Part shown: piece after piece, positions 1 through 64,000 of the stretch | Numbering within the stretch: position 1 is the first letter of the stretch | Layout: each line of letters begins with the position of its first letter | DNA from: Candidatus Firestoneibacteriota bacterium | GTDB taxonomy: Bacteria; Oederibacteriota; D2-FULL-39-29 | DNA length: 64,000 nt | Assembly (NCBI GenBank): GCA_903891415.1 | Contig: CAITEH010000012.1 | Coordinates: 1,136-65,135 of the forward strand | Reading direction: 5' to 3' | Position numbers and translations under genes: made by a program | Notes under the pieces: model-generated | What the model was told of the DNA's origin: nothing | Databases searched by the model: none | The model's input: the letters and a program-made list of their open reading frames with translations, nothing else

Positions 1-2976
1 CCGTTTAACTTTAATATCCGCCAGGATACCGTAGGGAACTAAATTATATTTGGGTGTCCAGTCGGCTTCATCCTGAAAGTAGTGCGCGGAAGCCCAGTAG
101 GTTATTCCGGCTTTGACATGATGCGGCCCAAGAAGATTACGCAGGCTGCTTACCAGCTCTATTTCGATAAGATTCTTTCCGTCTTTTGCGAGGGAAGTTA
201 TATCTACGCTAAACGGCTGCCAGCCAAGCTTGCCGGCGGCTTTTCCGTTAACGCTGACTTTTGCCACCACTGCGTTAAGTTTTTCCAGTTCCAGGAACAG
301 CCGCTCCCCGGGTTTCTTCTTTAGTTCAACAAACTGCTTATAGACCATCTCCCCGCCAAAGAACGGATACCCCTGCCTGCCCCAGTCGCCCCGGACAAGG
401 GTTTTTTGCTCCTTCCCTATAAAATAATGTTCTTTATCACGGCTATAGACACCGAAATCACCTATTATGTAGATGCTTTCCAATTCTATGTCCGCGCGGT
501 GCAGGAAGTTGAGCCTTATTTCATTCACGCCTTTCTTTACAAATTTAGTTATATCCAGCTTCTTGAATTCAAGGTCCACCCACCAGTCATTTTTTCCCTT
601 AACGTATTTTACTTTCCTGTTATTGACCAGTATCTCCATCCTGCCGGGTATTTCCATGGCAATAAATATCTTTTTGGGTACAGCTTTTACGGTAAAATTA
701 TATTTAAGCGCTACATTTGATCTCCAGCTGACGCTCATATTACGGTATAACTTCCAGAACTGGGTCCCGTCATTTACCCGGAGCTCTTCCGCTTCCTTTA
801 TACCGAAGGCCTTCCTTATGTTCAGCTGCGCCTTCCAGACCGGAACGGTTTTTGACCAGGGCTCCTCCATTATCTTATACCTGCAGAGATCCAGGGTCAG
901 GGCGTTGTGGTCCAGGCGCCTGTTTTCCCATTTGCCGCCAAGTTTAAACTCCCCTGTCAAGCGGCCCTGCTCTTCACCCGCCTTATAAGACGGCTGTTTT
1001 TCTTCATCCAAAATTATCAAATGCGACTGCGCGGGAGCGAACTTCAGGTTAAGGGAGGTAATTTCCTTAGAAGCCCCTGTCTCCGGGTCCCAGAGTTCCG
1101 TCCTGCCCGTTCTTCCCAGAGAAATTTCAGCATCCACCGCTTTGTTTTTATCTATATTTACGAAGAAATATATATGCTGCTTGCCGTCTATCCTGTGCTG
1201 GCAGTAAATTGAGGGGGCTTCGCGGCCTTCAGGATCCTTTATGCTCACATCCCGCGGAAGAACTTCCTTCAGGGCCTTTTCAAGCGCCGCTTTGCCGTGC
1301 TCCGCTACCGTGACGTTTTTGTGTTTGAATAAGCCGGCAAGTTCCCTGCTTTCAACGCCCTCGAGCATGACCGGCAAAGGTTTTATAACAACGACCCGGC
1401 CCCCGGCCTTGAGGAACTTCGCAACCAGGTCCACGGTACTCTTAAACCAGCTCAGTGAAGGCGGGATCACAACCGTTTTGTAGGACATTTTGTTGATAAC
1501 AAACTTTCCACCGGCTATCTTTCCGTGCTTTTTCATGATAATTTCATCACCGTAGTCAAAGTCATGATGGAGTTCAGAAAGCCACATACTGAGATCCAGG
1601 AATTTATCGTGCAATTTCTTTGTCGGCTCATAATTGTTGGCATCGAACAGGCACCAGGCCGAGGAGACGGGATGCAGCACCAGGACATCAGCGGTAAATT
1701 TTCCGCGGGTCATGATATAACTCAGCCGTCCAAAGTAGTCTTCCACCATATTGTAGTATTTCCACCATCTCTGCTGGTAACTGATGGCCTGGGGAAAATC
1801 GCGTTTCCTGCAGCCCTTCAGGGTATAGAGAGAAAGATGCTGGCATCTGAAATTCACACCCAGCACATATTCCCAGTCGCCTATCCATTTCTGGTCTTCA
1901 AAGGTCAGGTCCCAGCCGCCCACCCCGTAGAGCTCGGACATTACCCGCTCTTTTTCGAACTGGTGCGCGACGCTGGTGCACTGTTTTACCGTGCCATGAA
2001 CCCAGAAACAGCCTTTTACCTTGTCAACTATTCCCGCAAGGTGGTCAATTCCCGGCCATTGCATATACTCGTAATGGGGCATAGCCGCCCCTATGAAATG
2101 TATCTGGGAATTAAAAGTATCTTCATGCAGGAAATGCCCGGTAAAATTTATCCCGTTTTTTTCACACCAGGAACCGACGCGTTTGGCAAAATTTTCCACG
2201 AATATCCCGGTCGCGGCCTTCCAAAAATCATGCCTTATCTTTTCATAGCCCTTGAGTTTGAAGTTCAGGAAGTGCAGTTTGTCTTCTATTCTATAGCCGT
2301 TAACTTTCTTGAAATAGCCGAAGAACTTATCGGTCCAGGGAAAATTACTGAAATAGTCCTCGCCTCCCTTTACCCAGCTGACCAGGCCAAAGGTCGGCTC
2401 GTCCGTAAAAATTGCCGGCACCGTCCTGCCGAACTCTTTCCCGACAACCTTTTTATACGCTTCGTAGGTCGTGTCAATAAAGGCATCCGTGGTTTTTGGA
2501 TTTAACAGGTCCACATAGGAGGCGCCGTTAAAACCGGGATTATTTGACGGGGTGATCCTGGTGTAATAATAGTAGTTCTCATTTTTGAATTTATAGCCGT
2601 AAAGAAAGTTCAAGCCCGGGACGTCTTCTTTGGTCTTGAGGCACACAATGCTCTTTTGCCTGAGTTCGGGATCCCTTTCAGGGACAAAACCGCCCGCAAA
2701 ACCTGATGGCCACCGGTCTTCATCGTAAAGATAGGCATACATCCCGAGTTTTTTGGCTTCCTTTACGGAAACCTTAATAAGTTCCATCCATTCTTTACCC
2801 ATATACGGAGTAATAAGGCCCACTCTGGAGTGCATGAAAAAACCGCCTATACCCCTTTTCTTGAAGTCCCGTATCTGGCGGATCAGCTCTCTGGCTTCAA
2901 GTTTATCGTTCCAGGACCAAAAAGGCGCTCCGCGGAATATGGCAGAGGGTGTCAGGAAATCCTTCTTTGAGATCAT
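1..2976 (-). CDS. Large glycoside-hydrolase-like protein, C-terminus cut by window edge (at least 992 aa)
   Basis: Absent from the ORF track because it has no stop inside the window. ATG at 2976 is preceded by AAGGAG, and I translated the reverse frame by hand with no stop down to base 1. The N-terminus MISKKDFLTPSAIFRGAPFWSWNDKLEARELIRQIRDFKKRGIGGFFMHSR is a pattern I associate with large bacterial exo-glycosidases (GH106/rhamnosidase-like); the family assignment is uncertain. A jelly-roll-like C-terminal segment reads VSVNGKAAGKLGWQPFSVDITSL..LIEIELVSSLRNLLGPHH. The + strand ORFs 406-2505 are antisense shadows. Confidence 0.75.
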   Translation of the reverse strand, partial: MISKKDFLTPSAIFRGAPFWSWNDKLEARELIRQIRDFKKRGIGGFFMHSRVGLITPYMGKEWMELIKVSVKEAKKLGMYAYLYDEDRWPSGFAGGFVPERDPELRQKSIVCLKTKEDVPGLNFLYGYKFKNENYYYYTRITPSNNPGFNGASYVDLLNPKTTDAFIDTTYEAYKKVVGKEFGRTVPAIFTDEPTFGLVSWVKGGEDYFSNFPWTDKFFGYFKKVNGYRIEDKLHFLNFKLKGYEKIRHDFWKAATGIFVENFAKRVGSWCEKNGINFTGHFLHEDTFNSQIHFIGAAMPHYEYMQWPGIDHLAGIVDKVKGCFWVHGTVKQCTSVAHQFEKERVMSELYGVGGWDLTFEDQKWIGDWEYVLGVNFRCQHLSLYTLKGCRKRDFPQAISYQQRWWKYYNMVEDYFGRLSYIMTRGKFTADVLVLHPVSSAWCLFDANNYEPTKKLHDKFLDLSMWLSELHHDFDYGDEIIMKKHGKIAGGKFVINKMSYKTVVIPPSLSWFKSTVDLVAKFLKAGGRVVVIKPLPVMLEGVESRELAGLFKHKNVTVAEHGKAALEKALKEVLPRDVSIKDPEGREAPSIYCQHRIDGKQHIYFFVNIDKNKAVDAEISLGRTGRTELWDPETGASKEITSLNLKFAPAQSHLIILDEEKQPSYKAGEEQGRLTGEFKLGGKWENRRLDHNALTLDLCRYKIMEEPWSKTVPVWKAQLNIRKAFGIKEAEELRVNDGTQFWKLYRNMSVSWRSNVALKYNFTVKAVPKKIFIAMEIPGRMEILVNNRKVKYVKGKNDWWVDLEFKKLDITKFVKKGVNEIRLNFLHRADIELESIYIIGDFGVYSRDKEHYFIGKEQKTLVRGDWGRQGYPFFGGEMVYKQFVELKKKPGERLFLELEKLNAVVAKVSVNGKAAGKLGWQPFSVDITSLAKDGKNLIEIELVSSLRNLLGPHHVKAGITYWASAHYFQDEADWTPKYNLVPYGILADIKVKR

Positions 2977-3131
2977 TTTTTTCTCCTTTTGTTGAGGTTC
3001 TATTCAAGTATTTTATTATAAAAAGCTGTTATATTCCACTATTACTTTGACCTTAAAATAATCCGGAAAGGCCGGCGGGAAAAATACCGTTTTGAAAATA
3101 ACTTATTACAAATTGACTGGAGGCCTGAAGT

Positions 3132-5540
3132 TCAATCCTCAATCAGCCAGAAGCAGTCGAAAAACAGTTTTCCGGAACCTGGCACAGCAGCGTAGTTAAC
3201 CGTAAAGAACGCCGGATCAACTACCTCTCCGATCTCAATTGCATGAAACTGTCCGTCGTCCAGGTCTTCATAGAGTATGCTTTTGGTTAGCTCCTTCTCT
3301 TTTAGGGCAGTTTCAACCGGCAGTCCCAGGGTTATGAACTTTGCCATTATACCCTTCCCTGTGTCTATTTTTTTCCCGTTTTTACTGTTGGATACACTAC
3401 AGTATAAGATCTGCCCTTTCCTGAATTTCCCCTCCGCTTTTACGCGTGCAAATATTTTATATTTTTTACCGGGAGTATATTCCTCTCCCGGCGTAAGCCC
3501 CAGCCATACGCCGAAGGCCGGGCTTTTTAATACTTCACACCAGCCGTCGCTTGCTTCCGGAGTCCTCTGCCATAATTGCGGGTCTCCATCCATCTGGCAG
3601 GCCTGGATCAGCCGGTATTTTTTGCTGTCAACATCCTTTAATTCCGGCGGTATTGCTTTGCCCCCCAGCGCCGCATAGTCACTCAGCCAATCAACGGCCG
3701 GAAGTTTATCCGCACCCTGTTCTTTTTTTACCTGCAGGTAATTTTTTGCCAGTTCCTGTAAATCCAGCATCCCCGCTTTTTCTTCGGTCAATTTCCAGGT
3801 AACGCTTTCAGGCCCCCGTTTTGCAAGAATATACCAGACCGGAAGATGCGCGTGCCTTACCCGTTTTTCCAGTTCCAAATCCCCTTTTGCAAGTTTTTCT
3901 GCTTCCCTAAGCACCTGCTCGGCCGCGGCAATTGTCTCCGGCCGAAGATGCAGCGAATTAAGATAACCTCCGTGGAAGGGCAGATAAAATTCCTTGTTCT
4001 CCCTGGGAACCTTATGGAGCACGTCAATGTATTTTTGAATAGCGGGCGCCGCCGCGCCGTAATACCCGTTAAGGAACTCGGAGATCAGGGCCTGCCCGCC
4101 GGCCTCCGGGTTCCAGAGCGCTTTTGCCTCTACCCACATGCGCAGCCCGTAGAATTCCGCGCCCCTGTTGCTTAAGGAGCCCAGAATAAATATTCCTTTG
4201 AAGTTATGTTCTGAATAATACTTAATATTGGGAACCAGGACATCGAGGTCAGGATACGGCATATAGGGATGTTCCAAACTTACCGTATAATCATAGAGGA
4301 GCATGTTACCGGAGATCTTACTCCAGCCTTCGACTTCCCTCCTGACTCTTTTATTCTCGCCCGGCCGGTAATAATAGTGGCTTCCCGGCTGAAAATTATT
4401 TTCTATATCAATGTCTTCATCGTTCTTTGAGGAAAGCGGGTGGGCATAGTCACCGGACAAAGTATCATAGGCAATTATCACATTGTCCCGCGGCCTTAAG
4501 GTTTTTGGCGGGTTACAGGCCCAGGAATAAGCGCTTGTCACTATTTTCGCGCCGGGTATTTCCCTTTCCACACCTTCGGCTACCTGGTTGGCAAACCGGA
4601 TAAGAAGCCCGGCAGGCCCTTCCTTTTCGGCCAGTTCGGTACAAACCTTGCACTGGCAATACTTCCCGATTCCTTCCGTGTCAAGTGAAACAGCCGTGAA
4701 TTTGGCGTCGGGATGCGCTTTTTGTTCTTTAATTACGCCGGCCGTTACCGCTTTGACCACTTCAGGATTTGTATAACACGGCTGGGTGTTCGGCCTGCGC
4801 TCTCCGTCCAGCAGCTGCCACATATCTTTAGTTATAGCAACGCCAGAACCCAGCAACAGGTCCTTGGAACCGTGCAAAAAGTGCCTCCCGATATATTCAT
4901 ATCTTCCCCCGAGCTTTTCCTGGTCAGGCCCTGATTCCCACGACATGCCGTTCAATTTATTTCTTGCCATCCAGAGCTTACCGTTCTTGTCCCAGGCGTT
5001 CCCGTTCATCATGTCGCGGTAGATAAGTTTGGGAATTTCTAAAAGATCAAGTTCAGGAACTATAATGGTAGTAAGTTTTGGAATTGAAGTTTCAGAGGGC
5101 GTCCACCAGCGGACTCCAAGTTTCTCCAGCACTGTGTAGACTCCGTACATCGTCCCGCGCCTGCGGCCTCCCGCTATGACCAGGCGCTTGCCGGCCGTCT
5201 TTATCTGATAGCCGTCTTCCCCGAGTTTTTGAAGCTCCACCTTTATGCCGAGCGAACGGGCCGCCGGGCCGTCCCCGAGAATAACTGCCTTTTCCGGCAG
5301 AACACCGCCTTCCTCCTGTACCGGAAGCACAGCTCCGCTCATCTGCTTAATATGGTCAACCAGTTCTTCTGCCGCCCATTTTTCCGATAAGCTTGCGTCT
5401 TTGGAAACAATAATAGTATACTCACCGGTACCTTTGCTAACCAGGGTCAGAGGAGCGGCTAAAAACTGGACAGAAGCCAGACAGATAACCGAAATAACCG
5501 CCGAGAATGTCCGTAAATCAAAAATAGATATTTTTTTCAT
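3132..5540 (-). CDS. DUF4838-type secreted putative glycoside hydrolase
   Basis: 802 aa with ATG plus AGAGGA RBS and an N-terminal signal peptide. GEYTIIVSKDASLSEKWAAEELVDHIKQMSGAVLPV followed later by the Cys cluster YCQCKVCTELAEKEG matches the DUF4838 layout as I remember it. Confidence 0.82.
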   Translation of the reverse strand: MKKISIFDLRTFSAVISVICLASVQFLAAPLTLVSKGTGEYTIIVSKDASLSEKWAAEELVDHIKQMSGAVLPVQEEGGVLPEKAVILGDGPAARSLGIKVELQKLGEDGYQIKTAGKRLVIAGGRRRGTMYGVYTVLEKLGVRWWTPSETSIPKLTTIIVPELDLLEIPKLIYRDMMNGNAWDKNGKLWMARNKLNGMSWESGPDQEKLGGRYEYIGRHFLHGSKDLLLGSGVAITKDMWQLLDGERRPNTQPCYTNPEVVKAVTAGVIKEQKAHPDAKFTAVSLDTEGIGKYCQCKVCTELAEKEGPAGLLIRFANQVAEGVEREIPGAKIVTSAYSWACNPPKTLRPRDNVIIAYDTLSGDYAHPLSSKNDEDIDIENNFQPGSHYYYRPGENKRVRREVEGWSKISGNMLLYDYTVSLEHPYMPYPDLDVLVPNIKYYSEHNFKGIFILGSLSNRGAEFYGLRMWVEAKALWNPEAGGQALISEFLNGYYGAAAPAIQKYIDVLHKVPRENKEFYLPFHGGYLNSLHLRPETIAAAEQVLREAEKLAKGDLELEKRVRHAHLPVWYILAKRGPESVTWKLTEEKAGMLDLQELAKNYLQVKKEQGADKLPAVDWLSDYAALGGKAIPPELKDVDSKKYRLIQACQMDGDPQLWQRTPEASDGWCEVLKSPAFGVWLGLTPGEEYTPGKKYKIFARVKAEGKFRKGQILYCSVSNSKNGKKIDTGKGIMAKFITLGLPVETALKEKELTKSILYEDLDDGQFHAIEIGEVVDPAFFTVNYAAVPGSGKLFFDCFWLIED

Positions 5541-5562
5541 ATTTTCCTCTTCTTATTTTGCT

Positions 5563-8367
5563 TTATTTCTCCAGGTTCAAAGTTCCAAGTCCCCGGGCAT
5601 CTTGCCAGAAGGCAAAATTGGGCTTGTAAGGGTAAAGCAGGTTCTGCTTTCTTGCCCAGCCCACTATCTCTCTAACATTACCTTTTTTAGTGGACATTAA
5701 ATTATCTTGTTTGTCCCTGTCGGAGACGCTTACCTGAAAACCTATACTCTCACCGGAGCTCAAATTCATTTCGGAAAGAGGCGCTGTGCCCTCAACAAGA
5801 TAGCCTTCCTGCGTACGGTAACAGGTGTACTTAAAACCATTTTTTCCTTCACCGGTAAATTTTTCCTTATCCAGCGGGGCCGCGATCTGCCAGGCATAAT
5901 CCCACTTTTCCAGCTTGCTTTTTAAGTTCATATAATTTGAGCTTGAAAAACGGAGCTCGCAGCCGTCGGTCTTGTCCAGAACATCGTCTTTTACTTCGAG
6001 GCCGATATAAAGCGTCTTCCCGTCATGACAGAGCCGCAGGCGGATTGACAGGTCTTTAGGCCCGGTCCAGCTATTCGGGAAAAACACGTGGCCGGCAAGA
6101 TATTCCCCGCCTGCCGCCGTAATATCTGTCGCGGACTTGGGCCAGTTATCCAGGTTTCCGTTAAGTTCGAAAGAGGAAGTAACTTTTGCGGCTTTAACCT
6201 CCGGCCTTTTTAGAATATCCTTCCTCAGGGCTAACTCTTTTTCCAGGCCAAACCCCAGAGCTATATCCGCCGAGTAAAGTTTTCCTTCACCAAACAGTTT
6301 CTTCGCGTCTTTAAGCGGTTCCAGGTAGACCTCCGGCGCGGCATTTTCTTTGATAGCTTTGAGGTCAGTATAAGCCTTCTCATAATCCTTGACCCTGTTT
6401 TCCACAAAACTCTTATAGTCCGCACAGGGAGGGACTGTCACTTTTGGCTCTGTCAAAATGCTATCCGTTAAGGTCACAAGTTCGTAGGGCGGTAATTTTA
6501 TTATTTTCCCGTCTATTGAAATTTCAGAAGCAAAAGGCACCTTGCTTTGTATTGAAATATAGCGTTTCTGTTTATAATTCAGCCATCTGACCTTGAAGGT
6601 ATCCGGTACACCGGCAACATCCTGCAAAGTTTCCGGCGGAAGGGACCTGAAGGCTTTTGCAAATCTTCTGACTGCCGTCTCCATGCCAAAGTATTTTACA
6701 TTCCAGGTGCCCTGGGTTATTCCCAGCCGGTCATTATGCGCTATTACCCGGCCCAGAGAGGCCAGAGACATAGAAAGCGGCGGATTAAAATCCGGCCCGG
6801 TCCAGTCTTTCCTGTACCAGAAGTTAATGCCTTCCATCAATCCGGTCCAGCCCTCGTTAAAAGTAGAAAACACTCCGCCGTATTTAGAGCCCGCATTGTC
6901 GGACCTGGGCTGAGAACGGTCAACGTCATAGTAGACTCCCGCTCTCGGTTGGAAGGTATATTGATAATGTACTCTATGGTCGTCAGGATAGAACATTTCA
7001 TAAACGGTCAAACCGTCAATTTTTTTCATCTCCGCGGGCTCATTTTTCCAGGACTTTAAACACCCGGCAACCTCCCGGGCTAAATACCCGGTCCAGGAGC
7101 CGCCTTCTTTTTCCCATTTTGAGATGATGTCAACCATATCCGGACTGGAATTTCCCTGTATGGTGTTGCCGTCAAAATACGGTTCCTGAAGATATTTGTT
7201 TCCCACATAGGTAACAACTTCCCAGTCGGGGCGTTTTTTCTTTATAAAACCCACGACGTCTTTTACTATCCCGGCTTTTTCAAGGAGATTATAAAAACCG
7301 ATCGTCTCCAGACTGCCGAGGGTAACACCCTTGAGTGATTTGTACTTGCCGTATTTTTCAATAAATTCGCCGAAGCCTTTGAGTATTACTTCTTTGAGTT
7401 CCTCCGGTTTCATATCCTTAACATCCTTGCCTTTAGACTTAACCGTGCCGTACATGCCTACCGCAACTACTCCGGCAAGCAGTTCAACACCGCCTTTAGC
7501 GTCCATAGTTTTCAAAATGTCGTCCAGATAACCTTTATCATCCGTATCCCAGGAAGGCACAGTGCACATTGCTCCCCAGTCCTGATTCGCATAGACCATC
7601 ATTGTCACTCTGTTGATCCCGACATACTTGCAATACTCGAGCATATGCTCAACAGATCTTTTGCTGTCCCTGCCAAAATAATCCCGCGTGGCCAAAAATG
7701 CCAGAGGGAAGAACATATCCAGGACTCTCTGCTTGCCCGGCACCGGGGCCTCTAGCTTTAACTCCGGCAAACCCCCGGCTATTTCATAGACCCAGATCCT
7801 GCTTGCGGCTCCCGAAGAACCGCTCTGCATAAAATTCTCTATCAGAAGAGGGGTCCACTTGTCCTGCGGCCAGGATATATAGGTAAAGTATTGCATTTTA
7901 TTCGTAAGCGGAAGGGGTTCCCCGGTATATACGCCCCCTTCCAGGCTGAAGGATAAATGAGGGCCTCCCGGCCTGTTTGAGTCATGGGTCATAAAACTCA
8001 TAAGCCTTACCGCGTCATCGGGATATTCTATGACTATAAAAATAGGGTTATCTTTGCCCGCTGTCTTATGCATGTAAGAAAAGAAGGCATGCCTGTGGGC
8101 GGCCGTGATCCTGTATTTTCCCGCCGGCCCGGATGTGAGCTTTGAGGTTCCCTGGTCCATAAATCCGTGCGGATCTTTCGGATCCGTACAGTCCACAAAA
8201 TCAATAAGCTTCAGGTTGAGGCCGTGGTTCAATTCTGCCGGCATATCCGGCGCATTTTTTACGATATTCGCCGACAGCTCAACAGTGACCGGCTGCGGTT
8301 TTTCCGCCGCATTCACGTTTAAGGCAAATGCGGCTCCCAAAAACAGAAAACATAACAATTTTTTCAT
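5563..8367 (-). CDS. Large secreted protein of unknown family with C-terminal CBM9/DOMON-like module (paralog A)
   Basis: 934 aa with GGGAGGAG RBS and signal peptide MKKLLCFLFLGAAFALNVNA. It is alignable by eye over its whole length with the 15213-18062 product. The C-terminus LNGNLDNWPKS...WTGPKDLSIRLRLCHDGKTLYIGLEVKDDVLD resembles CBM9-like carbohydrate-binding modules. Confidence 0.85.
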   Translation of the reverse strand: MKKLLCFLFLGAAFALNVNAAEKPQPVTVELSANIVKNAPDMPAELNHGLNLKLIDFVDCTDPKDPHGFMDQGTSKLTSGPAGKYRITAAHRHAFFSYMHKTAGKDNPIFIVIEYPDDAVRLMSFMTHDSNRPGGPHLSFSLEGGVYTGEPLPLTNKMQYFTYISWPQDKWTPLLIENFMQSGSSGAASRIWVYEIAGGLPELKLEAPVPGKQRVLDMFFPLAFLATRDYFGRDSKRSVEHMLEYCKYVGINRVTMMVYANQDWGAMCTVPSWDTDDKGYLDDILKTMDAKGGVELLAGVVAVGMYGTVKSKGKDVKDMKPEELKEVILKGFGEFIEKYGKYKSLKGVTLGSLETIGFYNLLEKAGIVKDVVGFIKKKRPDWEVVTYVGNKYLQEPYFDGNTIQGNSSPDMVDIISKWEKEGGSWTGYLAREVAGCLKSWKNEPAEMKKIDGLTVYEMFYPDDHRVHYQYTFQPRAGVYYDVDRSQPRSDNAGSKYGGVFSTFNEGWTGLMEGINFWYRKDWTGPDFNPPLSMSLASLGRVIAHNDRLGITQGTWNVKYFGMETAVRRFAKAFRSLPPETLQDVAGVPDTFKVRWLNYKQKRYISIQSKVPFASEISIDGKIIKLPPYELVTLTDSILTEPKVTVPPCADYKSFVENRVKDYEKAYTDLKAIKENAAPEVYLEPLKDAKKLFGEGKLYSADIALGFGLEKELALRKDILKRPEVKAAKVTSSFELNGNLDNWPKSATDITAAGGEYLAGHVFFPNSWTGPKDLSIRLRLCHDGKTLYIGLEVKDDVLDKTDGCELRFSSSNYMNLKSKLEKWDYAWQIAAPLDKEKFTGEGKNGFKYTCYRTQEGYLVEGTAPLSEMNLSSGESIGFQVSVSDRDKQDNLMSTKKGNVREIVGWARKQNLLYPYKPNFAFWQDARGLGTLNLEK

Positions 8368-8524
8368 TTACTCCTCCCGTTAAGAAAATAAGCCACAAGG
8401 TACAAGAGAACAGCGAACAGAGGTACAGCTAGAACAGCTTACAGTTAACGGATGTACGGAAGTACAGCTAGTAATTTATTTCTTTTGCTGTCTGCCGTCA
8501 GCCGTACTTCTGCTCCTCTGTTTT

Positions 8525-10006
8525 TTATCTTGGTACACCTTTATAGATCCAGGCCGTATTATGCACAGGTAAATAATTGCCGTCAAATCCGCCGGCATAC
8601 AGAGTTCCCGGCGGGTCGCCGGGAAACGGTGACAATGCCAGGGTCCTGGTGGAGACCAGTTTGGGTTTTACAGCCAGAGCCGGGTCAAAGATCTCCCTGA
8701 GTTCATACTTGCCGTCCGCATGACGGATCAGAAAATTGGCGTTTGCATTCCAGTATTTAAAACGGTGCGTCTCGTCCAGCTTCGGCGTGACAATTTCAAA
8801 ACCGATAAACAGGGAAGGCGCTTCCTTTGAAGGATACGGGTATACCAGCATATTGTTATAAGCCGCAACACCATATTTAACGGTGGTCTTCCAGATACCG
8901 GCAAGATACCCGGAAACATTCAGGTCTTCCTTGCATTCAAAGTTTGCCAGGGGATCGACGCTAAGAATCACCAGAGGATCATCCTCTACCGTAAAAAGTA
9001 TCCTCCCGCCTTTCCCGCCTTGAGCAGGTATGGCTGTAAGGCCTCTAAACCCCGTTCCCCTGCCGGAGTTAGAATTCAAATGATGTTCAAATACGACTTT
9101 CCATATAGGGCTTTTTCCGTCCTGTCTTTCATATAAACGGTCATAGACCGAAGCGTACAGCTTGCCGTTACATTCCACAAAACTGGTAACCCTCAGGTCA
9201 TCTTTCGGCTGTTTGGCATAGGCCTTGCTTTCCAGAAGCTCGGGCTTTTTATCCCACACCAGGCGGTCCATCCGCGGATCATACCTGCCCGAGTAAATAC
9301 CGGGATGTTCTTTCCAGCCAAAACCCGCAAGGAGCTGTTGTGCCTGCGTGGCCTTATCTTCATAAACGGTAAAACTGCGTACCGGGTGGTACTGAGTTCC
9401 ATCATCCAGGACTGCGTTTACCCATTTGCCTGATTTGTCGGTTTTATAGAAAACTTCGGTCGCTCCGCCGCCGTTCAGCCATACCCCGGCTATAAGAATA
9501 GAAACAGGAGGAATAGAATTGCCGTCCAAGTCCCGGGTAAATTTAACGGCTGAAAGCATGCTCACTGCCAGATACTTCCTGCACCCTGAAAAATGAAACC
9601 GCATTGTCCAATTTTTAAGTACTCTTAAATTTAAGGGATCCCAGCTCACCCGTTCCGGCAGTTCCAGATCCACCTTCCATTCTGACTTTGCCGAATCCAG
9701 GACCAGAACCTGGGCTCCCGGTAACTCCAGGTTCTTTAACTGTGAATCTGACCAGTAGCCCATCGCCGCATAGAGCTTGCCGTTAAAAGGAACCAGCGCT
9801 CTTGTTTCTGTGCCTCCGATAGGCCCGGTTGCCGGAGACATCCATTCGACAGGCAGGGACCGTCTCCAGTCAAACGACAGGGGTTCGATATATTCGGCTA
9901 TTGCCCGCGCCCCCAAGCTCAAAAAGAAAAAAACAACTAATAAAAATATTTGCCAAATTGCAAACCTATTGCGTAAATATTTTTCAAGGCAGGGAAAAGT
10001 CCGCAA
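8525..10006 (-). CDS. Secreted/anchored hypothetical protein
   Basis: 493 aa. TTG start with AAAGGAG 7 nt upstream, and a hydrophobic N-terminal segment IWQIFLLVVFFFLSLGARAIA. I recognise no motif. The Gly/Trp/Tyr-rich repetitive beta-type sequence suggests a propeller-like fold (inference). Confidence 0.65.
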   Translation of the reverse strand: MRTFPCLEKYLRNRFAIWQIFLLVVFFFLSLGARAIAEYIEPLSFDWRRSLPVEWMSPATGPIGGTETRALVPFNGKLYAAMGYWSDSQLKNLELPGAQVLVLDSAKSEWKVDLELPERVSWDPLNLRVLKNWTMRFHFSGCRKYLAVSMLSAVKFTRDLDGNSIPPVSILIAGVWLNGGGATEVFYKTDKSGKWVNAVLDDGTQYHPVRSFTVYEDKATQAQQLLAGFGWKEHPGIYSGRYDPRMDRLVWDKKPELLESKAYAKQPKDDLRVTSFVECNGKLYASVYDRLYERQDGKSPIWKVVFEHHLNSNSGRGTGFRGLTAIPAQGGKGGRILFTVEDDPLVILSVDPLANFECKEDLNVSGYLAGIWKTTVKYGVAAYNNMLVYPYPSKEAPSLFIGFEIVTPKLDETHRFKYWNANANFLIRHADGKYELREIFDPALAVKPKLVSTRTLALSPFPGDPPGTLYAGGFDGNYLPVHNTAWIYKGVPR

Positions 10007-10043
10007 AGCAACACTCCTTTACCGCCATTTCACCCGGAAAACA

Positions 10044-11309
10044 TCAGATCCGGTAAAATTCTTTCGCGTTCGAATAGAGTATATTCTTCGCGATAAATTT
10101 CGCGTCTTCCAGTGAAGCCGCTTCGTTCTCGATCCTTTTTGCCAGCGCGCGGAAAATGCTTTTTTTTGCGTATCTTACCGCGCCGTAGGCCAGCTCGGCC
10201 CCGGAACAATCCCCGCCCCAGAATATTTTATTTGAAGGGACGCAGTCAAGGAGTTCATTAAGCAATTCCCCGGTACTGGTCTCGGAGATGATAGGCATCC
10301 AGCAGAGGTTAAAAAATACGTTCCTCTGGCTCTTGGCCAGGACGATCAGACTGCCGGTAAAAGGATATCCGGTGTGAAAGACGTCAAAACGGGCCTCTTC
10401 ATATTTCAGGAATAGGTTGTTTAGCAGGAGCGGGTCTGACCAGGCAAGCGGCCTTCCCCCGCCATGCTGAATACCGGTATGGATCTGAACAGGCAGGCCG
10501 TGTTTTACGGCAAGTTCCATGATACGGTGCAGCAGAAAATCCTGAAGCGCGGTCTTTTGCTTTTGCGCGGCTTTCTTATTTCCGGCTTTGAATATTTTTT
10601 TTGCTTCTTTTTCCGTTGTTTCGGCAAAATACAGGCTCCGGTCATAAGCCAGGGCGTTTTTCAGGGCAACTGCTCCGGCTTTTTTAAAATCACCTATACG
10701 CCGGTCTACCCAGTTGATATAATCATCAAGATTCTTTATTTTGACGCCTTGTTTTTCCGCGAATTCCCGGGCGTTATGGCCGTTATGGTCTTTTTCTCCC
10801 AGCGCGGACATTACGAAAGGATTTATTCTCAGGACAGGAATATCCTTGCCGCCTTTTTCGGGTATTTTAAGCGCCCAAAACTCGTCATTTAAATACCTTT
10901 CAATACCGGCCTTATTAAGGACCTCGCTGAACCAGGAACTGTCGTTATGATGTTCTCGTATAACTCTGTCATACTCCTGCCAGTTGGAAGCAGAAAGAAC
11001 CTCTTCAAAACCGTAAAGTTCCTTAAGCCCGTCAAACAAACTGCGGAAGTAACTTGTTGACCTTACAAACGGCAGGACTTTTTCAATTTCTTTCCATTTT
11101 TCAAAAGCAGAGAGGCCGGAAGAGAAAACATTTTTAAGCCCCGCGCTATTAAAGTCCGCGGCTACATACGCCGAACCGAGTAAAGCAAAAATATCATAAT
11201 TGCTTGCGTCTCCCGCGGCCCCGCCCTTGTATCTAAAATGCTCATGCGTGTCAAGGACATTCAAGTTATCAATGAAGTGCCTTAGTTCTTCAAGGTTGGC
11301 TCCTGTCAT
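10044..11309 (-). CDS. Amidohydrolase-family (metal-dependent TIM-barrel hydrolase) protein
   Basis: 421 aa with ATG plus GGGAGGG RBS. The N-terminal LNVLDTHEHF metal-binding signature and later HTGIQHGG and FHTGYPF are typical of amidohydrolase_2-type enzymes found in uronate/sugar-acid loci. Confidence 0.8.
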   Translation of the reverse strand: MTGANLEELRHFIDNLNVLDTHEHFRYKGGAAGDASNYDIFALLGSAYVAADFNSAGLKNVFSSGLSAFEKWKEIEKVLPFVRSTSYFRSLFDGLKELYGFEEVLSASNWQEYDRVIREHHNDSSWFSEVLNKAGIERYLNDEFWALKIPEKGGKDIPVLRINPFVMSALGEKDHNGHNAREFAEKQGVKIKNLDDYINWVDRRIGDFKKAGAVALKNALAYDRSLYFAETTEKEAKKIFKAGNKKAAQKQKTALQDFLLHRIMELAVKHGLPVQIHTGIQHGGGRPLAWSDPLLLNNLFLKYEEARFDVFHTGYPFTGSLIVLAKSQRNVFFNLCWMPIISETSTGELLNELLDCVPSNKIFWGGDCSGAELAYGAVRYAKKSIFRALAKRIENEAASLEDAKFIAKNILYSNAKEFYRI

Positions 11310-11434
11310 AAGCCCTCCCGCGTTTACCGCTTATTTTCCGGAATTATCCTAATACTCTCTTTATATCGAGCTCGCTTTAATTTCTTTATTAAATATAATT
11401 GTTTTACTGCCGCAACAGTTTCCCCTTAACTGTT

Positions 11435-12733
11435 CTACTTAATATTTGCCTTAATATTTTGTTTCAAGTAGCTATTCCAGAGCTCCAGCACGATCGGATA
11501 GGCAAGCCATTTTTGGGTTTCAAACCTTGGCGTATCTTCTCCGTGGCCTTTTGCAAAGGAATGAAAACCCATGGAAGTTTTATAAAGAAAATCTTCGTTG
11601 CCGACATACATCAACTTTTCCATTTTACGGCAGCGTTCTGAATCAGTCCACAAACCCAGTACTTTCAGGGTAACCAGCATTGCGGTATAGGAGCAAAAGT
11701 TTTCCTCGCAGTAACCTAAAGAACTTCTTTTCCCGGCAGCATCACCGCTGTTAAATTCCTTCATCATGCCCTGCTGGCCGAGAAAAGGGGAACTACCGTT
11801 TTTCAGTGTCCAGGATTTACCTTCAATTCCGTTAATTACCTTTTCACCGTAGTTATATTCAGCGACCGCGCAATATATCCCGGAAATATCGGCAAGCGGC
11901 AGCTTTTCATAGGTAAAGGGATGACGAACCCCGGTGCCGGAACCCATTTCCTTTTTCGATTTGGGAGAGGTATAGGTACCGCCTTTTTCAAAGATCGTCT
12001 TCCAGTCATAGCAGGTCCAGACCGTCTTGATATTGGTAAAACCGTATTCCTCGAACTTCTTCATGTATTCATCAAAATTAAAGGAGGTATAGATCTTGTT
12101 AAGTTCTTCGGGGCCGAAATAGGCCGCGGCCGAAAGGACAACGAACAGGTAGAGCCGGTGATTGGGATTCCATTTTTTGTAAGAATTGTCGTCACAATGC
12201 AGAGAGGTTTTATAATCATTGCCATCGTCATAGCCAAAGTGCCCGGCTACCGCCAGGGCTTTCATGATCCAGTCCATACGGCTTTTCTCTTCCCCGGTCA
12301 GCTTGTCCCAAACCTCCGGAGTTTTTCTTACCAGGGCGAAGGCCTCGGCAATAGCGCAATGCGTCCAGCCGTTCAACCCGCAGCCGGCATTCGGTTCATG
12401 GCCCGGGCTTATTATATACCTGATCTGGGCTAAAAGCCGTTCGGCCACTTTTCCCCCGCCCCCGGAATTGAGCTCCGGATTTAGCGCGGACATAAGAGCA
12501 TTCAAATAGAGGCTGTAACACTCCTTTTGCGGCCCGTTCTGAAGTTTATTCCCGCCCCCCAGGGAAATTTTCTGTACCGCAACAGTCATATCCATTATTT
12601 CGGAAGAGATCTTCAGGTCTTTAAAGGCCTGGCGGTCTATTTTACCGGTTTCCGCGGCAGACGGTACGTCAAAAACTAAATTCAGCAGAATAAAAATGCA
12701 GCAAACAGAAATCAGTTTGACCGTTACTTTCAT
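11435..12733 (-). CDS. Secreted hypothetical protein (possible alpha/alpha-toroid carbohydrate-active enzyme)
   Basis: 432 aa with AAGGGGG RBS and a signal peptide. No family is recognised. The context and a helix-rich, Trp/Tyr-rich composition are the only hints. Confidence 0.7.
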   Translation of the reverse strand: MKVTVKLISVCCIFILLNLVFDVPSAAETGKIDRQAFKDLKISSEIMDMTVAVQKISLGGGNKLQNGPQKECYSLYLNALMSALNPELNSGGGGKVAERLLAQIRYIISPGHEPNAGCGLNGWTHCAIAEAFALVRKTPEVWDKLTGEEKSRMDWIMKALAVAGHFGYDDGNDYKTSLHCDDNSYKKWNPNHRLYLFVVLSAAAYFGPEELNKIYTSFNFDEYMKKFEEYGFTNIKTVWTCYDWKTIFEKGGTYTSPKSKKEMGSGTGVRHPFTYEKLPLADISGIYCAVAEYNYGEKVINGIEGKSWTLKNGSSPFLGQQGMMKEFNSGDAAGKRSSLGYCEENFCSYTAMLVTLKVLGLWTDSERCRKMEKLMYVGNEDFLYKTSMGFHSFAKGHGEDTPRFETQKWLAYPIVLELWNSYLKQNIKANIK

Positions 12734-12763
12734 TAAACCCCCTTAAAATAACCTGGCTTTTTT

Positions 12764-13300
12764 TCACTCCGTGACAAAATCGGCTTCAGAGATATTACAC
12801 CATTTTGAGAATTTTTCCGAGGTATTTCCATGCCCGACCACGCGGATAAAACGCGCGTTGACATTCTTAAACTCAAAAGTTTCCAGTCCCGCTGCTTTTC
12901 CGCTGCTTTTTACCGTCTTAAGTACCGCAGTCCAGGAATCCCCGGTACCGGTCTCGCTTGCAAGGAGATCAAAAGTATAGACCCTTTCGTTGCCCCGGGC
13001 AAAAGCAAGTTTTACCGCTTTAAAAGTTTTCGACTTTCCAAAATCGTACTGGATCCATTCCCCGTCGCCTTCGGCCATCCACGCGGTCTTAAGGTCACCG
13101 TCAAGAGACCGTTCGGGAGGCATGTCCCCCCAGCCGCCCTTGGCTTTTTGCTCCCAGGAACTCGCCGTTACTTTTATACCTTTTACTTCTTTTGCTTCCG
13201 CGGCCTTATCAGTTTTTGGCGCGTCCTTTTTTTCCCCGGCGGCAAACCCGGCAAAAGCACAGGCAAACAAAACCGCAAGAATTACATATAATTTTTTCAT
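12764..13300 (-). CDS. Stand-alone F5/8 type C (discoidin/CBM32-like) domain protein, secreted
   Basis: 178 aa with GAGGAGG RBS and a signal peptide. VTASSWEQ...PERSLDGDLKTAWMAEGDGEWIQYDFGKSKTFKAVKLAF...ARFIRVVGHGN matches the discoidin pattern. Confidence 0.8.
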   Translation of the reverse strand: MKKLYVILAVLFACAFAGFAAGEKKDAPKTDKAAEAKEVKGIKVTASSWEQKAKGGWGDMPPERSLDGDLKTAWMAEGDGEWIQYDFGKSKTFKAVKLAFARGNERVYTFDLLASETGTGDSWTAVLKTVKSSGKAAGLETFEFKNVNARFIRVVGHGNTSEKFSKWCNISEADFVTE

Positions 13301-13314
13301 CCATTCCTCCTCAT

Positions 13315-14559
13315 TTATTTGATAATAATATCTTCCAGGCGCTTCCGCCCCGCAAGCTGATGTATTTTACCATATTTTTCATAAATAATACCAAGCGCTT
13401 TTTTTAGCGCCTTTTCAAAGGCTTCCGCGCTTGCAAGTTCATTATTCTTCGCTTTCAGCTGTTTATCCTCACTCAGTTCAAAACCGGGCGCAATATTGTT
13501 CTCTACGATAATATTACCGGAATTCTTATTCTTACCGACCCTTATAAGAGGTTTTCTCTCGGAATCCTTCCAAATGGAAAAGCAGGCATTACCGGTAACC
13601 CGGCTCTCCCGGCCATTCACAAGCGTAATCCCGTGCCAGCTTTTCACAAGGCAAACGTTGTCCTCAATAATAAAATCACTGGCCGGAAAATTAAAGATCC
13701 CGATGCCGTGCGGTTGTCCCGGAAACTTCTGGGACGGGTTCTCCTGGTTGATGAGCACATTTCCGCGGATAACGGCCTTATTTAGCCCTTCTTTATCCTT
13801 ATAAGGGAAACACTGTATGGCATCATCGTGATTTGGATCACCGTCTTCCATGCTCACGTAACAGTTCTTGACCACATTGTATTGTATGGTCTGGTTATCC
13901 GCGGTATCCCGTATGCCGTCCCCGGAAAAATCAGAAACCACGTTCCCTTCGCAGAGAGAATCCGTAGAGGCCATCACAATTCCCATACGCACATTCAATA
14001 TATAATTATTCCTCAAAATTATATGTGTGCCGGAACGCCCCATTGAAACACCCCAATTCGCGTTCATCCAATCTTTTTTGGACCAGTCCGAGGAATCGAG
14101 CGCAGAATAAATAAAACAATCTTCAAGGACCAAATTATCGGAAGCTCCGTTTTCCGCAAGGCTGACCATATATTTGCCGTATTTAGCACCGAAAGAGGGA
14201 CTAATAGTCAGGCCTTTTATCGTCCATTTGCTTCCTTTTGCTATCTCCAGCCGGGCAAGCTGTGGTTTTTCATCCTTAGCCGCAGCAATAGTTATCATCC
14301 CTGCGTTTTCGCCGCTTAATACAACTTCACCGTGCAGTCCTGACCGGAGCAGCAGGGTATCGCCGGGTTTAAGGGTCTTGATTTTTCCGCTTGTTACCAC
14401 TTCCGCCAGAGTTTTCCAGGGCGCACGGCTGCTGCCGTTGTTTGCAGGGTCCCCTTTGACCGGATCGGCATAATAGGTTTCTCCTGCCAAAACCCGGGAG
14501 CCTGCTAGAAGCATTAATAGTACTGCAGAGTAGAACCGTCCTGCCGGCCTATTTTTCAT
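13315..14559 (-). CDS. Right-handed parallel beta-helix protein (polysaccharide lyase/hydrolase-like)
   Basis: The track ORF starts at a TTG (14586). I prefer the ATG at 14559, which gives signal peptide MKNRPAGRFYSAVLLMLLAGSRVLAG. YYADPVKGDPANNGSSRAPWKTLAEV..LKPGDTLLLRSGLH plus repeated NN/DxxI turns are typical of beta-helix enzymes. Confidence 0.78.
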   Translation of the reverse strand: MKNRPAGRFYSAVLLMLLAGSRVLAGETYYADPVKGDPANNGSSRAPWKTLAEVVTSGKIKTLKPGDTLLLRSGLHGEVVLSGENAGMITIAAAKDEKPQLARLEIAKGSKWTIKGLTISPSFGAKYGKYMVSLAENGASDNLVLEDCFIYSALDSSDWSKKDWMNANWGVSMGRSGTHIILRNNYILNVRMGIVMASTDSLCEGNVVSDFSGDGIRDTADNQTIQYNVVKNCYVSMEDGDPNHDDAIQCFPYKDKEGLNKAVIRGNVLINQENPSQKFPGQPHGIGIFNFPASDFIIEDNVCLVKSWHGITLVNGRESRVTGNACFSIWKDSERKPLIRVGKNKNSGNIIVENNIAPGFELSEDKQLKAKNNELASAEAFEKALKKALGIIYEKYGKIHQLAGRKRLEDIIIK

Positions 14560-15142
14560 TGGATTTCTGCTTTCCGCGCGCTTCAACCATGGCCACTATG
14601 TCTGTGAGGGTTTTTGTGGTCATGTACATGACAAAAACAAATTCCAGACCGTCCTTTGTGAGCTCTTTGCCTGCAGCACTAAGGCCCTTTGCGGACATGT
14701 CCGGTTGAACTGTTATCGCTTTGTATTCCTGTCCCTGCGGGCGGACGATTTTCACGAGATTACCCGGAGCGTCTTTGCAACCGTCAACTTTTGTTTCCAG
14801 TGTCACCGTCTTATCAGTACCCTTCAATATCACACAGTACTCCTCGAGCCATTTTTTGAAATATTTTTTGCATTCCGGCTCCGCAACACCGCGAAGCGCC
14901 TTTATATCTTTTTGCCCGCCGGGCACAGTCCCGGTCTTTATGGTGGCCTTTGCCAGCAGAGACTGAAAACTGCCGTCAGCATTTGTCTTTACCCTGAGGA
15001 TCCCGTCAGGTAAACCCTTAATTTCCGCAAACAAAGCGGGACTCTTTAGATCTTCAGTCTGGCCTTTATCCTCCCCCGCAAAGGGCAGCAGCAGAAATGC
15101 CAGCAAAAAGAGGCTTTTTGTGAATGCCCGTACGTTTTTCAT
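14549..15142 (-). CDS. Secreted hypothetical protein
   Basis: An ATG at 15142 with GAGGAG RBS gives MKNVRAFTKSLFLLAFLLLPFAG. No recognisable domain. Confidence 0.6.
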   Translation of the reverse strand: MKNVRAFTKSLFLLAFLLLPFAGEDKGQTEDLKSPALFAEIKGLPDGILRVKTNADGSFQSLLAKATIKTGTVPGGQKDIKALRGVAEPECKKYFKKWLEEYCVILKGTDKTVTLETKVDGCKDAPGNLVKIVRPQGQEYKAITVQPDMSAKGLSAAGKELTKDGLEFVFVMYMTTKTLTDIVAMVEARGKQKSNEK

Positions 15143-15212
15143 TTTTTCTCCTCGAGCAGCGTACTTCAAATACTTACCGCAGGTAAAATGTACTCGCCTT
15201 CTGTTAAGGCAT

Positions 15213-18062
15213 TTAAGGCTTTAGTTCCAACTCGCCGCAGGCCTGCGGGTCGCGCGCCGATCTCCAGAACTTGCGCTCATGGACCGGCCATTCCATCTGC
15301 TTTTCCTTCCGGAAAGAAAATGTCATTCTTGCCAATTTTTTAAAATAATCCTGTGCCAGGTCCATATCGGTCAATATGATACTCATGCCGAGGCTCCCTC
15401 CGGGTTTGATATTCAGGTCCGCAAGGGGGATCTTCATTTCACCCTGATAACCGCCGCTGATACGTTTCAAACAATAATTTTTTTCTGTCACAGTTTCGTC
15501 CGTGAGCGGCGCTTTTACGACAAAGGGCTTTAACTTCCCGAAGCCCTGGCTCTCATACGGAGAAAGGTATTTATCCTTGCTAAAATAAAATTCCAGCTTA
15601 TCCGTCTCCATAAGTTTGTCGTCCAACACCTTGAAAGCAATGTAAAGATTTTCATTATCATAAAGAAAAGATATAGAAGCGCTTAGATCCTCTTTCCCTT
15701 TCCACCAGTTAAAGAGCCAGTGATCGCTGACTAAGTTGCCGGGACCGTCAATGCTCACGCCGGCCGCGCCCTTCCATTCATCAAGCTGGCCATCAATTAC
15801 TATATTACTTTTCGTTCTCGAACAGGTTATCCTGGGCCTGTCAAGATAGAGGTCAATATATGCCGCCAGTTGATTATCCAGCGCGTACCCGAGTGCAAGA
15901 TCAGCCGCTTCTTCTTCCCCTTTGGCCAGGAGACCCGCCGCCTGCCGCGCAACCGTTCTATATTTTTCCAGAACAGGCGCCGCGGCGGACTTTTCCAGCC
16001 GTTTTATCTTAACATTGAACTCATTTATTCTATTCTGCAGCTGCCGGCGTAGCTCTTCACCCCGGGTAATGGTAATATTGGAAAGTTTTGAGCCGCCCGG
16101 CGCCGCAAAGGTCTGCAGTTGATAGGGTTCCAGCGTGACCGTAAATACACCGCCTTTCGCGGCAAGCGCCTGCCCGTCCGTCAATTGCTCTGCCTTGTCT
16201 GCCCCGCCCAGGCTGAAAGTTAGAACGGCCTTGCTGTAATTATTGTTCAACAGATAAAAATAATATTTACCCTCAAGGTTTAGATCACGAACCGTTATAT
16301 AACGGGACTTCTCCCGGGTTGTAAACTTCTGGGCCGGCAGGGCCCGGTAGGCCCGGGCAAACTCCCGTACCTGGTGGGCTGAGCCGTTTGTGGGATCCGA
16401 CCAGCCGCAATTAATTATAAACGGCACATCCTCGTGAGCCAGAGCGCCGGTATATCCTTCCATGAAATACGGTTCTGAGGGATTGCACTGCGGGGCGATC
16501 CAGGTCCGGTCCCACCAGAAATTCTGCCCTTCAAAAAGCGGCGGGGTTATCTCAAAATAGGTACCGAAGAGACAGGCGCCGGTTGCCGCATTCCCGTTGC
16601 TGACCAGGTCAGCGCATCCCTGGGAAAGGTTAAAATCCCGGTAGAGCATGTGGACCGGCGAAGCGCCCAGCGGATAGGTTTCAAAGACCCGCTGGTCCAC
16701 CGGGTAATAACTGCGAACCGGGACCAAGCCCGGCCGGTTCTGGTAATCCTTGATATTCAGGTTCATCTCCTTATAGTAAGCGGCAATATTTTTAGTGAGC
16801 AGTTCCGAGTAAACGGCCGCAGGTTCTTTTTCCCACTCAGAGATGATATCGGTATAAGGCCAGTGACCCTGTTTCTTTTGACTGAAGAAGGCCCCGTGAT
16901 GCAGGTACTGGTAACCAAAATACGCATACACCTGTATGTCCGGCCGTTTTTTTGCAAGCATGGCCGTCAAGCCCTGCTGCAGCTTGCCAAGGTTCTCGCT
17001 TATCATCCTGTTACAGCCCGCCGGGCCGCCGAACGAGATCCCCTTTAGCGACGGGTGCTTGCCGTATTTATCGACAAACTCCCCTATGGCTTTGATCCAG
17101 TTCAAAACAGACTTTTCATCAAGGTCACCGGTGGGAACGCCATTGACCGCGAATTCTTTCATGGGATCAAAAACTGCCGTAAAATTTATCTGTTTCTTAT
17201 CGCAGGCCGCCAGTATATTTTCGGTATCGGGATCCTTCTCTTCTCCAAAAGCCGGTAGAAAGCAGTGCGACCATTTATACATAACGGAATCAAAAGAGTA
17301 AAGGTTTTGCCCGGAATAAGCCAGATACTCGGCAAGGCGCTCGGGCCCTTTCTGGTTATTTCCGAAATCATACCTGATCAAATGGCTATACTCATAAAAC
17401 GTTCCGATCTGCCGCTTGGCACCCCTAGGTTCATTGATGCGCGCCGCAGGCAGCCCGCCTTTGATCCGGTAAACCCAGATACGGGACATGGCAGCCGGTA
17501 TGCCGTGCTGAATGTTCAAGCAGACCAGGGCCGGCCAGGGCGTCTTCGGCCAGAAAAATAACTGCTGATAACAGTAGTTGTTTGTAAGAGGAAATTCGCC
17601 GCCGCTCGAGTAACCTTCTTCAACATGGAAATTCAAATTGAAGGTCCCGTTCATCCCCTCTTCATGCAGAAAAAGTGAGACCACTCTTTCCTTGTCGTCC
17701 GGATATTCCACCACCACCAGATGGGGTTCTTCCAGCGCGCTCGTATTAAAGCGGTAGGAGAAAAAACTGTTATCCGCCACGGTGGTTTCCCGGTATTTAC
17801 CCATGGTGCCGTCAACGATCTTCGACCAGCCGTCATCCGCAAAGGGATGCGCTTCCCCGGGAGCGGTACAATCAATATAGTCCACAAGTTCAAGGTTAAG
17901 CTCCGGTGCCAGCCGGGCCGGTTTGGGGGCTTTTGCGAGAATAGCAGCGATAGCTTTACCGTCCAGAGGGACGAACTTCACTTCGGCGAAGGCAAAAGCC
18001 GGCAGGCAAATAAAAATATAGACAAGAAACAAGAGGCCCAGAAAAAGTTTTTTCATTCTCAT
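15213..18062 (-). CDS. Large secreted protein of unknown family with CBM9/DOMON-like C-terminus (paralog B)
   Basis: The track ORF (to 18242) carries a 60-aa extension that overlaps the upstream gene. ATG at 18062 (MRMKKLFLGLLFLVYIFICLPAFAFA) has an AGGAGT RBS. It shares blocks with paralog A, for example LVDYIDCTAPGEAHPF / LIDFVDCTDPKDPHGF, FFSY, VVEYPDD / VIEYPDD, SRIWVY, and IDGQLDEWKGA...LYIAFKVLDD. Confidence 0.85.
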   Translation of the reverse strand: MRMKKLFLGLLFLVYIFICLPAFAFAEVKFVPLDGKAIAAILAKAPKPARLAPELNLELVDYIDCTAPGEAHPFADDGWSKIVDGTMGKYRETTVADNSFFSYRFNTSALEEPHLVVVEYPDDKERVVSLFLHEEGMNGTFNLNFHVEEGYSSGGEFPLTNNYCYQQLFFWPKTPWPALVCLNIQHGIPAAMSRIWVYRIKGGLPAARINEPRGAKRQIGTFYEYSHLIRYDFGNNQKGPERLAEYLAYSGQNLYSFDSVMYKWSHCFLPAFGEEKDPDTENILAACDKKQINFTAVFDPMKEFAVNGVPTGDLDEKSVLNWIKAIGEFVDKYGKHPSLKGISFGGPAGCNRMISENLGKLQQGLTAMLAKKRPDIQVYAYFGYQYLHHGAFFSQKKQGHWPYTDIISEWEKEPAAVYSELLTKNIAAYYKEMNLNIKDYQNRPGLVPVRSYYPVDQRVFETYPLGASPVHMLYRDFNLSQGCADLVSNGNAATGACLFGTYFEITPPLFEGQNFWWDRTWIAPQCNPSEPYFMEGYTGALAHEDVPFIINCGWSDPTNGSAHQVREFARAYRALPAQKFTTREKSRYITVRDLNLEGKYYFYLLNNNYSKAVLTFSLGGADKAEQLTDGQALAAKGGVFTVTLEPYQLQTFAAPGGSKLSNITITRGEELRRQLQNRINEFNVKIKRLEKSAAAPVLEKYRTVARQAAGLLAKGEEEAADLALGYALDNQLAAYIDLYLDRPRITCSRTKSNIVIDGQLDEWKGAAGVSIDGPGNLVSDHWLFNWWKGKEDLSASISFLYDNENLYIAFKVLDDKLMETDKLEFYFSKDKYLSPYESQGFGKLKPFVVKAPLTDETVTEKNYCLKRISGGYQGEMKIPLADLNIKPGGSLGMSIILTDMDLAQDYFKKLARMTFSFRKEKQMEWPVHERKFWRSARDPQACGELELKP

Positions 18063-18075
18063 ACTCCTATAAAAA

Positions 18076-19950
18076 TTATTCCAGCACCAGGTAGGAAGGC
18101 AACGGGCCTCCCGCAAATTGCACTTTGCCGTCTTTGACGGAAAACTTTTCTTCTCCACCGAGCAGGTTAAGAACCTTCGAGATCTTCCTGCCGGCTGGAA
18201 TAGCAACGCTGAGTTCACCTTTTTTCTGCTCCTGCCAGGCAATTATTACCTCTTTAGTATCAGTTTTGGTCCAGTCGCACTTGAACTGATAAGCATAGAG
18301 CCCCCCGGTTTCCTCCGAAATTACGGTCTGTATACGGGGTTTGGGCAGCAGCCGGATCATCTGTTGCGCGGCATAAGCAGACGGCCTCCACTCTCTCGTT
18401 TTGCTGTCAAAAAACCCGTAATTATATTGGTCGTCATCGGTAGGCGCGTCTGTTACCGAGATAATAAAGACCCTCTGCACCCCGAGCCGGGAAGCCAGGG
18501 TATACATTTTTATCACATTAGCCGCGGCCAGCCAGACCGAGATCGACGGATGGTATTTCTGTTCGGGAAATTTTCCTCCTTCACTTTGCAAAATAGGCCA
18601 CCCGACCTCGGAATACCACAGAGGTTTTCCTGAAGAACCGTTTTTTGCCAGAATTTTTTGTATCCCTGTCCAGGCTTTCGTAACGGAATAAAAGCCCTGG
18701 ATCCTTTCGGCCATCGGCGGCGCATCGGAGTAAGGATGTGTTGAAACAATGTCATAGGAATTCGCAACAGCCGGGTCGCAGGCATGGACTTTTTCTATGA
18801 ACCGCTGGTCATCGCGCCCGCTGGCGGCAAAACCTACGACCATAACCGCGGGATATTTCTTTTTAATAAAGGCATAGGCTTCTTTCAGGAGTTTTGCGTA
18901 CAAACTTTGCCGGTGGGCATCTATCTCCTTTTTATCCGGCCCGTTGGCTATTAAACGGTGGTCGTTGGGTTCGCTCCAGAGCTCTATATACTTTACCGGG
19001 TTTTTGGCCAGCTCAGGGCGTTTTTGGAATAAGCTCCCGCCGGGGCCGTATTTTCCGCAGAACTCATCCAGCACCGCCAGGTAGGCCTGTATGAATTCCT
19101 CATCGCTTTTATAATAATCCCTGACGCGCTCCTTCCTGAATTCCTGTCTGGTCTTACCTGTCTGAAGGGTAACCAGGAGCGGCAGGCCGTCCTCTATCGC
19201 GTTAACGAGCGCCTCATCATTCGGGGGCCCGCTCAAGCGGTAAGAAGTCCAACCGACTTCTTTTATTTCCTTTCTAAACTGCGTATATTGTTCCCCCCAG
19301 GAAAAACAGCCATAAAGGGGAATACTGTCGGGCTTTTGCGCAGCAATACTTTCTATGGGCGGAAATGTCTGGGGTGTAAACTTCCAATCCCCGGTATCAC
19401 TCTCAGGTTGTGAAACCTTTTTTTCCTTAGCCGGCAGTCGCCAGTCTTCCGCAGGCAGGGTATTTTTATCTTTGCCGGCAACAACCGTCTTTCCGCCTGC
19501 TTTTTCTGCCGGAGCCTCCGGCACTGTTCCGGTACCTGAAGGCGCAGAAACCGCTTTACCGGCTTTCTTAAGCTCAAACTTTCCGCTTTTAACTTCTTTA
19601 GTATCCTTTAACTCAAGGATCGGCCCGCTGATATTATAATCTGCCGCTGTTGCCGTAAAAACAAAATGCCGGGTCTGCTTGGTCCCGCTCATCATATAAA
19701 AATCGCCCTTAACCGTCCCGCTTTTGAAGTCCCCCGTCATGATACCTTCAAAAGTCTGGAGCTTTCCTTTCCAATCTGTTTTTAAGACGGCCTGCCATTC
19801 GTTCTCACCTTTTTTGTCCGCCCCGCCGCTCAATATATTCGGCCGGTCGTTCTTGTTCGAATTCTCGTAAGTGCCTTCAAAATTTATCTCATAAGCGGAC
19901 AAGACGGACGTTATCGCTGTCAAAAATATTACATTCAATAACTTTTTCAT
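18076..19950 (-). CDS. Secreted putative glycoside hydrolase (clan GH-A TIM-barrel-like) with N-terminal beta-rich domain
   Basis: I prefer the ATG at 19950 (AAGGAGG RBS, signal MKKLLNVIFLTAITSVLSA). YIELWSEPN resembles the conserved acid/base NEP strand of GH5/GH39/GH30-type enzymes, and LWYSEVGW is a plausible nucleophile strand. The family is not resolved. Confidence 0.7.
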   Translation of the reverse strand: MKKLLNVIFLTAITSVLSAYEINFEGTYENSNKNDRPNILSGGADKKGENEWQAVLKTDWKGKLQTFEGIMTGDFKSGTVKGDFYMMSGTKQTRHFVFTATAADYNISGPILELKDTKEVKSGKFELKKAGKAVSAPSGTGTVPEAPAEKAGGKTVVAGKDKNTLPAEDWRLPAKEKKVSQPESDTGDWKFTPQTFPPIESIAAQKPDSIPLYGCFSWGEQYTQFRKEIKEVGWTSYRLSGPPNDEALVNAIEDGLPLLVTLQTGKTRQEFRKERVRDYYKSDEEFIQAYLAVLDEFCGKYGPGGSLFQKRPELAKNPVKYIELWSEPNDHRLIANGPDKKEIDAHRQSLYAKLLKEAYAFIKKKYPAVMVVGFAASGRDDQRFIEKVHACDPAVANSYDIVSTHPYSDAPPMAERIQGFYSVTKAWTGIQKILAKNGSSGKPLWYSEVGWPILQSEGGKFPEQKYHPSISVWLAAANVIKMYTLASRLGVQRVFIISVTDAPTDDDQYNYGFFDSKTREWRPSAYAAQQMIRLLPKPRIQTVISEETGGLYAYQFKCDWTKTDTKEVIIAWQEQKKGELSVAIPAGRKISKVLNLLGGEEKFSVKDGKVQFAGGPLPSYLVLE

Positions 19951-19976
19951 ATTCCCGCCTCCTTTTGTTTTGTTCC

Positions 19977-20735
19977 TTATTCCGCAAAACCTATTTTTTT
20001 TGAGATATCCACAGCACATTTCAAAACACTGCTTTTGAAATTGTTTTTCTCTTTGAGCCGGAAGGAGGGCCCGGCTATATCAACCACGCCGGCCAATTCT
20101 CCTTTATGGTCAAATATCGGAGAGGCCATACGGAAAACCTCCGGACGTTTTTCACCGACACCGGTATTTATTTTTTCCCTTTTGAGCTTCGGCAGCTCAA
20201 CCCTGAATTTCCTGATCAGCTGCTCTGTGTCCGGGCCGGGTTTACGGAGCCTGAAAGCGTTGAACCAGTTCTCCCTCTTTTCTTCAGGCAGGAAGGCCAG
20301 AGCGATCTTACCCGGTACGTCTAAAAACTGATACATGAATCTGACGCCTACTTTTGCAAAAATATGGATAGAGTTAAAGCTTTCCAGTTTATCCACTACC
20401 AGCAGCGAGTCTTCATCAAAGATAGTAAGTTCAACAGTTTCCCCGGTTTCTTTAAGAAGTTCTTCCATAAAAGGCCTGGCTATTTCCCGCAGGTCCAGCG
20501 AATCCTGGACATTCAGGCCAAAAGTAAGAAGCCTTAAGCCCAGTTTGTAGGATCTGTTTTCCAGTCTTACATACCTTCTTTGGTGCAGGATATTGAGGAT
20601 CCTTAGCACGGAGGGCTTGGGAATATTTAGTTTTGTATAGATTTCTGTAAAAGAAAGGCCTTTAGGGCTCTTCTCAAGGAGTTCAAGGATATCCAGGCTT
20701 CTTTCAAGCGCGGGAACAGGGCTTTTTGTCTGCAT
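19977..20735 (-). CDS. IclR-family transcriptional regulator
   Basis: 252 aa. The N-terminal wHTH LERSLDILELLEKSPKGLSFTEIYTKLNIPKPSVLRILNILHQRRYV plus a C-terminal effector domain give the typical IclR architecture. Confidence 0.9.
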   Translation of the reverse strand: MQTKSPVPALERSLDILELLEKSPKGLSFTEIYTKLNIPKPSVLRILNILHQRRYVRLENRSYKLGLRLLTFGLNVQDSLDLREIARPFMEELLKETGETVELTIFDEDSLLVVDKLESFNSIHIFAKVGVRFMYQFLDVPGKIALAFLPEEKRENWFNAFRLRKPGPDTEQLIRKFRVELPKLKREKINTGVGEKRPEVFRMASPIFDHKGELAGVVDIAGPSFRLKEKNNFKSSVLKCAVDISKKIGFAE

Positions 20736-20793
20736 CTACGCTCCTTTTGTTATTGAATCTTTTCAAGGTCCAAACGCTCTATATCGTGCCTCA

Positions 20794-20835
20794 GGAGAAA
20801 ATACAGCAACTACAAGGAGTTTTTTTTGTAGTTGC
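20794..20835 (-). terminator. Candidate intrinsic terminator after the sulfatase gene
   Basis: On the minus strand, GCAACTACA (12-nt loop) TGTAGTTGC forms a 9-bp stem followed by TGTATTTTCTCC. Confidence 0.4.
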
Positions 20836-20872
20836 CTGATTCATCAGACGATTTCGCCTTCAAACCATTAAA

Positions 20873-22171
20873 TTATTTCAATAAAAAAGAGTCGCCTTCT
20901 TTTTGCAGGTGCTCTTTCAATTTTTGCCTTAGCTCTTCGCGGAGCTTCCGGGCGGACTTTCGGGAAGCAATATTTTCCAATTCTTCAGGGTCGTTTTTAA
21001 GGTCATAAAGCTCTTCTTCACCGGTTGCGTAAACCGCATACTTATGGTTCTTTGTACGGATGCACCTGATCCCCATATCGTCGGTCCATTCGGAAAAGAC
21101 CGCTTCATGTCCCTTAAAGGGTTTTCCTTTCAGAGCAGGAACAAGGCTCTTGCCCGGAAGTTTTGGATCCGCAGGAATTCCGGCTAAGTCCAGGATAGTC
21201 GGAACTAGGTCTATATGGCTGGCCATTCCCCCGGATCGGGAGGGTTTAAATACCTTGCCCTGCGGGAAAGAACGGAACTTCCCTCCTACCATATTATCCG
21301 GAGGCGCGATTATCAAAGGAACATGCAAAACACCTTCATACATGAACGGCCCTTTAAAAGCGATCCCGTGTTCGCCTCCCATGTCCCCGTGGTCAGCCGT
21401 AAAAATTACCCAGGTGTTACAGCCATAACCGGAACAATAAAGCTCTGAGAGAAGTTCCCCCAACTCGCGGTCAACGCGTTCCAGCCTTTCGGCATAGAAC
21501 TTGCGGTAGTATTGCCATCTCTCCTCGCTCCAAGCCGTCTGCCGGGCCTTCTGGATCTTTGGTTTCCCTTTTAAGGTATCAAAACGGTTTGCCCAGGGCG
21601 GCAGGGTCTTTGGAGCCGTTGCCGCCCCGTCCAGAAAATAGATGTCGTGAGGATCCAGAAAAGAGACCACCTGAAAAAAAGGCCGTTTAGAGGTTATCCA
21701 GTCCCGGTTACGCCAGTACCTGCTTGCCTCTTTGCGTGTACTTTCGTCATGGCTGTTCTCAAAGGTTACTTCAAAGCCATAATTTGCAAGGTCTCCTTTC
21801 AGATGTGATTTTCCATGATAGACCGTCTCATATCCGCAGGCCTGCATCCGGTCCCCGATAGTTCCCAGCCCTTCATTCAAAGGCGCCTCCGAGTTACCGG
21901 GAACACCCGCACGGGTCGGGTGGAAGCCTGTCATCAGGGTTGCCCGGGAAGGACAACAGACCGGGGCGGTACAAAAAGCGTTTTCGAAGGTAACGCCTCT
22001 TTTTACCAGTTTATCCATATTCGGCGTTTTCGCATTAAAATTACTGCGGACAGCTCCGATACTGTCGAAACGCTGCTGGTCGGTCATGACCAGCAAAATA
22101 TTCGGTCTTTCCTCAGAAGGATTCAGGAAATCCGGCTTTAAAAAAGAATTTTTCATGACACTTTCCCCCAA
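20873..22171 (-). CDS. Cys-type (formylglycine) sulfatase
   Basis: 432 aa. NILLVMTDQQR and the active-site signature CCPSRATLMTG (C-x-P-S-R) are present. The track start is a TTG; the ATG at 22156 (MKNSFLKPDF) is an alternative start. Confidence 0.92.
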   Translation of the reverse strand: MGESVMKNSFLKPDFLNPSEERPNILLVMTDQQRFDSIGAVRSNFNAKTPNMDKLVKRGVTFENAFCTAPVCCPSRATLMTGFHPTRAGVPGNSEAPLNEGLGTIGDRMQACGYETVYHGKSHLKGDLANYGFEVTFENSHDESTRKEASRYWRNRDWITSKRPFFQVVSFLDPHDIYFLDGAATAPKTLPPWANRFDTLKGKPKIQKARQTAWSEERWQYYRKFYAERLERVDRELGELLSELYCSGYGCNTWVIFTADHGDMGGEHGIAFKGPFMYEGVLHVPLIIAPPDNMVGGKFRSFPQGKVFKPSRSGGMASHIDLVPTILDLAGIPADPKLPGKSLVPALKGKPFKGHEAVFSEWTDDMGIRCIRTKNHKYAVYATGEEELYDLKNDPEELENIASRKSARKLREELRQKLKEHLQKEGDSFLLK

Positions 22172-22212
22172 TAATATGTTTCATATATGTAACTATTGTT
22201 TCTTATATGATT

Positions 22213-22241
22213 ATTTTAAATCTATTTATTATGCTTGTCAA
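22213..22241 (-). promoter_or_regulatory. Sigma70-like promoter candidate for the sulfatase gene
   Basis: The minus strand reads TTGACA (22241-22236), a 17-nt spacer, then TAAAAT (22218-22213), about 40-55 nt upstream of the start. Confidence 0.45.
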
Positions 22242-22252
22242 CTGTTTTAAAC

Positions 22253-22286
22253 AAAAAAGGCCCCGCTCCCTTTCAGGAACAGAGCC
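22253..22286 (-). terminator. Intrinsic terminator after the sugar-phosphate isomerase gene
   Basis: Minus-strand RNA GGCUCUGUUCC-ugaaa-GGGAGCGGGGCC forms an 11-bp stem including G-U pairs and is followed by UUUUUU. It lies 25 nt after the stop at 22311. Confidence 0.7.
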
Positions 22287-22310
22287 TTTATTATTGCTCG
22301 TAATGCTTGC

Positions 22311-23075
22311 TTACTCTATCCCCATTTTCTTTAAATTATCAAAGCTCATTTTCACGCTGTCAAAAGGATTGCCGCCGCAAAAATCCTGTTCCACGATATA
22401 CCACCTGCAATTTGTGCCCTTTAGCGCCTTAAAGATCCCCTGCCAGTTAAGATTGCCGTTGCCTATTTCAGACATTCTTATCTGGTTATAAAAAACCGAC
22501 ATGTCTTTCAGGTGGATTATCGGGCATCTGTCTTTGTATTTATTTATCCACTCTATGGGGTCCGCGCCTCCGAAGGCCAGCCAGTAGGTATCCAGTTCGG
22601 TCTGTAGATATCTGGGATCGCTCTCCTCATAAATTATTTCCAGGCCGGATTTGCCCCGGTATTTCATCAGTTCAAACCCGTGATTATGATAGACCAGGGT
22701 TATGCCGTTCTTAAACAGCAGTTCCCCCGCCTTGCTTAGCTTCTGTCCGACATTACGGTAACCGGCTTCATTCATCATATCATCCGGCGGGACCGCGCAG
22801 GCAACATTTGTATAGCCCATTATTTTGCAAAGTTTTATCAGCTCTCCGGTATTTTCAACTATGGGGTGGAACATATCATGATACGAGCAGGGAAACAGCT
22901 CATTTTCCTCGAGAATTGCTTTCAAGCTTTCCGGCTCTACCCTGCCGAACCCTGAAACCTGGACATTCTCATAGCCCATGGCCCTTACTTTTTTCAAAGT
23001 TTCTCTCATCTCAGGTTCGGTCCTGAGAAATTGCCTCAGCGAAAACAACTGCAAACCCACTTTCTTCTCTGACAT
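22311..23075 (-). CDS. Sugar phosphate isomerase/epimerase (xylose-isomerase-like TIM barrel)
   Basis: 254 aa. GLQLFSLRQFL at the N-terminus plus YHNHGFE and WYIVEQD are typical of the AP_endonuc_2/TIM-barrel family. Confidence 0.85.
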   Translation of the reverse strand: MSEKKVGLQLFSLRQFLRTEPEMRETLKKVRAMGYENVQVSGFGRVEPESLKAILEENELFPCSYHDMFHPIVENTGELIKLCKIMGYTNVACAVPPDDMMNEAGYRNVGQKLSKAGELLFKNGITLVYHNHGFELMKYRGKSGLEIIYEESDPRYLQTELDTYWLAFGGADPIEWINKYKDRCPIIHLKDMSVFYNQIRMSEIGNGNLNWQGIFKALKGTNCRWYIVEQDFCGGNPFDSVKMSFDNLKKMGIE

Positions 23076-23099
23076 TTACTTTCTCCTTGTATAAAAATG

Positions 23100-24521
23100 C
23101 TAAACAAATTTGATATTTTTCGCGAAACTTCCTATCTTAAAATTGGCTTTTTGCGGCGACGTTATTTTTTTCCCGTTAATGACAAGGTTTTCTATCTTTA
23201 CATTTTCAACCGCACTGCCCCGGCCGTGGCCGTAAATAATGGATTCCGGGATACAGGGCCCTTTTACGTCAATATTCTTAAAATAAATATTCTTCATGCC
23301 TCCGAGCCCGTCGCATTGTTTCCACATGTTTTTCTTGATCTCCAGTACGATCAGGCGCGGAGTATATACTCCTTTTCCGGGTTTATATTTCCCGTTCCTG
23401 CTTTTTTGCAGCATCGGGCGCAGGCTCCTGTCATCCATTTCGAACCTGATGTTCTCAAACCTTATGTTTGAAATATTCGCGCAATCTCCGTGCTGGATAT
23501 CCAGCGCAATAAGATCAGTCCTGATGATATCGCAGTTTTTGATAACCACATTCTTTATTTCAGAGGCGCAGGTTTCGGCGCCGAATTCCAGAGCTCTTCC
23601 CCAGTCATTCCAGATAACGCAATTTTCAACTACAACATCTCTTACCGGGCGCTGGTCCTTGTGGTCTTGTTTCCTGCTCTTCAAACCTTTAAAAACAATG
23701 CTGTCGTCAAAGGACCTGATGAAACAATTACTTATCCTGATTTTCCGGCTGTTGCAGATATCTATGCCGTCGCTGTTGTAACGCCATAAACCTATAAGTT
23801 TTATGTTATCTATTTCCACATTTTTACAGCGGTCTATGGTAACGGTCCACATATTGGGATCCCGGATAACTATACCTTCTATTTTGATGTTCTTGCAGTT
23901 ATAGAAGTAAATCGAGCCGGGGGTATAAACAGTAGGAGGCAGATCCTCCCTGGCAAAACTGCTTGAGTCGAGTATTCCTCTTCCAATTATTTTAATATCA
24001 GAAACATTTTCGGCAGAAATGGCCGCGTGCACGACTGCGTCACCCGCGATATAAACGGTCTGGCCGTCCTTAAGTACTATTCTCCCGGGCCGGTGTATGC
24101 CCGGGCCGAAATATATTATTTTTTTATTATTTTTGCCGGGTATTTGGATTTTCTCCGGATTTACAAAGACATGCAGCGGGCTGCGCCTCCCGTTAACTTC
24201 CACGACAAAATGTCCCGGCTTTTTCACCTTAAAAAAAATCTTATTTTCAATTATTTCCGGGACGAGTTTATACGAGGAAGGTTTAATACTGCAGGTTTTT
24301 ATCGGACCGGCCGGTTCAATTTCAATATTTACGGGTTTTTTAATATCCCAGTAGGCAAAAGACGCCTGTTCGGTCTGGTCCAGCGGCCTTTGATAACCCG
24401 GCCAGACCTGATTGAAAGGAACAGCGGAAACTCTTGCTTTGTATACCGGCACAGGCACGCCGCCGGCTTTCAGCTTAAAATCTTTTGACCGTTCTTCACC
24501 CTTTATTTTATATGTTTTCAT
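23100..24521 (-). CDS. Glycoside hydrolase family 28 (polygalacturonase-like)
   Basis: 473 aa. NSDGIDICNSRKIRISNCFIRSFDDSIVFKG contains the GH28 catalytic NxDG(I)D and DD motifs within a beta-helix repeat context. I see no signal peptide. Confidence 0.85.
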   Translation of the reverse strand: MKTYKIKGEERSKDFKLKAGGVPVPVYKARVSAVPFNQVWPGYQRPLDQTEQASFAYWDIKKPVNIEIEPAGPIKTCSIKPSSYKLVPEIIENKIFFKVKKPGHFVVEVNGRRSPLHVFVNPEKIQIPGKNNKKIIYFGPGIHRPGRIVLKDGQTVYIAGDAVVHAAISAENVSDIKIIGRGILDSSSFAREDLPPTVYTPGSIYFYNCKNIKIEGIVIRDPNMWTVTIDRCKNVEIDNIKLIGLWRYNSDGIDICNSRKIRISNCFIRSFDDSIVFKGLKSRKQDHKDQRPVRDVVVENCVIWNDWGRALEFGAETCASEIKNVVIKNCDIIRTDLIALDIQHGDCANISNIRFENIRFEMDDRSLRPMLQKSRNGKYKPGKGVYTPRLIVLEIKKNMWKQCDGLGGMKNIYFKNIDVKGPCIPESIIYGHGRGSAVENVKIENLVINGKKITSPQKANFKIGSFAKNIKFV

Positions 24522-24547
24522 AATATCCCCCCGTTTTAATACCGTTG

Positions 24548-24577
24548 ATTATACCGTAAACATTCCTCAAGTATCAA
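24548..24577 (-). promoter_or_regulatory. Sigma70-like promoter candidate for the GH28 gene
   Basis: The minus strand reads TTGATA (24577-24572), an 18-nt spacer, then TATAAT (24553-24548). The ATG is 26 nt downstream, with a GGGGGG RBS in between. Confidence 0.45.
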
Positions 24578-24621
24578 CAGCTCTGATAGAGCGGCGCTCT
24601 CCCGGATTGTTTTTGTTACGG

Positions 24622-25353
24622 CTATATTTCCGCTATAGCTTCCTGTTTTATCCAGCCTTTCATATTCTCGGACTTAAGAAAGATCTCCACCCAGTCTTTC
24701 CTTGAATTTAAGATCTGGACTTTTTTACCTTCGGGAATGGTAAAGGAGGCGGGATTGGTTTCGAGCGGGGCGGCTTTGGCTTCCACGGAAGGCGCTATCA
24801 CTATCGCCGCCCGGGTAGTTTCATTTTCAAAGATCCGCAAAGCACTGAAAATTAACACCAGACAAAAAACTATGGAGCAGCTGAAAGCCAGCCAGTAGGA
24901 AAGTTCATTCTTTTGAAAGAGCCGGTAGGTCAAAAGCCCCATCACGCTCAAAAAAGCCAGCGCCAGCAGGATACAGAGTTCATTCAGGGTCAGATAATAA
25001 TATAAAGAATTCAGAAATTTTGTCAGGGTATCTTCCACCGCGGCTTCTTTAATAAAGCTCCGGGCAAACTCCAGATTATATTTTATGTCCGCGTCCCGGG
25101 GCGCAAGCTTGAGCGCCTTCTCGTAGTTAAGTATCGCAAGCCCCGTCTTCTTGTCCTTAAAATAAGCGTTCCCCAGATTATAATAAACCTCCGCGCTCTT
25201 ATTGCCGGAGCTTAACAGGGCATTATAGGCCGCCGCGGCTTCAAAATATTTGCCGGCTTCATAAAGCTTGTTGGCTTCGTCAAAATCCGCGCCTTTAAAA
25301 ATACCAGGGGACAGGAGCACCGTAAAAAGAAATACCAGCTTGAGCAGTTTCAT
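24622..25353 (-). CDS. batE: BatE-like TPR protein with C-terminal SH3b-like domain
   Basis: 243 aa with a signal peptide, TPR repeats (AEVYYNLGNAYFK..AILNYEKALKLAP), TM helices and a C-terminal ..KDWVEIFLKSENMKGWIKQEAI. It is the last gene of the Bat-type operon. Confidence 0.72.
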   Translation of the reverse strand: MKLLKLVFLFTVLLSPGIFKGADFDEANKLYEAGKYFEAAAAYNALLSSGNKSAEVYYNLGNAYFKDKKTGLAILNYEKALKLAPRDADIKYNLEFARSFIKEAAVEDTLTKFLNSLYYYLTLNELCILLALAFLSVMGLLTYRLFQKNELSYWLAFSCSIVFCLVLIFSALRIFENETTRAAIVIAPSVEAKAAPLETNPASFTIPEGKKVQILNSRKDWVEIFLKSENMKGWIKQEAIAEI

Positions 25354-27119
25354 AAGCCCGCCTTTTCAATTTTAATAATAATTTCTTTAAGAGCCGCCGC
25401 CAGCCCCGCAAGATCGGTTTTTTCTTTGCCGGCCGGGGCAAACCTGTTAAAATGCAGTTCTTCTAAAAGCCCGGCCGCAAGATCCGCCAGTTCCCGGTCC
25501 TTTATTTTTTCCGCGAGAATATCCCTGATTTCCGCGACGGAAAGCCCGGCGGCAGGCCTGTTTATTTTATCCCCGATGTATTCCGCGAAAATGTTCTCAA
25601 GTTCTCCCAGGCATTCCGCCTGCTTGCCGGAAGCTATATCCCGGCTGACTTTTTTCAAACATTTTTGAGATCTGGAATAAGCCCGGGAGGCCTTGAAATA
25701 AGCCCTGTTTTGCTCCTTGGAACTCCGGTATTTCAACAGGAGCAGAATAAAAAGCCAGGCCAGCAAAGGCACGCTGCTTAAAACGAGATAAGCCGGCGAG
25801 CGGTAAAATACTTTTTTCCCGTAGGTAAAACTGCCGGCCTGTTTGATATGCCGTATATCAGACCCGAATACTTTTACGCCTTCAGGAGCGGGCAAAGAAG
25901 GCAGGCCCGCGTAACCCGCATCTTCTTTCGGTCCCTGGGTGACGTTGACCGTGAGCGGGTTGGAACTCAAAGTTTTATATTTTTTCTCCCCGTAGTCAAA
26001 ATATGAATACCTGACCGCGGGTATAACGAGCTTGCCCGCTTTTCTCGGGACCAGCACCGTCTTGAATATCTTGGCGCCCTTCACCTCGAAATTATCTTTA
26101 TTGATATTTATTTCCGAGACTGTTTCATATTTTTTAAACTCGTCGGAAAGGAGGAGCCGGGGTTCGGCGATGGATTTGATGTTCCCGCTCCCGGCCAGAG
26201 TGACCGTAAGCGTGACCGCGTCATTGGTCTTAACTTCACGCTTGTCAAGGGTTACTGCAAGGTTCAGCCGGCCCACCGTCCCCGAGAAATTATCCGGCTT
26301 GCCTTCCGCGGGCAGGGGCATTACGGTTATATTCACGGGTTTGCTTTCCAGCCTGATATTTTTTCCGTTGTTAAAGAACCCGGCGAAGAAATCATCATTG
26401 CCGCCCCTGGCCGGGATAGTGCAGGCCAGCGTGGCTTTCCCCAGGGTAAAATCACCCTGCTGGGAGGGAAAGAGTGCGGTTTTTAGTTCGGTTACCGCGT
26501 AGCCGTCCTTATTATAATTCAACTGGGGAGGCAGGTCCTCTTTCCAGAAACCCGTGGTCTCCGGCGCCGAGTACTGCGGCTGGCCCAGAATATCCATCCT
26601 GCGGTACAACCCAAAAGACATGATGACCGGTTCGTTAACATAGGCCCGGTGCGAATTAACCGTGACCTGGATAAAGATATCGTCTCCCGAAGTAACCGGC
26701 GTGTTCCCGCCCCCGCCCGGCGCCGGGCTTTTCTGCTGCACGCCGCCCTTTACCACTTCCACCTGCAGCGGTTCCGACTTGTAGGTCCTGCCTTTGTATT
26801 CAACAGAAAAAGAAGGGATGGTGAATTTCCCCGGGCCTTTTGGCGACAGGGTATAATTATAATTCACGGAAGTGGAGGAAGAGATCCGGCCGTTGATCAT
26901 AGAATAACTCGATTGGGTGCTCTGGCCTCCGTTGTAGACATTAAAATCATTTATCTGCGGCACCTTGAGCGGCGGGGTCCCCGGGCCGGAAACGCTTACC
27001 AGCAAAACGAGCTGGCCGCCGGCTTCGACAACATTTTTGTCAAGTACCGCGGAAACGGTTATCTCGTCGGCCGCGAACAGCCCGGCTATCAATATGACAG
27101 TTAAAAAATATTTTTTCAT
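25350..27119 (-). CDS. batD: BatD-like (oxygen-tolerance) protein
   Basis: I prefer the ATG at 27119 (MKKYFLTVILIAGLFA), 2 nt after the BatC stop. It has repeated Ig-like segments, one TM helix (LVLSSVPLLAWLFILLLL) and a cytoplasmic helical tail, which is the BatD layout. Confidence 0.78.
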   Translation of the reverse strand: MKKYFLTVILIAGLFAADEITVSAVLDKNVVEAGGQLVLLVSVSGPGTPPLKVPQINDFNVYNGGQSTQSSYSMINGRISSSTSVNYNYTLSPKGPGKFTIPSFSVEYKGRTYKSEPLQVEVVKGGVQQKSPAPGGGGNTPVTSGDDIFIQVTVNSHRAYVNEPVIMSFGLYRRMDILGQPQYSAPETTGFWKEDLPPQLNYNKDGYAVTELKTALFPSQQGDFTLGKATLACTIPARGGNDDFFAGFFNNGKNIRLESKPVNITVMPLPAEGKPDNFSGTVGRLNLAVTLDKREVKTNDAVTLTVTLAGSGNIKSIAEPRLLLSDEFKKYETVSEININKDNFEVKGAKIFKTVLVPRKAGKLVIPAVRYSYFDYGEKKYKTLSSNPLTVNVTQGPKEDAGYAGLPSLPAPEGVKVFGSDIRHIKQAGSFTYGKKVFYRSPAYLVLSSVPLLAWLFILLLLKYRSSKEQNRAYFKASRAYSRSQKCLKKVSRDIASGKQAECLGELENIFAEYIGDKINRPAAGLSVAEIRDILAEKIKDRELADLAAGLLEELHFNRFAPAGKEKTDLAGLAAALKEIIIKIEKAGL

Positions 27120-27121
27120 TT

Positions 27122-27874
27122 TTACCAGTCTTCCTGCACGCTGCCCCACTGATAGTTCTTCAGCTGATTTTCCTTTTTCTTGTCCAGCGACCTCTTTTCA
27201 TCTTCATTAATGGCCTTTAAGATCCTTTCGGCGTCTTCCCTGGACATCTTATCTTTCTTTTCCCCGCCTTCATTTTTATCCTGCCGATCTTTTTTATCCT
27301 TATTTTCTTTGGCTTCTTTTGCCTGCTGCTGTTTTTGCTCTTTTTTATCCTTGTTATCTTTACCTTCTTTGCCTTTTTGTTCCTGTTTATTTTCTTTCTT
27401 ATCCTGCCCTTCCCTGCCTTCCTGCTTGTTCTTGTCTATCTGTTCCTTTATCTTCTTCCTGACGAATTCTATGTTATATTTGGCATCCTGGTCTTTTGGG
27501 TTAAGCTCAAGGCATTTCTGGTAGTACTGTATCGCCTCGGGCATTTTCCCCGACTTATAAAGGCTGTTGCCTATATTATAGTAGCTTTTGGCCTGCAGTC
27601 CAATATCTTTCGAATAACTGGCCTTTTCGTACTCCTTGACCGCTTCCTCATATTTTTCCATTTTATAATGGGCATCCCCGCTGTTAAAATGCAGAACAGG
27701 ATTTTCCGGCTCATCTATCTGCGCGTCCTGGTATTTTGAAAGCGCACTGTCAAAACTGCCTTTATTATAAAGCCCGTTGCCCGCATCCACCTTGCCTTTA
27801 AGCCCGGCAGCAAAAGCACCGGAAATAAGGCACAGCACAAAAGCGGTCAGAGCACACAGTTTTATTTTTCCCAT
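27122..27874 (-). CDS. batC: BatC-like TPR protein with Lys/Glu/Gln-rich tail
   Basis: 250 aa with a signal peptide, TPR repeats (AKSYYNIGNSLYKSGKMPEAIQYYQKCLELNP) and a ~90-aa KEQ-rich low-complexity C-terminus. Confidence 0.72.
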   Translation of the reverse strand: MGKIKLCALTAFVLCLISGAFAAGLKGKVDAGNGLYNKGSFDSALSKYQDAQIDEPENPVLHFNSGDAHYKMEKYEEAVKEYEKASYSKDIGLQAKSYYNIGNSLYKSGKMPEAIQYYQKCLELNPKDQDAKYNIEFVRKKIKEQIDKNKQEGREGQDKKENKQEQKGKEGKDNKDKKEQKQQQAKEAKENKDKKDRQDKNEGGEKKDKMSREDAERILKAINEDEKRSLDKKKENQLKNYQWGSVQEDW

Positions 27875-28881
27875 GGCACCCAGATCCCTTTCCTTTCAGA
27901 AATGAACATTTCCGTTATTATCAGTAAAAACGCAAGGAACGCGAAGTACTGATACCTGTTCTCATATTTAATATAGGTGGTGCTTTTTAATTCTTTCTTT
28001 TCCATGCCTGATATATCGTCATAGATCCTGTCGAGTTCCACGTCCGAACCTGTCGCCCTGAAATATTTTCCACCGGTTTCAAGGGCTATCTTCTGTAAAA
28101 GCATCTCATCAAGTTTCGACATTACCGTCTGCCCGTTCTTGTCCTTGCGGTAACCGGAAAAAGTTCCGTTGGCTTCAAGCAGGGGTATCGGCTCGCCTTC
28201 GGGCCTGCCTATGCCGACGGTGTAGATCCTGACGCCTTCTTTTCTGGCTTCGGCCGCCGCCGCCATAGGATCGCTGTTATGGTCCTCCCCGTCCGTGAGC
28301 AGGATCATGGCCTTATGTTTTCTTTCCTTATCCGGAAAACTCTTAATGCCGGTCCTGATAGCTTCCGCAAGCGCCGTTCCGGGTTTGGGAATAAGCCGCG
28401 TATCCAGCAGTTCGAGCAGCATCTTGGCCGCGCTGTAATCCAGGGTCAAAGGGCATTGCACAAAAGCGACCCCCGCGAACGCCACGATGCCTACCCGGTC
28501 ACCCTGCATTTTGTTTATTATGGAAGCCAGGCTGTCCTTGGCCTTAAGCATCCTGCTGGGCTTGATATCCTGCGTGTCCATACTGGCGGAGCAGTCCACC
28601 GCGATGATAAGATCTATACCGCTACGTTTTATCTCAACAAGTTTTCCCCCGATCTCCGGACCTGCCAGCGCCAGAATAAAGAAAAAGAAGGCCGTCACCA
28701 GCAGGATCCCGCTGAAGGCCCGTTTTCTGGGATTGAGCCGCGCGGAAAGCCGGGCAAAAGCGGCGGGCAGCGCCAGCTTTTTCGCGTCCAGCGCCTTTTT
28801 TCTGGCGGCATAGATCAAAAATATTACCGCGGCCGGCACCAGTATTAAAAAGTATAAAAACACAGGGTGTTGAAAATGCAT
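27862..28881 (-). CDS. batB: BatB-like vWA-domain membrane protein
   Basis: 339 aa. It has the N-terminal MHFQHPVFLYFLILVP motif, a vWA domain with MIDAS residues (AVDCSASM ... LLTDGEDH) and a C-terminal TM helix. Confidence 0.85.
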   Translation of the reverse strand: MHFQHPVFLYFLILVPAAVIFLIYAARKKALDAKKLALPAAFARLSARLNPRKRAFSGILLVTAFFFFILALAGPEIGGKLVEIKRSGIDLIIAVDCSASMDTQDIKPSRMLKAKDSLASIINKMQGDRVGIVAFAGVAFVQCPLTLDYSAAKMLLELLDTRLIPKPGTALAEAIRTGIKSFPDKERKHKAMILLTDGEDHNSDPMAAAAEARKEGVRIYTVGIGRPEGEPIPLLEANGTFSGYRKDKNGQTVMSKLDEMLLQKIALETGGKYFRATGSDVELDRIYDDISGMEKKELKSTTYIKYENRYQYFAFLAFLLIITEMFISERKGIWVPWEK

Positions 28882-28894
28882 TAGCGCGCTCCGG

Positions 28895-29881
28895 TCAAGG
28901 AAGTTTCCTTAACAAACTATTATTTAATAATATTTCAGCCATAAAAGCGAGCAGGGCGAGCAGTAATAACGGCAGGTAATGATCCGTGTATTCCGTATAC
29001 TCTATCCCTTTTATCTCGGTCTTTTCCATTTTATCTATCTGTTTGTAGATCTCTTTCAGGGCCTCGGAAGTCGTGGCTCTGAAATAAAGCCCCTCGGTAG
29101 TTTCCGCTATCGCACTTAAAGTTGCTTCATCAAGATCTTCCTTGATATAGACATATCTTTTTCCGAACATCGGGTCATCCACCGGGAAAGGTGCTTCCCC
29201 TTCGGTACCGACGCCTATGGTATAGATCTTAATATTAAAGGCGGTCGCGAGCTTGGCCGCGGTCACGGGGTCCACTTCCCCCATGTTATTTCTTCCGTCG
29301 GTCAAGAGAATTATTATCTTTGACTTTGCCTTGCTGTCTTTCAGGCGGTCAACGCTGGTCGCCAGGGCGTTGCCTATAGCCGTGCCGTCGGTCTGCGTCA
29401 TGCCTATTTCGACGCTCTTCATAAAATCTACAACCGCGCCGTAATCCGAAGTAAGCGGGCACTGGAGCAAACTTATTGCAGAGAAAACCACTATGCCCAG
29501 CCGGTCATTGCGCCGGCCTTTCACAAAATCCGCGGCCACCGTTTTGGCAATTTGCAGCCGGTTGGGTTTAAGGTCCTCGGCTTTCATGCTCCCTGAGGTG
29601 TCCATGCAGAGAATGATATCAATGCCTTTGGTGGAAATTTCCTCGGTCCTGAGGCCTGATTGCGGCCGGGCCAGGGCAAATACGAGCAGAACCAGCCCGC
29701 CGGCCCGGAGCCAGAGCAGCACCTGCCTTTTATTTGACGAAAAATTACCCAGACCCTTAAAGATACGGAAGTCAGAAAATAGCAGCGCGGCCTTATTTTT
29801 CCGTTCCCTTTCAAAATAATACCAGGCAGCCGCGGCCAGGGGAATAAGGAGCAATAAAAATAACGGGTTCGCGAATCTCAT
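28895..29881 (-). CDS. batA: BatA-like vWA-domain membrane protein
   Basis: 328 aa. It has the N-terminal MRFANPLFLLLLIPL motif, a vWA MIDAS (CMDTSGSM ... LLTDGRNN) and a C-terminal TM helix. Confidence 0.85.
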   Translation of the reverse strand: MRFANPLFLLLLIPLAAAAWYYFERERKNKAALLFSDFRIFKGLGNFSSNKRQVLLWLRAGGLVLLVFALARPQSGLRTEEISTKGIDIILCMDTSGSMKAEDLKPNRLQIAKTVAADFVKGRRNDRLGIVVFSAISLLQCPLTSDYGAVVDFMKSVEIGMTQTDGTAIGNALATSVDRLKDSKAKSKIIILLTDGRNNMGEVDPVTAAKLATAFNIKIYTIGVGTEGEAPFPVDDPMFGKRYVYIKEDLDEATLSAIAETTEGLYFRATTSEALKEIYKQIDKMEKTEIKGIEYTEYTDHYLPLLLLALLAFMAEILLNNSLLRKLP

Positions 29882-30858
29882 GCGGCCCCGCCTTGGTCCG
29901 GCGCGGGCAGAGCCGGCGCAGAAACTATTTTAGTCAGGTCCACGATGGAAACACCCCGGGAAAAATCCTTTTCTATCTCGTTTGACTCCGGCAGCATTCT
30001 GGCAAATTTTACCAGGTCGCACTCTTCCAGAAAATCCCTGATGACCGTCACTTCTTTTCTCTTAAGCTTCGCGGAAGCCAGCAGCTCTTTATAGGCCTCG
30101 GAAGTGGTCCTTTCCACGATCGGGAGTTCATAACGCGCTTCCAGATAGCCCCTGATAATTTCAGAAAGCAGGTAGTAATGCTCCCTTATTTTTGCCTGTT
30201 CCACAAGTTTCAATTCCCTAAGCTTGTTTAATCTTTCGTAGGCTATTTCATGCGGCGGCCTTGCCGGTTCGGTATTGACCATGATATCGCCTTTTTTCCG
30301 GGCCCTTAAATAACTGACAAGAAAATAGGCCCCGAGGAACAGAAGCGGAACTATTACCGTAAAAAACCAGAACCAGAAAGAATGCGGCAGGGTCAAAGGA
30401 GGTTTTATTTCCCGGACATCATCCTTATCCTCAGGGCTTGTTTTCACCGGCTCCACGTGCAGGACCAGCCCGGGGGACAGCACTTCTTTTTCCGCGCCGT
30501 CCTTCTCAGTATATTTCACGGAAATACGGGGTATGATATAATCCCCGGTCGTAAAGGTCGTTAGCACGAGCCGGTATTCAAGAAGGCTGCCGCCCCACCA
30601 GCTCTTGTAGGGCCCCTTTTGCACGTGGTCTTTGACTTCAAACGCCTGAAAATACGAAGACGGGTCTATAGGGCTCAGTTTTACCCCGTTTTTTCCTTTT
30701 ATTAAAAGGGTAAAGTCAACCTTGTCCCCGATAGTTATGCGGTCTTTGCTCAGTGACGCCTTTACCGTAACCGGCCCGGCATCAGCGGAAAAAGCAATAC
30801 CCGCAAGTATTAAAAGTAATGTTACCCGCTTACTTAGCCGGTTTAAATACTTCGTCAT
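29878..30858 (-). CDS. Membrane protein: BatD-like periplasmic Ig domain + TM + DUF4381-like cytoplasmic helical domain
   Basis: 326 aa with a signal peptide, a beta-rich N-terminal half, the TM helix FWFWFFTVIVPLLFLGAYFLVSY, then HEIAYERLNKLRELK... Its position between DUF58 and BatA is where DUF4381 proteins usually sit. Confidence 0.68.
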   Translation of the reverse strand: MTKYLNRLSKRVTLLLILAGIAFSADAGPVTVKASLSKDRITIGDKVDFTLLIKGKNGVKLSPIDPSSYFQAFEVKDHVQKGPYKSWWGGSLLEYRLVLTTFTTGDYIIPRISVKYTEKDGAEKEVLSPGLVLHVEPVKTSPEDKDDVREIKPPLTLPHSFWFWFFTVIVPLLFLGAYFLVSYLRARKKGDIMVNTEPARPPHEIAYERLNKLRELKLVEQAKIREHYYLLSEIIRGYLEARYELPIVERTTSEAYKELLASAKLKRKEVTVIRDFLEECDLVKFARMLPESNEIEKDFSRGVSIVDLTKIVSAPALPAPDQGGAA

Positions 30859-31759
30859 AGATGGTTACCTTCTCCGCCTTAAGCAATTGATTTATCAACT
30901 GCTGGTAGATTTCCATTTGTTTTTCCTGCATGCAGGCCCGGGCAGCGTCTTCCCGCGCTTCCGCGTAGGTTTTTTGTTTTTCTTTTTTATCTTTGTCTTT
31001 TTCAATAAAATCTTTTTTATGCGCTTCGTAATAATTCTTCAGGTCCGACTCCGTAATATTTACCTTGCTTCTGATCTCTTCCTCCAGGAGTTTCTGCACC
31101 ATAAGCCCCTTCTTCGCCTGGAAAGCCCGGTCAATAATATCCTTGTCATTTTCAAAATTCTTCCTTTTGGCTGAATCATACATCAGTTCCGTTGCGATAT
31201 ACTGCCGCAGGAACTCCACTTTTTTCGCGTCTTCTTTATACATGTCCTGCACATAGGCCGGAAGCTTCCTTATTTCGCTGTCCAGGTCTTCTTTGGTTAT
31301 CTGCCGGTCCCTTATCTTTGCCACTACCGTCCCCTTGGCTATCTGGGGTTTTTTATTAAGCGTTGAATATTTTTCCATCTCTCTTTGCGCGTCCAGATTT
31401 TTCCCCAGCCTTTCAAAACACTCGACCATCCCCATATTTATCTGCTGTGAAAGGTCGCTCTCCGGAAGGAGGAGCTTTACCTTGATAAATTCCGCGAGCG
31501 CGTTCTGATAATCGTTAAGGTTTTCCATATAGATCTTTCCGATAAGATAAGAAATATTAGCATTTTCCTTTTTTGAAAGCTCCCCCCGTTCCTGAAGTTT
31601 TTTAAACTCGGCGACCGCCTGTGCGTAAAGCCCCTTATCTTTAAGTTCGTTGGCATACTCCTTCTGCTTTTCGACCCCGAGCGCCAGCTTCCCGCCGCTT
31701 TGAGTACAGGATGCGAATATAAACAGTACCAATCCAAGTAACGCTATTTTTTTAACCAT
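30830..31759 (-). CDS. Lipoprotein with TPR repeats and a SurA-N/PpiC-chaperone-like helical domain
   Basis: ATG at 31759 with GGAGG RBS; the track TTG at 31771 would include the RBS. The lipobox is LVLFIFASC. TPR repeats (AQAVAEFKKLQERG...) are followed by a helical region reminiscent of SurA N-terminal domains. Confidence 0.68.
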   Translation of the reverse strand: MVKKIALLGLVLFIFASCTQSGGKLALGVEKQKEYANELKDKGLYAQAVAEFKKLQERGELSKKENANISYLIGKIYMENLNDYQNALAEFIKVKLLLPESDLSQQINMGMVECFERLGKNLDAQREMEKYSTLNKKPQIAKGTVVAKIRDRQITKEDLDSEIRKLPAYVQDMYKEDAKKVEFLRQYIATELMYDSAKRKNFENDKDIIDRAFQAKKGLMVQKLLEEEIRSKVNITESDLKNYYEAHKKDFIEKDKDKKEKQKTYAEAREDAARACMQEKQMEIYQQLINQLLKAEKVTIYDEVFKPAK

Positions 31760-31776
31760 ACTAACCTCCAAGATAA

Positions 31777-31910
31777 ATTGCTAATAACTGATTGCTGATA
31801 GCTAATTTAAGGTAAGCGGCAAAATTTGCCGCTAATATTTAATTTAATATCAGGCGGGTGCTTTTCCCCGCCCACATTTAATCAGTTATTAGTTATTAGC
31901 TATCAGCAAT
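31777..31910. repeat. Structured intergenic element: 16-nt perfect inverted repeat enclosing two GC hairpins
   Basis: ATTGCTGATAGCTAAT (31791-31806) is the exact reverse complement of ATTAGCTATCAGCAAT (31895-31910). Between them lie the palindrome GCGGCAAAATTTGCCGC (31816-31832) and the hairpin GGCGGG-tgcttttc-CCCGCC (31852-31871). Confidence 0.8.
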
Positions 31911-31922
31911 CTGCGATTCAGG

Positions 31923-32801
31923 TCATCTGAAGCGCAGCGCCCTTGCCCTGAAGAAATTTATCAGGGGTTTCACATAGGAGCTTCCCGTGGAGATATCTAC
32001 ACTGTCCACCTTCGCGCTCTTGAACAGCTTTTTGAGGACTTCCACCTCTTCCCACCTGGTTTCCTTGAATTTTTTTCTGAACGCGGCATCCGTGCTGTCC
32101 AGTACCGCCATTTCTCCGGTTTCGCTATCCTCTATTTCTATAAACCCGGCCTGCGGAAGTTCCTGTTCAAGATTATCGGTAATACGCAGGGCTATAAGAT
32201 CATGTTTTTTCGCGGTTATTTTCAGGTCTTTTTCAAAGCCCCGGTCCAGAAAATCTGAGACCAGAAAGACGACCGCTTTTCTCTTGATAACTTCATTCAA
32301 ATACTGCAGGGCCGCTTTAATATTGGTGGCTTTTCTCCTGGGCTCAAAGGATATCATCTCCCGTACTATCCTCAGGATATGCTTGAGGCCCTTCCTGGGA
32401 ATAATGACCTTTTCAATAGTATCGGTAAAACCTATCATGCCGACCTTATCGTTATTCTTCGTGGCGGAAAGCGCCAGCAGGGAAACCAGCTCCGCGGCCA
32501 TTTCATTTTTAAATTTTTCCGCGGTGCCAAAAAAGCCGGAACTTGAAAAATCAACAAGAAAAACCACCGTCAATTCCCTTTCTTCGACGAATTTTTTAAT
32601 AAAAGGCCTGCCGAACCTGGCGGTGACATTCCAGTCAATGGTGCGGATATCGTCGCCCGGGAAGTATTCCCTGACTTCGGCAAACTCTATGCCGCGCCCT
32701 TTAAAAATACTTTCATACTGGCCCGCAAAGGTCTCACTGACCAGGCGGCCGGTCTTTATTTCGATACGCTTAACTTGTTTGAGTATTTCCTTGGAGATCA
32801 T
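31923..32801 (-). CDS. DUF58 domain protein (MoxR-operon partner)
   Basis: 292 aa. FKGRGIEFAEVREYFPGDDIRTIDWNVTAR is the hallmark DUF58 motif, and the gene lies directly downstream of MoxR. Confidence 0.88.
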   Translation of the reverse strand: MISKEILKQVKRIEIKTGRLVSETFAGQYESIFKGRGIEFAEVREYFPGDDIRTIDWNVTARFGRPFIKKFVEERELTVVFLVDFSSSGFFGTAEKFKNEMAAELVSLLALSATKNNDKVGMIGFTDTIEKVIIPRKGLKHILRIVREMISFEPRRKATNIKAALQYLNEVIKRKAVVFLVSDFLDRGFEKDLKITAKKHDLIALRITDNLEQELPQAGFIEIEDSETGEMAVLDSTDAAFRKKFKETRWEEVEVLKKLFKSAKVDSVDISTGSSYVKPLINFFRARALRFR

Positions 32802-32832
32802 TTAAACCTCTGTTTTTTTATTTTTAGTATTT

Positions 32833-33022
32833 CCCACCACAAAGCGTTGGTGGGTTTCACTACCGTTCAACCCACCACAGAGCGTTGGTGGGTTTCACTA
32901 TCGCTCAATCCACCACAAAGCGTTGGTGGATTTCACTGCTGTTCAATCCGCCACAAAGCGTTGGTGGATTTCACTGCTGTTCAACCCGCCACAGAGCTTT
33001 GGTGGATTTCGCTGCCGCTCAA
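32833..33022. repeat. Five head-to-tail 38-bp repeats, each a 7-bp-stem hairpin (REP-like tandem array)
   Basis: The units are 32833-32870, 32871-32908, 32909-32946, 32947-32984 and 32985-33022. The consensus is YCCRCCACARAGCGTTGGTGGRTTTCACTRCYGYTCAA with stem CCCACCA/TGGTGGG. There are no spacers between units. Confidence 0.9.
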
Positions 33023-33039
33023 CTTCCGAGATAAGGGAA

Positions 33040-34029
33040 TTAGGGCACCTCTATCTGGTCGAATATCTGTTTGATTATATTCTCGGAGGTTATCTCTTCC
33101 GCTTCGGCTTCGTAAGTCACGATGACCCGGTGGCGGAGTATATCCGCGCCCACAAGTTTAACGTCTTCCGGGGTTACATAGCCCCTGCCGTTTATGAAGG
33201 CCAGCGCTTTTGCCGCCTGGATAAAATAGATACTCGCCCGGGGTGACGCGCCGTAAGCTATAAGATTCCTCAAGTCCCCCAGTTTATACTTCTCCGGCTC
33301 CCTGGTGGCAAAAACCAGGTCCAGCACATAATTCTTCACTTTCTCGTCAACATAGATATCATTGACCACTTTCTTTACCCTGATAATGTCCGCCGGGGCG
33401 GCCGTCTTTTTTACTTTTATTTCCTTATTCCCCGCCATGCGGTCTATGATCTGATTTTCTTCTTCTTTGCTCGGATAGTTTATCTTAAGTTTCAGCATGA
33501 ACCTGTCGGTCTGCGCTTCCGGCAGGGGATAAGTGCCTTCCTGCTCAATGGGGTTCTGGGTCGCTATCACAAGAAAAGGCGCCGGCAGGGGATAGGTAGT
33601 GTCACTGATAGTTACCTGGCGTTCCTGCATGGATTCAAGCAGAGCGCTCTGGACTTTTGCCGGAGCCCGGTTAATTTCATCCGCGAGTACAAGGTTGGTA
33701 AAGAGCGGCCCTTTCTTCATGGAGAAAGTCCCGTCCTTGGGGGAAAATATCAAAGTACCGGTAAGGTCCGCGGGGAGCAGGTCAGGCGTGAACTGTATCC
33801 TCTGGAATTTAAGGTCCAGCGCCGCCCCCAGGGTCTTTACCGAAAGCGTTTTAGCCAGGCCCGGAACACCTTCAATAAGTATATGCCCGTCCGAAAGCAG
33901 TCCGATAAGCATCCTGCTGATAAGATACTGCTGGCCGACTATCACCTTCCCGATCTCGACCGAGAGCTCGTTAATAAAAGCACTCTCTTTCTTTACAAGT
34001 TCATTTAGCTCTTTGATATCCTTTTCCAT
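33040..34029 (-). CDS. moxR: MoxR-family AAA+ ATPase
   Basis: 329 aa. It has Walker A GVPGLAKT, LADEINRAPAKVQSALLESMQE, and ATQNPIEQEGTYPLPEAQTDRF (MoxR signature). Confidence 0.93.
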   Translation of the reverse strand: MEKDIKELNELVKKESAFINELSVEIGKVIVGQQYLISRMLIGLLSDGHILIEGVPGLAKTLSVKTLGAALDLKFQRIQFTPDLLPADLTGTLIFSPKDGTFSMKKGPLFTNLVLADEINRAPAKVQSALLESMQERQVTISDTTYPLPAPFLVIATQNPIEQEGTYPLPEAQTDRFMLKLKINYPSKEEENQIIDRMAGNKEIKVKKTAAPADIIRVKKVVNDIYVDEKVKNYVLDLVFATREPEKYKLGDLRNLIAYGASPRASIYFIQAAKALAFINGRGYVTPEDVKLVGADILRHRVIVTYEAEAEEITSENIIKQIFDQIEVP

Positions 34030-34272
34030 ATCTAAGATCCTCCCGGGGTATGTTTTTGATTTAACGGTAAAATGCCTCTAAGCAGCTATTCATATTCCCT
34101 TAGTTACCTTATCTGTGTCCGCCTACGGCGAGATCTCGCCAAAATATTTGGCGGATCATCAGTCCTATCTGTGTCATCTCTCTCAACATCTGTGCCATCA
34201 GCCAAAATCCTATTTGGCTTATTCTAGCATAGTAATAGACATTTTTTCATCCAAAAATGTTCCCAATAGCAC

Positions 34273-34312
34273 AAGGTCCATAAGGTCTAAAAGTCTATAA
34301 TGTCCATAAAGG
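34273..34312 (+). repeat. Short array (about 4 units) of the 9-bp GTCYRTAAR repeat family
   Basis: The sequence is aaGGTCCATAAGGTCTAAAAGTCTATAATGTCCATAAAgg. The same unit occurs at 37834, 39275 and 52298. Confidence 0.7.
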
Positions 34313-34496
34313 AAAATGAATAAATAGGCAACTCTCTTTGTCATCCTCGCGCAAGCGGGATTCAGCATCTTTATAGTTGCTCAATTTCCGTCTCAGGCGG
34401 ATCTGCCTAAGGCAGGACATCGCCTGCCAATTGCCTCTAATAAATCAAGAAATTACAATTATTTCCACTCCTTTAGCGTGTAGTTTATTTCGCTCT

Positions 34497-34907
34497 CTAT
34501 TTTTTCGGCAATTGTTTTTCAACCCAAGCATAAAAGCGTATGGTATTTTTTTTAATAGCAAGCGCTTGTTTTTCCGTAGCCAAACAATCCAGATATTCAA
34601 CATTGTTTTTTTGTTTGATCACTTCTAACATATGTTTTTGCTGATGTTTTACTTCCGGAAGATTAATAAGTCCGGACATCAACTTTACTGCATCCTCATG
34701 ATTAGCACTGGAACTTACATATCCAAAATTAAATACAAGCAGTGCATCCAGAAGCGAAATTACACCATGAATCCCGCATAAGGCAGCAGTATCAAAGTCT
34801 CTCTTTTTTAAACAATCCTCCATATTCCTGCAAAATTCTCCGCCTTTTATAAAGTAGTTAATATATGTACTTTTCTCTCTTGTCTTTACCGGTATTTTCC
34901 TTGTCAC
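34497..34907 (-). CDS. HEPN-domain protein (partner of the upstream nucleotidyltransferase)
   Basis: 136 aa, overlapping the upstream gene by 50 nt. The helical pattern FIKGGEFCRNMEDCLKKRDFDTAALCGIHGVISLLDALLV is HEPN-like. I do not see an Rx4-6H nuclease motif. Confidence 0.65.
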   Translation of the reverse strand: MTRKIPVKTREKSTYINYFIKGGEFCRNMEDCLKKRDFDTAALCGIHGVISLLDALLVFNFGYVSSSANHEDAVKLMSGLINLPEVKHQQKHMLEVIKQKNNVEYLDCLATEKQALAIKKNTIRFYAWVEKQLPKK

Positions 34908-35529
34908 CGTATTCCCCCTTGAGTGCTTTTTCAGCTTTTTTCCCGTAAATTAATTCCCCTTTTTCTATTTCGGTCAAAATAGCTTTACCCGCTGCTTTTT
35001 CTTTTTCATATTCTTTTATAGTTAATACAAGCGGCGCAAGCATATTACCTGTCGCCTCCAGCATCTGCACCGCTAGGTTGCCGCATTTTTCTTCTACTTC
35101 GTTTTTTTCTTTGCCGCCTTTTACCAGGATAAAAATATCAATATCACTGTTTCCTCTCTCTTCTTTCCTTCTGACACTGCCAAAGAGTATCACGCTCAAA
35201 CTCCTGCTAAAGATCGGCTTTAAATATTTTCGCAGTATCAAACCGGGAAATTCCTTCTCTTGCTGAAAAAGATCTTTGAGAAAAATAACTACAAATTCGT
35301 TCTTCAGATTCAGTCTGTGCAAACCCGCCCGTCCGGCTCTTTTGGATAAGACAAGCCCTTCTTCTTCCAATTCTTTCAAAGCATTCTGTGCCTGGGTATG
35401 CGATATACCGATAAATTGCGCCAGTTCCCGCCCCGTCACCTCCGTTTTATAAAGACAAAGAAATCTGAGTATTTTTATTTTGCTGGGATTAGAAAATACT
35501 TTTTCCAAGACATCATTTAAATACACCAA
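34858..35529 (-). CDS. wHTH + minimal nucleotidyltransferase (MNT) fusion protein
   Basis: 223 aa. The N-terminal ArsR/MarR-like wHTH is KILRFLCLYKTEVTGRELAQFIGISHTQAQNALKELEEEGLV. The NTase motif is LFGSVRRKEERGNSDIDIFILV (GS...DxD). Confidence 0.8.
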   Translation of the reverse strand: MVYLNDVLEKVFSNPSKIKILRFLCLYKTEVTGRELAQFIGISHTQAQNALKELEEEGLVLSKRAGRAGLHRLNLKNEFVVIFLKDLFQQEKEFPGLILRKYLKPIFSRSLSVILFGSVRRKEERGNSDIDIFILVKGGKEKNEVEEKCGNLAVQMLEATGNMLAPLVLTIKEYEKEKAAGKAILTEIEKGELIYGKKAEKALKGEYGDKENTGKDKREKYIY

Positions 35530-35803
35530 ATTCTCCTATGGATACTATAATTTACATATGTCAACTATAGTTTACATTAAGAATTGCCCCCTGTCAACAA
35601 GATTTTATTCTTTTCACAACCGCTTCAGACTCTTTTCAATTTTGAGTACAATTGTACTCCATTTAGAATTTCATCCCCCGAATTCATGCTTAACAATCTA
35701 ATCATACAAGGAAAAGAACAGTTTTCAAGGATTTTTTTCCTTATTAATAAAGCTGCGTTCTATGTGAATATGTGATTATTAAGCTGATTATTCGGGAAAA
35801 AAG

Positions 35804-35812
35804 TGCTATAAT
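35804..35812 (+). promoter_or_regulatory. Extended -10 promoter candidate upstream of typA
   Basis: TGCTATAAT (TGnTATAAT) lies ~145 nt upstream of the typA ATG. The only -35-like element is weak (CTGATT at 17-nt spacing). Confidence 0.3.
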
Positions 35813-35956
35813 ATTAGGGCTTTTGGATGAGTATTTCTTTAACTCCAAATTAGAAAGGATCCTCGAAAGATTCTGTTTTCGTTCCGCAGGTTGCCTGTTC
35901 ACCGAAAGAAGAAAACACCAAATATTAGAACAACTATTTTTAATGGAAGGTAAAGC

Positions 35957-37822
35957 ATGAAACGCAACAATATCAGGAATGTCGCCATTATCGCGCATGT
36001 TGACCACGGGAAAACCACGCTTGTGGACGCGATGCTCAAACAGTCCAACGCCGTCAAGCTTAACACGGAAAACACCGACCTTATTATGGACAGCATGGAC
36101 CTGGAAAGAGAACGCGGTATCACCATTAAAGCCAAGAATGCCTCGCTTATCTATAAAGATATCAAGATAAATATCGTGGACACGCCGGGGCACGCTGATT
36201 TTGGCGGAGAGGTTGAAAGGACTTTAAGAATGGCGGACGGGGTACTGCTCGTGGTGGACGCGAAAGAAGGCCCGATGCCGCAGACCAAGTTCGTCCTTAA
36301 AAAAGCCCTGGAACTCGGGCTTAAGGCCGTCGTAGTCGTCAACAAAATAGACCGGGTGGATTCCTATATTGACGAGACGGTAAACAAGACCTTTGACCTT
36401 TTTGTTAAACTGAACGCGAATCATAACCAGCTGGATTTTCCGATAATTTACGCCTCCGGTATTAAAGGACTGGCTTCACAATCTGCCGAAGACCTGCTGG
36501 CAAAACTGGCGGATGAAAATACCGCTCCCGATATCACGCCTCTCTTTGATACCATAATCACCCATATTCCCGCGCCGGAGGTTTTTCCGGATGATACCTT
36601 TGCCATGCAAGTGCTGGCGCTGGCCTATAACAATTATAAAGGCCGGCTCGGTATCGGCAAGGTGAAATTCGGCAAAGTTACAAACAATGCAACCTGCTTG
36701 ATGATAAAGCAGGACGGCACTCGGGTCACTTCTAAGATAACAAGTTTACAGATGTATGAAGGCCTCAAACAGGTTGATGTTACCGAGGCGTCGGCGGGCG
36801 ACATAGTAGCCATCGGCGGCTTTGAGGACATTCATATAGGCGACACGGTCACGGATCCTGAAAATCCCAAGGCTTTACCGCCCGTGGATATAGAACCGCC
36901 TACAATCAAGATGACCTTCGGCGTCAACACGGCGCCCTGGTCGGCAACGGAAGGCAAGTTCAGCACCTCGCGCAACCTGCGGGAACGGCTGGCTAAGGAA
37001 CTTGAGACGAATGTGGCGCTTAAAGTGGACGGCCTCGATGACGGGACGGATACTTTTCTGGTTTCCGGCCGCGGGGAACTCCATCTTGCGGTGCTTATCG
37101 AGACCATGCGAAGGGAAAATTATGTGCTGCAGGTAGGACAACCCCAGGTTATTTACCACGAGAAAGACGGGGTCATGCTGGAACCTTATGAAAATGTTTA
37201 TATTGACGTGCCCAAAGAACATCAGGGTATAGTTATAGAAGAACTCGGGAAGCGCGGCGGCGAAATGCAGCATATGGACGCTTCCGGCCACGGGGATGTG
37301 CGCGCGGAATACCTTATTCCTACACGCGGTTTGCTTGGCTTAAAGAACCTGCTCATGACCCGGACAAAGGGGACAATTGTTATTAACAGCCTTTTTGATT
37401 CCTATAAACCCGTCCATGAAATTGACCTCAGGGACAATACTCACGGCTCGCTTATTGCCAATGAATCAGGTACCTCAAATCCTTACGGCCTGGATAACGC
37501 CCAGGACCGCGGGGTTTTATTTATCGCTCCCGGTGTGGAAGTCTATGAAGGCATGGTCGTAGGCCGGCACGCTCTGGATACCGACCTGGAAATAAATGTC
37601 TGCAAAAAGAAAAAGGCCTCTAATCAAAGGTCTGTGGGCAGCAGTGACCCTGTCGTCCTTCCGCCTCCGGTGGATGTAACACTGGATTTTGCCATAGAAT
37701 ATGTCGGGCAGGATGAACTCGTGGATGTTACTCCCAAGAGCATCAGGATAAGAAAAAAGATCCTGGGGGCTATAGAGAGAAAACGGCTCAGAAGAACAGA
37801 CGAAAAAATGAACCCGCTGTAG
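35957..37822 (+). CDS. typA: Translational GTPase TypA/BipA
   Basis: 621 aa. The sequence shows [53 protein letters not shown] and NKIDR, followed by the BipA-specific C-terminal domain. Confidence 0.95.
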
Positions 37823-37833
37823 GGAAAGTGATA

Positions 37834-37953
37834 GTCATAAAGTCTATAAGGTCCATAAGGTTCGTAAAGTCTATAAGGGCGTAAGGTCTGGAAGGGCAGG
37901 AAGGGCAGAAACGTCTGTAAAAGTCCGTAAAAGTCTATAAAGGTCTATAAAGG
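37834..37953 (+). repeat. Array of about 13 units of the 9-bp GTCYRTAAR repeat family
   Basis: The array reads GTCATAAA GTCTATAAG GTCCATAAG GTTCGTAAA GTCTATAAG GGCGTAAG GTCTGGAAG GGCAGGAAG GGCAGAAAC GTCTGTAAAA GTCCGTAAAA GTCTATAAAG GTCTATAAAGG. It fills the gap between the convergent typA and GT4 genes and overlaps the last 3 codons of GT4. Confidence 0.85.
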
Positions 37954-39249
37954 GGTGTTTAACATTTCTTTTTCGTAAAAACTTACGGTTTCTTCCACCA
38001 TCTTTTCCTGAGAATAGGAAACCAGCGCGCATTTTCTTCCGTTACTTCCAAACTCAGAGGCCTGTACCGGGTTTTCCATTATTTTAAGAAGTCCTTCCGC
38101 CAGGGCTTCCGGATCATTTGGTTTCACCAGGATACCGGCATTGCCCTTATTTACAAATTCCCTGTAGATACCGGAATCCGGAAGCACAACGGGAATACCC
38201 GAGGCCATGGCTTCAAGCACCGCAAAACCCCGGGATTCGGAAAAACGGCTGGGAACTGAAAAAACACTCAGGCCTTTTAGAAAATCAGCTTTTTCTTTAA
38301 GCCCGGGTACTCCGGAGTAATGGAACCTGTCCGACAGCCCCTCTTCTTTAAGGCGTTTTTTGCAATTCTTAAAATACACTTTGTGCCTCGCGCCCAGAGT
38401 AAGCCCGGCGGCCCAAAACTCCGCCTGCTTGCCGTATTTTTTTGCAAGCAGAATGAACGCTTCCACCAGCAGGTCAAAACCCTTGGCGGGCATTATCCTG
38501 GAAAGAAAGCCGATCTTGAACGGCTCAACGGCCCGCTTTGCCTCAGGTTTGTAATAGCCCGTATTTATTCCGAACGTCCGGGTCTCCACCCTGGCTTTAT
38601 CAACCGCGAGAAAATAAGCCATCTCCTCGGCATACGCTTTCGACGGGGCAAGGAATTTTTGAATATATTTTGTGTTCACGCGCATCAGTTCCTGGGCCTC
38701 CTTTGCAAAAGGAGCCGGGAGGTGGCTGATAAAATCTTCTTCCCCCATAAGCTGGCAGTAGATCCGGGCTTTAAGCTCTTTTTCTATAACAGGCGCGATG
38801 CCTATCAGCATGGAATTTGTGATGATAACTATGTCCGGCGTGCCGGCTTTTTTCATGGCTTCGACCAGGCGGGCCACTTCCCTCTGCTGATAACCCTCAT
38901 TACCTTTAAGGACCGAAACGGTCATGGCTCCCAGCCGGGCAGGGTCTATATCAATGGAAAAAGACATCATAAGTTTCAGCAGGGAAGGTGATTCCAGGAG
39001 TTTATCCAGAAGCCCGGGGCTTCTTTTTCTGAAAGGTTCAAAATTCTGTTCAAGAAAGGCGTTTATTCCAGAAAAATAGATCTTTTTTTCTTTCCGGGGA
39101 AGTTCAAAGTCAACTTTTACGGGGGTATAAAGCGGGTAGATAGAAACCTCGTGCCCTTTATTTATAAGCCCCTGAGCCAAATACATATCGTGCATACAGG
39201 CCCCGCAGTACATTTCCCCGGCCCCGGCCGTAATAAGGTCAATTTTCAT
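37945..39249 (-). CDS. Glycosyltransferase family 4 (GT-B, group 1)
   Basis: 434 aa. The C-terminal half LSVFSVPSRFSESRGFAVLEAMASGIPVVLPDSGIYREFV contains the GT4 E-x7-E region. Confidence 0.88.
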   Translation of the reverse strand: MKIDLITAGAGEMYCGACMHDMYLAQGLINKGHEVSIYPLYTPVKVDFELPRKEKKIYFSGINAFLEQNFEPFRKRSPGLLDKLLESPSLLKLMMSFSIDIDPARLGAMTVSVLKGNEGYQQREVARLVEAMKKAGTPDIVIITNSMLIGIAPVIEKELKARIYCQLMGEEDFISHLPAPFAKEAQELMRVNTKYIQKFLAPSKAYAEEMAYFLAVDKARVETRTFGINTGYYKPEAKRAVEPFKIGFLSRIMPAKGFDLLVEAFILLAKKYGKQAEFWAAGLTLGARHKVYFKNCKKRLKEEGLSDRFHYSGVPGLKEKADFLKGLSVFSVPSRFSESRGFAVLEAMASGIPVVLPDSGIYREFVNKGNAGILVKPNDPEALAEGLLKIMENPVQASEFGSNGRKCALVSYSQEKMVEETVSFYEKEMLNTPL

Positions 39250-39274
39250 GGGAGCAGTACCTGATGAAAAGAAT

Positions 39275-39360
39275 GTCCATAAAGTCTATAAGGTCTAAAC
39301 GGTCTATAAGGTCCATAAGGTTCGTAAGGTCTGTAAGGTCTGTAAAGTCTATAAGGTTTG
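39275..39360 (+). repeat. Array of about 10 units of the 9-bp GTCYRTAAR repeat family (strict 9-nt phase)
   Basis: The array reads GTCCATAAA GTCTATAAG GTCTAAACG GTCTATAAG GTCCATAAG GTTCGTAAG GTCTGTAAG GTCTGTAAA GTCTATAAG GTTTGAAAA. It starts 26 nt from the GT4 start codon. Confidence 0.88.
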
Positions 39361-39398
39361 AAAAAGTTCATAGAGTAAGCTCTCCTTTTTCTTTTAGA

Positions 39399-41006
39399 TT
39401 ATCCCTGATTTCTGATCTCTTTTTCAAGGTAAATGGCACCGGTCGGGCAGGCCCGGGCGCATTCTTCAGAAACTTTTTCCTGCAGTTTATTAAATTTCCT
39501 GTTGAAAGGGAGCCCTATTTTAGTTTTGAAACCCCTGCCAATATAGGCCATGCTGTCAAATTCCCCGTGTTTTTCGCATATTTTCACGCAAATACCGCAC
39601 ATGATGCATTTCCCTGATTCATAAACAACCCCGGTCTTTTTAATATCCCTGGAGAAACCCCGTTTTTCGCCTTTTAAAGCGTCCGGCTCCGCGTTATACT
39701 CGATCGCGTATTTCATTAAAAGACAGGCAGCCGCTTTCCGGCACTCACACCCCAGGCATCTCAGGGCTTCTTCGATAACCTCGCCTGCAGTAAAAGGCAG
39801 CCTTTCCTCCCCCGGGTTCTCCGTTATGATTTTCATATCCACCATACTGTTCAGAAAACGTCCGAGCTCCGGAGCTCCCTTTAAGAATAGCTCCTGCTCT
39901 TTTTCGGAAAGTTTTCCCATCCGCGCGGAAAACGGTTTTTTTTCTATCCCGGGCTCCAGGCCGTTCAAATACCTGTTTATGGAGCCGGCCGCCCGCCTCC
40001 CCACTTCGGAGGCCCTGACCGCCAGAGTCGTTTTGGGCCCGGCAAATACTCCCTTGATACCGGCCGCGTAAGTTTCTTTCTCAAAAACCACACCGTTTGG
40101 GCCGGTACGCACGCCTTCTTTTTCCAGGCCTACCAGATCCTCCGGGTTGCTCCCCGCGGCCAGGAAGACCGCGTTAAATTCCCGTAAAAGGTCTTTCAGG
40201 AATATATCCCTGTGCAGTACTTTTTTTTGTTCGAACTTTACGCCCAGCCCGGCTATTACGGCTATTTCTTTGTTTAAAATTTCATCCGGCAGCCTGTCTT
40301 TACTGATAGCATACCTTAGCGTTCCCCCCGCCTTTTCATTTTTATCATAAACCACCACTTCGTGACCGTATGCGCGCAGGTAATAGGCCGCCGTAAGCCC
40401 CGCGGGCCCGGCCCCTATTATGGCGGCCTTCTTACCGGTCGCTTTTGCGGCCTCCGGGCTGAAAGGTTTTCCTGAATAAAGGTCAAAATCGGCGGCGTAT
40501 CTTTTAAGATGGCAAATGGCGACCGGCGCGTCACCGTCCTTCCTTCTGCACACTTTCTCGCATACCTCCGGGCAAATTCTCCCGAGGACCGCCGGTAAAG
40601 CCACCTTCTGCTTAATGGTCCTGAGCGCGGCTCTATTGTCGCCTCTTTTAAGTTCGGTGATAAATTTTGGAATATCTATATGCGCAGGGCAGCCGGATTG
40701 GCAGGGCCCCAGGCAATCCCCCGTATGGTCCGACAGTAATAATTCCAGAGCCCGTTTTCTGGCCTGCCTTACCCTCGCGGTTTCTGTATGAATACTCATG
40801 CCGGCTTCCGCTTTGGCCGCGCAAGCCGGAACAAGCGCCGGTTTACCTTCCACTTCCACCACACAGATAAAACAGGTGGTCAAAGCCCCGATTTCCTTAA
40901 GGTAGCACATTGTGGGAATAGTAATACCGTTCCCGGCCGCGGCTTCCACCAGATTCTCGCCTTCCTTGAAATTATAGGTACTGCCGTTAATTTTTATTTC
41001 AGGCAT
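39399..41006 (-). CDS. GltD-like NAD(P)H/FAD oxidoreductase with N-terminal 2Fe-2S ferredoxin domain and C-terminal 4Fe-4S domain
   Basis: 535 aa. The N-terminus IKINGSTYNFKEGENLVEAA..GITIPTMCYL is a NuoG/HydA-type fer2 domain. Also present are the GltD alpha-helical FeS region (DHTGDCLGPCQSGCP, RICPEVCEKVCRR), the dinucleotide motif AAIIGAGPAGLTAAYYL, and C-terminal CIMCGICVKIC ... CARACPTGAI. Confidence 0.85.
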   Translation of the reverse strand: MPEIKINGSTYNFKEGENLVEAAAGNGITIPTMCYLKEIGALTTCFICVVEVEGKPALVPACAAKAEAGMSIHTETARVRQARKRALELLLSDHTGDCLGPCQSGCPAHIDIPKFITELKRGDNRAALRTIKQKVALPAVLGRICPEVCEKVCRRKDGDAPVAICHLKRYAADFDLYSGKPFSPEAAKATGKKAAIIGAGPAGLTAAYYLRAYGHEVVVYDKNEKAGGTLRYAISKDRLPDEILNKEIAVIAGLGVKFEQKKVLHRDIFLKDLLREFNAVFLAAGSNPEDLVGLEKEGVRTGPNGVVFEKETYAAGIKGVFAGPKTTLAVRASEVGRRAAGSINRYLNGLEPGIEKKPFSARMGKLSEKEQELFLKGAPELGRFLNSMVDMKIITENPGEERLPFTAGEVIEEALRCLGCECRKAAACLLMKYAIEYNAEPDALKGEKRGFSRDIKKTGVVYESGKCIMCGICVKICEKHGEFDSMAYIGRGFKTKIGLPFNRKFNKLQEKVSEECARACPTGAIYLEKEIRNQG

Positions 41007-41013
41007 ATTCTGT

Positions 41014-43377
41014 TCACTCCAGATCTACCGCTTCCGATTTGCATACGGCCCTGCAGGAATCGCATTTAATACATTTTCCCTGGTTTATTTCATGCTTTTT
41101 AAAGGGCTGTGCCTGTATGGCTTCTGACGGGCAGGCCTGCGCGCAAAGCGTGCAGCCGATGCATTTGTCGTTTACGGTATATTTGATCAGGTCCTTGCAT
41201 TTTTTAGCCGGGCACTTCCCTTTTACATGCGCCGCATATTCTTCTCTAAAATATTTAAGAGTGGTCAACACCGGATTGGGGGCCGTTTTTCCCAGGCCGC
41301 ACAAGCTCCCCGCCTTTATATCATTTGCCAGCGTTTCCAGCCGGGCAATATCTTCAAGCTGGCCGCGGCCCGCGCAGAACCTGCCGAGAAGCTCCAGCAT
41401 CCTTTTTGTGCCTATACGGCAGAAGGTGCACTTGCCGCAGGATTGGTCCTGGGTGAACTCAAGAAAAAATCTCGCGAAATCTACCATGCAGTCGGAATCA
41501 TCCAGCACGACCAGCCCGCCCGAGCCCATAATGGCGCCGGTCTCTGTTATCTTTTCAAAATCTATAGGCAGATCAGCCAGACTCTCGGGGATACAGCCCC
41601 CGGAAGGGCCGCCTATCTGGACCGCTTTGAATTTTCTCCCTTTTTTAACCCCGCCCCCGATACCTTCGACCACTTCTCTTATAGTTATCCCCATGGGCAC
41701 TTCTATCAGGCCGCCTCTTAGAACATTACCCGCGAGCGCGAAAACTTTGGTGCCCTTGCTCCTGGCGGTCCCTATCCCGGAATAATTTTCGGCGCCGTTT
41801 TTTATTATCCAGGGCACGCAGGCATAGGTCTCCACGTTGTTAATATTTGTCGGGCAGGCAAACAGGCCGCTTACCGCGGGGTACGGCGGACGGAAGGCCG
41901 GCATGCCGCGCCTGCCTTCTATAGAAGCTATAAGAGCAGTTTCCTCCCCGCAGATAAAAGCGCCGGCTCCGCGGAAAATATGAAGTTTCAAATTGAAACC
42001 TGTCCCCAGAATATTATTTCCCAGGAGCCCCTCTTTCTCGCACTCCGCCAGCGCGTGCCTGATGTTTTCCAGAGCCAGCGGGTATTCTTCCCTGATATAT
42101 AAATAACCCTCGTCAATGCCGATGGCAAAAGCGGCAAGAGCAATACCTTCAAGCACCCTGTACGGATAGGACTCCAATAACATCCTGTCCATAAAAGCGC
42201 CGGGATCACCCTCGTCCCCGTTGCAAATTATGTATTTCTTCCCGGCCCGGGAGGCCCTTGTGAGCTCCCATTTTAACCCGGTAGGAAAACCGGCTCCGCC
42301 CCTGCCCCTGAGCCCGGACTTCTTGACTTCAGAAATTATTTCCGCCGGCTGCAGGGACTTAAGCGCCTTTTCCAGCGCGGTAAAGCCGCCTTTTTCCTTA
42401 TATTCCTGAAGATCAAGCGGGTCCACTTCCCCGTAATTCTCAAGGACCAGCCTTTTTTGGGGGCCCAGAAAAGCGCAAGCCGGGCCTTTATCCAGAGCCA
42501 GAGGATCTATCTGCTCCGGCCCGTCGTAATACTCAAAGGTAAAAAAGTCATAACCTTTTTTAATTGTGTTCAAGAATTTCTTAACGGGCCCGGCCGGCAG
42601 GAGATGTTTATCACAGATAAGTTTTACATCCTCCGGTTTAACATCTGCATAAAACGTGGAAACGCCTTCCGGAGACACAACTTCGGTAAAAGGATTACTG
42701 TGGCACATACCCACGCAGCCGACCTTCTTGGTGACCGCTTCCAGCGAATTCCGGTCTATATATTCGTCAAAAGCATCCTTCACATCCTTGCTGCCGCTCG
42801 CGACACAGCAGGAACCGAGCCCGATCTTAATGACTGTTTTACCTTTGGCTTCCGGGACGGATGTTTCCGGAAGGCCTTTTTGCAGATTGCCGGAGACGGT
42901 ATTCAGAAAAAGGCCGATCATATCGGGTATGGACTGGGCGGTCACATGCCCGTAGGTAAGCCCGTCTATCTTGACCACGGGCGCCAGCGTGCAGCACCCG
43001 AAGCAGGCGGCCTTCTCCACCGTAAAGAGCCCCGTAACGTCGGTGTCTTTACCTTCTTCTATCTTCAAATAACGCCTGACCGCATCCGTTATCAACGGCG
43101 CGCCTTTAACATGGCAGGCCGTTCCGTGACAGACCGCAAGGACATGTTTACCCACCGGCGTATGCCGGAACTGGGTGTAAAAAGTGGAAACGCCGGTTAT
43201 CTGCGCTCTGGTAATTTCGGTAAGCTCGCAGACCCGCTGCAGCGCTTCCTCCGGCAGGTAGCGGAAATGTTTCTGCAACTCCTGTAAAATAGGAATTACC
43301 AGCCTGCTCTCTGTGCCCAGCGAGGCCACGATGGTTTTAACTACTTCAAGGTCTATGTGCTCTTTGTTTTCGTTCAC
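41014..43377 (-). CDS. Fused NuoE-like + NuoF-like NADH-binding FMN/FeS flavoprotein (HydC-HydB/BfuC-BfuB type)
   Basis: 787 aa. The GTG start overlaps the upstream stop (GTGA). It has a NuoE thioredoxin-like 2Fe-2S (VCHGTACHVKGA...CFGCCTLAP), a second 2Fe-2S-like insert (GSCCVASG...VGCVGMCH), a NuoF core (RGRGGAGFPTGLKW, SCGKCTFCRIG, SLCGLGKTAPNP) and a C-terminal 2x[4Fe-4S] (CIGCTLCAQACP, CIKCDSCRAVC). Confidence 0.9.
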   Translation of the reverse strand: MNENKEHIDLEVVKTIVASLGTESRLVIPILQELQKHFRYLPEEALQRVCELTEITRAQITGVSTFYTQFRHTPVGKHVLAVCHGTACHVKGAPLITDAVRRYLKIEEGKDTDVTGLFTVEKAACFGCCTLAPVVKIDGLTYGHVTAQSIPDMIGLFLNTVSGNLQKGLPETSVPEAKGKTVIKIGLGSCCVASGSKDVKDAFDEYIDRNSLEAVTKKVGCVGMCHSNPFTEVVSPEGVSTFYADVKPEDVKLICDKHLLPAGPVKKFLNTIKKGYDFFTFEYYDGPEQIDPLALDKGPACAFLGPQKRLVLENYGEVDPLDLQEYKEKGGFTALEKALKSLQPAEIISEVKKSGLRGRGGAGFPTGLKWELTRASRAGKKYIICNGDEGDPGAFMDRMLLESYPYRVLEGIALAAFAIGIDEGYLYIREEYPLALENIRHALAECEKEGLLGNNILGTGFNLKLHIFRGAGAFICGEETALIASIEGRRGMPAFRPPYPAVSGLFACPTNINNVETYACVPWIIKNGAENYSGIGTARSKGTKVFALAGNVLRGGLIEVPMGITIREVVEGIGGGVKKGRKFKAVQIGGPSGGCIPESLADLPIDFEKITETGAIMGSGGLVVLDDSDCMVDFARFFLEFTQDQSCGKCTFCRIGTKRMLELLGRFCAGRGQLEDIARLETLANDIKAGSLCGLGKTAPNPVLTTLKYFREEYAAHVKGKCPAKKCKDLIKYTVNDKCIGCTLCAQACPSEAIQAQPFKKHEINQGKCIKCDSCRAVCKSEAVDLE

Positions 43378-45077
43378 TTATTTCCTATGCAAACAAGATT
43401 CTTTTCGCTTCTAATAAATATTCTGCCGCCCGCAAAGGCAGGCGAGGCCGAACATTTCTCGCCCATATCCATGGTTTTGATCAGTTTGCCGCCGTAGCTT
43501 ACCGTATAAACCTTGCCCTGCTGGGAAGGTATATAGACGGTGCCGTTTACCAGGGAAGGGGAAGCCCAGAAATCATCTTCCAGCGCAAGCTTCCAGAGGG
43601 TTTTTCCTGTTTTAATATCCTGCCCGGTTATCAAAGAGTTCATCGCGACCACAAGAATTTTCCCGTCGGTGACGGGCGTGTTTATGGCCTGATTTTCTTC
43701 CTGCATGGACCAGGCTATTTTTGTTTTAGTTACCTCTCCAAAACCCCCGGGAGTGATAGCGGTAACGGTCGAGACCGAGCCGACGTCAATAACGACAACA
43801 ACGCCGCCGCCATAGACCGCGGAAGTGGAGATCTCTCCGGCAAGGCATTTTACCCGCCAGAGCTCTTTCCCCGTTTCCGGGTCATAGGCTATCACCTGCT
43901 CCGGCCCCGTGGTTATTATTTCATTTTTCCCGTTATGTTCAATTATTATGGGCGTGCCCCAGGAAGCGCCGTCCGGCCTTTTCGTCTCCCAGACGGTCTT
44001 GCCTGATTTTTTGTCCAGCGCGGCTATTTTTGAAAGCCCTTCTCCGCCCAGGTCCAGCTGCACTATGATATTTTTTTTCCAGAGTACCGGGGAAGAAGAA
44101 AGGCCGTAAGTATTTTCCGTTTTCCCGAAATATTTGACCCAGAGCTGTTTTCCTTTCAGGTCAAAGCAAACCAGGTGATCCGTGGCAAAGAGCGCAAAAA
44201 CATGTTCCCCGTCGGTCACCGGTGTGGGCGCGGCATAACCCGCCCCGCCGGCGTCTTCCGACATTATTTCAATATCTTCCAGCTTGACCGGAACCATTAC
44301 GCTGGAAGCCCATTTACAGCTGCCTTTTACCGCATCATAGCAGAGCACCTTCAGGACTTTGCCTTCACTGCCGGTAAGGAAAAGGTTATCCTTATAAACC
44401 ACCGGGGAACTGTAGGATCTCGCGGACAGGGCCGTTTTCCAGAGAATATTTTTTCCTGTTTTCAGGTCCCATTCCCCCGCGTAATTCCCTTCCTTCACCA
44501 GCCCGCTGCCGGCCGGGCCGCGAAAACTATTCCAGCTCGAAGACAGGTCGATTTCTTTTTCGTTCCCGGCAGCCGCCGCCTCAAAGCCCATTTTTCTGGC
44601 GCCCAGGACCGCGAACACCCCGAGCAGGCCCAGGAGGACGAGTCCCGTTACCGCCGCAGCGGCCAGAGAGTTATTAATTCCCGCGCCCCCGGCCCTATAA
44701 ACTGTTTCACTGCCCTTTTTTACCTCAGGGATCCTTCCGGTCAGGGCCCGTTCAAAACGCAGAGCGAGCAGAGCCAGCAGGAGAAAGACAATAAATATAT
44801 TTTTACCTTGCTCCAGAATAACGCTCTTTCTGAAAAAAGCGGCCCTTTCCTTCAGGTCTTTTTCCCTGAACTCCCGGAGCAGATTCTCGTGATCCGGATA
44901 TTTATCAAGTTTGGCCTTGAGGGCTTCCAGCGCCGGGGAATCCTTAATATTGCCCTGCTGGCCCGTTAGATAATAGCCGGCCAGGAAAAGCGCGGCAATA
45001 AGAGCAATAGCCGCGGACGCAACGGCCGCCTGCTTTAACGCGAGGCGGAATATGTTATTTAACGTTTCTCTGTCCAT
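43374..45077 (-). CDS. Membrane-anchored (about 3 TM) PQQ-like beta-propeller repeat protein
   Basis: 567 aa. The N-terminal ~170 aa carries three hydrophobic helices. These are followed by repeated xxALDxxTGKxLW-type blades (VLCYDAVKGSCKW, LVCFDLKGKQLW, IAALDKKSGKTVW, VIAYDPETGKELW, ITGQDIKTGKTLW). Confidence 0.85.
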   Translation of the reverse strand: MDRETLNNIFRLALKQAAVASAAIALIAALFLAGYYLTGQQGNIKDSPALEALKAKLDKYPDHENLLREFREKDLKERAAFFRKSVILEQGKNIFIVFLLLALLALRFERALTGRIPEVKKGSETVYRAGGAGINNSLAAAAVTGLVLLGLLGVFAVLGARKMGFEAAAAGNEKEIDLSSSWNSFRGPAGSGLVKEGNYAGEWDLKTGKNILWKTALSARSYSSPVVYKDNLFLTGSEGKVLKVLCYDAVKGSCKWASSVMVPVKLEDIEIMSEDAGGAGYAAPTPVTDGEHVFALFATDHLVCFDLKGKQLWVKYFGKTENTYGLSSSPVLWKKNIIVQLDLGGEGLSKIAALDKKSGKTVWETKRPDGASWGTPIIIEHNGKNEIITTGPEQVIAYDPETGKELWRVKCLAGEISTSAVYGGGVVVVIDVGSVSTVTAITPGGFGEVTKTKIAWSMQEENQAINTPVTDGKILVVAMNSLITGQDIKTGKTLWKLALEDDFWASPSLVNGTVYIPSQQGKVYTVSYGGKLIKTMDMGEKCSASPAFAGGRIFIRSEKNLVCIGNK

Positions 45078-46350
45078 CTCTTTTCAACTGCTCCTGTCTT
45101 TCCACGGGGCAATCCATAAAACACCTGCCGCAGGAAAGGCACCTGGCGCCGTCCGGTTCATAGATCTCCCGTTTAGGTTTTCTTGAAGCATACAACAACT
45201 GCAGGCCCAGCACAAACATGATCCAGAGCCCCAGCAGGGAACCGCCTTTTTTGAACTTATTCTTGAGCGCCTCCGCCCTGGTAAAAAGAAGCTCCGGGCT
45301 CTCCCCGCTGTCCAGATAAACTTTCACCTCGTCAGAAATACCGCCGGGGCCGGGACCCTCTTCATAATAGGCGTGTATTTCCACGGCCAGCCCGACTTCT
45401 TTATTATAGGCAGAACAGAAAGCGCCGGTGTAGTTCCCGAGTATGACTCCCGCGAGCAGGCCGGAAATAAATAAAATTGCAGGGAGAGCACCTTTCTTGA
45501 TATTTCTTTTTTCCGGCTTTTCAGGTTTATTGATGGCGCCAAAAGGACAGGAGTCCTCGCAGAGCCGGCAGACAATGCATTTATCCGGAGTCACGGTCAC
45601 TTTATTCCTGCTCACCAGGGAAAGAGGTTTTAACAGCGCGCCATAGGGACAGATAAAACGGCAATACGGGCGCCCGATAAAAAGCGAGAGTACCAGAAAT
45701 ATTCCTCCGGTCACAAGCATAGAGAAAGGCCCGGTAAGCCGGAAGAACGGAACAAAAGGATCGTATTTACAGATAAGAAAAGTTGAGCCGGTCACCGCGA
45801 AAAGTACGGCCAGGCCGAGATAGATATAGGCGAACAGGGAAAGAGAACGGTCAAGCCAGCGCGGTATTTTCAGCTCTTTTATCAAAAGCAGGTCCTGCAG
45901 CGCGCCATGCGGGCAGGCGCCGCCGCAATAGGCCCGGCCTGCAAAAAGCGAAGCCGCCAGGGGAATAATAAAAATCAGTACCGCCGTAAACGGCATATAA
46001 TAGCCGGGTGAGGAAAGCGCCAGGGCGGCATCCTGTACCGCGCCTATGGGACAGATACAGCCCTCCTTATAAAATCCAAAATAAAGAAGAGAGAACAAGG
46101 AGAGGAGCATGATAATATTTCTGGATCTTTTTTTGAGAGAAGCCCAGGCAGAAAGTAAAATAACCGCAAGCAGAATAAAAATATCCAGATATGCCAGAAT
46201 TTCGGCCCGGGCGGGAGGCCTCTGCATGACCGGCAGGGAGTAATTGGACTCAAACTCCGGAGGCGGGAATTTATATTCCGCAAAAACCGCCCCGAGGGCC
46301 AGACAGAGAAATATTGAGGCAATAAAAAGTCTTTTATAATTTATTTTCAT
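45055..46350 (-). CDS. NapH/NosH/MauN-like polytopic 4Fe-4S membrane protein
   Basis: 431 aa with AAGGAAGG RBS and multiple TM helices. It has two CX3CP motifs (YCGGACPHGAL, YCRFICPYGAL) and two ferredoxin motifs (CIVCRLCEDSCP, CLSCGRCFMDCP). Confidence 0.85.
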   Translation of the reverse strand: MKINYKRLFIASIFLCLALGAVFAEYKFPPPEFESNYSLPVMQRPPARAEILAYLDIFILLAVILLSAWASLKKRSRNIIMLLSLFSLLYFGFYKEGCICPIGAVQDAALALSSPGYYMPFTAVLIFIIPLAASLFAGRAYCGGACPHGALQDLLLIKELKIPRWLDRSLSLFAYIYLGLAVLFAVTGSTFLICKYDPFVPFFRLTGPFSMLVTGGIFLVLSLFIGRPYCRFICPYGALLKPLSLVSRNKVTVTPDKCIVCRLCEDSCPFGAINKPEKPEKRNIKKGALPAILFISGLLAGVILGNYTGAFCSAYNKEVGLAVEIHAYYEEGPGPGGISDEVKVYLDSGESPELLFTRAEALKNKFKKGGSLLGLWIMFVLGLQLLYASRKPKREIYEPDGARCLSCGRCFMDCPVERQEQLKRDGQRNVK

Positions 46351-46909
46351 TTCCTTCCTTGGTTATATAGGGGCTGGCGGCCGGGATCCGGACAAAAGCA
46401 TTTGCCGGGCAGGCACTGGCAATAAGGCATTCATTACAGTTTTTGCACCGGTCGTGCCGGACCTGCAGCTGGAGAGAGCCGTTCCCGAAAGCGGTACAGC
46501 CGCTCACGCACTTCCCGCAGCCGACACAGAGTTTTTCCTTGATAGTGTATTCATAGTAGGGCTCTTCAACGAATTTTCTTTTTATCGCCCCGGTCGGGCA
46601 AAGTTGATTCTCCCCCCCGCTGTTCAGGTCGCGCTGGCCGGCCTGGAAAAACCCGAAACACAAATTACAATAACCGCAGATGGAGAAGTTATGCACGCAT
46701 TTGACCGCGGAGATCCGAAGGACGCATTCCGTCGCGCACCTGCCGCATTGCGTGCATTTTGCCGGGTCTATCTGCCAGACGGCGGAACTTTTTTTTGAAC
46801 GCGCGAGCGCGGCGCCGCCCGCCGCCCCGAGCACCGCCAGAAAAATACCCCGGCCGGTATTTTTCAGGAATTCCAAACGCGATATTTTTTTTGTTTTATT
46901 TTCTTCCAT
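46334..46909 (-). CDS. NapG/MauM-like periplasmic 4x[4Fe-4S] ferredoxin with Tat-like signal
   Basis: I prefer the ATG at 46909 (MEENKTKKISRLEFLKNTGRGIFLAVLGAAGGAALA). There are four Cys clusters: CTQCGRCATEC, CGYCNLC..CP, CVGCGKCVSGC and CKNCNECLIASACP. The 39-aa extension in the track ORF overlaps the upstream small gene. Confidence 0.8.
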   Translation of the reverse strand: MEENKTKKISRLEFLKNTGRGIFLAVLGAAGGAALARSKKSSAVWQIDPAKCTQCGRCATECVLRISAVKCVHNFSICGYCNLCFGFFQAGQRDLNSGGENQLCPTGAIKRKFVEEPYYEYTIKEKLCVGCGKCVSGCTAFGNGSLQLQVRHDRCKNCNECLIASACPANAFVRIPAASPYITKEGNENKL

Positions 46910-47138
46910 GGCCTGTTTCCCTGACCGTCCATTTTGAATTAAAAGACCCTTTTGCGTCCAGCGAGCAATTAGTTGCGTCTTTGCACGCGGCGCACCGGCT
47001 GTAAGCCCGGCAAGCCGTTCCGCCAAAGATATTTTTGGCCGTCAGGATACCGGTAACTCCGCCAAGCAGAGCCAGCCCCGCGTAGCGGAGAGACTTTTCA
47101 AGCAGTTCCCGCCGTGAATATTTATTTTTTAAATTCAT
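46896..47138 (-). CDS. 80-aa Tat-signal peptide-bearing 4-Cys protein (unknown family)
   Basis: An ATG at 47138, preceded by GGGGG, gives MNLKNKYSRRELLEKSLRYAGLALLGGVTGILTA (canonical SRRxLL twin-arginine motif). The mature part is ~45 aa: KNIFGGTACRAYSRCAACKDATNCSLDAKGSFNSKWTVRETGHGRK. It overlaps the next start by 14 nt. Confidence 0.5.
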   Translation of the reverse strand: MNLKNKYSRRELLEKSLRYAGLALLGGVTGILTAKNIFGGTACRAYSRCAACKDATNCSLDAKGSFNSKWTVRETGHGRK

Positions 47139-47172
47139 GTGACCCCCGGATCTTCCGCCAGAGACGGATAAT

Positions 47173-48423
47173 TTACTTAGCCCCGCTTTCAGCAATATCC
47201 AGGCAGAGCATTTCGGTCATGCTCCTGATAACCAGTTTTCCGCCGGAAACAGCCAGCGGAGCCCACATCTGCTTGCCTGTTAACGCGGCAAATTTCGAAA
47301 TTTCCTTATATCCTGAAGCGGTAGGTTCCAGAAGAAATAAAGTGCCGGTATCCCCGAGAACATACAGCAGGCCGTCTATTATCAGGCAGGGACCAAGCCC
47401 GACTTTAACTTTGGAGCTCTTCCAGAGGACCTTGCCGTTCAGGTCCAGGCAGTATATTTCACCTGAGGCCCCGTAAATATTGTCCTTATACAATATCGGT
47501 GTTTGGACTTTCGAACCAAAATCTTTTTCCGTTAGCCTGGTAATTTCCTCGGTAACGACCTCATTCCCGTTCTTTTTCAGCCCCAGGATAAGGCTTCCGG
47601 CGCCATAACCACCCGTAAAGAATATTCTATCCTTGCCGATAACAAGGGGCGCGGGAATATTCGCCGTTTTAACGGTCCACCCCGGGTGGGTCCAGCGAAG
47701 TTTACCGTCAGCGGCGGCAACCCCGAAGGCGCCTTTTTTGGAACAACCGATATAGAATTTTTCCTTTTCAAAATCCATAACGGTTATCGAATTATGGGTC
47801 ATGCCCCAATTGCTTTCACACGGAGTTTCCCAGGCAGTTTTCCCTGAAGCAAGGTCAAAAGCCGCCATTAAGACCTTATCGCCCGCAACCAGAATGATAA
47901 CTTTGTCCCCGTCTATAAGGGGATTTTGGCCCGCGTACCAGCCGGGCACCTTACTGCCGTATTCCTTGACAAGGTTCTTCTGCCAGGCAAGTTTCCCGCT
48001 GTCTTTTTCCAGGCAGGAGACCAGGCAGTTAGTCCCCAGGGTCACCACATATTTGCCGTTAACAGCCGGCACCGTCCTGGAGTAATCATACTGAGAGGGT
48101 TTTATTTTTGAGGGGTAGCCGTAGGACCAGGCCTCTTTCCCGTCCTTCATATCGAGGCATTTTACCGTGTCTTCTTCTTTGTCGGTGTTATAGTCGAGAA
48201 TAAACAGTTTATCTTCAAACACCACCGGGGCGGCAAACCCGCCTCCGACTTTAACCCGCCAGAGTTCTTTGGGGCCTTCCGCGGGCCATTTCTTCAGCAG
48301 TTTTTTCCCGGTCGTAACCACCCCGTTCCTGTTTTCCCCCAGAAACTGCGAGAAATTGTCCGCCAGCACGGCGGAAACGGCCAGCAGCACGAAAAGCAGC
48401 AACTTTATTTTAGACATATACAT
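47173..48423 (-). CDS. Secreted PQQ-like beta-propeller repeat protein
   Basis: 416 aa with a Sec signal (KIKLLLFVLLAVSAVLA). Blades include VKCLDMKDGKEAW, VSCLEKDSGKLAW, MAAFDLASGKTAW and IYCLDLNGKVLW. It is a clear paralog of the 49767-51170 product. Confidence 0.85.
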   Translation of the reverse strand: MYMSKIKLLLFVLLAVSAVLADNFSQFLGENRNGVVTTGKKLLKKWPAEGPKELWRVKVGGGFAAPVVFEDKLFILDYNTDKEEDTVKCLDMKDGKEAWSYGYPSKIKPSQYDYSRTVPAVNGKYVVTLGTNCLVSCLEKDSGKLAWQKNLVKEYGSKVPGWYAGQNPLIDGDKVIILVAGDKVLMAAFDLASGKTAWETPCESNWGMTHNSITVMDFEKEKFYIGCSKKGAFGVAAADGKLRWTHPGWTVKTANIPAPLVIGKDRIFFTGGYGAGSLILGLKKNGNEVVTEEITRLTEKDFGSKVQTPILYKDNIYGASGEIYCLDLNGKVLWKSSKVKVGLGPCLIIDGLLYVLGDTGTLFLLEPTASGYKEISKFAALTGKQMWAPLAVSGGKLVIRSMTEMLCLDIAESGAK

Positions 48424-48741
48424 ACCTTCCTCCTTTGAAAATTATTGGTATTGTCAAACTTCTTTTAGTAAATCTCTGCCTGCATCTGCTTTTACGAGCA
48501 CTTCTTAGGATTCAGATTGCCGCCTCAATTTATTTCTTGTCATGTTGAGCCATTTTTCTCTTGGCGAAACATCCCTGCTTTTCAGACTTAAAATACAGAG
48601 ATCCTTCGTCAAAAGCGACTCAGGATGACAAGGCTATTCAGATAACTACTTCTGCTATCACAAGTCTGCTTTTTTCTCCATATCTTACATTTTCTGTTTG
48701 ACACTACCGAATCATACCGGACCTTTTTTCAGCCGGTTCTT

Positions 48742-49767
48742 TTATTGTTTTTGTGAAAATATTCTCACGGTACTTTCAACCGGGTCCAAAGCGTAGATCC
48801 TGTTCTTTGAGTCCACCGCCAGGGGAATACCCGCGTTTTTTTCATTAAAAGTACCGGGACCCGCCACAACTCCGAGAAATTTCCCGGTCCTGTCGTATTT
48901 TTTGATCCTTAACACGCCCTTCTCAGCAGTAACAAAATTCCCCTCTCTATCTATGACGAAATTAACGGGATTACAGCAGCCTATAAATTCATCAATATTT
49001 ACCCCGTGTTTTCCCCAGGCGCCGAGAAAAACCCCTTCAGAGGAATAGTTCTCCAGCTGCAGCCGTCCGGTATCAGCCACCCAGAGTTCCCCGCTGCCGT
49101 CAAGCTCAATATCCATATGCGGGCTGGGAATGATAAAACCCCTGCCGGCACCTTCGGCTTTCCCTGCTATCTTTCCCAGGAACCTGCCCTGCAGGTCAAA
49201 CTTTGAGATCCTTCTATTCCCGGCATCTGCCACAAATATATATTTATCGCTGGCTTTTACTGCCGTGATAAAACTGAATTCGCCGTCACCCCGGCCTTTT
49301 TTTCCGAAAGTAAGGATCTCTTTTGAAATTATATTTACCCTGTCCCTGCCGGCCAGAAGCAGGGCGCCTGAAGCACCGAAAGCGGCCGCGCCCGCATTTT
49401 CCAGCTTGACCGGGAGGCCCGTTATCTTTCCTGTGCCTTTATCGTTACAGGCCAGCAGGCCTTCAGTTGACACGACAAAGATCAACCCTTCTTTTTTATC
49501 CACCGCCAGCCCAAAAGGTTCTTTAAGCCCCGTCTTAAACTTTGCAGTTTCACTGTAGCTAAGCAGTTTGGGGTCATAATTCTTAAGCGCCGCCAGATCA
49601 TATTTAAAGTTATCCGGCAGGGTGTTTTTTCCCGTCCCCGCGTTACCCGCTTTGGGCAGTGCGGACCTGAAACTAAAAAGGTATTCCGCGAGAAAATACC
49701 CTGCAAAACTCCCGAGGGCCACAATAAATATCGCGGTAACTATTTTTGAACGCTCTCTGCCGGCCAT
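48742..49767 (-). CDS. N-terminally anchored NHL-repeat beta-propeller protein
   Basis: 341 aa with one TM helix (IVTAIFIVALGSFAGYFLAEYLF). It has NHL-type blades (ASDKYIFVADAGNRRISKFDLQGRFLGKI; GELWVADTGRLQLENYSSEGVFLGAWG; NFVTAEKGVLRIKKYDRTGKFLGVV). Its ATG shares one base with the upstream stop (TAATG). Confidence 0.85.
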   Translation of the reverse strand: MAGRERSKIVTAIFIVALGSFAGYFLAEYLFSFRSALPKAGNAGTGKNTLPDNFKYDLAALKNYDPKLLSYSETAKFKTGLKEPFGLAVDKKEGLIFVVSTEGLLACNDKGTGKITGLPVKLENAGAAAFGASGALLLAGRDRVNIISKEILTFGKKGRGDGEFSFITAVKASDKYIFVADAGNRRISKFDLQGRFLGKIAGKAEGAGRGFIIPSPHMDIELDGSGELWVADTGRLQLENYSSEGVFLGAWGKHGVNIDEFIGCCNPVNFVIDREGNFVTAEKGVLRIKKYDRTGKFLGVVAGPGTFNEKNAGIPLAVDSKNRIYALDPVESTVRIFSQKQ

Positions 49768-51170
49768 TATTGTTTCACCTTCACGCAGACCAGTTCCGTA
49801 AGGTCTTTAAGCAGTAATTTCCCGTCCGCCAGGGCCATAGGCGCCCACGCCTCGTGCCCCTGAAATACTTTTGCTTTGCCCGTTTCGTTGTACCCGGAAT
49901 TTTCCGCTTCCGCAAAATACAGATACCCGCTGGTATCATTTAAGGCCAGCAGCATGCCGTCGGCAATAAGGAAGGGCCCCAGGCCGAATTTTTTTTCCGG
50001 GCCGCTCTTCCATAACTGTTTCCCGGACGTATCGATACAGGCCAGCTGCCCGTCCTGAATTATTCCGTAAAAATTGCCCTGGTAATAGACCGGGGTGTGC
50101 TGTTGAGAAGAAAATACGGAAGCTTTCACCCTGAATAATTCCTTGAGCCCGTACTTGTCCGCTTCCTTTGTAACCTGCACATACCTGGCTCCGGAATCAT
50201 AGCCGCCGGTAAAAAGGAGCTTATCCTTATCCACGATAACAGGAGCCGGCACATTCGCTATATTTATCTTCCAGGTTTCGTCCAGCCAGAGAATTTCGCC
50301 TGTCTTTGCCGAGACCGAAACAACTCCCTTCGTGGCGCAATAGATATACTGGCGTTCTTTGGGAAAATCCAGTACGGAAACGGAAGAATGCGTCATTTTG
50401 TAATCCCCGGGGTTCTTCGCGGACCAGCGCGCCCGGCCGGTCGCCAGGTCAAGCGCCGTCATAAGTACTTCCTTGCCGCCGGGAGCCAGTATTACCAGGT
50501 CCTCCTCTATCAGGGGACACTGCCCGGCATACCATTCCGGGACTTTTGTGCCGTATTCTTTGACAAGGTCTTTCTTCCAAACCAGCTCTCCCGAATCAGC
50601 CTTCAAACAGGTCACCTGGCACATAGGGCCGAGGGCTACCAGATATTTGTCATTTACCGCGGGAACGGTCCTGGACATGCCGTGATTTCTTTTTATTTTC
50701 TGAGGGTAATTAAACTTCCAGATCTCTTCCCCGTTTTTAAAGGAAAGGCACCTGATGGAATCTTCTTTATTTTCCTGGTCATAATCTATAAGGTAAACCC
50801 TGCCCCTGTTAATTACAGCGCCGGCATAACCTTCGCCTGTCTTTACGCTCCAGAGCACAGGCAGCCCTGCTGCAGGTATTTTTTTTATCAGTCCTGTTTC
50901 ACTGCTAAGCCCGTCCCTGCCGGGCCCTCGAAACTGCGGCCAGCTGCCTTTTTCGGCGGAAGGCGCGCCTTTTCCTCCGGTCAACCCTCCTGAAACAGCT
51001 TTCTTACCGGTTTGTTCGGGAAGTTTAAGCCCTTCCACCTTCTCTTCATACGGGTTCCGTATTTCCAGCCCCCCGGGTGCCGGAGTCCTCAGCCACCGGA
51101 CAATAAAAAAAGCGCCGCAAAGGATTATTAAAAAAGAAATTATCAGTCCCGGATATTTAGTGTTTTTCAT
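49767..51170 (-). CDS. N-terminally anchored PQQ-like beta-propeller repeat protein
   Basis: I prefer the ATG at 51170 (MKNTKYPGLIISFLIILCGAFFIV) over the track TTG at 51194. It is a paralog of 47173-48423, for example YAGQCPLIEEDLVILAPGGKEVLMTALDLATGRARW versus YAGQNPLIDGDKVIILVAGDKVLMAAFDLASGKTAW. Confidence 0.85.
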   Translation of the reverse strand: MKNTKYPGLIISFLIILCGAFFIVRWLRTPAPGGLEIRNPYEEKVEGLKLPEQTGKKAVSGGLTGGKGAPSAEKGSWPQFRGPGRDGLSSETGLIKKIPAAGLPVLWSVKTGEGYAGAVINRGRVYLIDYDQENKEDSIRCLSFKNGEEIWKFNYPQKIKRNHGMSRTVPAVNDKYLVALGPMCQVTCLKADSGELVWKKDLVKEYGTKVPEWYAGQCPLIEEDLVILAPGGKEVLMTALDLATGRARWSAKNPGDYKMTHSSVSVLDFPKERQYIYCATKGVVSVSAKTGEILWLDETWKINIANVPAPVIVDKDKLLFTGGYDSGARYVQVTKEADKYGLKELFRVKASVFSSQQHTPVYYQGNFYGIIQDGQLACIDTSGKQLWKSGPEKKFGLGPFLIADGMLLALNDTSGYLYFAEAENSGYNETGKAKVFQGHEAWAPMALADGKLLLKDLTELVCVKVKQ

Positions 51171-52278
51171 TGCCGCCTGCTTCACTGCCGCCAAAACAAT
51201 AGATCAACCCGCTGCTGTTGCCTGCCACCATTTTTCCGTCTGAGACCGCGGTGGAACCCGAAACAGGACTGCCCGTGTCAAATTCAAATATCTTTTTACC
51301 CGTATCCAGGGCCGCGCCGTAAAGTTTACCGTCCTCGCTTCCAAAAAAAACGTTCTCACCCGCGATAACAGGGGAAGATTCTATTTTACCGCCCGCGGTA
51401 AAGGCCCATTTAAGCCGGCCGGTTACAGGTTCCAGGCACCGGAGAAAATTCCCGTTGGTGCCGAAAACCACGGCGCTGTCATTGACCGCCGGGGAGGAAA
51501 AACATTGTTCATTGTTTTCGTCATAATATTCCCAGAGTATTTTTCTTGAAACGATATCCGCGCAGAAGAATTTTCCCGTAAGAGAGGACACATAGACCCT
51601 GTCCTTATACACCGCCGGGGAGGCGGCAATATTGCTTTCCAGCGGTATCAGGAATTTTTCCAGGCCGGTTGCCAGGTCCACGAACCTGAAGTTACCGTCG
51701 CAGCCCGCCACTACGGCATTATTCCCGCATAAGGCAGGTGACCCGTGAATGGGCGAGTCCAGGGTTAATTTCCATACCGGCCGGCCATCATTCGCGTCAA
51801 GCGCGTAAAGAGTACCGTCGTAACCGCCAAAAATTATTTTGTTGCCGCTGCAGGCCGGAGAAGAAATGAGCTGTTTTTCGGATTCAAACTCCCAGAGTTT
51901 CTTTCCGGTTCCCGCTTCCAGCGCGTAGAACATTCCGAGGTCATCGCCAAAAAAAACTTTTCCGCCGGTTACCAGAGCGGAAGACCTGATCTCCCCTTTC
52001 ACCGGAAACGTCCAGAGTAATTTTCCCGTGCCGGGGTCGAGACAGATGAATTTATCCGTACAGCCGATATAGGCACCCGTCTTCGTAAGCGCGGGCGTGG
52101 AATAGACGGTTTTTTTCGCGTCATAAGTCCATTTAATTTTCAGATCTTTCGGGAGCTTTGAGGCCGCAACACCTGTCGCAGCAGGATCACCACGGAATTG
52201 GAGCCATTCGGCGGATAAACCGGCAGTTAAAATCACTAAAAGTAGCGCTGTATTTGCAATTCTACTTCTTATCTTCAT
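51157..52278 (-). CDS. Secreted BamB-like PQQ beta-propeller repeat protein
   Basis: 373 aa with a signal peptide and regular blades (FICLDPGTGKLLW, FYALEAGTGKKLW, LYALDANDGRPVW, FLRCLEPVTGRLKW, LYGAALDTGKKIF). Confidence 0.88.
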   Translation of the reverse strand: MKIRSRIANTALLLVILTAGLSAEWLQFRGDPAATGVAASKLPKDLKIKWTYDAKKTVYSTPALTKTGAYIGCTDKFICLDPGTGKLLWTFPVKGEIRSSALVTGGKVFFGDDLGMFYALEAGTGKKLWEFESEKQLISSPACSGNKIIFGGYDGTLYALDANDGRPVWKLTLDSPIHGSPALCGNNAVVAGCDGNFRFVDLATGLEKFLIPLESNIAASPAVYKDRVYVSSLTGKFFCADIVSRKILWEYYDENNEQCFSSPAVNDSAVVFGTNGNFLRCLEPVTGRLKWAFTAGGKIESSPVIAGENVFFGSEDGKLYGAALDTGKKIFEFDTGSPVSGSTAVSDGKMVAGNSSGLIYCFGGSEAGGNEKH

Positions 52279-52297
52279 AGGGCACCCGGAAAAATAT

Positions 52298-52376
52298 GTC
52301 TGTAAAGTCCATAAAGTCTATAAAGTCTAAAAGTCCATAAGGTCCGTAAAGTCTATAAGGTCTCAAAGTCTGTAAG
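52298..52376 (+). repeat. Array of about 9 units of the 9-bp GTCYRTAAR repeat family
   Basis: The array reads GTCTGTAAA GTCCATAAA GTCTATAAA GTCTAAAA GTCCATAAG GTCCGTAAA GTCTATAAG GTCTCAAA GTCTGTAAG. It begins 20 nt from the start codon at 52278. Confidence 0.88.
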
Positions 52377-52456
52377 GGCCTTTATGGGCGCAATAAATTA
52401 TACAAATTAAACACTGCTAATACAATGTTAATAAAATGCTTATTGTTTCTTCTTTA

Positions 52457-52843
52457 TCATTTCTTGCTGCCGGAAATTTTATTCAGCAAAAAACCTGCGT
52501 GGGCGGTCAACGCGCCTGCGGTATCGGCCAGCCAATCAAAAATATCCATGCATCTGCCGGGTGTAAATTTCTGGTGAAATTCATCGCTTGCGCCAAAGAG
52601 GGAAGCCAAAAAAACGGCCCGGATAACGGCAGAGCCGGCTTTCAGGGCATGGCCTTTTACCAGCGCGAGATAAATAAGCAGGGAAAAAATGAAATACTCC
52701 GCCATATGCCCTATTTTGTCCGCATTTGGCAGAAAATTCAGCAACCTTGCGGCTGCAGGGTCAGGATCTTCGGACATGGAAAAAATAATAACGGCCCAGA
52801 TCACCGCCGGCAGCCAGTAGAGATAGTTTTTCTTTTTCATCAT
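52457..52843 (-). CDS. VanZ-family membrane protein
   Basis: 128 aa with four hydrophobic helices. KIGHMAEYFIFSLL and SDEFHQKFTPGRCMDIFDWLADTAGAL are VanZ-like motifs. Confidence 0.85.
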   Translation of the reverse strand: MMKKKNYLYWLPAVIWAVIIFSMSEDPDPAAARLLNFLPNADKIGHMAEYFIFSLLIYLALVKGHALKAGSAVIRAVFLASLFGASDEFHQKFTPGRCMDIFDWLADTAGALTAHAGFLLNKISGSKK

Positions 52844-54675
52844 TTCAGCTCGAGTACTTCTTTGTCCTTAATGCCGATAATGTGCAGGTCTTTCTTTAAA
52901 AAGGTACCGTCATAAGTTATATCCCCGGTAACCAGGCCTGCCGTGGAAATATTATTTACCGCGGTTTTCACGGCTTCCTTACTGCAGGCACCGCCGGCTA
53001 TGGCCTGCAAAAAAATACGGGCAGTGTCATAAGCAGCCGCGGAAAAATAATCCGGCACTTCAAAATAAACGCTCTTGTATGCCCTGACAAAATCAGCCGC
53101 ACCTGGAAGGTTGCTTGCCGCGTTAAACTCCGCGGTAAAATAAAGTTCCCCTTCGTTCTGCCTGACACTGGCAATGAATTTTTTATCATTCAACCTGCTA
53201 TTTCCCAGGTAGGGCACTTTGAGCTCAAAAAATACCAGGTGAGACAGTAAACTCTCCGCGTCATAGGCGCTTACCGGCAGGTAAACCGCTTCCAGCCCGT
53301 AGGTATTGGTAACAAGTTTATCAGAGGCCGTAAAATCAAAAAGAACTTCGGCGGAACTTTTTCTGTCCAGATCTTCCACGGTCACCCTGCAATTATAGCT
53401 TAAAGGATTTTTTTCGCTTACCGCTCCTGAAATAATTATCCCCGCGCCGAATTTTTTGGCCAGGCCCGCTTTATCAAAGCCTTTCTTTTTCACGAACTCT
53501 TTTACTTCCGCGAGCTTGGAAAGCCGGGTATCCTTGAACTTACCCAGGCCATAGCTTATTTTTTCGGAGATCAGCCGGCCAAAATCAAAATCATCAGCCA
53601 GGAGCTCGTTCTCCCGGCCGGTATTCGTGAAAGCCAGCAAAACTATATTATTGCGTTTCTTCTCGGTTGCTTCGGGCAGAAGGGCCCGGACCTGGAGAAC
53701 CAGCTTGTCTATGATACTTTCCAGGTTGGACTTATCAGCCGCTATGGTGTCCTTAATTACATGCGGGTCAATTCCGCCCAGGTTCACCATTTGCTCCTTA
53801 AAATCATAGGAACCTTCTTCGAAGGCCTCTTCCCGCACCACCTCTCCGCCAAGCTTGAGCATTTCTTCCTTAAAGGCCGCGGCGCAGGCGGTGCCATAAA
53901 CATTATTTTTCGGATAGATGACCGCCGTTTTTTTCTTTTTAAGGACGTTTACCGTGAATTCCGCGATATTGCGGCCTTCGTCCTCGGGAAACACGGCAGC
54001 GGCGTAAAAATACTGCGCGTCTTTAATTTTATTACTGCCGGAGGCGAGAGGCGAAATAGTCGGAACGGCGTAAATTCCGGCAAGTTTTGCCAGATTTACG
54101 GCGGAAGTTTTTGGCCCCGGCCCGATGATCCCGACCATTTTTTCATCTGAAGCCGCTTCTTTATAAAATTCCTCTATGGGTGTTTCGGGAGCGCCCCAGG
54201 GTGCCAGGTTCTTAAGCAGTTCTTTGCTTTCCGAGTCGTTATAGACAGTTGAAATATCTGTTTTATTTTCCTTATTGTAGAGCCTGACCGCCAGGTCTAT
54301 CCCTTTTTTTGCTTTTTTTCCATAATCGGCCAGCTCACCCGAAAGAGGCAAGACCACACCGAGTTTTAAGGAGACGCAGCTCGCGCCGGTACTGGTTTCT
54401 TTGACTGCCTGTACCGGGGGCAAAACTGTAGTTTCTGCCGTCACCGGTATACTCTCTTCTTTCGCCTGCCCGCTATTTACCGTAACGGTACTTCCCGAAA
54501 CACTTTCCGCCCCGGGTTGTCCGGTTTCGGCCCCGGCAGGAACGGGAGAAACGGAGATCACGCTGTCAATTTTTTTTTGCCAGTTCTTAAGCACAAGGGT
54601 TTTTTCCGAAGCGCAGGCTGCAAAGAGCGCCGCAAGCAGCAGGACTCCTGATATTTTCAACGGTGTGCTTTTCAT
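52840..54675 (-). CDS. Lipoprotein with type-1 periplasmic-binding (LIVBP/ANF-receptor-like) domain
   Basis: 611 aa with lipobox LLAALFAAC. LKLGVVLPLSGELADYGKKAKKGIDLAV is typical of the Leu/Ile/Val-binding protein fold. It has a long Ser/Thr/Pro linker and an internal insertion. Confidence 0.78.
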   Translation of the reverse strand: MKSTPLKISGVLLLAALFAACASEKTLVLKNWQKKIDSVISVSPVPAGAETGQPGAESVSGSTVTVNSGQAKEESIPVTAETTVLPPVQAVKETSTGASCVSLKLGVVLPLSGELADYGKKAKKGIDLAVRLYNKENKTDISTVYNDSESKELLKNLAPWGAPETPIEEFYKEAASDEKMVGIIGPGPKTSAVNLAKLAGIYAVPTISPLASGSNKIKDAQYFYAAAVFPEDEGRNIAEFTVNVLKKKKTAVIYPKNNVYGTACAAAFKEEMLKLGGEVVREEAFEEGSYDFKEQMVNLGGIDPHVIKDTIAADKSNLESIIDKLVLQVRALLPEATEKKRNNIVLLAFTNTGRENELLADDFDFGRLISEKISYGLGKFKDTRLSKLAEVKEFVKKKGFDKAGLAKKFGAGIIISGAVSEKNPLSYNCRVTVEDLDRKSSAEVLFDFTASDKLVTNTYGLEAVYLPVSAYDAESLLSHLVFFELKVPYLGNSRLNDKKFIASVRQNEGELYFTAEFNAASNLPGAADFVRAYKSVYFEVPDYFSAAAYDTARIFLQAIAGGACSKEAVKTAVNNISTAGLVTGDITYDGTFLKKDLHIIGIKDKEVLELK

Positions 54676-54803
54676 CAGGAATTTTCCGTATTATTTTTTT
54701 TTGTAGCTGCCTCATTTATGAGGCCAAAAACCGCTTGATAAATCAAGCAACTACGATCGGATCCAAAACATATTCCCTTTTTTGGTAATTTTTTTCTTTT
54801 CAT

Positions 54804-56996
54804 TTAAACCTGCCAGTTGATAGCTTCAAAATCTTTTGTAGGCATGACCACCGCTATATTTCCTATAGCCGGCCATTTTTCTATCTCATTCGTTTTTCTG
54901 AGCACGATCAAAGAGATAGACGCAGTTTCGCCTTCCTTGAGCTTGAGTTTTTCAAACGGCACAAGGATCTCCACGATCTTTAAAGCGGCTATTTTTATTC
55001 CTGTTTTGTCCGTAATTTTCCAGTCCTTTTTATCCTCTGTCTGCACGGAAAAAACACAGGCCGGCTCGGAACCGGCACCGGCCAGGTCAAAACCTATCTT
55101 ATAAAACGTTTTATTCAGGATCAAGAATTCAAAGTTAAAATCCCTGTGTTTTTCGGCGGAAAGAGGGCCGGTTAGGTCAATTCTGAGGTAAAGGTTTTCC
55201 CTGTCAAAACCAAAATAGAACGCCTTGATTATCGTCTCAGCCCGGTGAATGGCCGCGCCGGCTTTCATGACTTCAAAGATCCCCGCTTCGCTCCACTCGT
55301 AGAAATTGGATATTTTTCCGTCAATAACCGGTTGTATCAGCCCCCGGACACTGACTTGCGGCGCGACCGCTTTCGTGTCATTCAGGACCGGGGTTAAGAG
55401 ATAAGGCGGCACCGCCCTGCCCGCAAGCTCGTAAATATTTGCCAGGTGCTTCCGGAAAAGCCGGTCAAATTCCTCGTCCTGAACGGAAGAATGATCATCC
55501 CCGTACCACCAGCACCAGTCGCTGCCCTCCGCGATAAGCAATTCTTCCACGATCTTTTCATAGGCCGCGGGGTCTTGCGTTTTAACTGCCTGTTTCCAGG
55601 TATCCATATCCTGCTTTACCCGGTAAAGGTAATCCCAGGCTTTTACATCCTCTTCGTGGCCTATCCAGATATAAAAATCATGATTGATCCAGGATCCCGG
55701 AAAGAGTTTGGGGAGGGTATCTTTTGGCGGGAATTTTTTCAGGTATTCAGAAACCGTGACTGTTTTGATCCTCCGGTCGCAGGAGAGCTTCCGGTACAGG
55801 GTGGTGAAAAAATCCAGGCCGTTATTTTTATAATACTCCCAGGCATTCTCACCGTCAAGAATAACGCTGATCAGGGGATTCTCCGTCCTTGAGGCAGCGG
55901 CAATATCATATATTTTCGCGATAAAATCATCGGCTGCCGGCCCGGCGTCCCACCTGGAATAAATAAAACCTATGGCATCCGCGAGTTCTTTATTACGGAA
56001 GATCATATTCATCTCCGCCCCGTCTTTTTTGGCGATGTAAGGTTTGTACAGGTAATTGTTCTTATGGTCCCGGCTCCCGAGCGACTGCGTGAGGATCTCT
56101 TCGTCCGTGCCCATCCATTTTATCCCGTGCCGGGCGATCAGGGGAAGTATGTCCTCGCTGACACCCCCTTCCCCGGGCCACATGCCTTCCGGTTTCACTC
56201 CGAACTTCTTCTCATGGAATTCAACAGCCCGGCGCACCTGCTCTTCCGCGTCTTCCGGCGCCGAAAATTTAAAATTCATATTAAGTTTCGGGAGGGAAAC
56301 CCTGGCGATGGAACTGTCATAGATAAGCGGAAGTATCGGATGGTAGAACGGCGTTGTAGTGAGCTCTATCTGCCCTCTCTCCATGACCTCTTTATACTTG
56401 GGTATTATCCGGGCCATCAATTCCTTCTGCGCGGCCATTACGGCCTGTTTATCCGCCTCGGTGAATTTTCTTCCTTTTGTTTTAAGTGCTTGAATTTCAG
56501 GGCTTTTTGCCGCGGTCAGCGGATCTATCCAGGAAAGGTTGAACCAGACCTGCAGGTCAAGATAATCCTGCGTGTCAAATTTCCCCGCGAGTTCCGGAAG
56601 TTCTTTCTGGGAGATAAAATACCCCCGCCTGGCAAGAAGTTCGTGGTACCGGGGATACGGCTTGATCATATTATCCCAGTTCGACATGAAAAATTTCCAG
56701 AGAATGGCCGTCTTATCTTCCAGCTTGAGGTCGCACGCCTTTTTTTCCGTCAATTCCATAAGGTTATCAGAGGCATTATTAAAGACATAATCTTCTATCT
56801 GGGCAAGCAAAGAAGGGACCAAGTTAAAAGTCTGTTTGATAGCCGGGAAGCCGTCGAGTAATTCGGCCATATAATGATAATCTTTTATGCCATGCAGGCG
56901 TACCCAGGGCATTTCATATTTACCGGTTGCCAGGTCTTTATAGTAAGGCTGGTGCATGTGCCAGACGAAAGCTATGTAAATACTGTTATCGCCCAT
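54804..56996 (-). CDS. Glycoside hydrolase family 57 (alpha-glucan-active)
   Basis: 730 aa. The N-terminal IAFVWHMHQPYY plus GQIELTTTPFYHPILPL, WPGEGGVS and DGENAWEYY match the conserved GH57 regions. Confidence 0.9.
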   Translation of the reverse strand: MGDNSIYIAFVWHMHQPYYKDLATGKYEMPWVRLHGIKDYHYMAELLDGFPAIKQTFNLVPSLLAQIEDYVFNNASDNLMELTEKKACDLKLEDKTAILWKFFMSNWDNMIKPYPRYHELLARRGYFISQKELPELAGKFDTQDYLDLQVWFNLSWIDPLTAAKSPEIQALKTKGRKFTEADKQAVMAAQKELMARIIPKYKEVMERGQIELTTTPFYHPILPLIYDSSIARVSLPKLNMNFKFSAPEDAEEQVRRAVEFHEKKFGVKPEGMWPGEGGVSEDILPLIARHGIKWMGTDEEILTQSLGSRDHKNNYLYKPYIAKKDGAEMNMIFRNKELADAIGFIYSRWDAGPAADDFIAKIYDIAAASRTENPLISVILDGENAWEYYKNNGLDFFTTLYRKLSCDRRIKTVTVSEYLKKFPPKDTLPKLFPGSWINHDFYIWIGHEEDVKAWDYLYRVKQDMDTWKQAVKTQDPAAYEKIVEELLIAEGSDWCWWYGDDHSSVQDEEFDRLFRKHLANIYELAGRAVPPYLLTPVLNDTKAVAPQVSVRGLIQPVIDGKISNFYEWSEAGIFEVMKAGAAIHRAETIIKAFYFGFDRENLYLRIDLTGPLSAEKHRDFNFEFLILNKTFYKIGFDLAGAGSEPACVFSVQTEDKKDWKITDKTGIKIAALKIVEILVPFEKLKLKEGETASISLIVLRKTNEIEKWPAIGNIAVVMPTKDFEAINWQV

Positions 56997-57005
56997 TGCT
57001 CTGGA

Positions 57006-57671
57006 TTACCTGCCAAGGTTCTGTTTTGCGGTATCCACCCACTGTGAATTCGGGTAATTGTTCAGGAGTTCCTCATACCGCACCCGGGCTTCTTCGGTTT
57101 TTCCGGAAAGCCTCAGGCATCTTGCGGCGTTTATCAGCAGCTCATCGCGGCCGTAGTAATTCGGGAATTTTTTAAGCGCTTCTTCAAAGGCCGCCGCGGC
57201 TTTTGGCAGGTCTTTCTGCGCTTCATAAGCGTAACCCAGCGAAGAATAGACCAGGGGCTTCATCAGCTCGGGTAGATATTTTTTCCTGGCCGCCTCAAAA
57301 GCTTTTTCGGCTTCCGGATACTTGCCCAGCTTGTAGTAAGCTTCACCGAGATAGTACAGCGCCTGTCCGGAATATTTTGTATTGGGATAATCTTTATTTA
57401 TATCATTTAATAAAGGTATGACACCTTCGTAGTCCCCGTTCATATACTTATACTCGGCCGGCCCGAGTTTATTCTTAACGGTATTTTCCTTATTGACCTG
57501 GCAGTTACGGAACATAAAGAGCGCCACGACGGCAATTACCGCGTAGAACAGGATATCCAGCCATTTTTTGGTGTTGGCCGGGTTCTTAAAATATTCAACA
57601 ATTTTTGCCGTGAAGGATACGAGCTCATCCTCATGCATGGACTTTTTAAACTGTTCTTTTTCTTTTTTCAT
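57006..57671 (-). CDS. Membrane-anchored TPR protein (YfgM/YbgF-like)
   Basis: 221 aa with one TM helix (ILFYAVIAVVALFMF) followed by TPR repeats (GQALYYLGEAYYKLGKYPEAEKAFEAA). Confidence 0.72.
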   Translation of the reverse strand: MKKEKEQFKKSMHEDELVSFTAKIVEYFKNPANTKKWLDILFYAVIAVVALFMFRNCQVNKENTVKNKLGPAEYKYMNGDYEGVIPLLNDINKDYPNTKYSGQALYYLGEAYYKLGKYPEAEKAFEAARKKYLPELMKPLVYSSLGYAYEAQKDLPKAAAAFEEALKKFPNYYGRDELLINAARCLRLSGKTEEARVRYEELLNNYPNSQWVDTAKQNLGR

Positions 57672-58327
57672 TTAAGTTTCTCCTTGGCTATAAGTTCAGA
57701 ATTTTTTATCAGTTGTCTGGCTTGCGCGGGGGAAAGCCCGGCACCCTCCGCCACCCTGAGCCCCTGCAAAAGATCCACAAAATCCGCGGGGCGGTGGCTG
57801 TCGGTATTTAGCACCATTTTGACCCCGGCCTGAAGCGCAAGTTTTGCCACGTGGCCGTTAGTAAGAGAATGCCCGTGTTTTGTCGTTATTTCAATGTAGA
57901 TGCCGCGTTTTTTTGCCAGGGCCATCTCTTTTTTTGTAATGTACCCCGGATGCGCGAGGATATCTATATCGGAATTCAGTGCTTCAAAATTGGTTCCCGG
58001 CCTTACAGGTTCCGCGATAGTTTCTCCGTGCACGAGTATGAGCTTGGCCCCGAGCCGCCGGGCCTCTTTTGCCAGGACCGGGATATTTTTAGGCGCTACG
58101 TGTGTTAGCTCAACCCCCGGAATGGCTTTAATGGTGAGAAAATATTTATTGATATCCCTGCAGACCCTGACCGCGCCTTTGACAAGCTCCTCCAGATTTG
58201 AAGAATCGGCATGATCTGTGATCCCGACAAACGAATACCCAATAATTTCACAGCGCCTCGCAAGTTCTGAAGGCAAAAGCTCCCCGTCCGAATGGCTGGT
58301 GTGATTATGCAAGCTTATCATGTTCAT
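57668..58327 (-). CDS. PHP-domain metal-dependent phosphoesterase
   Basis: 219 aa. It shows the N-terminal SLHNHTSHSDG, then ITDHAD, VHGE and NTDSH (PHP His/Asp motifs). Confidence 0.85.
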   Translation of the reverse strand: MNMISLHNHTSHSDGELLPSELARRCEIIGYSFVGITDHADSSNLEELVKGAVRVCRDINKYFLTIKAIPGVELTHVAPKNIPVLAKEARRLGAKLILVHGETIAEPVRPGTNFEALNSDIDILAHPGYITKKEMALAKKRGIYIEITTKHGHSLTNGHVAKLALQAGVKMVLNTDSHRPADFVDLLQGLRVAEGAGLSPAQARQLIKNSELIAKEKLK

Positions 58328-58462
58328 AATTCACCTCGTGAATTATTTCACAGTTCTTAAAGTTTGTAATGTAAAATCTCGTATACTATTAAATTAATGC
58401 TCTTACTTTATAAACGTTACAAACCTTAAAAACGTTATGGACTCATTTTACCTTCGGTAAAA

Positions 58463-58481
58463 TGGCGGGCCCGGGCGGAAT
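58463..58481 (-). repeat. 19-nt copy of the 3' end (T-loop to CCA) of the adjacent tRNA-Arg
   Basis: TGGCGGGCCCGGGCGGAAT matches TGGTGGGCCCGGGCGGAAT at 58625-58643 at 18 of 19 positions. It is in the same orientation, 162 bp downstream in the tRNA direction. Confidence 0.8.
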
Positions 58482-58624
58482 AGCACTCTGCTCGCCTCGG
58501 CTCGCAAGTATTCCTAATATTAATAATTTACACTTTGGGAAGTCAAACCACCTGCGCATATCTTGCGCTGGCTGCTCCCTTTTACTATTCGTAATTAGCA
58601 ATTAGTTATTAGCTATTTTTCTTA

Positions 58625-58701
58625 TGGTGGGCCCGGGCGGAATCGAACCGCCAGCGCGCGGTTTAGGAAACCACTGCTATATCCAATTTAGCTACGGGCC
58701 C
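58625..58701 (-). tRNA. tRNA-Arg (anticodon CCT), CCA encoded
   Basis: The reverse complement folds by hand as acceptor GGGCCCG/CGGGCCC, D arm GCTA-AATTGGATA-TAGC, anticodon arm GTGGT-TTCCTAA-ACCGC (CCT), variable GCGCT, T arm GGCGG-TTCGATT-CCGCC, and A-CCA. Confidence 0.9.
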
Positions 58702-58728
58702 GACCTTATATAATAAGCACTTTTCTAT

Positions 58729-59814
58729 TTAGTCGTTTTTACTGTTACCGTTTGTGACTGCCAGTGTGACCGGTATCATGGCACTGCTCAACTTTTCTAT
58801 AGCCCTTGCCTTATGCGGCTGGCTCAAATGAGCATACCTCATTGTCGTGGCTATGTCTCGGTGCCCAAGTATTTCTCTTACAGTAGCCAGATCACAACCA
58901 CTCATTACCAGATAACTCGCTGCCGTATGTCTAAGATCGTGAGGATGCAAATCTTTAATCTTCGCCCGCTTGCACGCTGTTTTAAAGGGCCCTCGAATTG
59001 TCTTTATTTTTCCACCAGATTTATTAGGAAAAACATAGCAATCATCAATCTTTTCAATGCCTATCGTATCATTTTCAAGCATTATTTTCAATGTTGAATT
59101 CAAAGGTATTTGCCTGCCATAACCACTCTTCGAGTGCCTAATATAAATAAGGTTGTTCCTGAAGTCAATATCTCCCCATGTCAAATCCAAGGCTTCTGAC
59201 ACACGGGCTCCGGTAAATATCAGGAAGGTTATAATCCTTTTAAGACACTCAGAACTAGAATTAAACAAGCCCTGTATTTCAGCTTGGGTCATGAATCTCT
59301 TCCTTTCATTATTCTCTTTATAAAGGGCAATACCCTCAACCGGATTAACTCCGTTAAACTTCTTCCAAGCTATTGCTTTATTGTAAATTGCCTTTAAGCA
59401 AGCAATCTCTCTATTCAATGTAGCCGGTTTCATCTCCCTTTTATGATCGTTAATAAACTTCAGCTTCCTGTTAGTTCTGTAATCCTCTATATCTTCTGAG
59501 CTGATTTCATCAATGTTCTTATTCTTAAAAAACGCCTTTAAATGCTCAATAAGCTCGGAGTCTCGATGATGAGATCTTTTCGTAGCTAGGCTATGTTTCT
59601 TATAAAATAATTCCGCCATATCATTGAAAGAAATCTTGTTGTCTTCTTTCAAATCAAGCCATTTCTTTTGAATTACATCAAGTTTTCTTTTCTTAAGTAT
59701 GTTCTGAACGGCCCTCCTAGTTATGACATCCACAGCTCCTATAGACTCTCTTATTCTTTTCGTTCCCTTATAATAATCAATCCACCATTTTCCTTCTCTT
59801 TTGTAAACACTCAT
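58729..59814 (-). CDS. Tyrosine recombinase / phage-type integrase
   Basis: 361 aa with an N-terminal SAM-like domain. The catalytic region is GARVSEALDLTWGDI ... HPHDLRHTAASYLVMSG ... LGHRDIATTMRYAH (R..HxxR..Y). Confidence 0.92.
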   Translation of the reverse strand: MSVYKREGKWWIDYYKGTKRIRESIGAVDVITRRAVQNILKKRKLDVIQKKWLDLKEDNKISFNDMAELFYKKHSLATKRSHHRDSELIEHLKAFFKNKNIDEISSEDIEDYRTNRKLKFINDHKREMKPATLNREIACLKAIYNKAIAWKKFNGVNPVEGIALYKENNERKRFMTQAEIQGLFNSSSECLKRIITFLIFTGARVSEALDLTWGDIDFRNNLIYIRHSKSGYGRQIPLNSTLKIMLENDTIGIEKIDDCYVFPNKSGGKIKTIRGPFKTACKRAKIKDLHPHDLRHTAASYLVMSGCDLATVREILGHRDIATTMRYAHLSQPHKARAIEKLSSAMIPVTLAVTNGNSKND

Positions 59815-59845
59815 AAGTCCTCCTTAATATTTCTTTTCATTTCCT

Positions 59846-60034
59846 TTAAATTTCAGGTATATGCTGTTTAGATTGCAGCCACTTTTCCAACATCGGAATA
59901 GAAAAGCGAACATGCCCGCCAATTTTGAAATATGGTATCTTCCCGGAGGAGACATAATTATAAAGAGTCCCCACAGGAATACTTAACAACTCTGATACTT
60001 CTTTTATTGTTAAATACTTTTTTAAGCTTTCCAT
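59846..60034 (-). CDS. Excisionase-family / MerR-like HTH DNA-binding protein
   Basis: 62 aa. LTIKEVSELLSIPVGTLYNYVSSGKIPYFKIGGHVRFSIPMLEKWL is the helix_turn_helix_17/excisionase pattern. Confidence 0.8.
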   Translation of the reverse strand: MESLKKYLTIKEVSELLSIPVGTLYNYVSSGKIPYFKIGGHVRFSIPMLEKWLQSKQHIPEI

Positions 60035-60171
60035 GGTCTATTGGTTCCTCTAAATACAATCAAACCTAATAATTCCCTTAACAAAAAAGGGAAACACCGC
60101 TAAATGCAACTTAGCAGCGCTTCCCTTCCAGCGCTTTTAATCCAGGTCCGGCCAAGACCTAATAAAATTAC

Positions 60172-61155
60172 TTAAACTTTTGCCGTCTTTCTAACTGGGC
60201 AAATTTCAGAATTGCAATATTCTTTCATATAATCAGAATTACATCCCAAACCCTTGTATCCAGCCTTATACGCCGACTCTACTTTTTTAATGATTGCAGT
60301 ATTATCCAAAGGCGGTTTGTTCTTTTTATTCCAGCTTTCAATAATTGACTGTGTGATGTCAACCGGTAATCCACATTTCTTAAAATACACGGCAATCCTA
60401 AAGCAGATGTTATCGCGGTTTCCTTCAGATACACCCGTTTCAAGAATTCGTTTCATACATGGCAGGCCATTGCTATCATCTCCGTTAGCAGTTCCACTCT
60501 GGAAATCAAGATCTTGCTCTAATAAATAGCAATATTCTTTCAAAATATCATCCACCTGATCTTTGTCTATCTTTTGAATACCAGAGAGATATTCCTTCCA
60601 ATTTTCTACATCCAAAAACTTTTGATCGATAAAATATGATCTTTTACCAGACACCTTATGAACGCCTAATGGCAATTTCATCAGACTCCCAACCCCGTTT
60701 CCCGCAATTCTGTTTTGTTTAGGAAATATTTCAATATCCCTTTCAAACTCACTCAAAGCGACAATAATCTTCCCTATATTTCGGGCTTTAACGGCCTCGA
60801 TTGGCTCAGCATAAAACATCCAAACGTGATATCCCTTATTGCCTGAAAATTCAAATATTGCCTGCTGTTCACTCAATCCTATTTTAGATATTGCATCTTT
60901 TACTTTTTGCATAAATGAGATATCTTTAACGTCAATATCTATTACTGTGTTCCAAGATCTATTATCCCGTGGATTGATAAGATATATGCCATAGCTCTTC
61001 TTTCCATTTAAATGGTCACATAAATCCGTATCCATCATCTCCCTTTTAACCGGGTAATACGAGCCTTTACAACTTTGTTCCGCAAAAACATCCGTTCTTC
61101 CCTTAAAATAACTTTTATAAATACCAATTTCATTGTTAATAGTCATATGAATCAC
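60172..61155 (-). CDS. Archaeo-eukaryotic-primase (AEP) superfamily primase-polymerase with PriCT-like C-terminal domain
   Basis: 327 aa. It has YFKGRTDVFAEQ, the DxD motif VIDIDVKD, and SGNKGYHVWMFY (AEP motif II). The C-terminal GNRDNICFRIAVYFKKCGLP..ESWNKKN is PriCT-like, and it ends in a Cys-rich tail. Confidence 0.75.
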   Translation of the reverse strand: MIHMTINNEIGIYKSYFKGRTDVFAEQSCKGSYYPVKREMMDTDLCDHLNGKKSYGIYLINPRDNRSWNTVIDIDVKDISFMQKVKDAISKIGLSEQQAIFEFSGNKGYHVWMFYAEPIEAVKARNIGKIIVALSEFERDIEIFPKQNRIAGNGVGSLMKLPLGVHKVSGKRSYFIDQKFLDVENWKEYLSGIQKIDKDQVDDILKEYCYLLEQDLDFQSGTANGDDSNGLPCMKRILETGVSEGNRDNICFRIAVYFKKCGLPVDITQSIIESWNKKNKPPLDNTAIIKKVESAYKAGYKGLGCNSDYMKEYCNSEICPVRKTAKV

Positions 61156-61337
61156 CTCGCTCTTTTTTTATAAAAATAATACGACAACATAATTGAAATC
61201 AAAAATAGCAGTGGAAATCTGAAGAAAATGCTCAAAATAATTATTATGACAGTAAGGTATAGTGCAAACGATATTAGCAAACACAATATTTTTTCTATAT
61301 TATTAAGATTAATTATCATCCGGCCTCCTTCCTGCAT
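61152..61337 (-). CDS. Small two-TM membrane protein (hypothetical)
   Basis: 61 aa with two hydrophobic helices. It overlaps both neighbours (ATGA with the primase start). Support is only from coupling and hydrophobicity. Confidence 0.4.
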   Translation of the reverse strand: MQEGGRMIINLNNIEKILCLLISFALYLTVIIIILSIFFRFPLLFLISIMLSYYFYKKRAR

Positions 61338-61774
61338 TCCTCAAAGAATTTGACTATTTCAGGCTTAAAAATAAATTCGCTTATTGCATATCCGCTATTT
61401 CTCCTTAATACTGATAAGAACCTACTTTTTGCCTTTGAATAATCTCTCAATAAGAAAGAAGCGGCACCGCAGTAAATACATGCTTCTTCAAAATCGTTAC
61501 TTGACACCAAATTGTTAAGTACATAATCCAGTTTACTGATACAAAGTCGATAATCTCCTTCATAGTATGCATTTGTACCCTCACTTAAATATTGATTAGA
61601 CAAGTCATTGGTTATTACTGTCTCCTGTTTTGTTGTTTGATCACTTGTTGTATTACTGCTGCTATAACTGGAAGTATAAGAATATGTATATGGGTCATTT
61701 TTTCTTCCTGGTTTAAAAGTTGAACACCCGAAAATCATTATTAATAAGACAACAACTATTAATATTTTATGCAT
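61316..61774 (-). CDS. Lipoprotein with TPR-like helical domain
   Basis: 152 aa with lipobox LLIMIFGCS, a Ser/Thr/Tyr-rich linker, then EGTNAYYEGDYRLCISKLDYVL...YSKAKSRFLSVL (TPR-like). Confidence 0.6.
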   Translation of the reverse strand: MHKILIVVVLLIMIFGCSTFKPGRKNDPYTYSYTSSYSSSNTTSDQTTKQETVITNDLSNQYLSEGTNAYYEGDYRLCISKLDYVLNNLVSSNDFEEACIYCGAASFLLRDYSKAKSRFLSVLRRNSGYAISEFIFKPEIVKFFEECRKEAG

Positions 61775-61805
61775 ATCTCCTTCTCAATTGCGACTAACTC
61801 GCAAT

Positions 61806-62597
61806 TCACCTTTTTTGGGTGTTTAGATTTATAAATAGTATTTCATCTTTCTTAACATCTACTCTAAGCTCTTTTGCTCCTATTGAAACAAACACCAATT
61901 TAATGTTATTTAGGCCTGTCTGAACTTTTATCTTTTCTTCAGACGGCACATTCATTACATACTCTCCGTTTACAAACAGCTTGGCCCAAGGATATGACTT
62001 AACTACAATATACCCATACTCCTGGTTATGTTTGGGATGGAACGCAAACAAAGCATAGATCAAGGAAATACCAAAAAATGCCAGCAACAGTATTGTTATA
62101 AATCTCTTTCTTACAGATGGTACAGAAAGAATTTGCTGGAACTTGTTAAAAAGAAACTTAAATGCCGAAATTATTATTTTGGCAGTGACAATTGAGAAAT
62201 ATGCCAATTTCTCAAAAAACTTAACCCAAAAACCCAGGAAATCAAAGCTCTTGATCTGTTGGGGTTGTGTCCAATATTTCTGGCGAGCACTGGATCCTTG
62301 CGCATTAGTTTTATTGCCATGTTGATTTGAGTTTTGAGCAGAATTTTTATTCGCCTTATTACTGGAAGCTCTGCCACTCTTATTCTTCAAGGCATTTAAA
62401 ACAACATTATAATCCTCTTTTATCTGCTTCATTCTTTCTGTGCCAATCTCTTTTTCCTTATCATTAGTCGCATATTGCCTAATTAAGTTAAGATTCTTCA
62501 ATTTTAACTTATAAGCTTTTTGGCACTCGACTTCCGTCAAATTCTGCAGTTGTTTAGTTATGCCAAGGTTATTTAGTGCCGATGAAATTCTGTCCAT
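61806..62597 (-). CDS. Membrane protein: degenerate J-domain-like N-terminus (no HPD), TM helices, C-terminal PEGA-like domain
   Basis: 263 aa. ALNNLGITKQLQNLTEVECQKAYKLKLKNL....KEKEIGTERMKQIKEDYNVVLNAL aligns by eye with J-domain helices I-III but has NLIRQY where HPD should be. An Asn/Gln/Ser linker and hydrophobic helices follow. The C-terminus GYIVVKSYPWAKLFVNGEYVMNVPSEEKIKVQTGLNNIKLVF is PEGA-like. Confidence 0.55.
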   Translation of the reverse strand: MDRISSALNNLGITKQLQNLTEVECQKAYKLKLKNLNLIRQYATNDKEKEIGTERMKQIKEDYNVVLNALKNKSGRASSNKANKNSAQNSNQHGNKTNAQGSSARQKYWTQPQQIKSFDFLGFWVKFFEKLAYFSIVTAKIIISAFKFLFNKFQQILSVPSVRKRFITILLLAFFGISLIYALFAFHPKHNQEYGYIVVKSYPWAKLFVNGEYVMNVPSEEKIKVQTGLNNIKLVFVSIGAKELRVDVKKDEILFINLNTQKR

Positions 62598-62620
62598 ATG
62601 AATAACCTCTCCTGGTGGCT

Positions 62621-63295
62621 TTACTTGGTTATATTAGTAGCAAGGCTCCTAAAATGCTCTACCAACGAGTCCTTGTCTCCTATAAACCTATACTGAATTT
62701 TACCGCCTGCAAATGATGCGATTTTCTTTAAAAGTCTTTCATTTACATCATTTGGACATCCGCCAATTCCAATTATCTGTATTACAATCCCCATGGATTT
62801 AATCACTTCAGAAACCCGGATAGGGTGGCCGCCATGCCCGTCTGTAAGAAGTATAATTCTATTCAAAGCACCAGGCATGGCGTTTTTAAGAAGCAAATCA
62901 AATGCATATTTCAACCCTATGGCAATATCGGTTCCTCCTTTAATTTTCAATCTATCAAGGGAATTCTGCAAAAGTATTAAATTATCTTTTGCAAAAACGA
63001 TATCGTTAACCACTCTGCCAAAATCAGAGAATGCCACTATCCCAACTTTAGCTGAATGATTTATCTTTATTTTTTCCTTGATAAACTCACTCGATGCGAT
63101 TTTAGCAGCGCGAAGCCTGTTTGGCGGATAATCAGCAGTTTCCATGCTTCCTGAGACATCCAAAACCAAAACTATATTCTCCTCGTATTTTGGCTCCCTA
63201 ATATCCGAAGCATGCGATATTTCTTCCGGATTACTTGATTTAGAAATATCTTTATTAGCGCTCTCAAAAAGCATGCCGAGTATTTTTTTTAGCAT
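62621..63295 (-). CDS. Cytoplasmic vWA-domain protein with complete MIDAS
   Basis: 224 aa with no signal peptide. The sequence shows VLVLDVSGSM (DxSxS), KGGTDIAIGL (T) and IILLTDGHGG (D). Its start is 2 nt after the Hsp70 stop. Confidence 0.85.
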   Translation of the reverse strand: MLKKILGMLFESANKDISKSSNPEEISHASDIREPKYEENIVLVLDVSGSMETADYPPNRLRAAKIASSEFIKEKIKINHSAKVGIVAFSDFGRVVNDIVFAKDNLILLQNSLDRLKIKGGTDIAIGLKYAFDLLLKNAMPGALNRIILLTDGHGGHPIRVSEVIKSMGIVIQIIGIGGCPNDVNERLLKKIASFAGGKIQYRFIGDKDSLVEHFRSLATNITK

Positions 63296-63297
63296 GA

Positions 63298-64000
63298 CTA
63301 CTCCTCCTTGACCTGTTTTTTGATTTCCTGGCTCTGATTCTTAATTTCCTCTTGCGACAAGCCTTTGGTATAGTCAAGGTCTCTGCTGACTTTTTTCTTG
63401 GAAATCAGGTCAACCGCCGTAACATGAATAATCCCATTGCGGTCATATTCATAGGTTACTTCTATTCGATCCTTGTCGTTAGGAGCCATTGGCAAATCCT
63501 CTAGTTTAAGTTCACCTATAAGCAAACACTGGGATTCCAAAGCGCCTTCTTCACCTTGCACAACTTTGATAGTTGCTTCTGTTTGACCTGGGTTAGAAAG
63601 GCTGAACCGATCTACCTTATTTGCAGGTAATGTTGAGCCTCGTTTGATCATTACATAGTTTAATAATATTTTTGTCACAGATTCTTGCAATATAACCCCA
63701 AGCGGGTGCCTGATTATGTCGTTAAGCACAACTTTCGGGAGATATAACTCCTTACCTGAAGAATCGATTACATTCTTCCCTGCTTCTTGTGCCAACTGTG
63801 CGGCATAAATAGCTGCCCCCATTGCTACTGCCTGATCCGGCTTAATATCCCCTTTCGGTGTTTTTCCGGATTCACTCTTAAGCATTTTTTTGACCAGAGG
63901 AATTGAAGATGAGCCGCCTGTCAATACAATATCGACTATATCCCCCCACGACATTTTGGCGTGCTCCAGCGCCTTTTTCGTGACAACTATCGTCTGCTCA
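63298..64000 (-). CDS. Hsp70/DnaK-family ATPase, N-terminus beyond window edge
   Basis: The frame is open to base 64000; the M in the track is internal. IVLTGGSSSIPLVKKMLKSESGKTPKGDIKPDQAVAMGAAIYAA is the end of the Hsp70 nucleotide-binding domain. A beta-sandwich substrate-binding-like region follows (ATIKVVQGEE...RIEVTYEYDRNGIIHVTAVD), and the lid is short. Confidence 0.88.
   Translation of the reverse strand, partial: EQTIVVTKKALEHAKMSWGDIVDIVLTGGSSSIPLVKKMLKSESGKTPKGDIKPDQAVAMGAAIYAAQLAQEAGKNVIDSSGKELYLPKVVLNDIIRHPLGVILQESVTKILLNYVMIKRGSTLPANKVDRFSLSNPGQTEATIKVVQGEEGALESQCLLIGELKLEDLPMAPNDKDRIEVTYEYDRNGIIHVTAVDLISKKKVSRDLDYTKGLSQEEIKNQSQEIKKQVKEE

What the first reader, a model, noticed from the sequence alone, without database searches (positions are those of the whole stretch)
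61152..64000. Island cargo: Hsp70 + cytoplasmic vWA + J-like/PEGA membrane protein + TPR lipoprotein + mini-TM protein, a non-canonical chaperone-vWA module
Five co-directional genes have 2-30 nt spacers or overlaps and sit upstream of the replication/integration genes of an integrase island. The Hsp70 is not in a dnaK-grpE-dnaJ context. Its immediate partner is a signal-less vWA protein with a full MIDAS. Next comes a membrane protein whose N-terminus looks like a J-domain that has lost HPD and whose extracytoplasmic end is PEGA-like. The logic (chaperone-type ATPase + vWA partner + membrane components) parallels the MoxR-DUF58-BatA/B operon at 24.6-34 kb in this same window, with Hsp70 replacing the AAA+ ATPase. 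Mobile-element carriage and the ATPase/vWA pairing are typical of conflict or defence-type accessory systems, but I cannot name a characterised one that matches. The upstream part is cut off by the window edge.
Basis: partly seen in the sequence, partly recalled or inferred. Interest (0 to 1): 0.75.

Follow-up and report, generated by a model that had tools for sequence, protein, structure and literature searches.

The report
Mobile-element Hsp70–GrpE–vWA membrane module
A tRNA-linked integrative element in an uncultured (probably Firestonebacteria) genome carries its own stripped-down Hsp70 chaperone set: a nucleotide-exchange factor, a metal-binding vWA partner, a membrane-anchored co-chaperone-like protein and a lipoprotein; the gene set recurs on similar elements in other phyla, where a kinase/phosphatase pair sometimes takes the place of the Hsp70 pair, and no function has been described for it.

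Summary
Five tightly packed minus-strand genes lie at 61152-64000: Hsp70 C-terminus, a signal-less vWA with full MIDAS, a helical-domain/TM/PEGA-like protein, a TPR-like lipoprotein and a mini-TM protein. They run straight into PrimPol, excisionase, integrase and tRNA-Arg in a low-GC island.

One premise is wrong. Identical metagenome contigs show a dedicated, divergent grpE overlapping the start of a 521-aa lid-truncated Hsp70.

The GrpE-Hsp70-vWA core is conserved. 13 loci with an orthologous vWA (32-59% identity) have an Hsp70 immediately upstream. 5 have a Ser/Thr kinase instead, four of them with PP2C, which makes a TerY-P-like triad. The two vWA groups are sister clades. Most loci also carry a HerA-like ATPase upstream and an integrase. 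Hsp70::vWA fusions exist.

Positional equivalents of the third gene are HPD-less J-domain/TM/PEGA proteins. The window's own N-domain is only compatible with a J fold.

Best reading: an Hsp70 nucleotide switch acting with or on a vWA adaptor at the membrane, analogous to MoxR-vWA and TerY-P. A conflict or exclusion role is inferred, and an element life-cycle role is a serious rival. No PADLOC, phage, plasmid or literature match was found. The local copy's HerA gene is cut by an IS3 element.

Verdict: new variant of a known kind.

The parts
63298..64000 (-). 3' part (233 codons) of a 521-aa lid-truncated Hsp70. The gene continues to about 64863 in window-equivalent coordinates. A dedicated grpE (180 aa) follows at about 64853-65395, also outside the window.
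   Evidence: Pfam HSP70 1.3e-36. The full gene and grpE are read from identical contigs L001/L003. NCBIfam DnaK score is 373 against a cut-off of 648. The catalytic residues are conserved, R167 is replaced by G, and the protein ends near DnaK residue 526.
62621..63295 (-). Cytoplasmic stand-alone vWA protein (224 aa) with a complete MIDAS. It belongs to the family whose sister clade forms TerY-P-like triads.
   Evidence: VWA_2 8.7e-19 and VWA 4.1e-15. Family alignments A1/A2 show an invariant DxSxS...T...D motif and an LLTDGHGGxP motif.
61806..62597 (-). 263-aa bitopic membrane protein. It has an N-terminal three-helix domain (J-domain-like, no HPD), a disordered linker, one conserved TM segment (about residues 163-183) and a C-terminal PEGA-like beta domain predicted to lie outside the cytoplasm.
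   Evidence: Only two full-length members exist among 1.84 billion representatives, and residues 190-260 hit PEGA proteins. AF2 gives helices 3-10, 22-41 and 46-75 at pLDDT about 90. Positional equivalents are J-like/TM/PEGA proteins, and their profile hits J-domains. The window protein alone gives inconclusive results.
61316..61774 (-). 152-aa lipoprotein with a short TPR-like domain.
   Evidence: The protein has a signal peptide and a lipobox-like LIMIFGC. Orthologues in L007 (ITAGC) and L019 (MIAGC) have canonical lipoboxes, and the L019 protein hits TPR_2 at 1.6e-05. A weak BamD/YfiO hit at 3e-05 was found.
61152..61337 (-). 61-aa two-segment hydrophobic mini-protein. It overlaps both the lipoprotein gene and the PrimPol start.
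   Evidence: ORF. A 56-aa orthologue occupies the same position in L007.
60172..61155 (-). Primase-polymerase (AEP domain plus PriCT-1), the element's replication gene.
   Evidence: AEP-TOTE 1.9e-37 and PriCT_1 2.2e-07. PADLOC PrimPol 4.8e-37. NCBIfam PrimPol_Msp 176.8 bits against a cut-off of 200. PHROG DNA primase 1.4e-25.
59846..60034 (-). HTH_17 excisionase-like DNA-binding protein.
   Evidence: HTH_17 1.4e-15.
58729..59814 (-). Tyrosine integrase.
   Evidence: Phage_integrase 2.3e-35 and Int_N 5.1e-12.
58625..58701 (-). tRNA-Arg(CCT) next to the integrase. A 19-nt copy of its 3' end lies at 58462-58480.
   Evidence: ARAGORN. The sequence was read. Related elements also abut tRNA genes.

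Best explanation
The region is the downstream two-thirds of a six-gene operon: grpE, Hsp70, vWA, J-like/TM/PEGA, TPR-lipoprotein and mini-TM. The operon encodes a dedicated, non-canonical Hsp70 machine and is carried by a tRNA-associated integrative element that also has PrimPol, Xis and Int, and originally a HerA-like ATPase.

Shown: the Hsp70 keeps every catalytic residue but has lost most of the helical lid and the canonical J-domain contact (R167). It has its own divergent GrpE. Its invariable downstream partner is a cytoplasmic vWA with an intact MIDAS, and in some genomes that vWA is fused to the Hsp70 where the lid would be. The next gene encodes a membrane-anchored protein whose equivalents elsewhere are HPD-less J-domains joined through one TM to an extracytoplasmic PEGA domain. 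In sister elements the GrpE-Hsp70 pair is replaced by a PP2C phosphatase and a Ser/Thr kinase next to the orthologous vWA.

Inferred mechanism: the Hsp70/GrpE ATPase cycle is a nucleotide-driven switch, functionally equivalent to the kinase/phosphatase cycle of TerY-P triads and to MoxR in MoxR-vWA pairs. It loads, releases or remodels the vWA adaptor and whatever the MIDAS site binds. The J-like/TM/PEGA protein tethers this switch to the inner face of the membrane. Together with the periplasmic TPR-lipoprotein, it couples the switch to an envelope signal.

Most likely role, also inferred: a conflict or exclusion function of the element (sensing or blocking incoming phage or other mobile DNA), with the HerA-like ATPase with a wHTH region and a PD-(D/E)xK-like motif as the probable output. 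In this genome that ATPase gene has been cut by an IS3-family insertion, so the local copy may be crippled.
For: - Operon and grpE.
- Hsp70 subfamily: 373 bits against the DnaK cut-off of 648. D8, K70, E171, D194, T199 and D201 are conserved. R167 is G, the VLLLD linker is VVLND, and the protein ends near DnaK residue 526.
- Conserved neighbourhood: Hsp70 lies immediately upstream of the orthologous vWA in the window, L007, L015, L016, L019, L020, L023, L024, L025, L027, L028, L049 and L051. GrpE lies upstream in at least nine of these.
- Fusion proteins: P0016 and P0063 are Hsp70::vWA. In locus L012 the fusion is followed by GrpE, a second Hsp70, a J(no HPD)/TM/PEGA protein, a TPR protein and a lipoprotein, in a chromosomal context.
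- Swap with PP2C plus STK(ZnR, FHA) in L017, L021, L022 and L026, and a kinase in L050. The kinase-linked and Hsp70-linked vWAs are sister clades.
- J-domain homology of the positional equivalents: the profile hits PDB J-domains at 8.7e-10, and at 3.8e-5 when L012, the window and L007 sequences are left out. The gene after the vWA in L051 has a faint Pfam DnaJ hit.
- PEGA.
- HerA-like ATPase family upstream in 13 loci: PDB HerA/DUF87 at 3.2e-14 and PADLOC mad8 at 2e-11.
- Integrases and tRNAs flank the loci.
- Published precedent for alternative HSP70+GrpE+DnaJ/TPR and STK+PP2C+vWA themes, and for PEGA beyond a TM, in predicted membrane-proximal conflict systems: PMC7159879, section 29. TerY-P definition: PMC11090510.
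Against: - No functional data exist, and PADLOC finds nothing for the five genes or grpE.
- The window protein's own N-domain is not detectably a J-domain: profile search, hhalign at 0.25% probability, and Foldseek E >= 0.25.
- HPD and DnaK R167 are both missing, so classical ATPase stimulation is not expected.
- The module is collinear with PrimPol, Int and HerA across phyla and overlaps the PrimPol start. This fits a core element function as well as it fits a defence cargo.
- No recognisable toxin or effector is present in the operon itself.
- The HerA-like gene is truncated here.
- The C-terminal PD-(D/E)xK nuclease assignment rests only on a motif I read in the sequence.
Confidence: 0.45

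Rival explanations
1. Element life-cycle chaperone. The Hsp70/GrpE/J-like set with its vWA adaptor serves the integrative element's own propagation. It could activate or recycle the PrimPol/HerA replication or DNA-translocation machinery, as host DnaK/DnaJ/GrpE do for lambda O-P-DnaB and for P1/F RepA (textbook knowledge). Alternatively it could assemble a membrane-associated DNA-transfer or particle-forming apparatus.
For: - From grpE to PrimPol the genes are contiguous or overlapping. The mini-TM gene overlaps the PrimPol start by 4 nt.
- The order Zn-ribbon protein, HerA-like ATPase, GrpE, Hsp70, vWA, J-like/TM/PEGA, TPR, PrimPol, Int is collinear between the Firestonebacteria-type element L007 and the Planctomycetes element L019.
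- Nearly every locus sits beside an integrase, of either the Tyr or the Ser type.
- The HerA-like ATPase resembles DNA translocases such as CedB/CedD, VirB4 and HerA.
Against: - The same module occurs without an integrase, PrimPol or HerA within 8 kb in a chromosomal context (L012).
- The slot is alternatively filled by a kinase/phosphatase pair, and a replication chaperone would not be expected to be replaced in that way.
- An extracytoplasmic PEGA domain and a lipoprotein are not needed for replication.
- No hits were found in IMG/VR, phage or plasmid collections, and no structural PHROG matched.
Confidence: 0.3
2. Host-beneficial envelope homeostasis module. This would be a Bat-operon-like system (ATPase + vWA + TPR + membrane proteins) that folds, inserts a metal into, or quality-controls an envelope protein, and is merely hitch-hiking on the island.
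For: - The domain logic parallels the MoxR-DUF58-BatA/B-TPR-BatD-TPR operon in the same window.
- The vWA's weak NCBIfam hits include BatA/BatB.
- Related short Hsp70+GrpE pairs occur in stable chromosomal contexts with other partners, such as an FGE-sulfatase-domain protein in Verrucomicrobia.
- MoxR-vWA pairs are often metal-cofactor insertion chaperones (general knowledge).
Against: - The vWA here is cytoplasmic and soluble, unlike the membrane-anchored BatA/B.
- The vWA subfamily is almost always found on integrase-bearing elements and next to a HerA-like ATPase.
- Its sister clade forms TerY-P-like triads.
- No candidate client enzyme is encoded nearby.
Confidence: 0.1
3. Ordinary heat-shock dnaK-grpE locus, or a chance juxtaposition, misread as a special module.
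For: A grpE does lie directly upstream of the Hsp70, and the Hsp70 is about 40% identical to canonical DnaKs.
Against: - The Hsp70 scores far below the DnaK and HscA equivalog cut-offs, most of its lid is absent, and R167 is lost.
- The grpE scores 18-29 bits against cut-offs of 137-348.
- There is no dnaJ.
- The region has low GC and sits between an IS and an integrase.
- The vWA, J-like and TPR neighbours are conserved in more than a dozen loci and as fusions.
Confidence: 0.03

Closest known systems
TerY-P triad (TerY-like vWA + PP2C phosphatase + Ser/Thr kinase with zinc ribbon; Anantharaman, Iyer and Aravind 2012, as described in PMC11090510 and PMC4978471). From my own recollection, it was reported as anti-phage by Gao et al. 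2020.
   Same: - The window's vWA belongs to the same family (32-41% identity, shared MIDAS and LLTDGHGGxP motifs) as vWAs that sit directly after PP2C and STK(ZnR, FHA) genes in sister elements.
- Both have the same three-part logic: a vWA plus a two-enzyme on/off cycle.
- Both are linked to FtsK/HerA-superfamily ATPases and mobile islands.
   Different: - Here the kinase/phosphatase pair is replaced by Hsp70/GrpE.
- A J-like/TM/PEGA protein and a TPR-lipoprotein are added.
- PADLOC shows no hit for the window's vWA or for L019's, and only a spurious weak one for L017's (PtuA, E 0.004). I did not check whether PADLOC holds a TerY-P model.
HSP70 + GrpE + DnaJ/TPR theme of GAP1-N2 GTPase-centric conflict systems (Kaur, Burroughs, Iyer, Aravind 2020, PMC7159879). 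This is a computational prediction only.
   Same: - Both have a dedicated HSP70 with its own GrpE, and J-domain and TPR partner proteins.
- Both are membrane-proximal, with PEGA-type domains beyond a TM.
- An alternative, non-overlapping STK+PP2C+vWA theme surrounds the same core.
- Both occur in Planctomycetes among other phyla.
   Different: - No DO-GTPase, GAP1 or FNIII-repeat protein was found in the window, in L007 or in L019.
- A HerA-like ATPase occupies the neighbouring position.
- The vWA is combined with the Hsp70 theme rather than being exclusive to the kinase theme.
- The J-domains lack HPD.
- The system is carried on integrase elements.
MoxR-vWA chaperone/co-chaperone pairs, including the Bat operon (also present at 24.6-34 kb in this window), RavA-ViaA, CbbQ-CbbO and NorQ-NorD.
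   Same: An ATP-driven remodelling engine is encoded next to a MIDAS-containing vWA adaptor, often with TPR and membrane components.
   Different: - The engine is an actin-fold Hsp70 with a nucleotide-exchange factor, not a hexameric AAA+ ATPase.
- The vWA is soluble and cytoplasmic.
- The system sits on a mobile element.
E. coli HscC with the membrane-anchored J-proteins DjlB/DjlC and the Sel1/TPR-like YbeT (recalled from memory, not tested here).
   Same: A specialised, non-housekeeping Hsp70 is encoded with membrane-anchored J-type partners and a TPR-like protein.
   Different: - As far as I recall, the HscC partners keep HPD, HscC does not use GrpE, and the locus has no vWA.
- No sequence comparison was done.
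CoCoNuT type III systems (CnuD Hsp70-like NBD/SBD plus TerY-like vWA/TerY-P; PMC11090510).
   Same: An Hsp70-like protein and TerY-like vWA domains co-occur in one predicted conflict operon.
   Different: - CoCoNuT Hsp70-like domains have degenerate ATPase motifs and are tied to McrBC GTPase/nuclease cores.
- Here the ATPase residues are intact, a GrpE is present, and there is no McrB/McrC.

Membership tests
Canonical DnaK-DnaJ-GrpE chaperone operon | Hsp70 reaches the DnaK equivalog score | tested here: not met
   The protein scores 373 bits against NF001413 (cut-off 648) and 369 bits against TIGR02350 (cut-off 822). HscA models are also below cut-off.
Canonical DnaK-DnaJ-GrpE chaperone operon | Complete C-terminal helical lid and tail | tested here: not met
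   The protein ends at about DnaK residue 526 of 638.
Canonical DnaK-DnaJ-GrpE chaperone operon | Catalytic ATPase residues present | tested here: met
   D8, K70, E171, D194, T199 and D201 are conserved in all 14 family members aligned.
Canonical DnaK-DnaJ-GrpE chaperone operon | Adjacent GrpE nucleotide-exchange factor | tested here: met
   A 180-aa ORF overlapping the Hsp70 start carries a precomputed PF01025 GrpE hit. Its NCBIfam GrpE hits are weak at 18-29 bits, below cut-off. The gene lies outside the window.
Canonical DnaK-DnaJ-GrpE chaperone operon | J-protein partner with the HPD motif, and the DnaK R167 contact | tested here: not met
   No HPD is present in the window protein or in any positional equivalent. 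R167 is G in the window Hsp70 and varies in relatives.
J-domain protein family | Sequence or fold homology of the N-terminal domain to J-domains | tested here: inconclusive
   - The window+L007 profile finds no J-domain.
- hhalign against the Planctomycete J-like profile gives 0.25% probability.
- Foldseek on AF2 models gives HscB and DNAJB J-domains only at E >= 1.4 (TM-score 0.57-0.62), mixed with MIT and BAG three-helix bundles.
- Positional equivalents do hit J-domains, at 3.8e-5 to 8.7e-10.
PEGA domain (PF08308) | Match to the PEGA profile | tested here: inconclusive
   - The window protein shows no Pfam hit at E <= 0.1.
- The L007 orthologue scores 18.1 bits against a cut-off of 20.8.
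- phmmer with residues 190-260 retrieves multi-PEGA proteins, with the best at 2.1e-18.
- The AF2 model of this region has low confidence.
TerY-P triad | vWA with an intact MIDAS | tested here: met
   The DxSxS...T...D motif is invariant.
TerY-P triad | Adjacent PP2C phosphatase and Ser/Thr kinase with a zinc ribbon | tested here: not met
   Both are absent from the window and from L001/L003. They are present next to orthologous vWAs in L017, L021, L022 and L026.
MoxR-vWA systems | MoxR-type AAA+ ATPase encoded next to the vWA | tested here: not met
   No AAA_3 or MoxR hit is found in the module. The window's MoxR belongs to the separate Bat operon at 33040-34029.
GAP1-N2 GTPase-centric conflict systems (HSP70/GrpE theme) | DO-type GTPase(s), GAP1 and an FNIII-repeat component | tested here: not met
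   Pfam scans of all neighbours in the window, L007 and L019 find no GTPase, GAP1 or FNIII domain. Remote homologues cannot be excluded.
GAP1-N2 GTPase-centric conflict systems (HSP70/GrpE theme) | HSP70 + GrpE with DnaJ- or TPR-bearing partners near the membrane | tested here: met
   
Known anti-phage systems (PADLOC-DB v2) | Any component matching a system model | tested here: not met
   There are no hits for the five window cargo genes or for grpE. The full-length Hsp70 has only a weak hit to candidate PDC-M61B at 1.2e-6.
tRNA-associated integrative island | Tyrosine integrase + excisionase next to a tRNA gene, with deviant GC | tested here: met
   Related elements abut tRNA-Leu, -Arg, -Pro and -Asp genes.
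tRNA-associated integrative island | Flanking att direct repeats, or an empty site in related genomes | tested here: inconclusive
   - A 19-nt tRNA 3'-end copy lies at 58462-58480, on the side away from the island.
- The far end of the island lies beyond an IS.
- No convincing repeats were found in L007 or L019.
- Every contig that extends upstream of the neighbouring PHP gene also carries the integrase.

The most novel reading that the evidence does not exclude
This would be a previously undescribed class of mobile-element conflict system. In it an Hsp70/GrpE ATPase cycle, rather than a MoxR AAA+ ATPase or a kinase/phosphatase pair, gates a MIDAS-vWA adaptor, with the vWA acting in place of the Hsp70 lid. 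The switch is wired through an HPD-less J-domain/TM/PEGA protein and a lipoprotein to events at the cell envelope, such as phage adsorption or DNA entry. It triggers a HerA-type ATPase, possibly nuclease-bearing, to exclude incoming DNA. This would be the first case of an Hsp70 used as an immune or exclusion switch in bacteria.
Probability: 0.3. Interest if true: 0.85.

Novelty: new variant of a known kind. Interest (0 to 1): 0.62.

Why it matters
Hsp70s are normally viewed as general folding machines directed by HPD-containing J-proteins. This family is lid-truncated and has lost the canonical J-contact. It keeps its own exchange factor and is always paired with, or fused to, a metal-dependent vWA adaptor. 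It is interchangeable in evolution with a kinase/phosphatase pair. If the switch model is right, the 'NTPase + vWA' principle known from MoxR systems and TerY-P would extend to the actin-fold Hsp70 family. That would give a tractable model for how an Hsp70 can work without HPD stimulation and with a protein domain in place of its lid. It also defines a cross-phylum family of small integrative elements (HerA-like ATPase, PrimPol, integrase) in poorly studied lineages such as Firestonebacteria and Planctomycetota. Whether the module defends the host, excludes rival elements or drives transfer can be tested directly by heterologous expression.

Tried and rejected
- PADLOC scans of all module proteins found no system.
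- IMG/VR viral contigs scanned with the vWA family alignment gave no relative.
- tblastn of the vWA against 72,556 plasmids and 50,697 phage records gave no match at 1e-8.
- PHROGs returned only generic DnaK and primase families and a weak hit to a Sie-like lipoprotein at 1.8e-4, which covers the signal-peptide region and which I discount.
- Attempts to prove the window protein's J-domain were all non-significant: a two-sequence profile against the PDB, hhalign against the Planctomycete J-like profile, and Foldseek on the full-length and N-terminal AF2 models.
- Extending the contig failed. Every assembly stops about 1.9 kb beyond the window because a multi-copy IS3-family element abuts the island.
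- The search for an empty integration site failed, because all contigs with the neighbouring PHP gene that reach upstream carry the integrase.
- No convincing att repeats were found in L007 or L019.
- The primary TerY-P paper (Anantharaman 2012) is not in the library, so TerY-P features are taken from secondary descriptions.
- Literature searches for Hsp70+vWA+GrpE, HerA, anti-phage or TOTE found no description of this module.
- I considered and rejected the idea that this is the host's housekeeping dnaK locus.

Full report
**Observation**

- Hsp70 C-terminal 233 codons at 63298-63999 (Pfam HSP70 1.3e-36).
- A 224-aa vWA protein at 62621-63295 (VWA_2 8.7e-19, VWA 4.1e-15).
- A 263-aa protein at 61806-62597 with no Pfam family at threshold.
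- A 152-aa lipoprotein at 61316-61774.
- A 61-aa hydrophobic protein at 61152-61337.

Spacers are 2, 23 and 31 nt. A 22-nt overlap follows, and the mini-TM gene overlaps the GTG start of the next gene by 4 nt. That next gene is a primase-polymerase (AEP-TOTE 1.9e-37 plus PriCT_1). It is followed by an HTH_17 excisionase-like gene, a tyrosine integrase (2.3e-35) and tRNA-Arg(CCT) at 58625-58701. GC falls from about 0.47-0.50 in the host genes to 0.32-0.42 across this block. The best-named relatives of a flanking host gene (GH57, 57-72% identity) come from Candidatus Firestonebacteria MAGs.

**What lies beyond the window edge**

An exact-sequence look-up of the vWA protein found 13 metagenome contigs carrying the same locus. 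They show that the Hsp70 is 521 aa long. Its start is overlapped by a 180-aa GrpE (PF01025). Upstream of grpE is a 116-codon ORF that matches only the C-terminal end of a 380-aa protein in a related element. About 130 nt further on, every assembly ends. A DNA scan showed why. The terminus of an IS3-family insertion sequence (OrfA 127 aa, OrfB 329 aa with a DDE-type fold) abuts the island there, and the same IS end is joined to three different flanks in different contigs.

**The Hsp70 and GrpE are not the housekeeping pair**
- The Hsp70 scores 373 bits against the DnaK equivalog model (cut-off 648) and is below cut-off for HscA.
It retains D8, K70, E171, D194, T199 and D201.
- R167, the residue known from the literature to contact the HPD aspartate of DnaJ, is replaced by G.
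- The VLLLD linker is weakened to VVLND, and the substrate arch is altered (M404Q, A429S).
- The protein stops at about DnaK residue 526, so most of the helical lid is absent.
- The GrpE reaches only 18-29 bits against GrpE equivalogs with cut-offs of 137-348.

**Conservation of the neighbourhood**

The closest Hsp70 (74% identity) lies in an element inserted at a different host site, beside tRNA-Leu and ruvCAB. Its gene order is: a sigma54-type AAA regulator; small proteins including a Cys-rich Zn-ribbon protein; a HerA-like ATPase split into 299 and 380 aa; GrpE; Hsp70; vWA; a 265-aa orthologue of the J-like protein; a TPR-lipoprotein; a 56-aa TM protein; PrimPol; a Zn-ribbon protein; Xis; Int.

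A 37%-identical Hsp70 sits in the order ATPase, small protein, GrpE, Hsp70, vWA and three small genes, next to a large serine recombinase.

The vWA defines a tight family with an invariant MIDAS and LLTDGHGGxP, VNExLL and YRFI motifs. I scanned one genome per GTDB species with it and added three further metagenome look-ups. This gave the following counts:
- 13 loci have an Hsp70 immediately upstream of the vWA: the window, L007, L015, L016, L019, L020, L023, L024, L025, L027, L028, L049 and L051.
- At least nine of these have a recognisable GrpE.
- 5 loci have a Ser/Thr kinase in that position: L017, L021, L022, L026 and L050.
- 1 locus is cut by a contig end.

Most of these loci are from Planctomycetota. 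In L017, L021, L022 and L026 the kinase carries a zinc ribbon and an FHA domain and is preceded by a PP2C phosphatase. This is the TerY-P triad architecture as defined in PMC11090510. In a neighbour-joining tree, the kinase-linked and Hsp70-linked vWAs form two sister clades.

Two protein clusters are direct Hsp70::vWA fusions (P0016, P0063). In them the vWA begins where the lid would. In locus L012 the fusion is followed by GrpE, a second Hsp70, a 615-aa DnaJ-domain protein, a TPR protein and a lipoprotein. The context is chromosomal, with no integrase within 8 kb.

**The third gene**

Among 1.84 billion representative proteins, only the window protein and its L007 orthologue are full-length relatives. 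All other hits align to residues about 190-260 and are PEGA-domain proteins. The L007 orthologue just misses the PEGA cut-off, at 18.1 against 20.8 bits.

AF2 predicts a confident N-terminal three-helix domain (helices 3-10, 22-41 and 46-75, pLDDT about 90). After it come a disordered linker, a hydrophobic helix at about 160-185 and a low-confidence beta domain. Only the second hydrophobic segment is conserved in the L007 and L019 equivalents, and it is preceded by RKR. I therefore infer a topology with the N-terminus inside and the PEGA domain outside.

The genes that follow the vWA in L019 and L024 have the same architecture, and those in L020, L023 and L028 lack only the PEGA part. The L012 protein is a Pfam DnaJ domain plus a TM and a PEGA-like C-terminus. 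None of these proteins has HPD; the Planctomycete ones have V/I-P-G-N/Q in that loop. A profile of all eight N-termini hits solved J-domains at 8.7e-10, and the five Planctomycete sequences alone hit them at 3.8e-5. The equivalent gene in L051 has a faint Pfam DnaJ hit.

For the window protein itself the evidence is only positional and architectural:
- Its two-sequence profile finds no J-domain.
- hhalign to the Planctomycete profile gives 0.25% probability.
- Foldseek returns HscB and DNAJB J-domains only at E >= 1.4 (TM-score about 0.6), mixed with MIT and BAG three-helix bundles.

I therefore call it J-like by inference, not by test.

**The fourth and fifth genes**

The lipoprotein has a lipobox-like LIMIFGC, and its orthologues have canonical ITAGC and MIAGC lipoboxes. 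The L019 equivalent hits TPR_2 at 1.6e-05. The mini-TM protein has a 56-aa orthologue in L007.

**The recurrent upstream ATPase**

A family of roughly 600-700-aa proteins occurs in 13 of the loci. Its profile matches solved HerA/DUF87 ATPases at 3.2e-14 and 6.1e-12 and the mad8 ATPase of the MADS defence system at 2e-11. MADS is described in bioRxiv 10.1101/2023.03.30.534895. The family also gives weak hits to CedB/CedD, VirB4 and anti-phage HerA. The protein has a wHTH-like region. From a PD...E-V-E-L-N-K motif I read in the sequence, it may also have a C-terminal PD-(D/E)xK-like domain. That last point is untested.

**Interpretation**

What is shown: a dedicated, catalytically competent but lid-truncated Hsp70 with its own exchange factor. 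It is always paired with, or fused to, a MIDAS-vWA, and is joined to a membrane-anchored J-type protein and a TPR protein. The set is exchangeable in evolution with a kinase/phosphatase pair. It is embedded in HerA-bearing integrative elements that target tRNA genes.

What is inferred: the Hsp70/GrpE cycle acts as a nucleotide switch on the vWA adaptor at the membrane, analogous to MoxR-vWA and TerY-P. It couples an envelope signal, received through PEGA and the lipoprotein, to an output that is probably the HerA-like ATPase.

The closest published parallel is the computationally predicted GAP1-N2 GTPase-centric conflict systems. In those, HSP70+GrpE+DnaJ/TPR and STK+PP2C+vWA are alternative themes, and PEGA domains lie beyond TM segments (PMC7159879 section 29). 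No GTPase, GAP1 or FNIII component was detected here.

A conflict or exclusion role is my preferred reading, at about 0.45. The tight collinearity with PrimPol, Int and HerA from Firestonebacteria to Planctomycetota, and the translational overlap with PrimPol, keep an element life-cycle role (replication, transfer or assembly chaperone) as a strong rival, at about 0.3. A Bat-like envelope-homeostasis role is possible but less likely. An ordinary dnaK locus is excluded.

**Negative results**
- PADLOC has no model for these proteins.
- The vWA family is absent from IMG/VR, from 50,697 phage records and from 72,556 plasmid records at the thresholds used.
- PHROGs gives nothing structural.
- Six literature searches found no description of an Hsp70-GrpE-vWA module (and for TOTE).
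- The primary TerY-P paper was not available.

**Verdict**

This is a real, conserved and so far uncharacterised module. It is best filed as a new variant within the known kinds 'NTPase + vWA' and 'HSP70/GrpE/J/TPR accessory' systems. Its function is unknown experimentally, and the copy in this genome may be partly disabled by the IS insertion.

Noticed in passing
window 58462-58480 (and tRNA-Arg at 58625-58701): A 19-nt near-exact copy of the tRNA-Arg 3' end lies 145 nt downstream of the tRNA, on the side away from the island. In this element and in L007 the island genes sit on the 5' side of the tRNA. In L019, L027 and L028 the tRNA 3' end faces the integrase. The att geometry is unresolved, and the copy may be a scar of an earlier element.
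   Followed up: partly
L001:1-141 and L041 (about 1.77 kb beyond the window end, window-equivalent about 65766): A multi-copy IS3-family insertion sequence (OrfA 127 aa, OrfB 329 aa) abuts the island. It leaves only the last 116 codons of the HerA-like ATPase gene. This explains why every assembly of the locus breaks at the same point.
   Followed up: yes
window 24622-34029 (-): A complete Bat-type aerotolerance operon is present: MoxR (AAA_3), DUF58, two unknown genes of about 320 aa, BatA, BatB, a TPR protein, BatD and a TPR protein.
   Followed up: partly
L010:7135-11173 and L013:6111-10330: Verrucomicrobial relatives of the short Hsp70 (36-37% identity) pair with GrpE and a 534-573-aa FGE-sulfatase-domain protein instead of a vWA. 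The chromosomal context is conserved (heme biosynthesis genes upstream, rpsU downstream). This suggests a wider clade of lid-truncated Hsp70/GrpE pairs, each with a dedicated partner protein.
   Followed up: no
L012:8001-15512: A Pseudomonadota MAG carries, in a chromosomal context, an Hsp70::vWA fusion (665 aa), then GrpE, a second Hsp70 (554 aa), a DnaJ-domain(no HPD)/TM/PEGA-like protein (615 aa), a TPR protein and a lipoprotein. An ATPase_2/DUF234 protein lies downstream.
   Followed up: partly
window 60172-61155: The island's PrimPol is closest to Pfam 'AEP-TOTE' and to the NCBIfam CRISPR-associated PrimPol type A1 (176.8 bits, just under the cut-off of 200). It also resembles the N-terminal AEP domain of DRT UG10 reverse-transcriptase defence proteins in PADLOC.
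   Followed up: no
L020 (2.5-kb contig binned as Candidatus Woesearchaeota): An Hsp70-vWA-J-like/TM locus sits on a very short contig assigned to an archaeal MAG. Either the family reaches DPANN archaea or the contig is mis-binned.
   Followed up: no
L051:1-2775 and L050:15901-16258: Two related elements lie next to conflict-type genes: a 1395-aa protein with a weak NACHT hit beside L051, and a Cas3-like helicase near L050. This is anecdotal support for a defence-island setting.
   Followed up: no
window 51157-57671: The host genes flanking the island are a GH57 glycosidase, a TPR protein, a PHP phosphoesterase, a periplasmic-binding-like lipoprotein and a PQQ-like beta-propeller protein. The best named relatives of the GH57 protein (57-72% identity) are from Candidatus Firestonebacteria MAGs.
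   Followed up: partly
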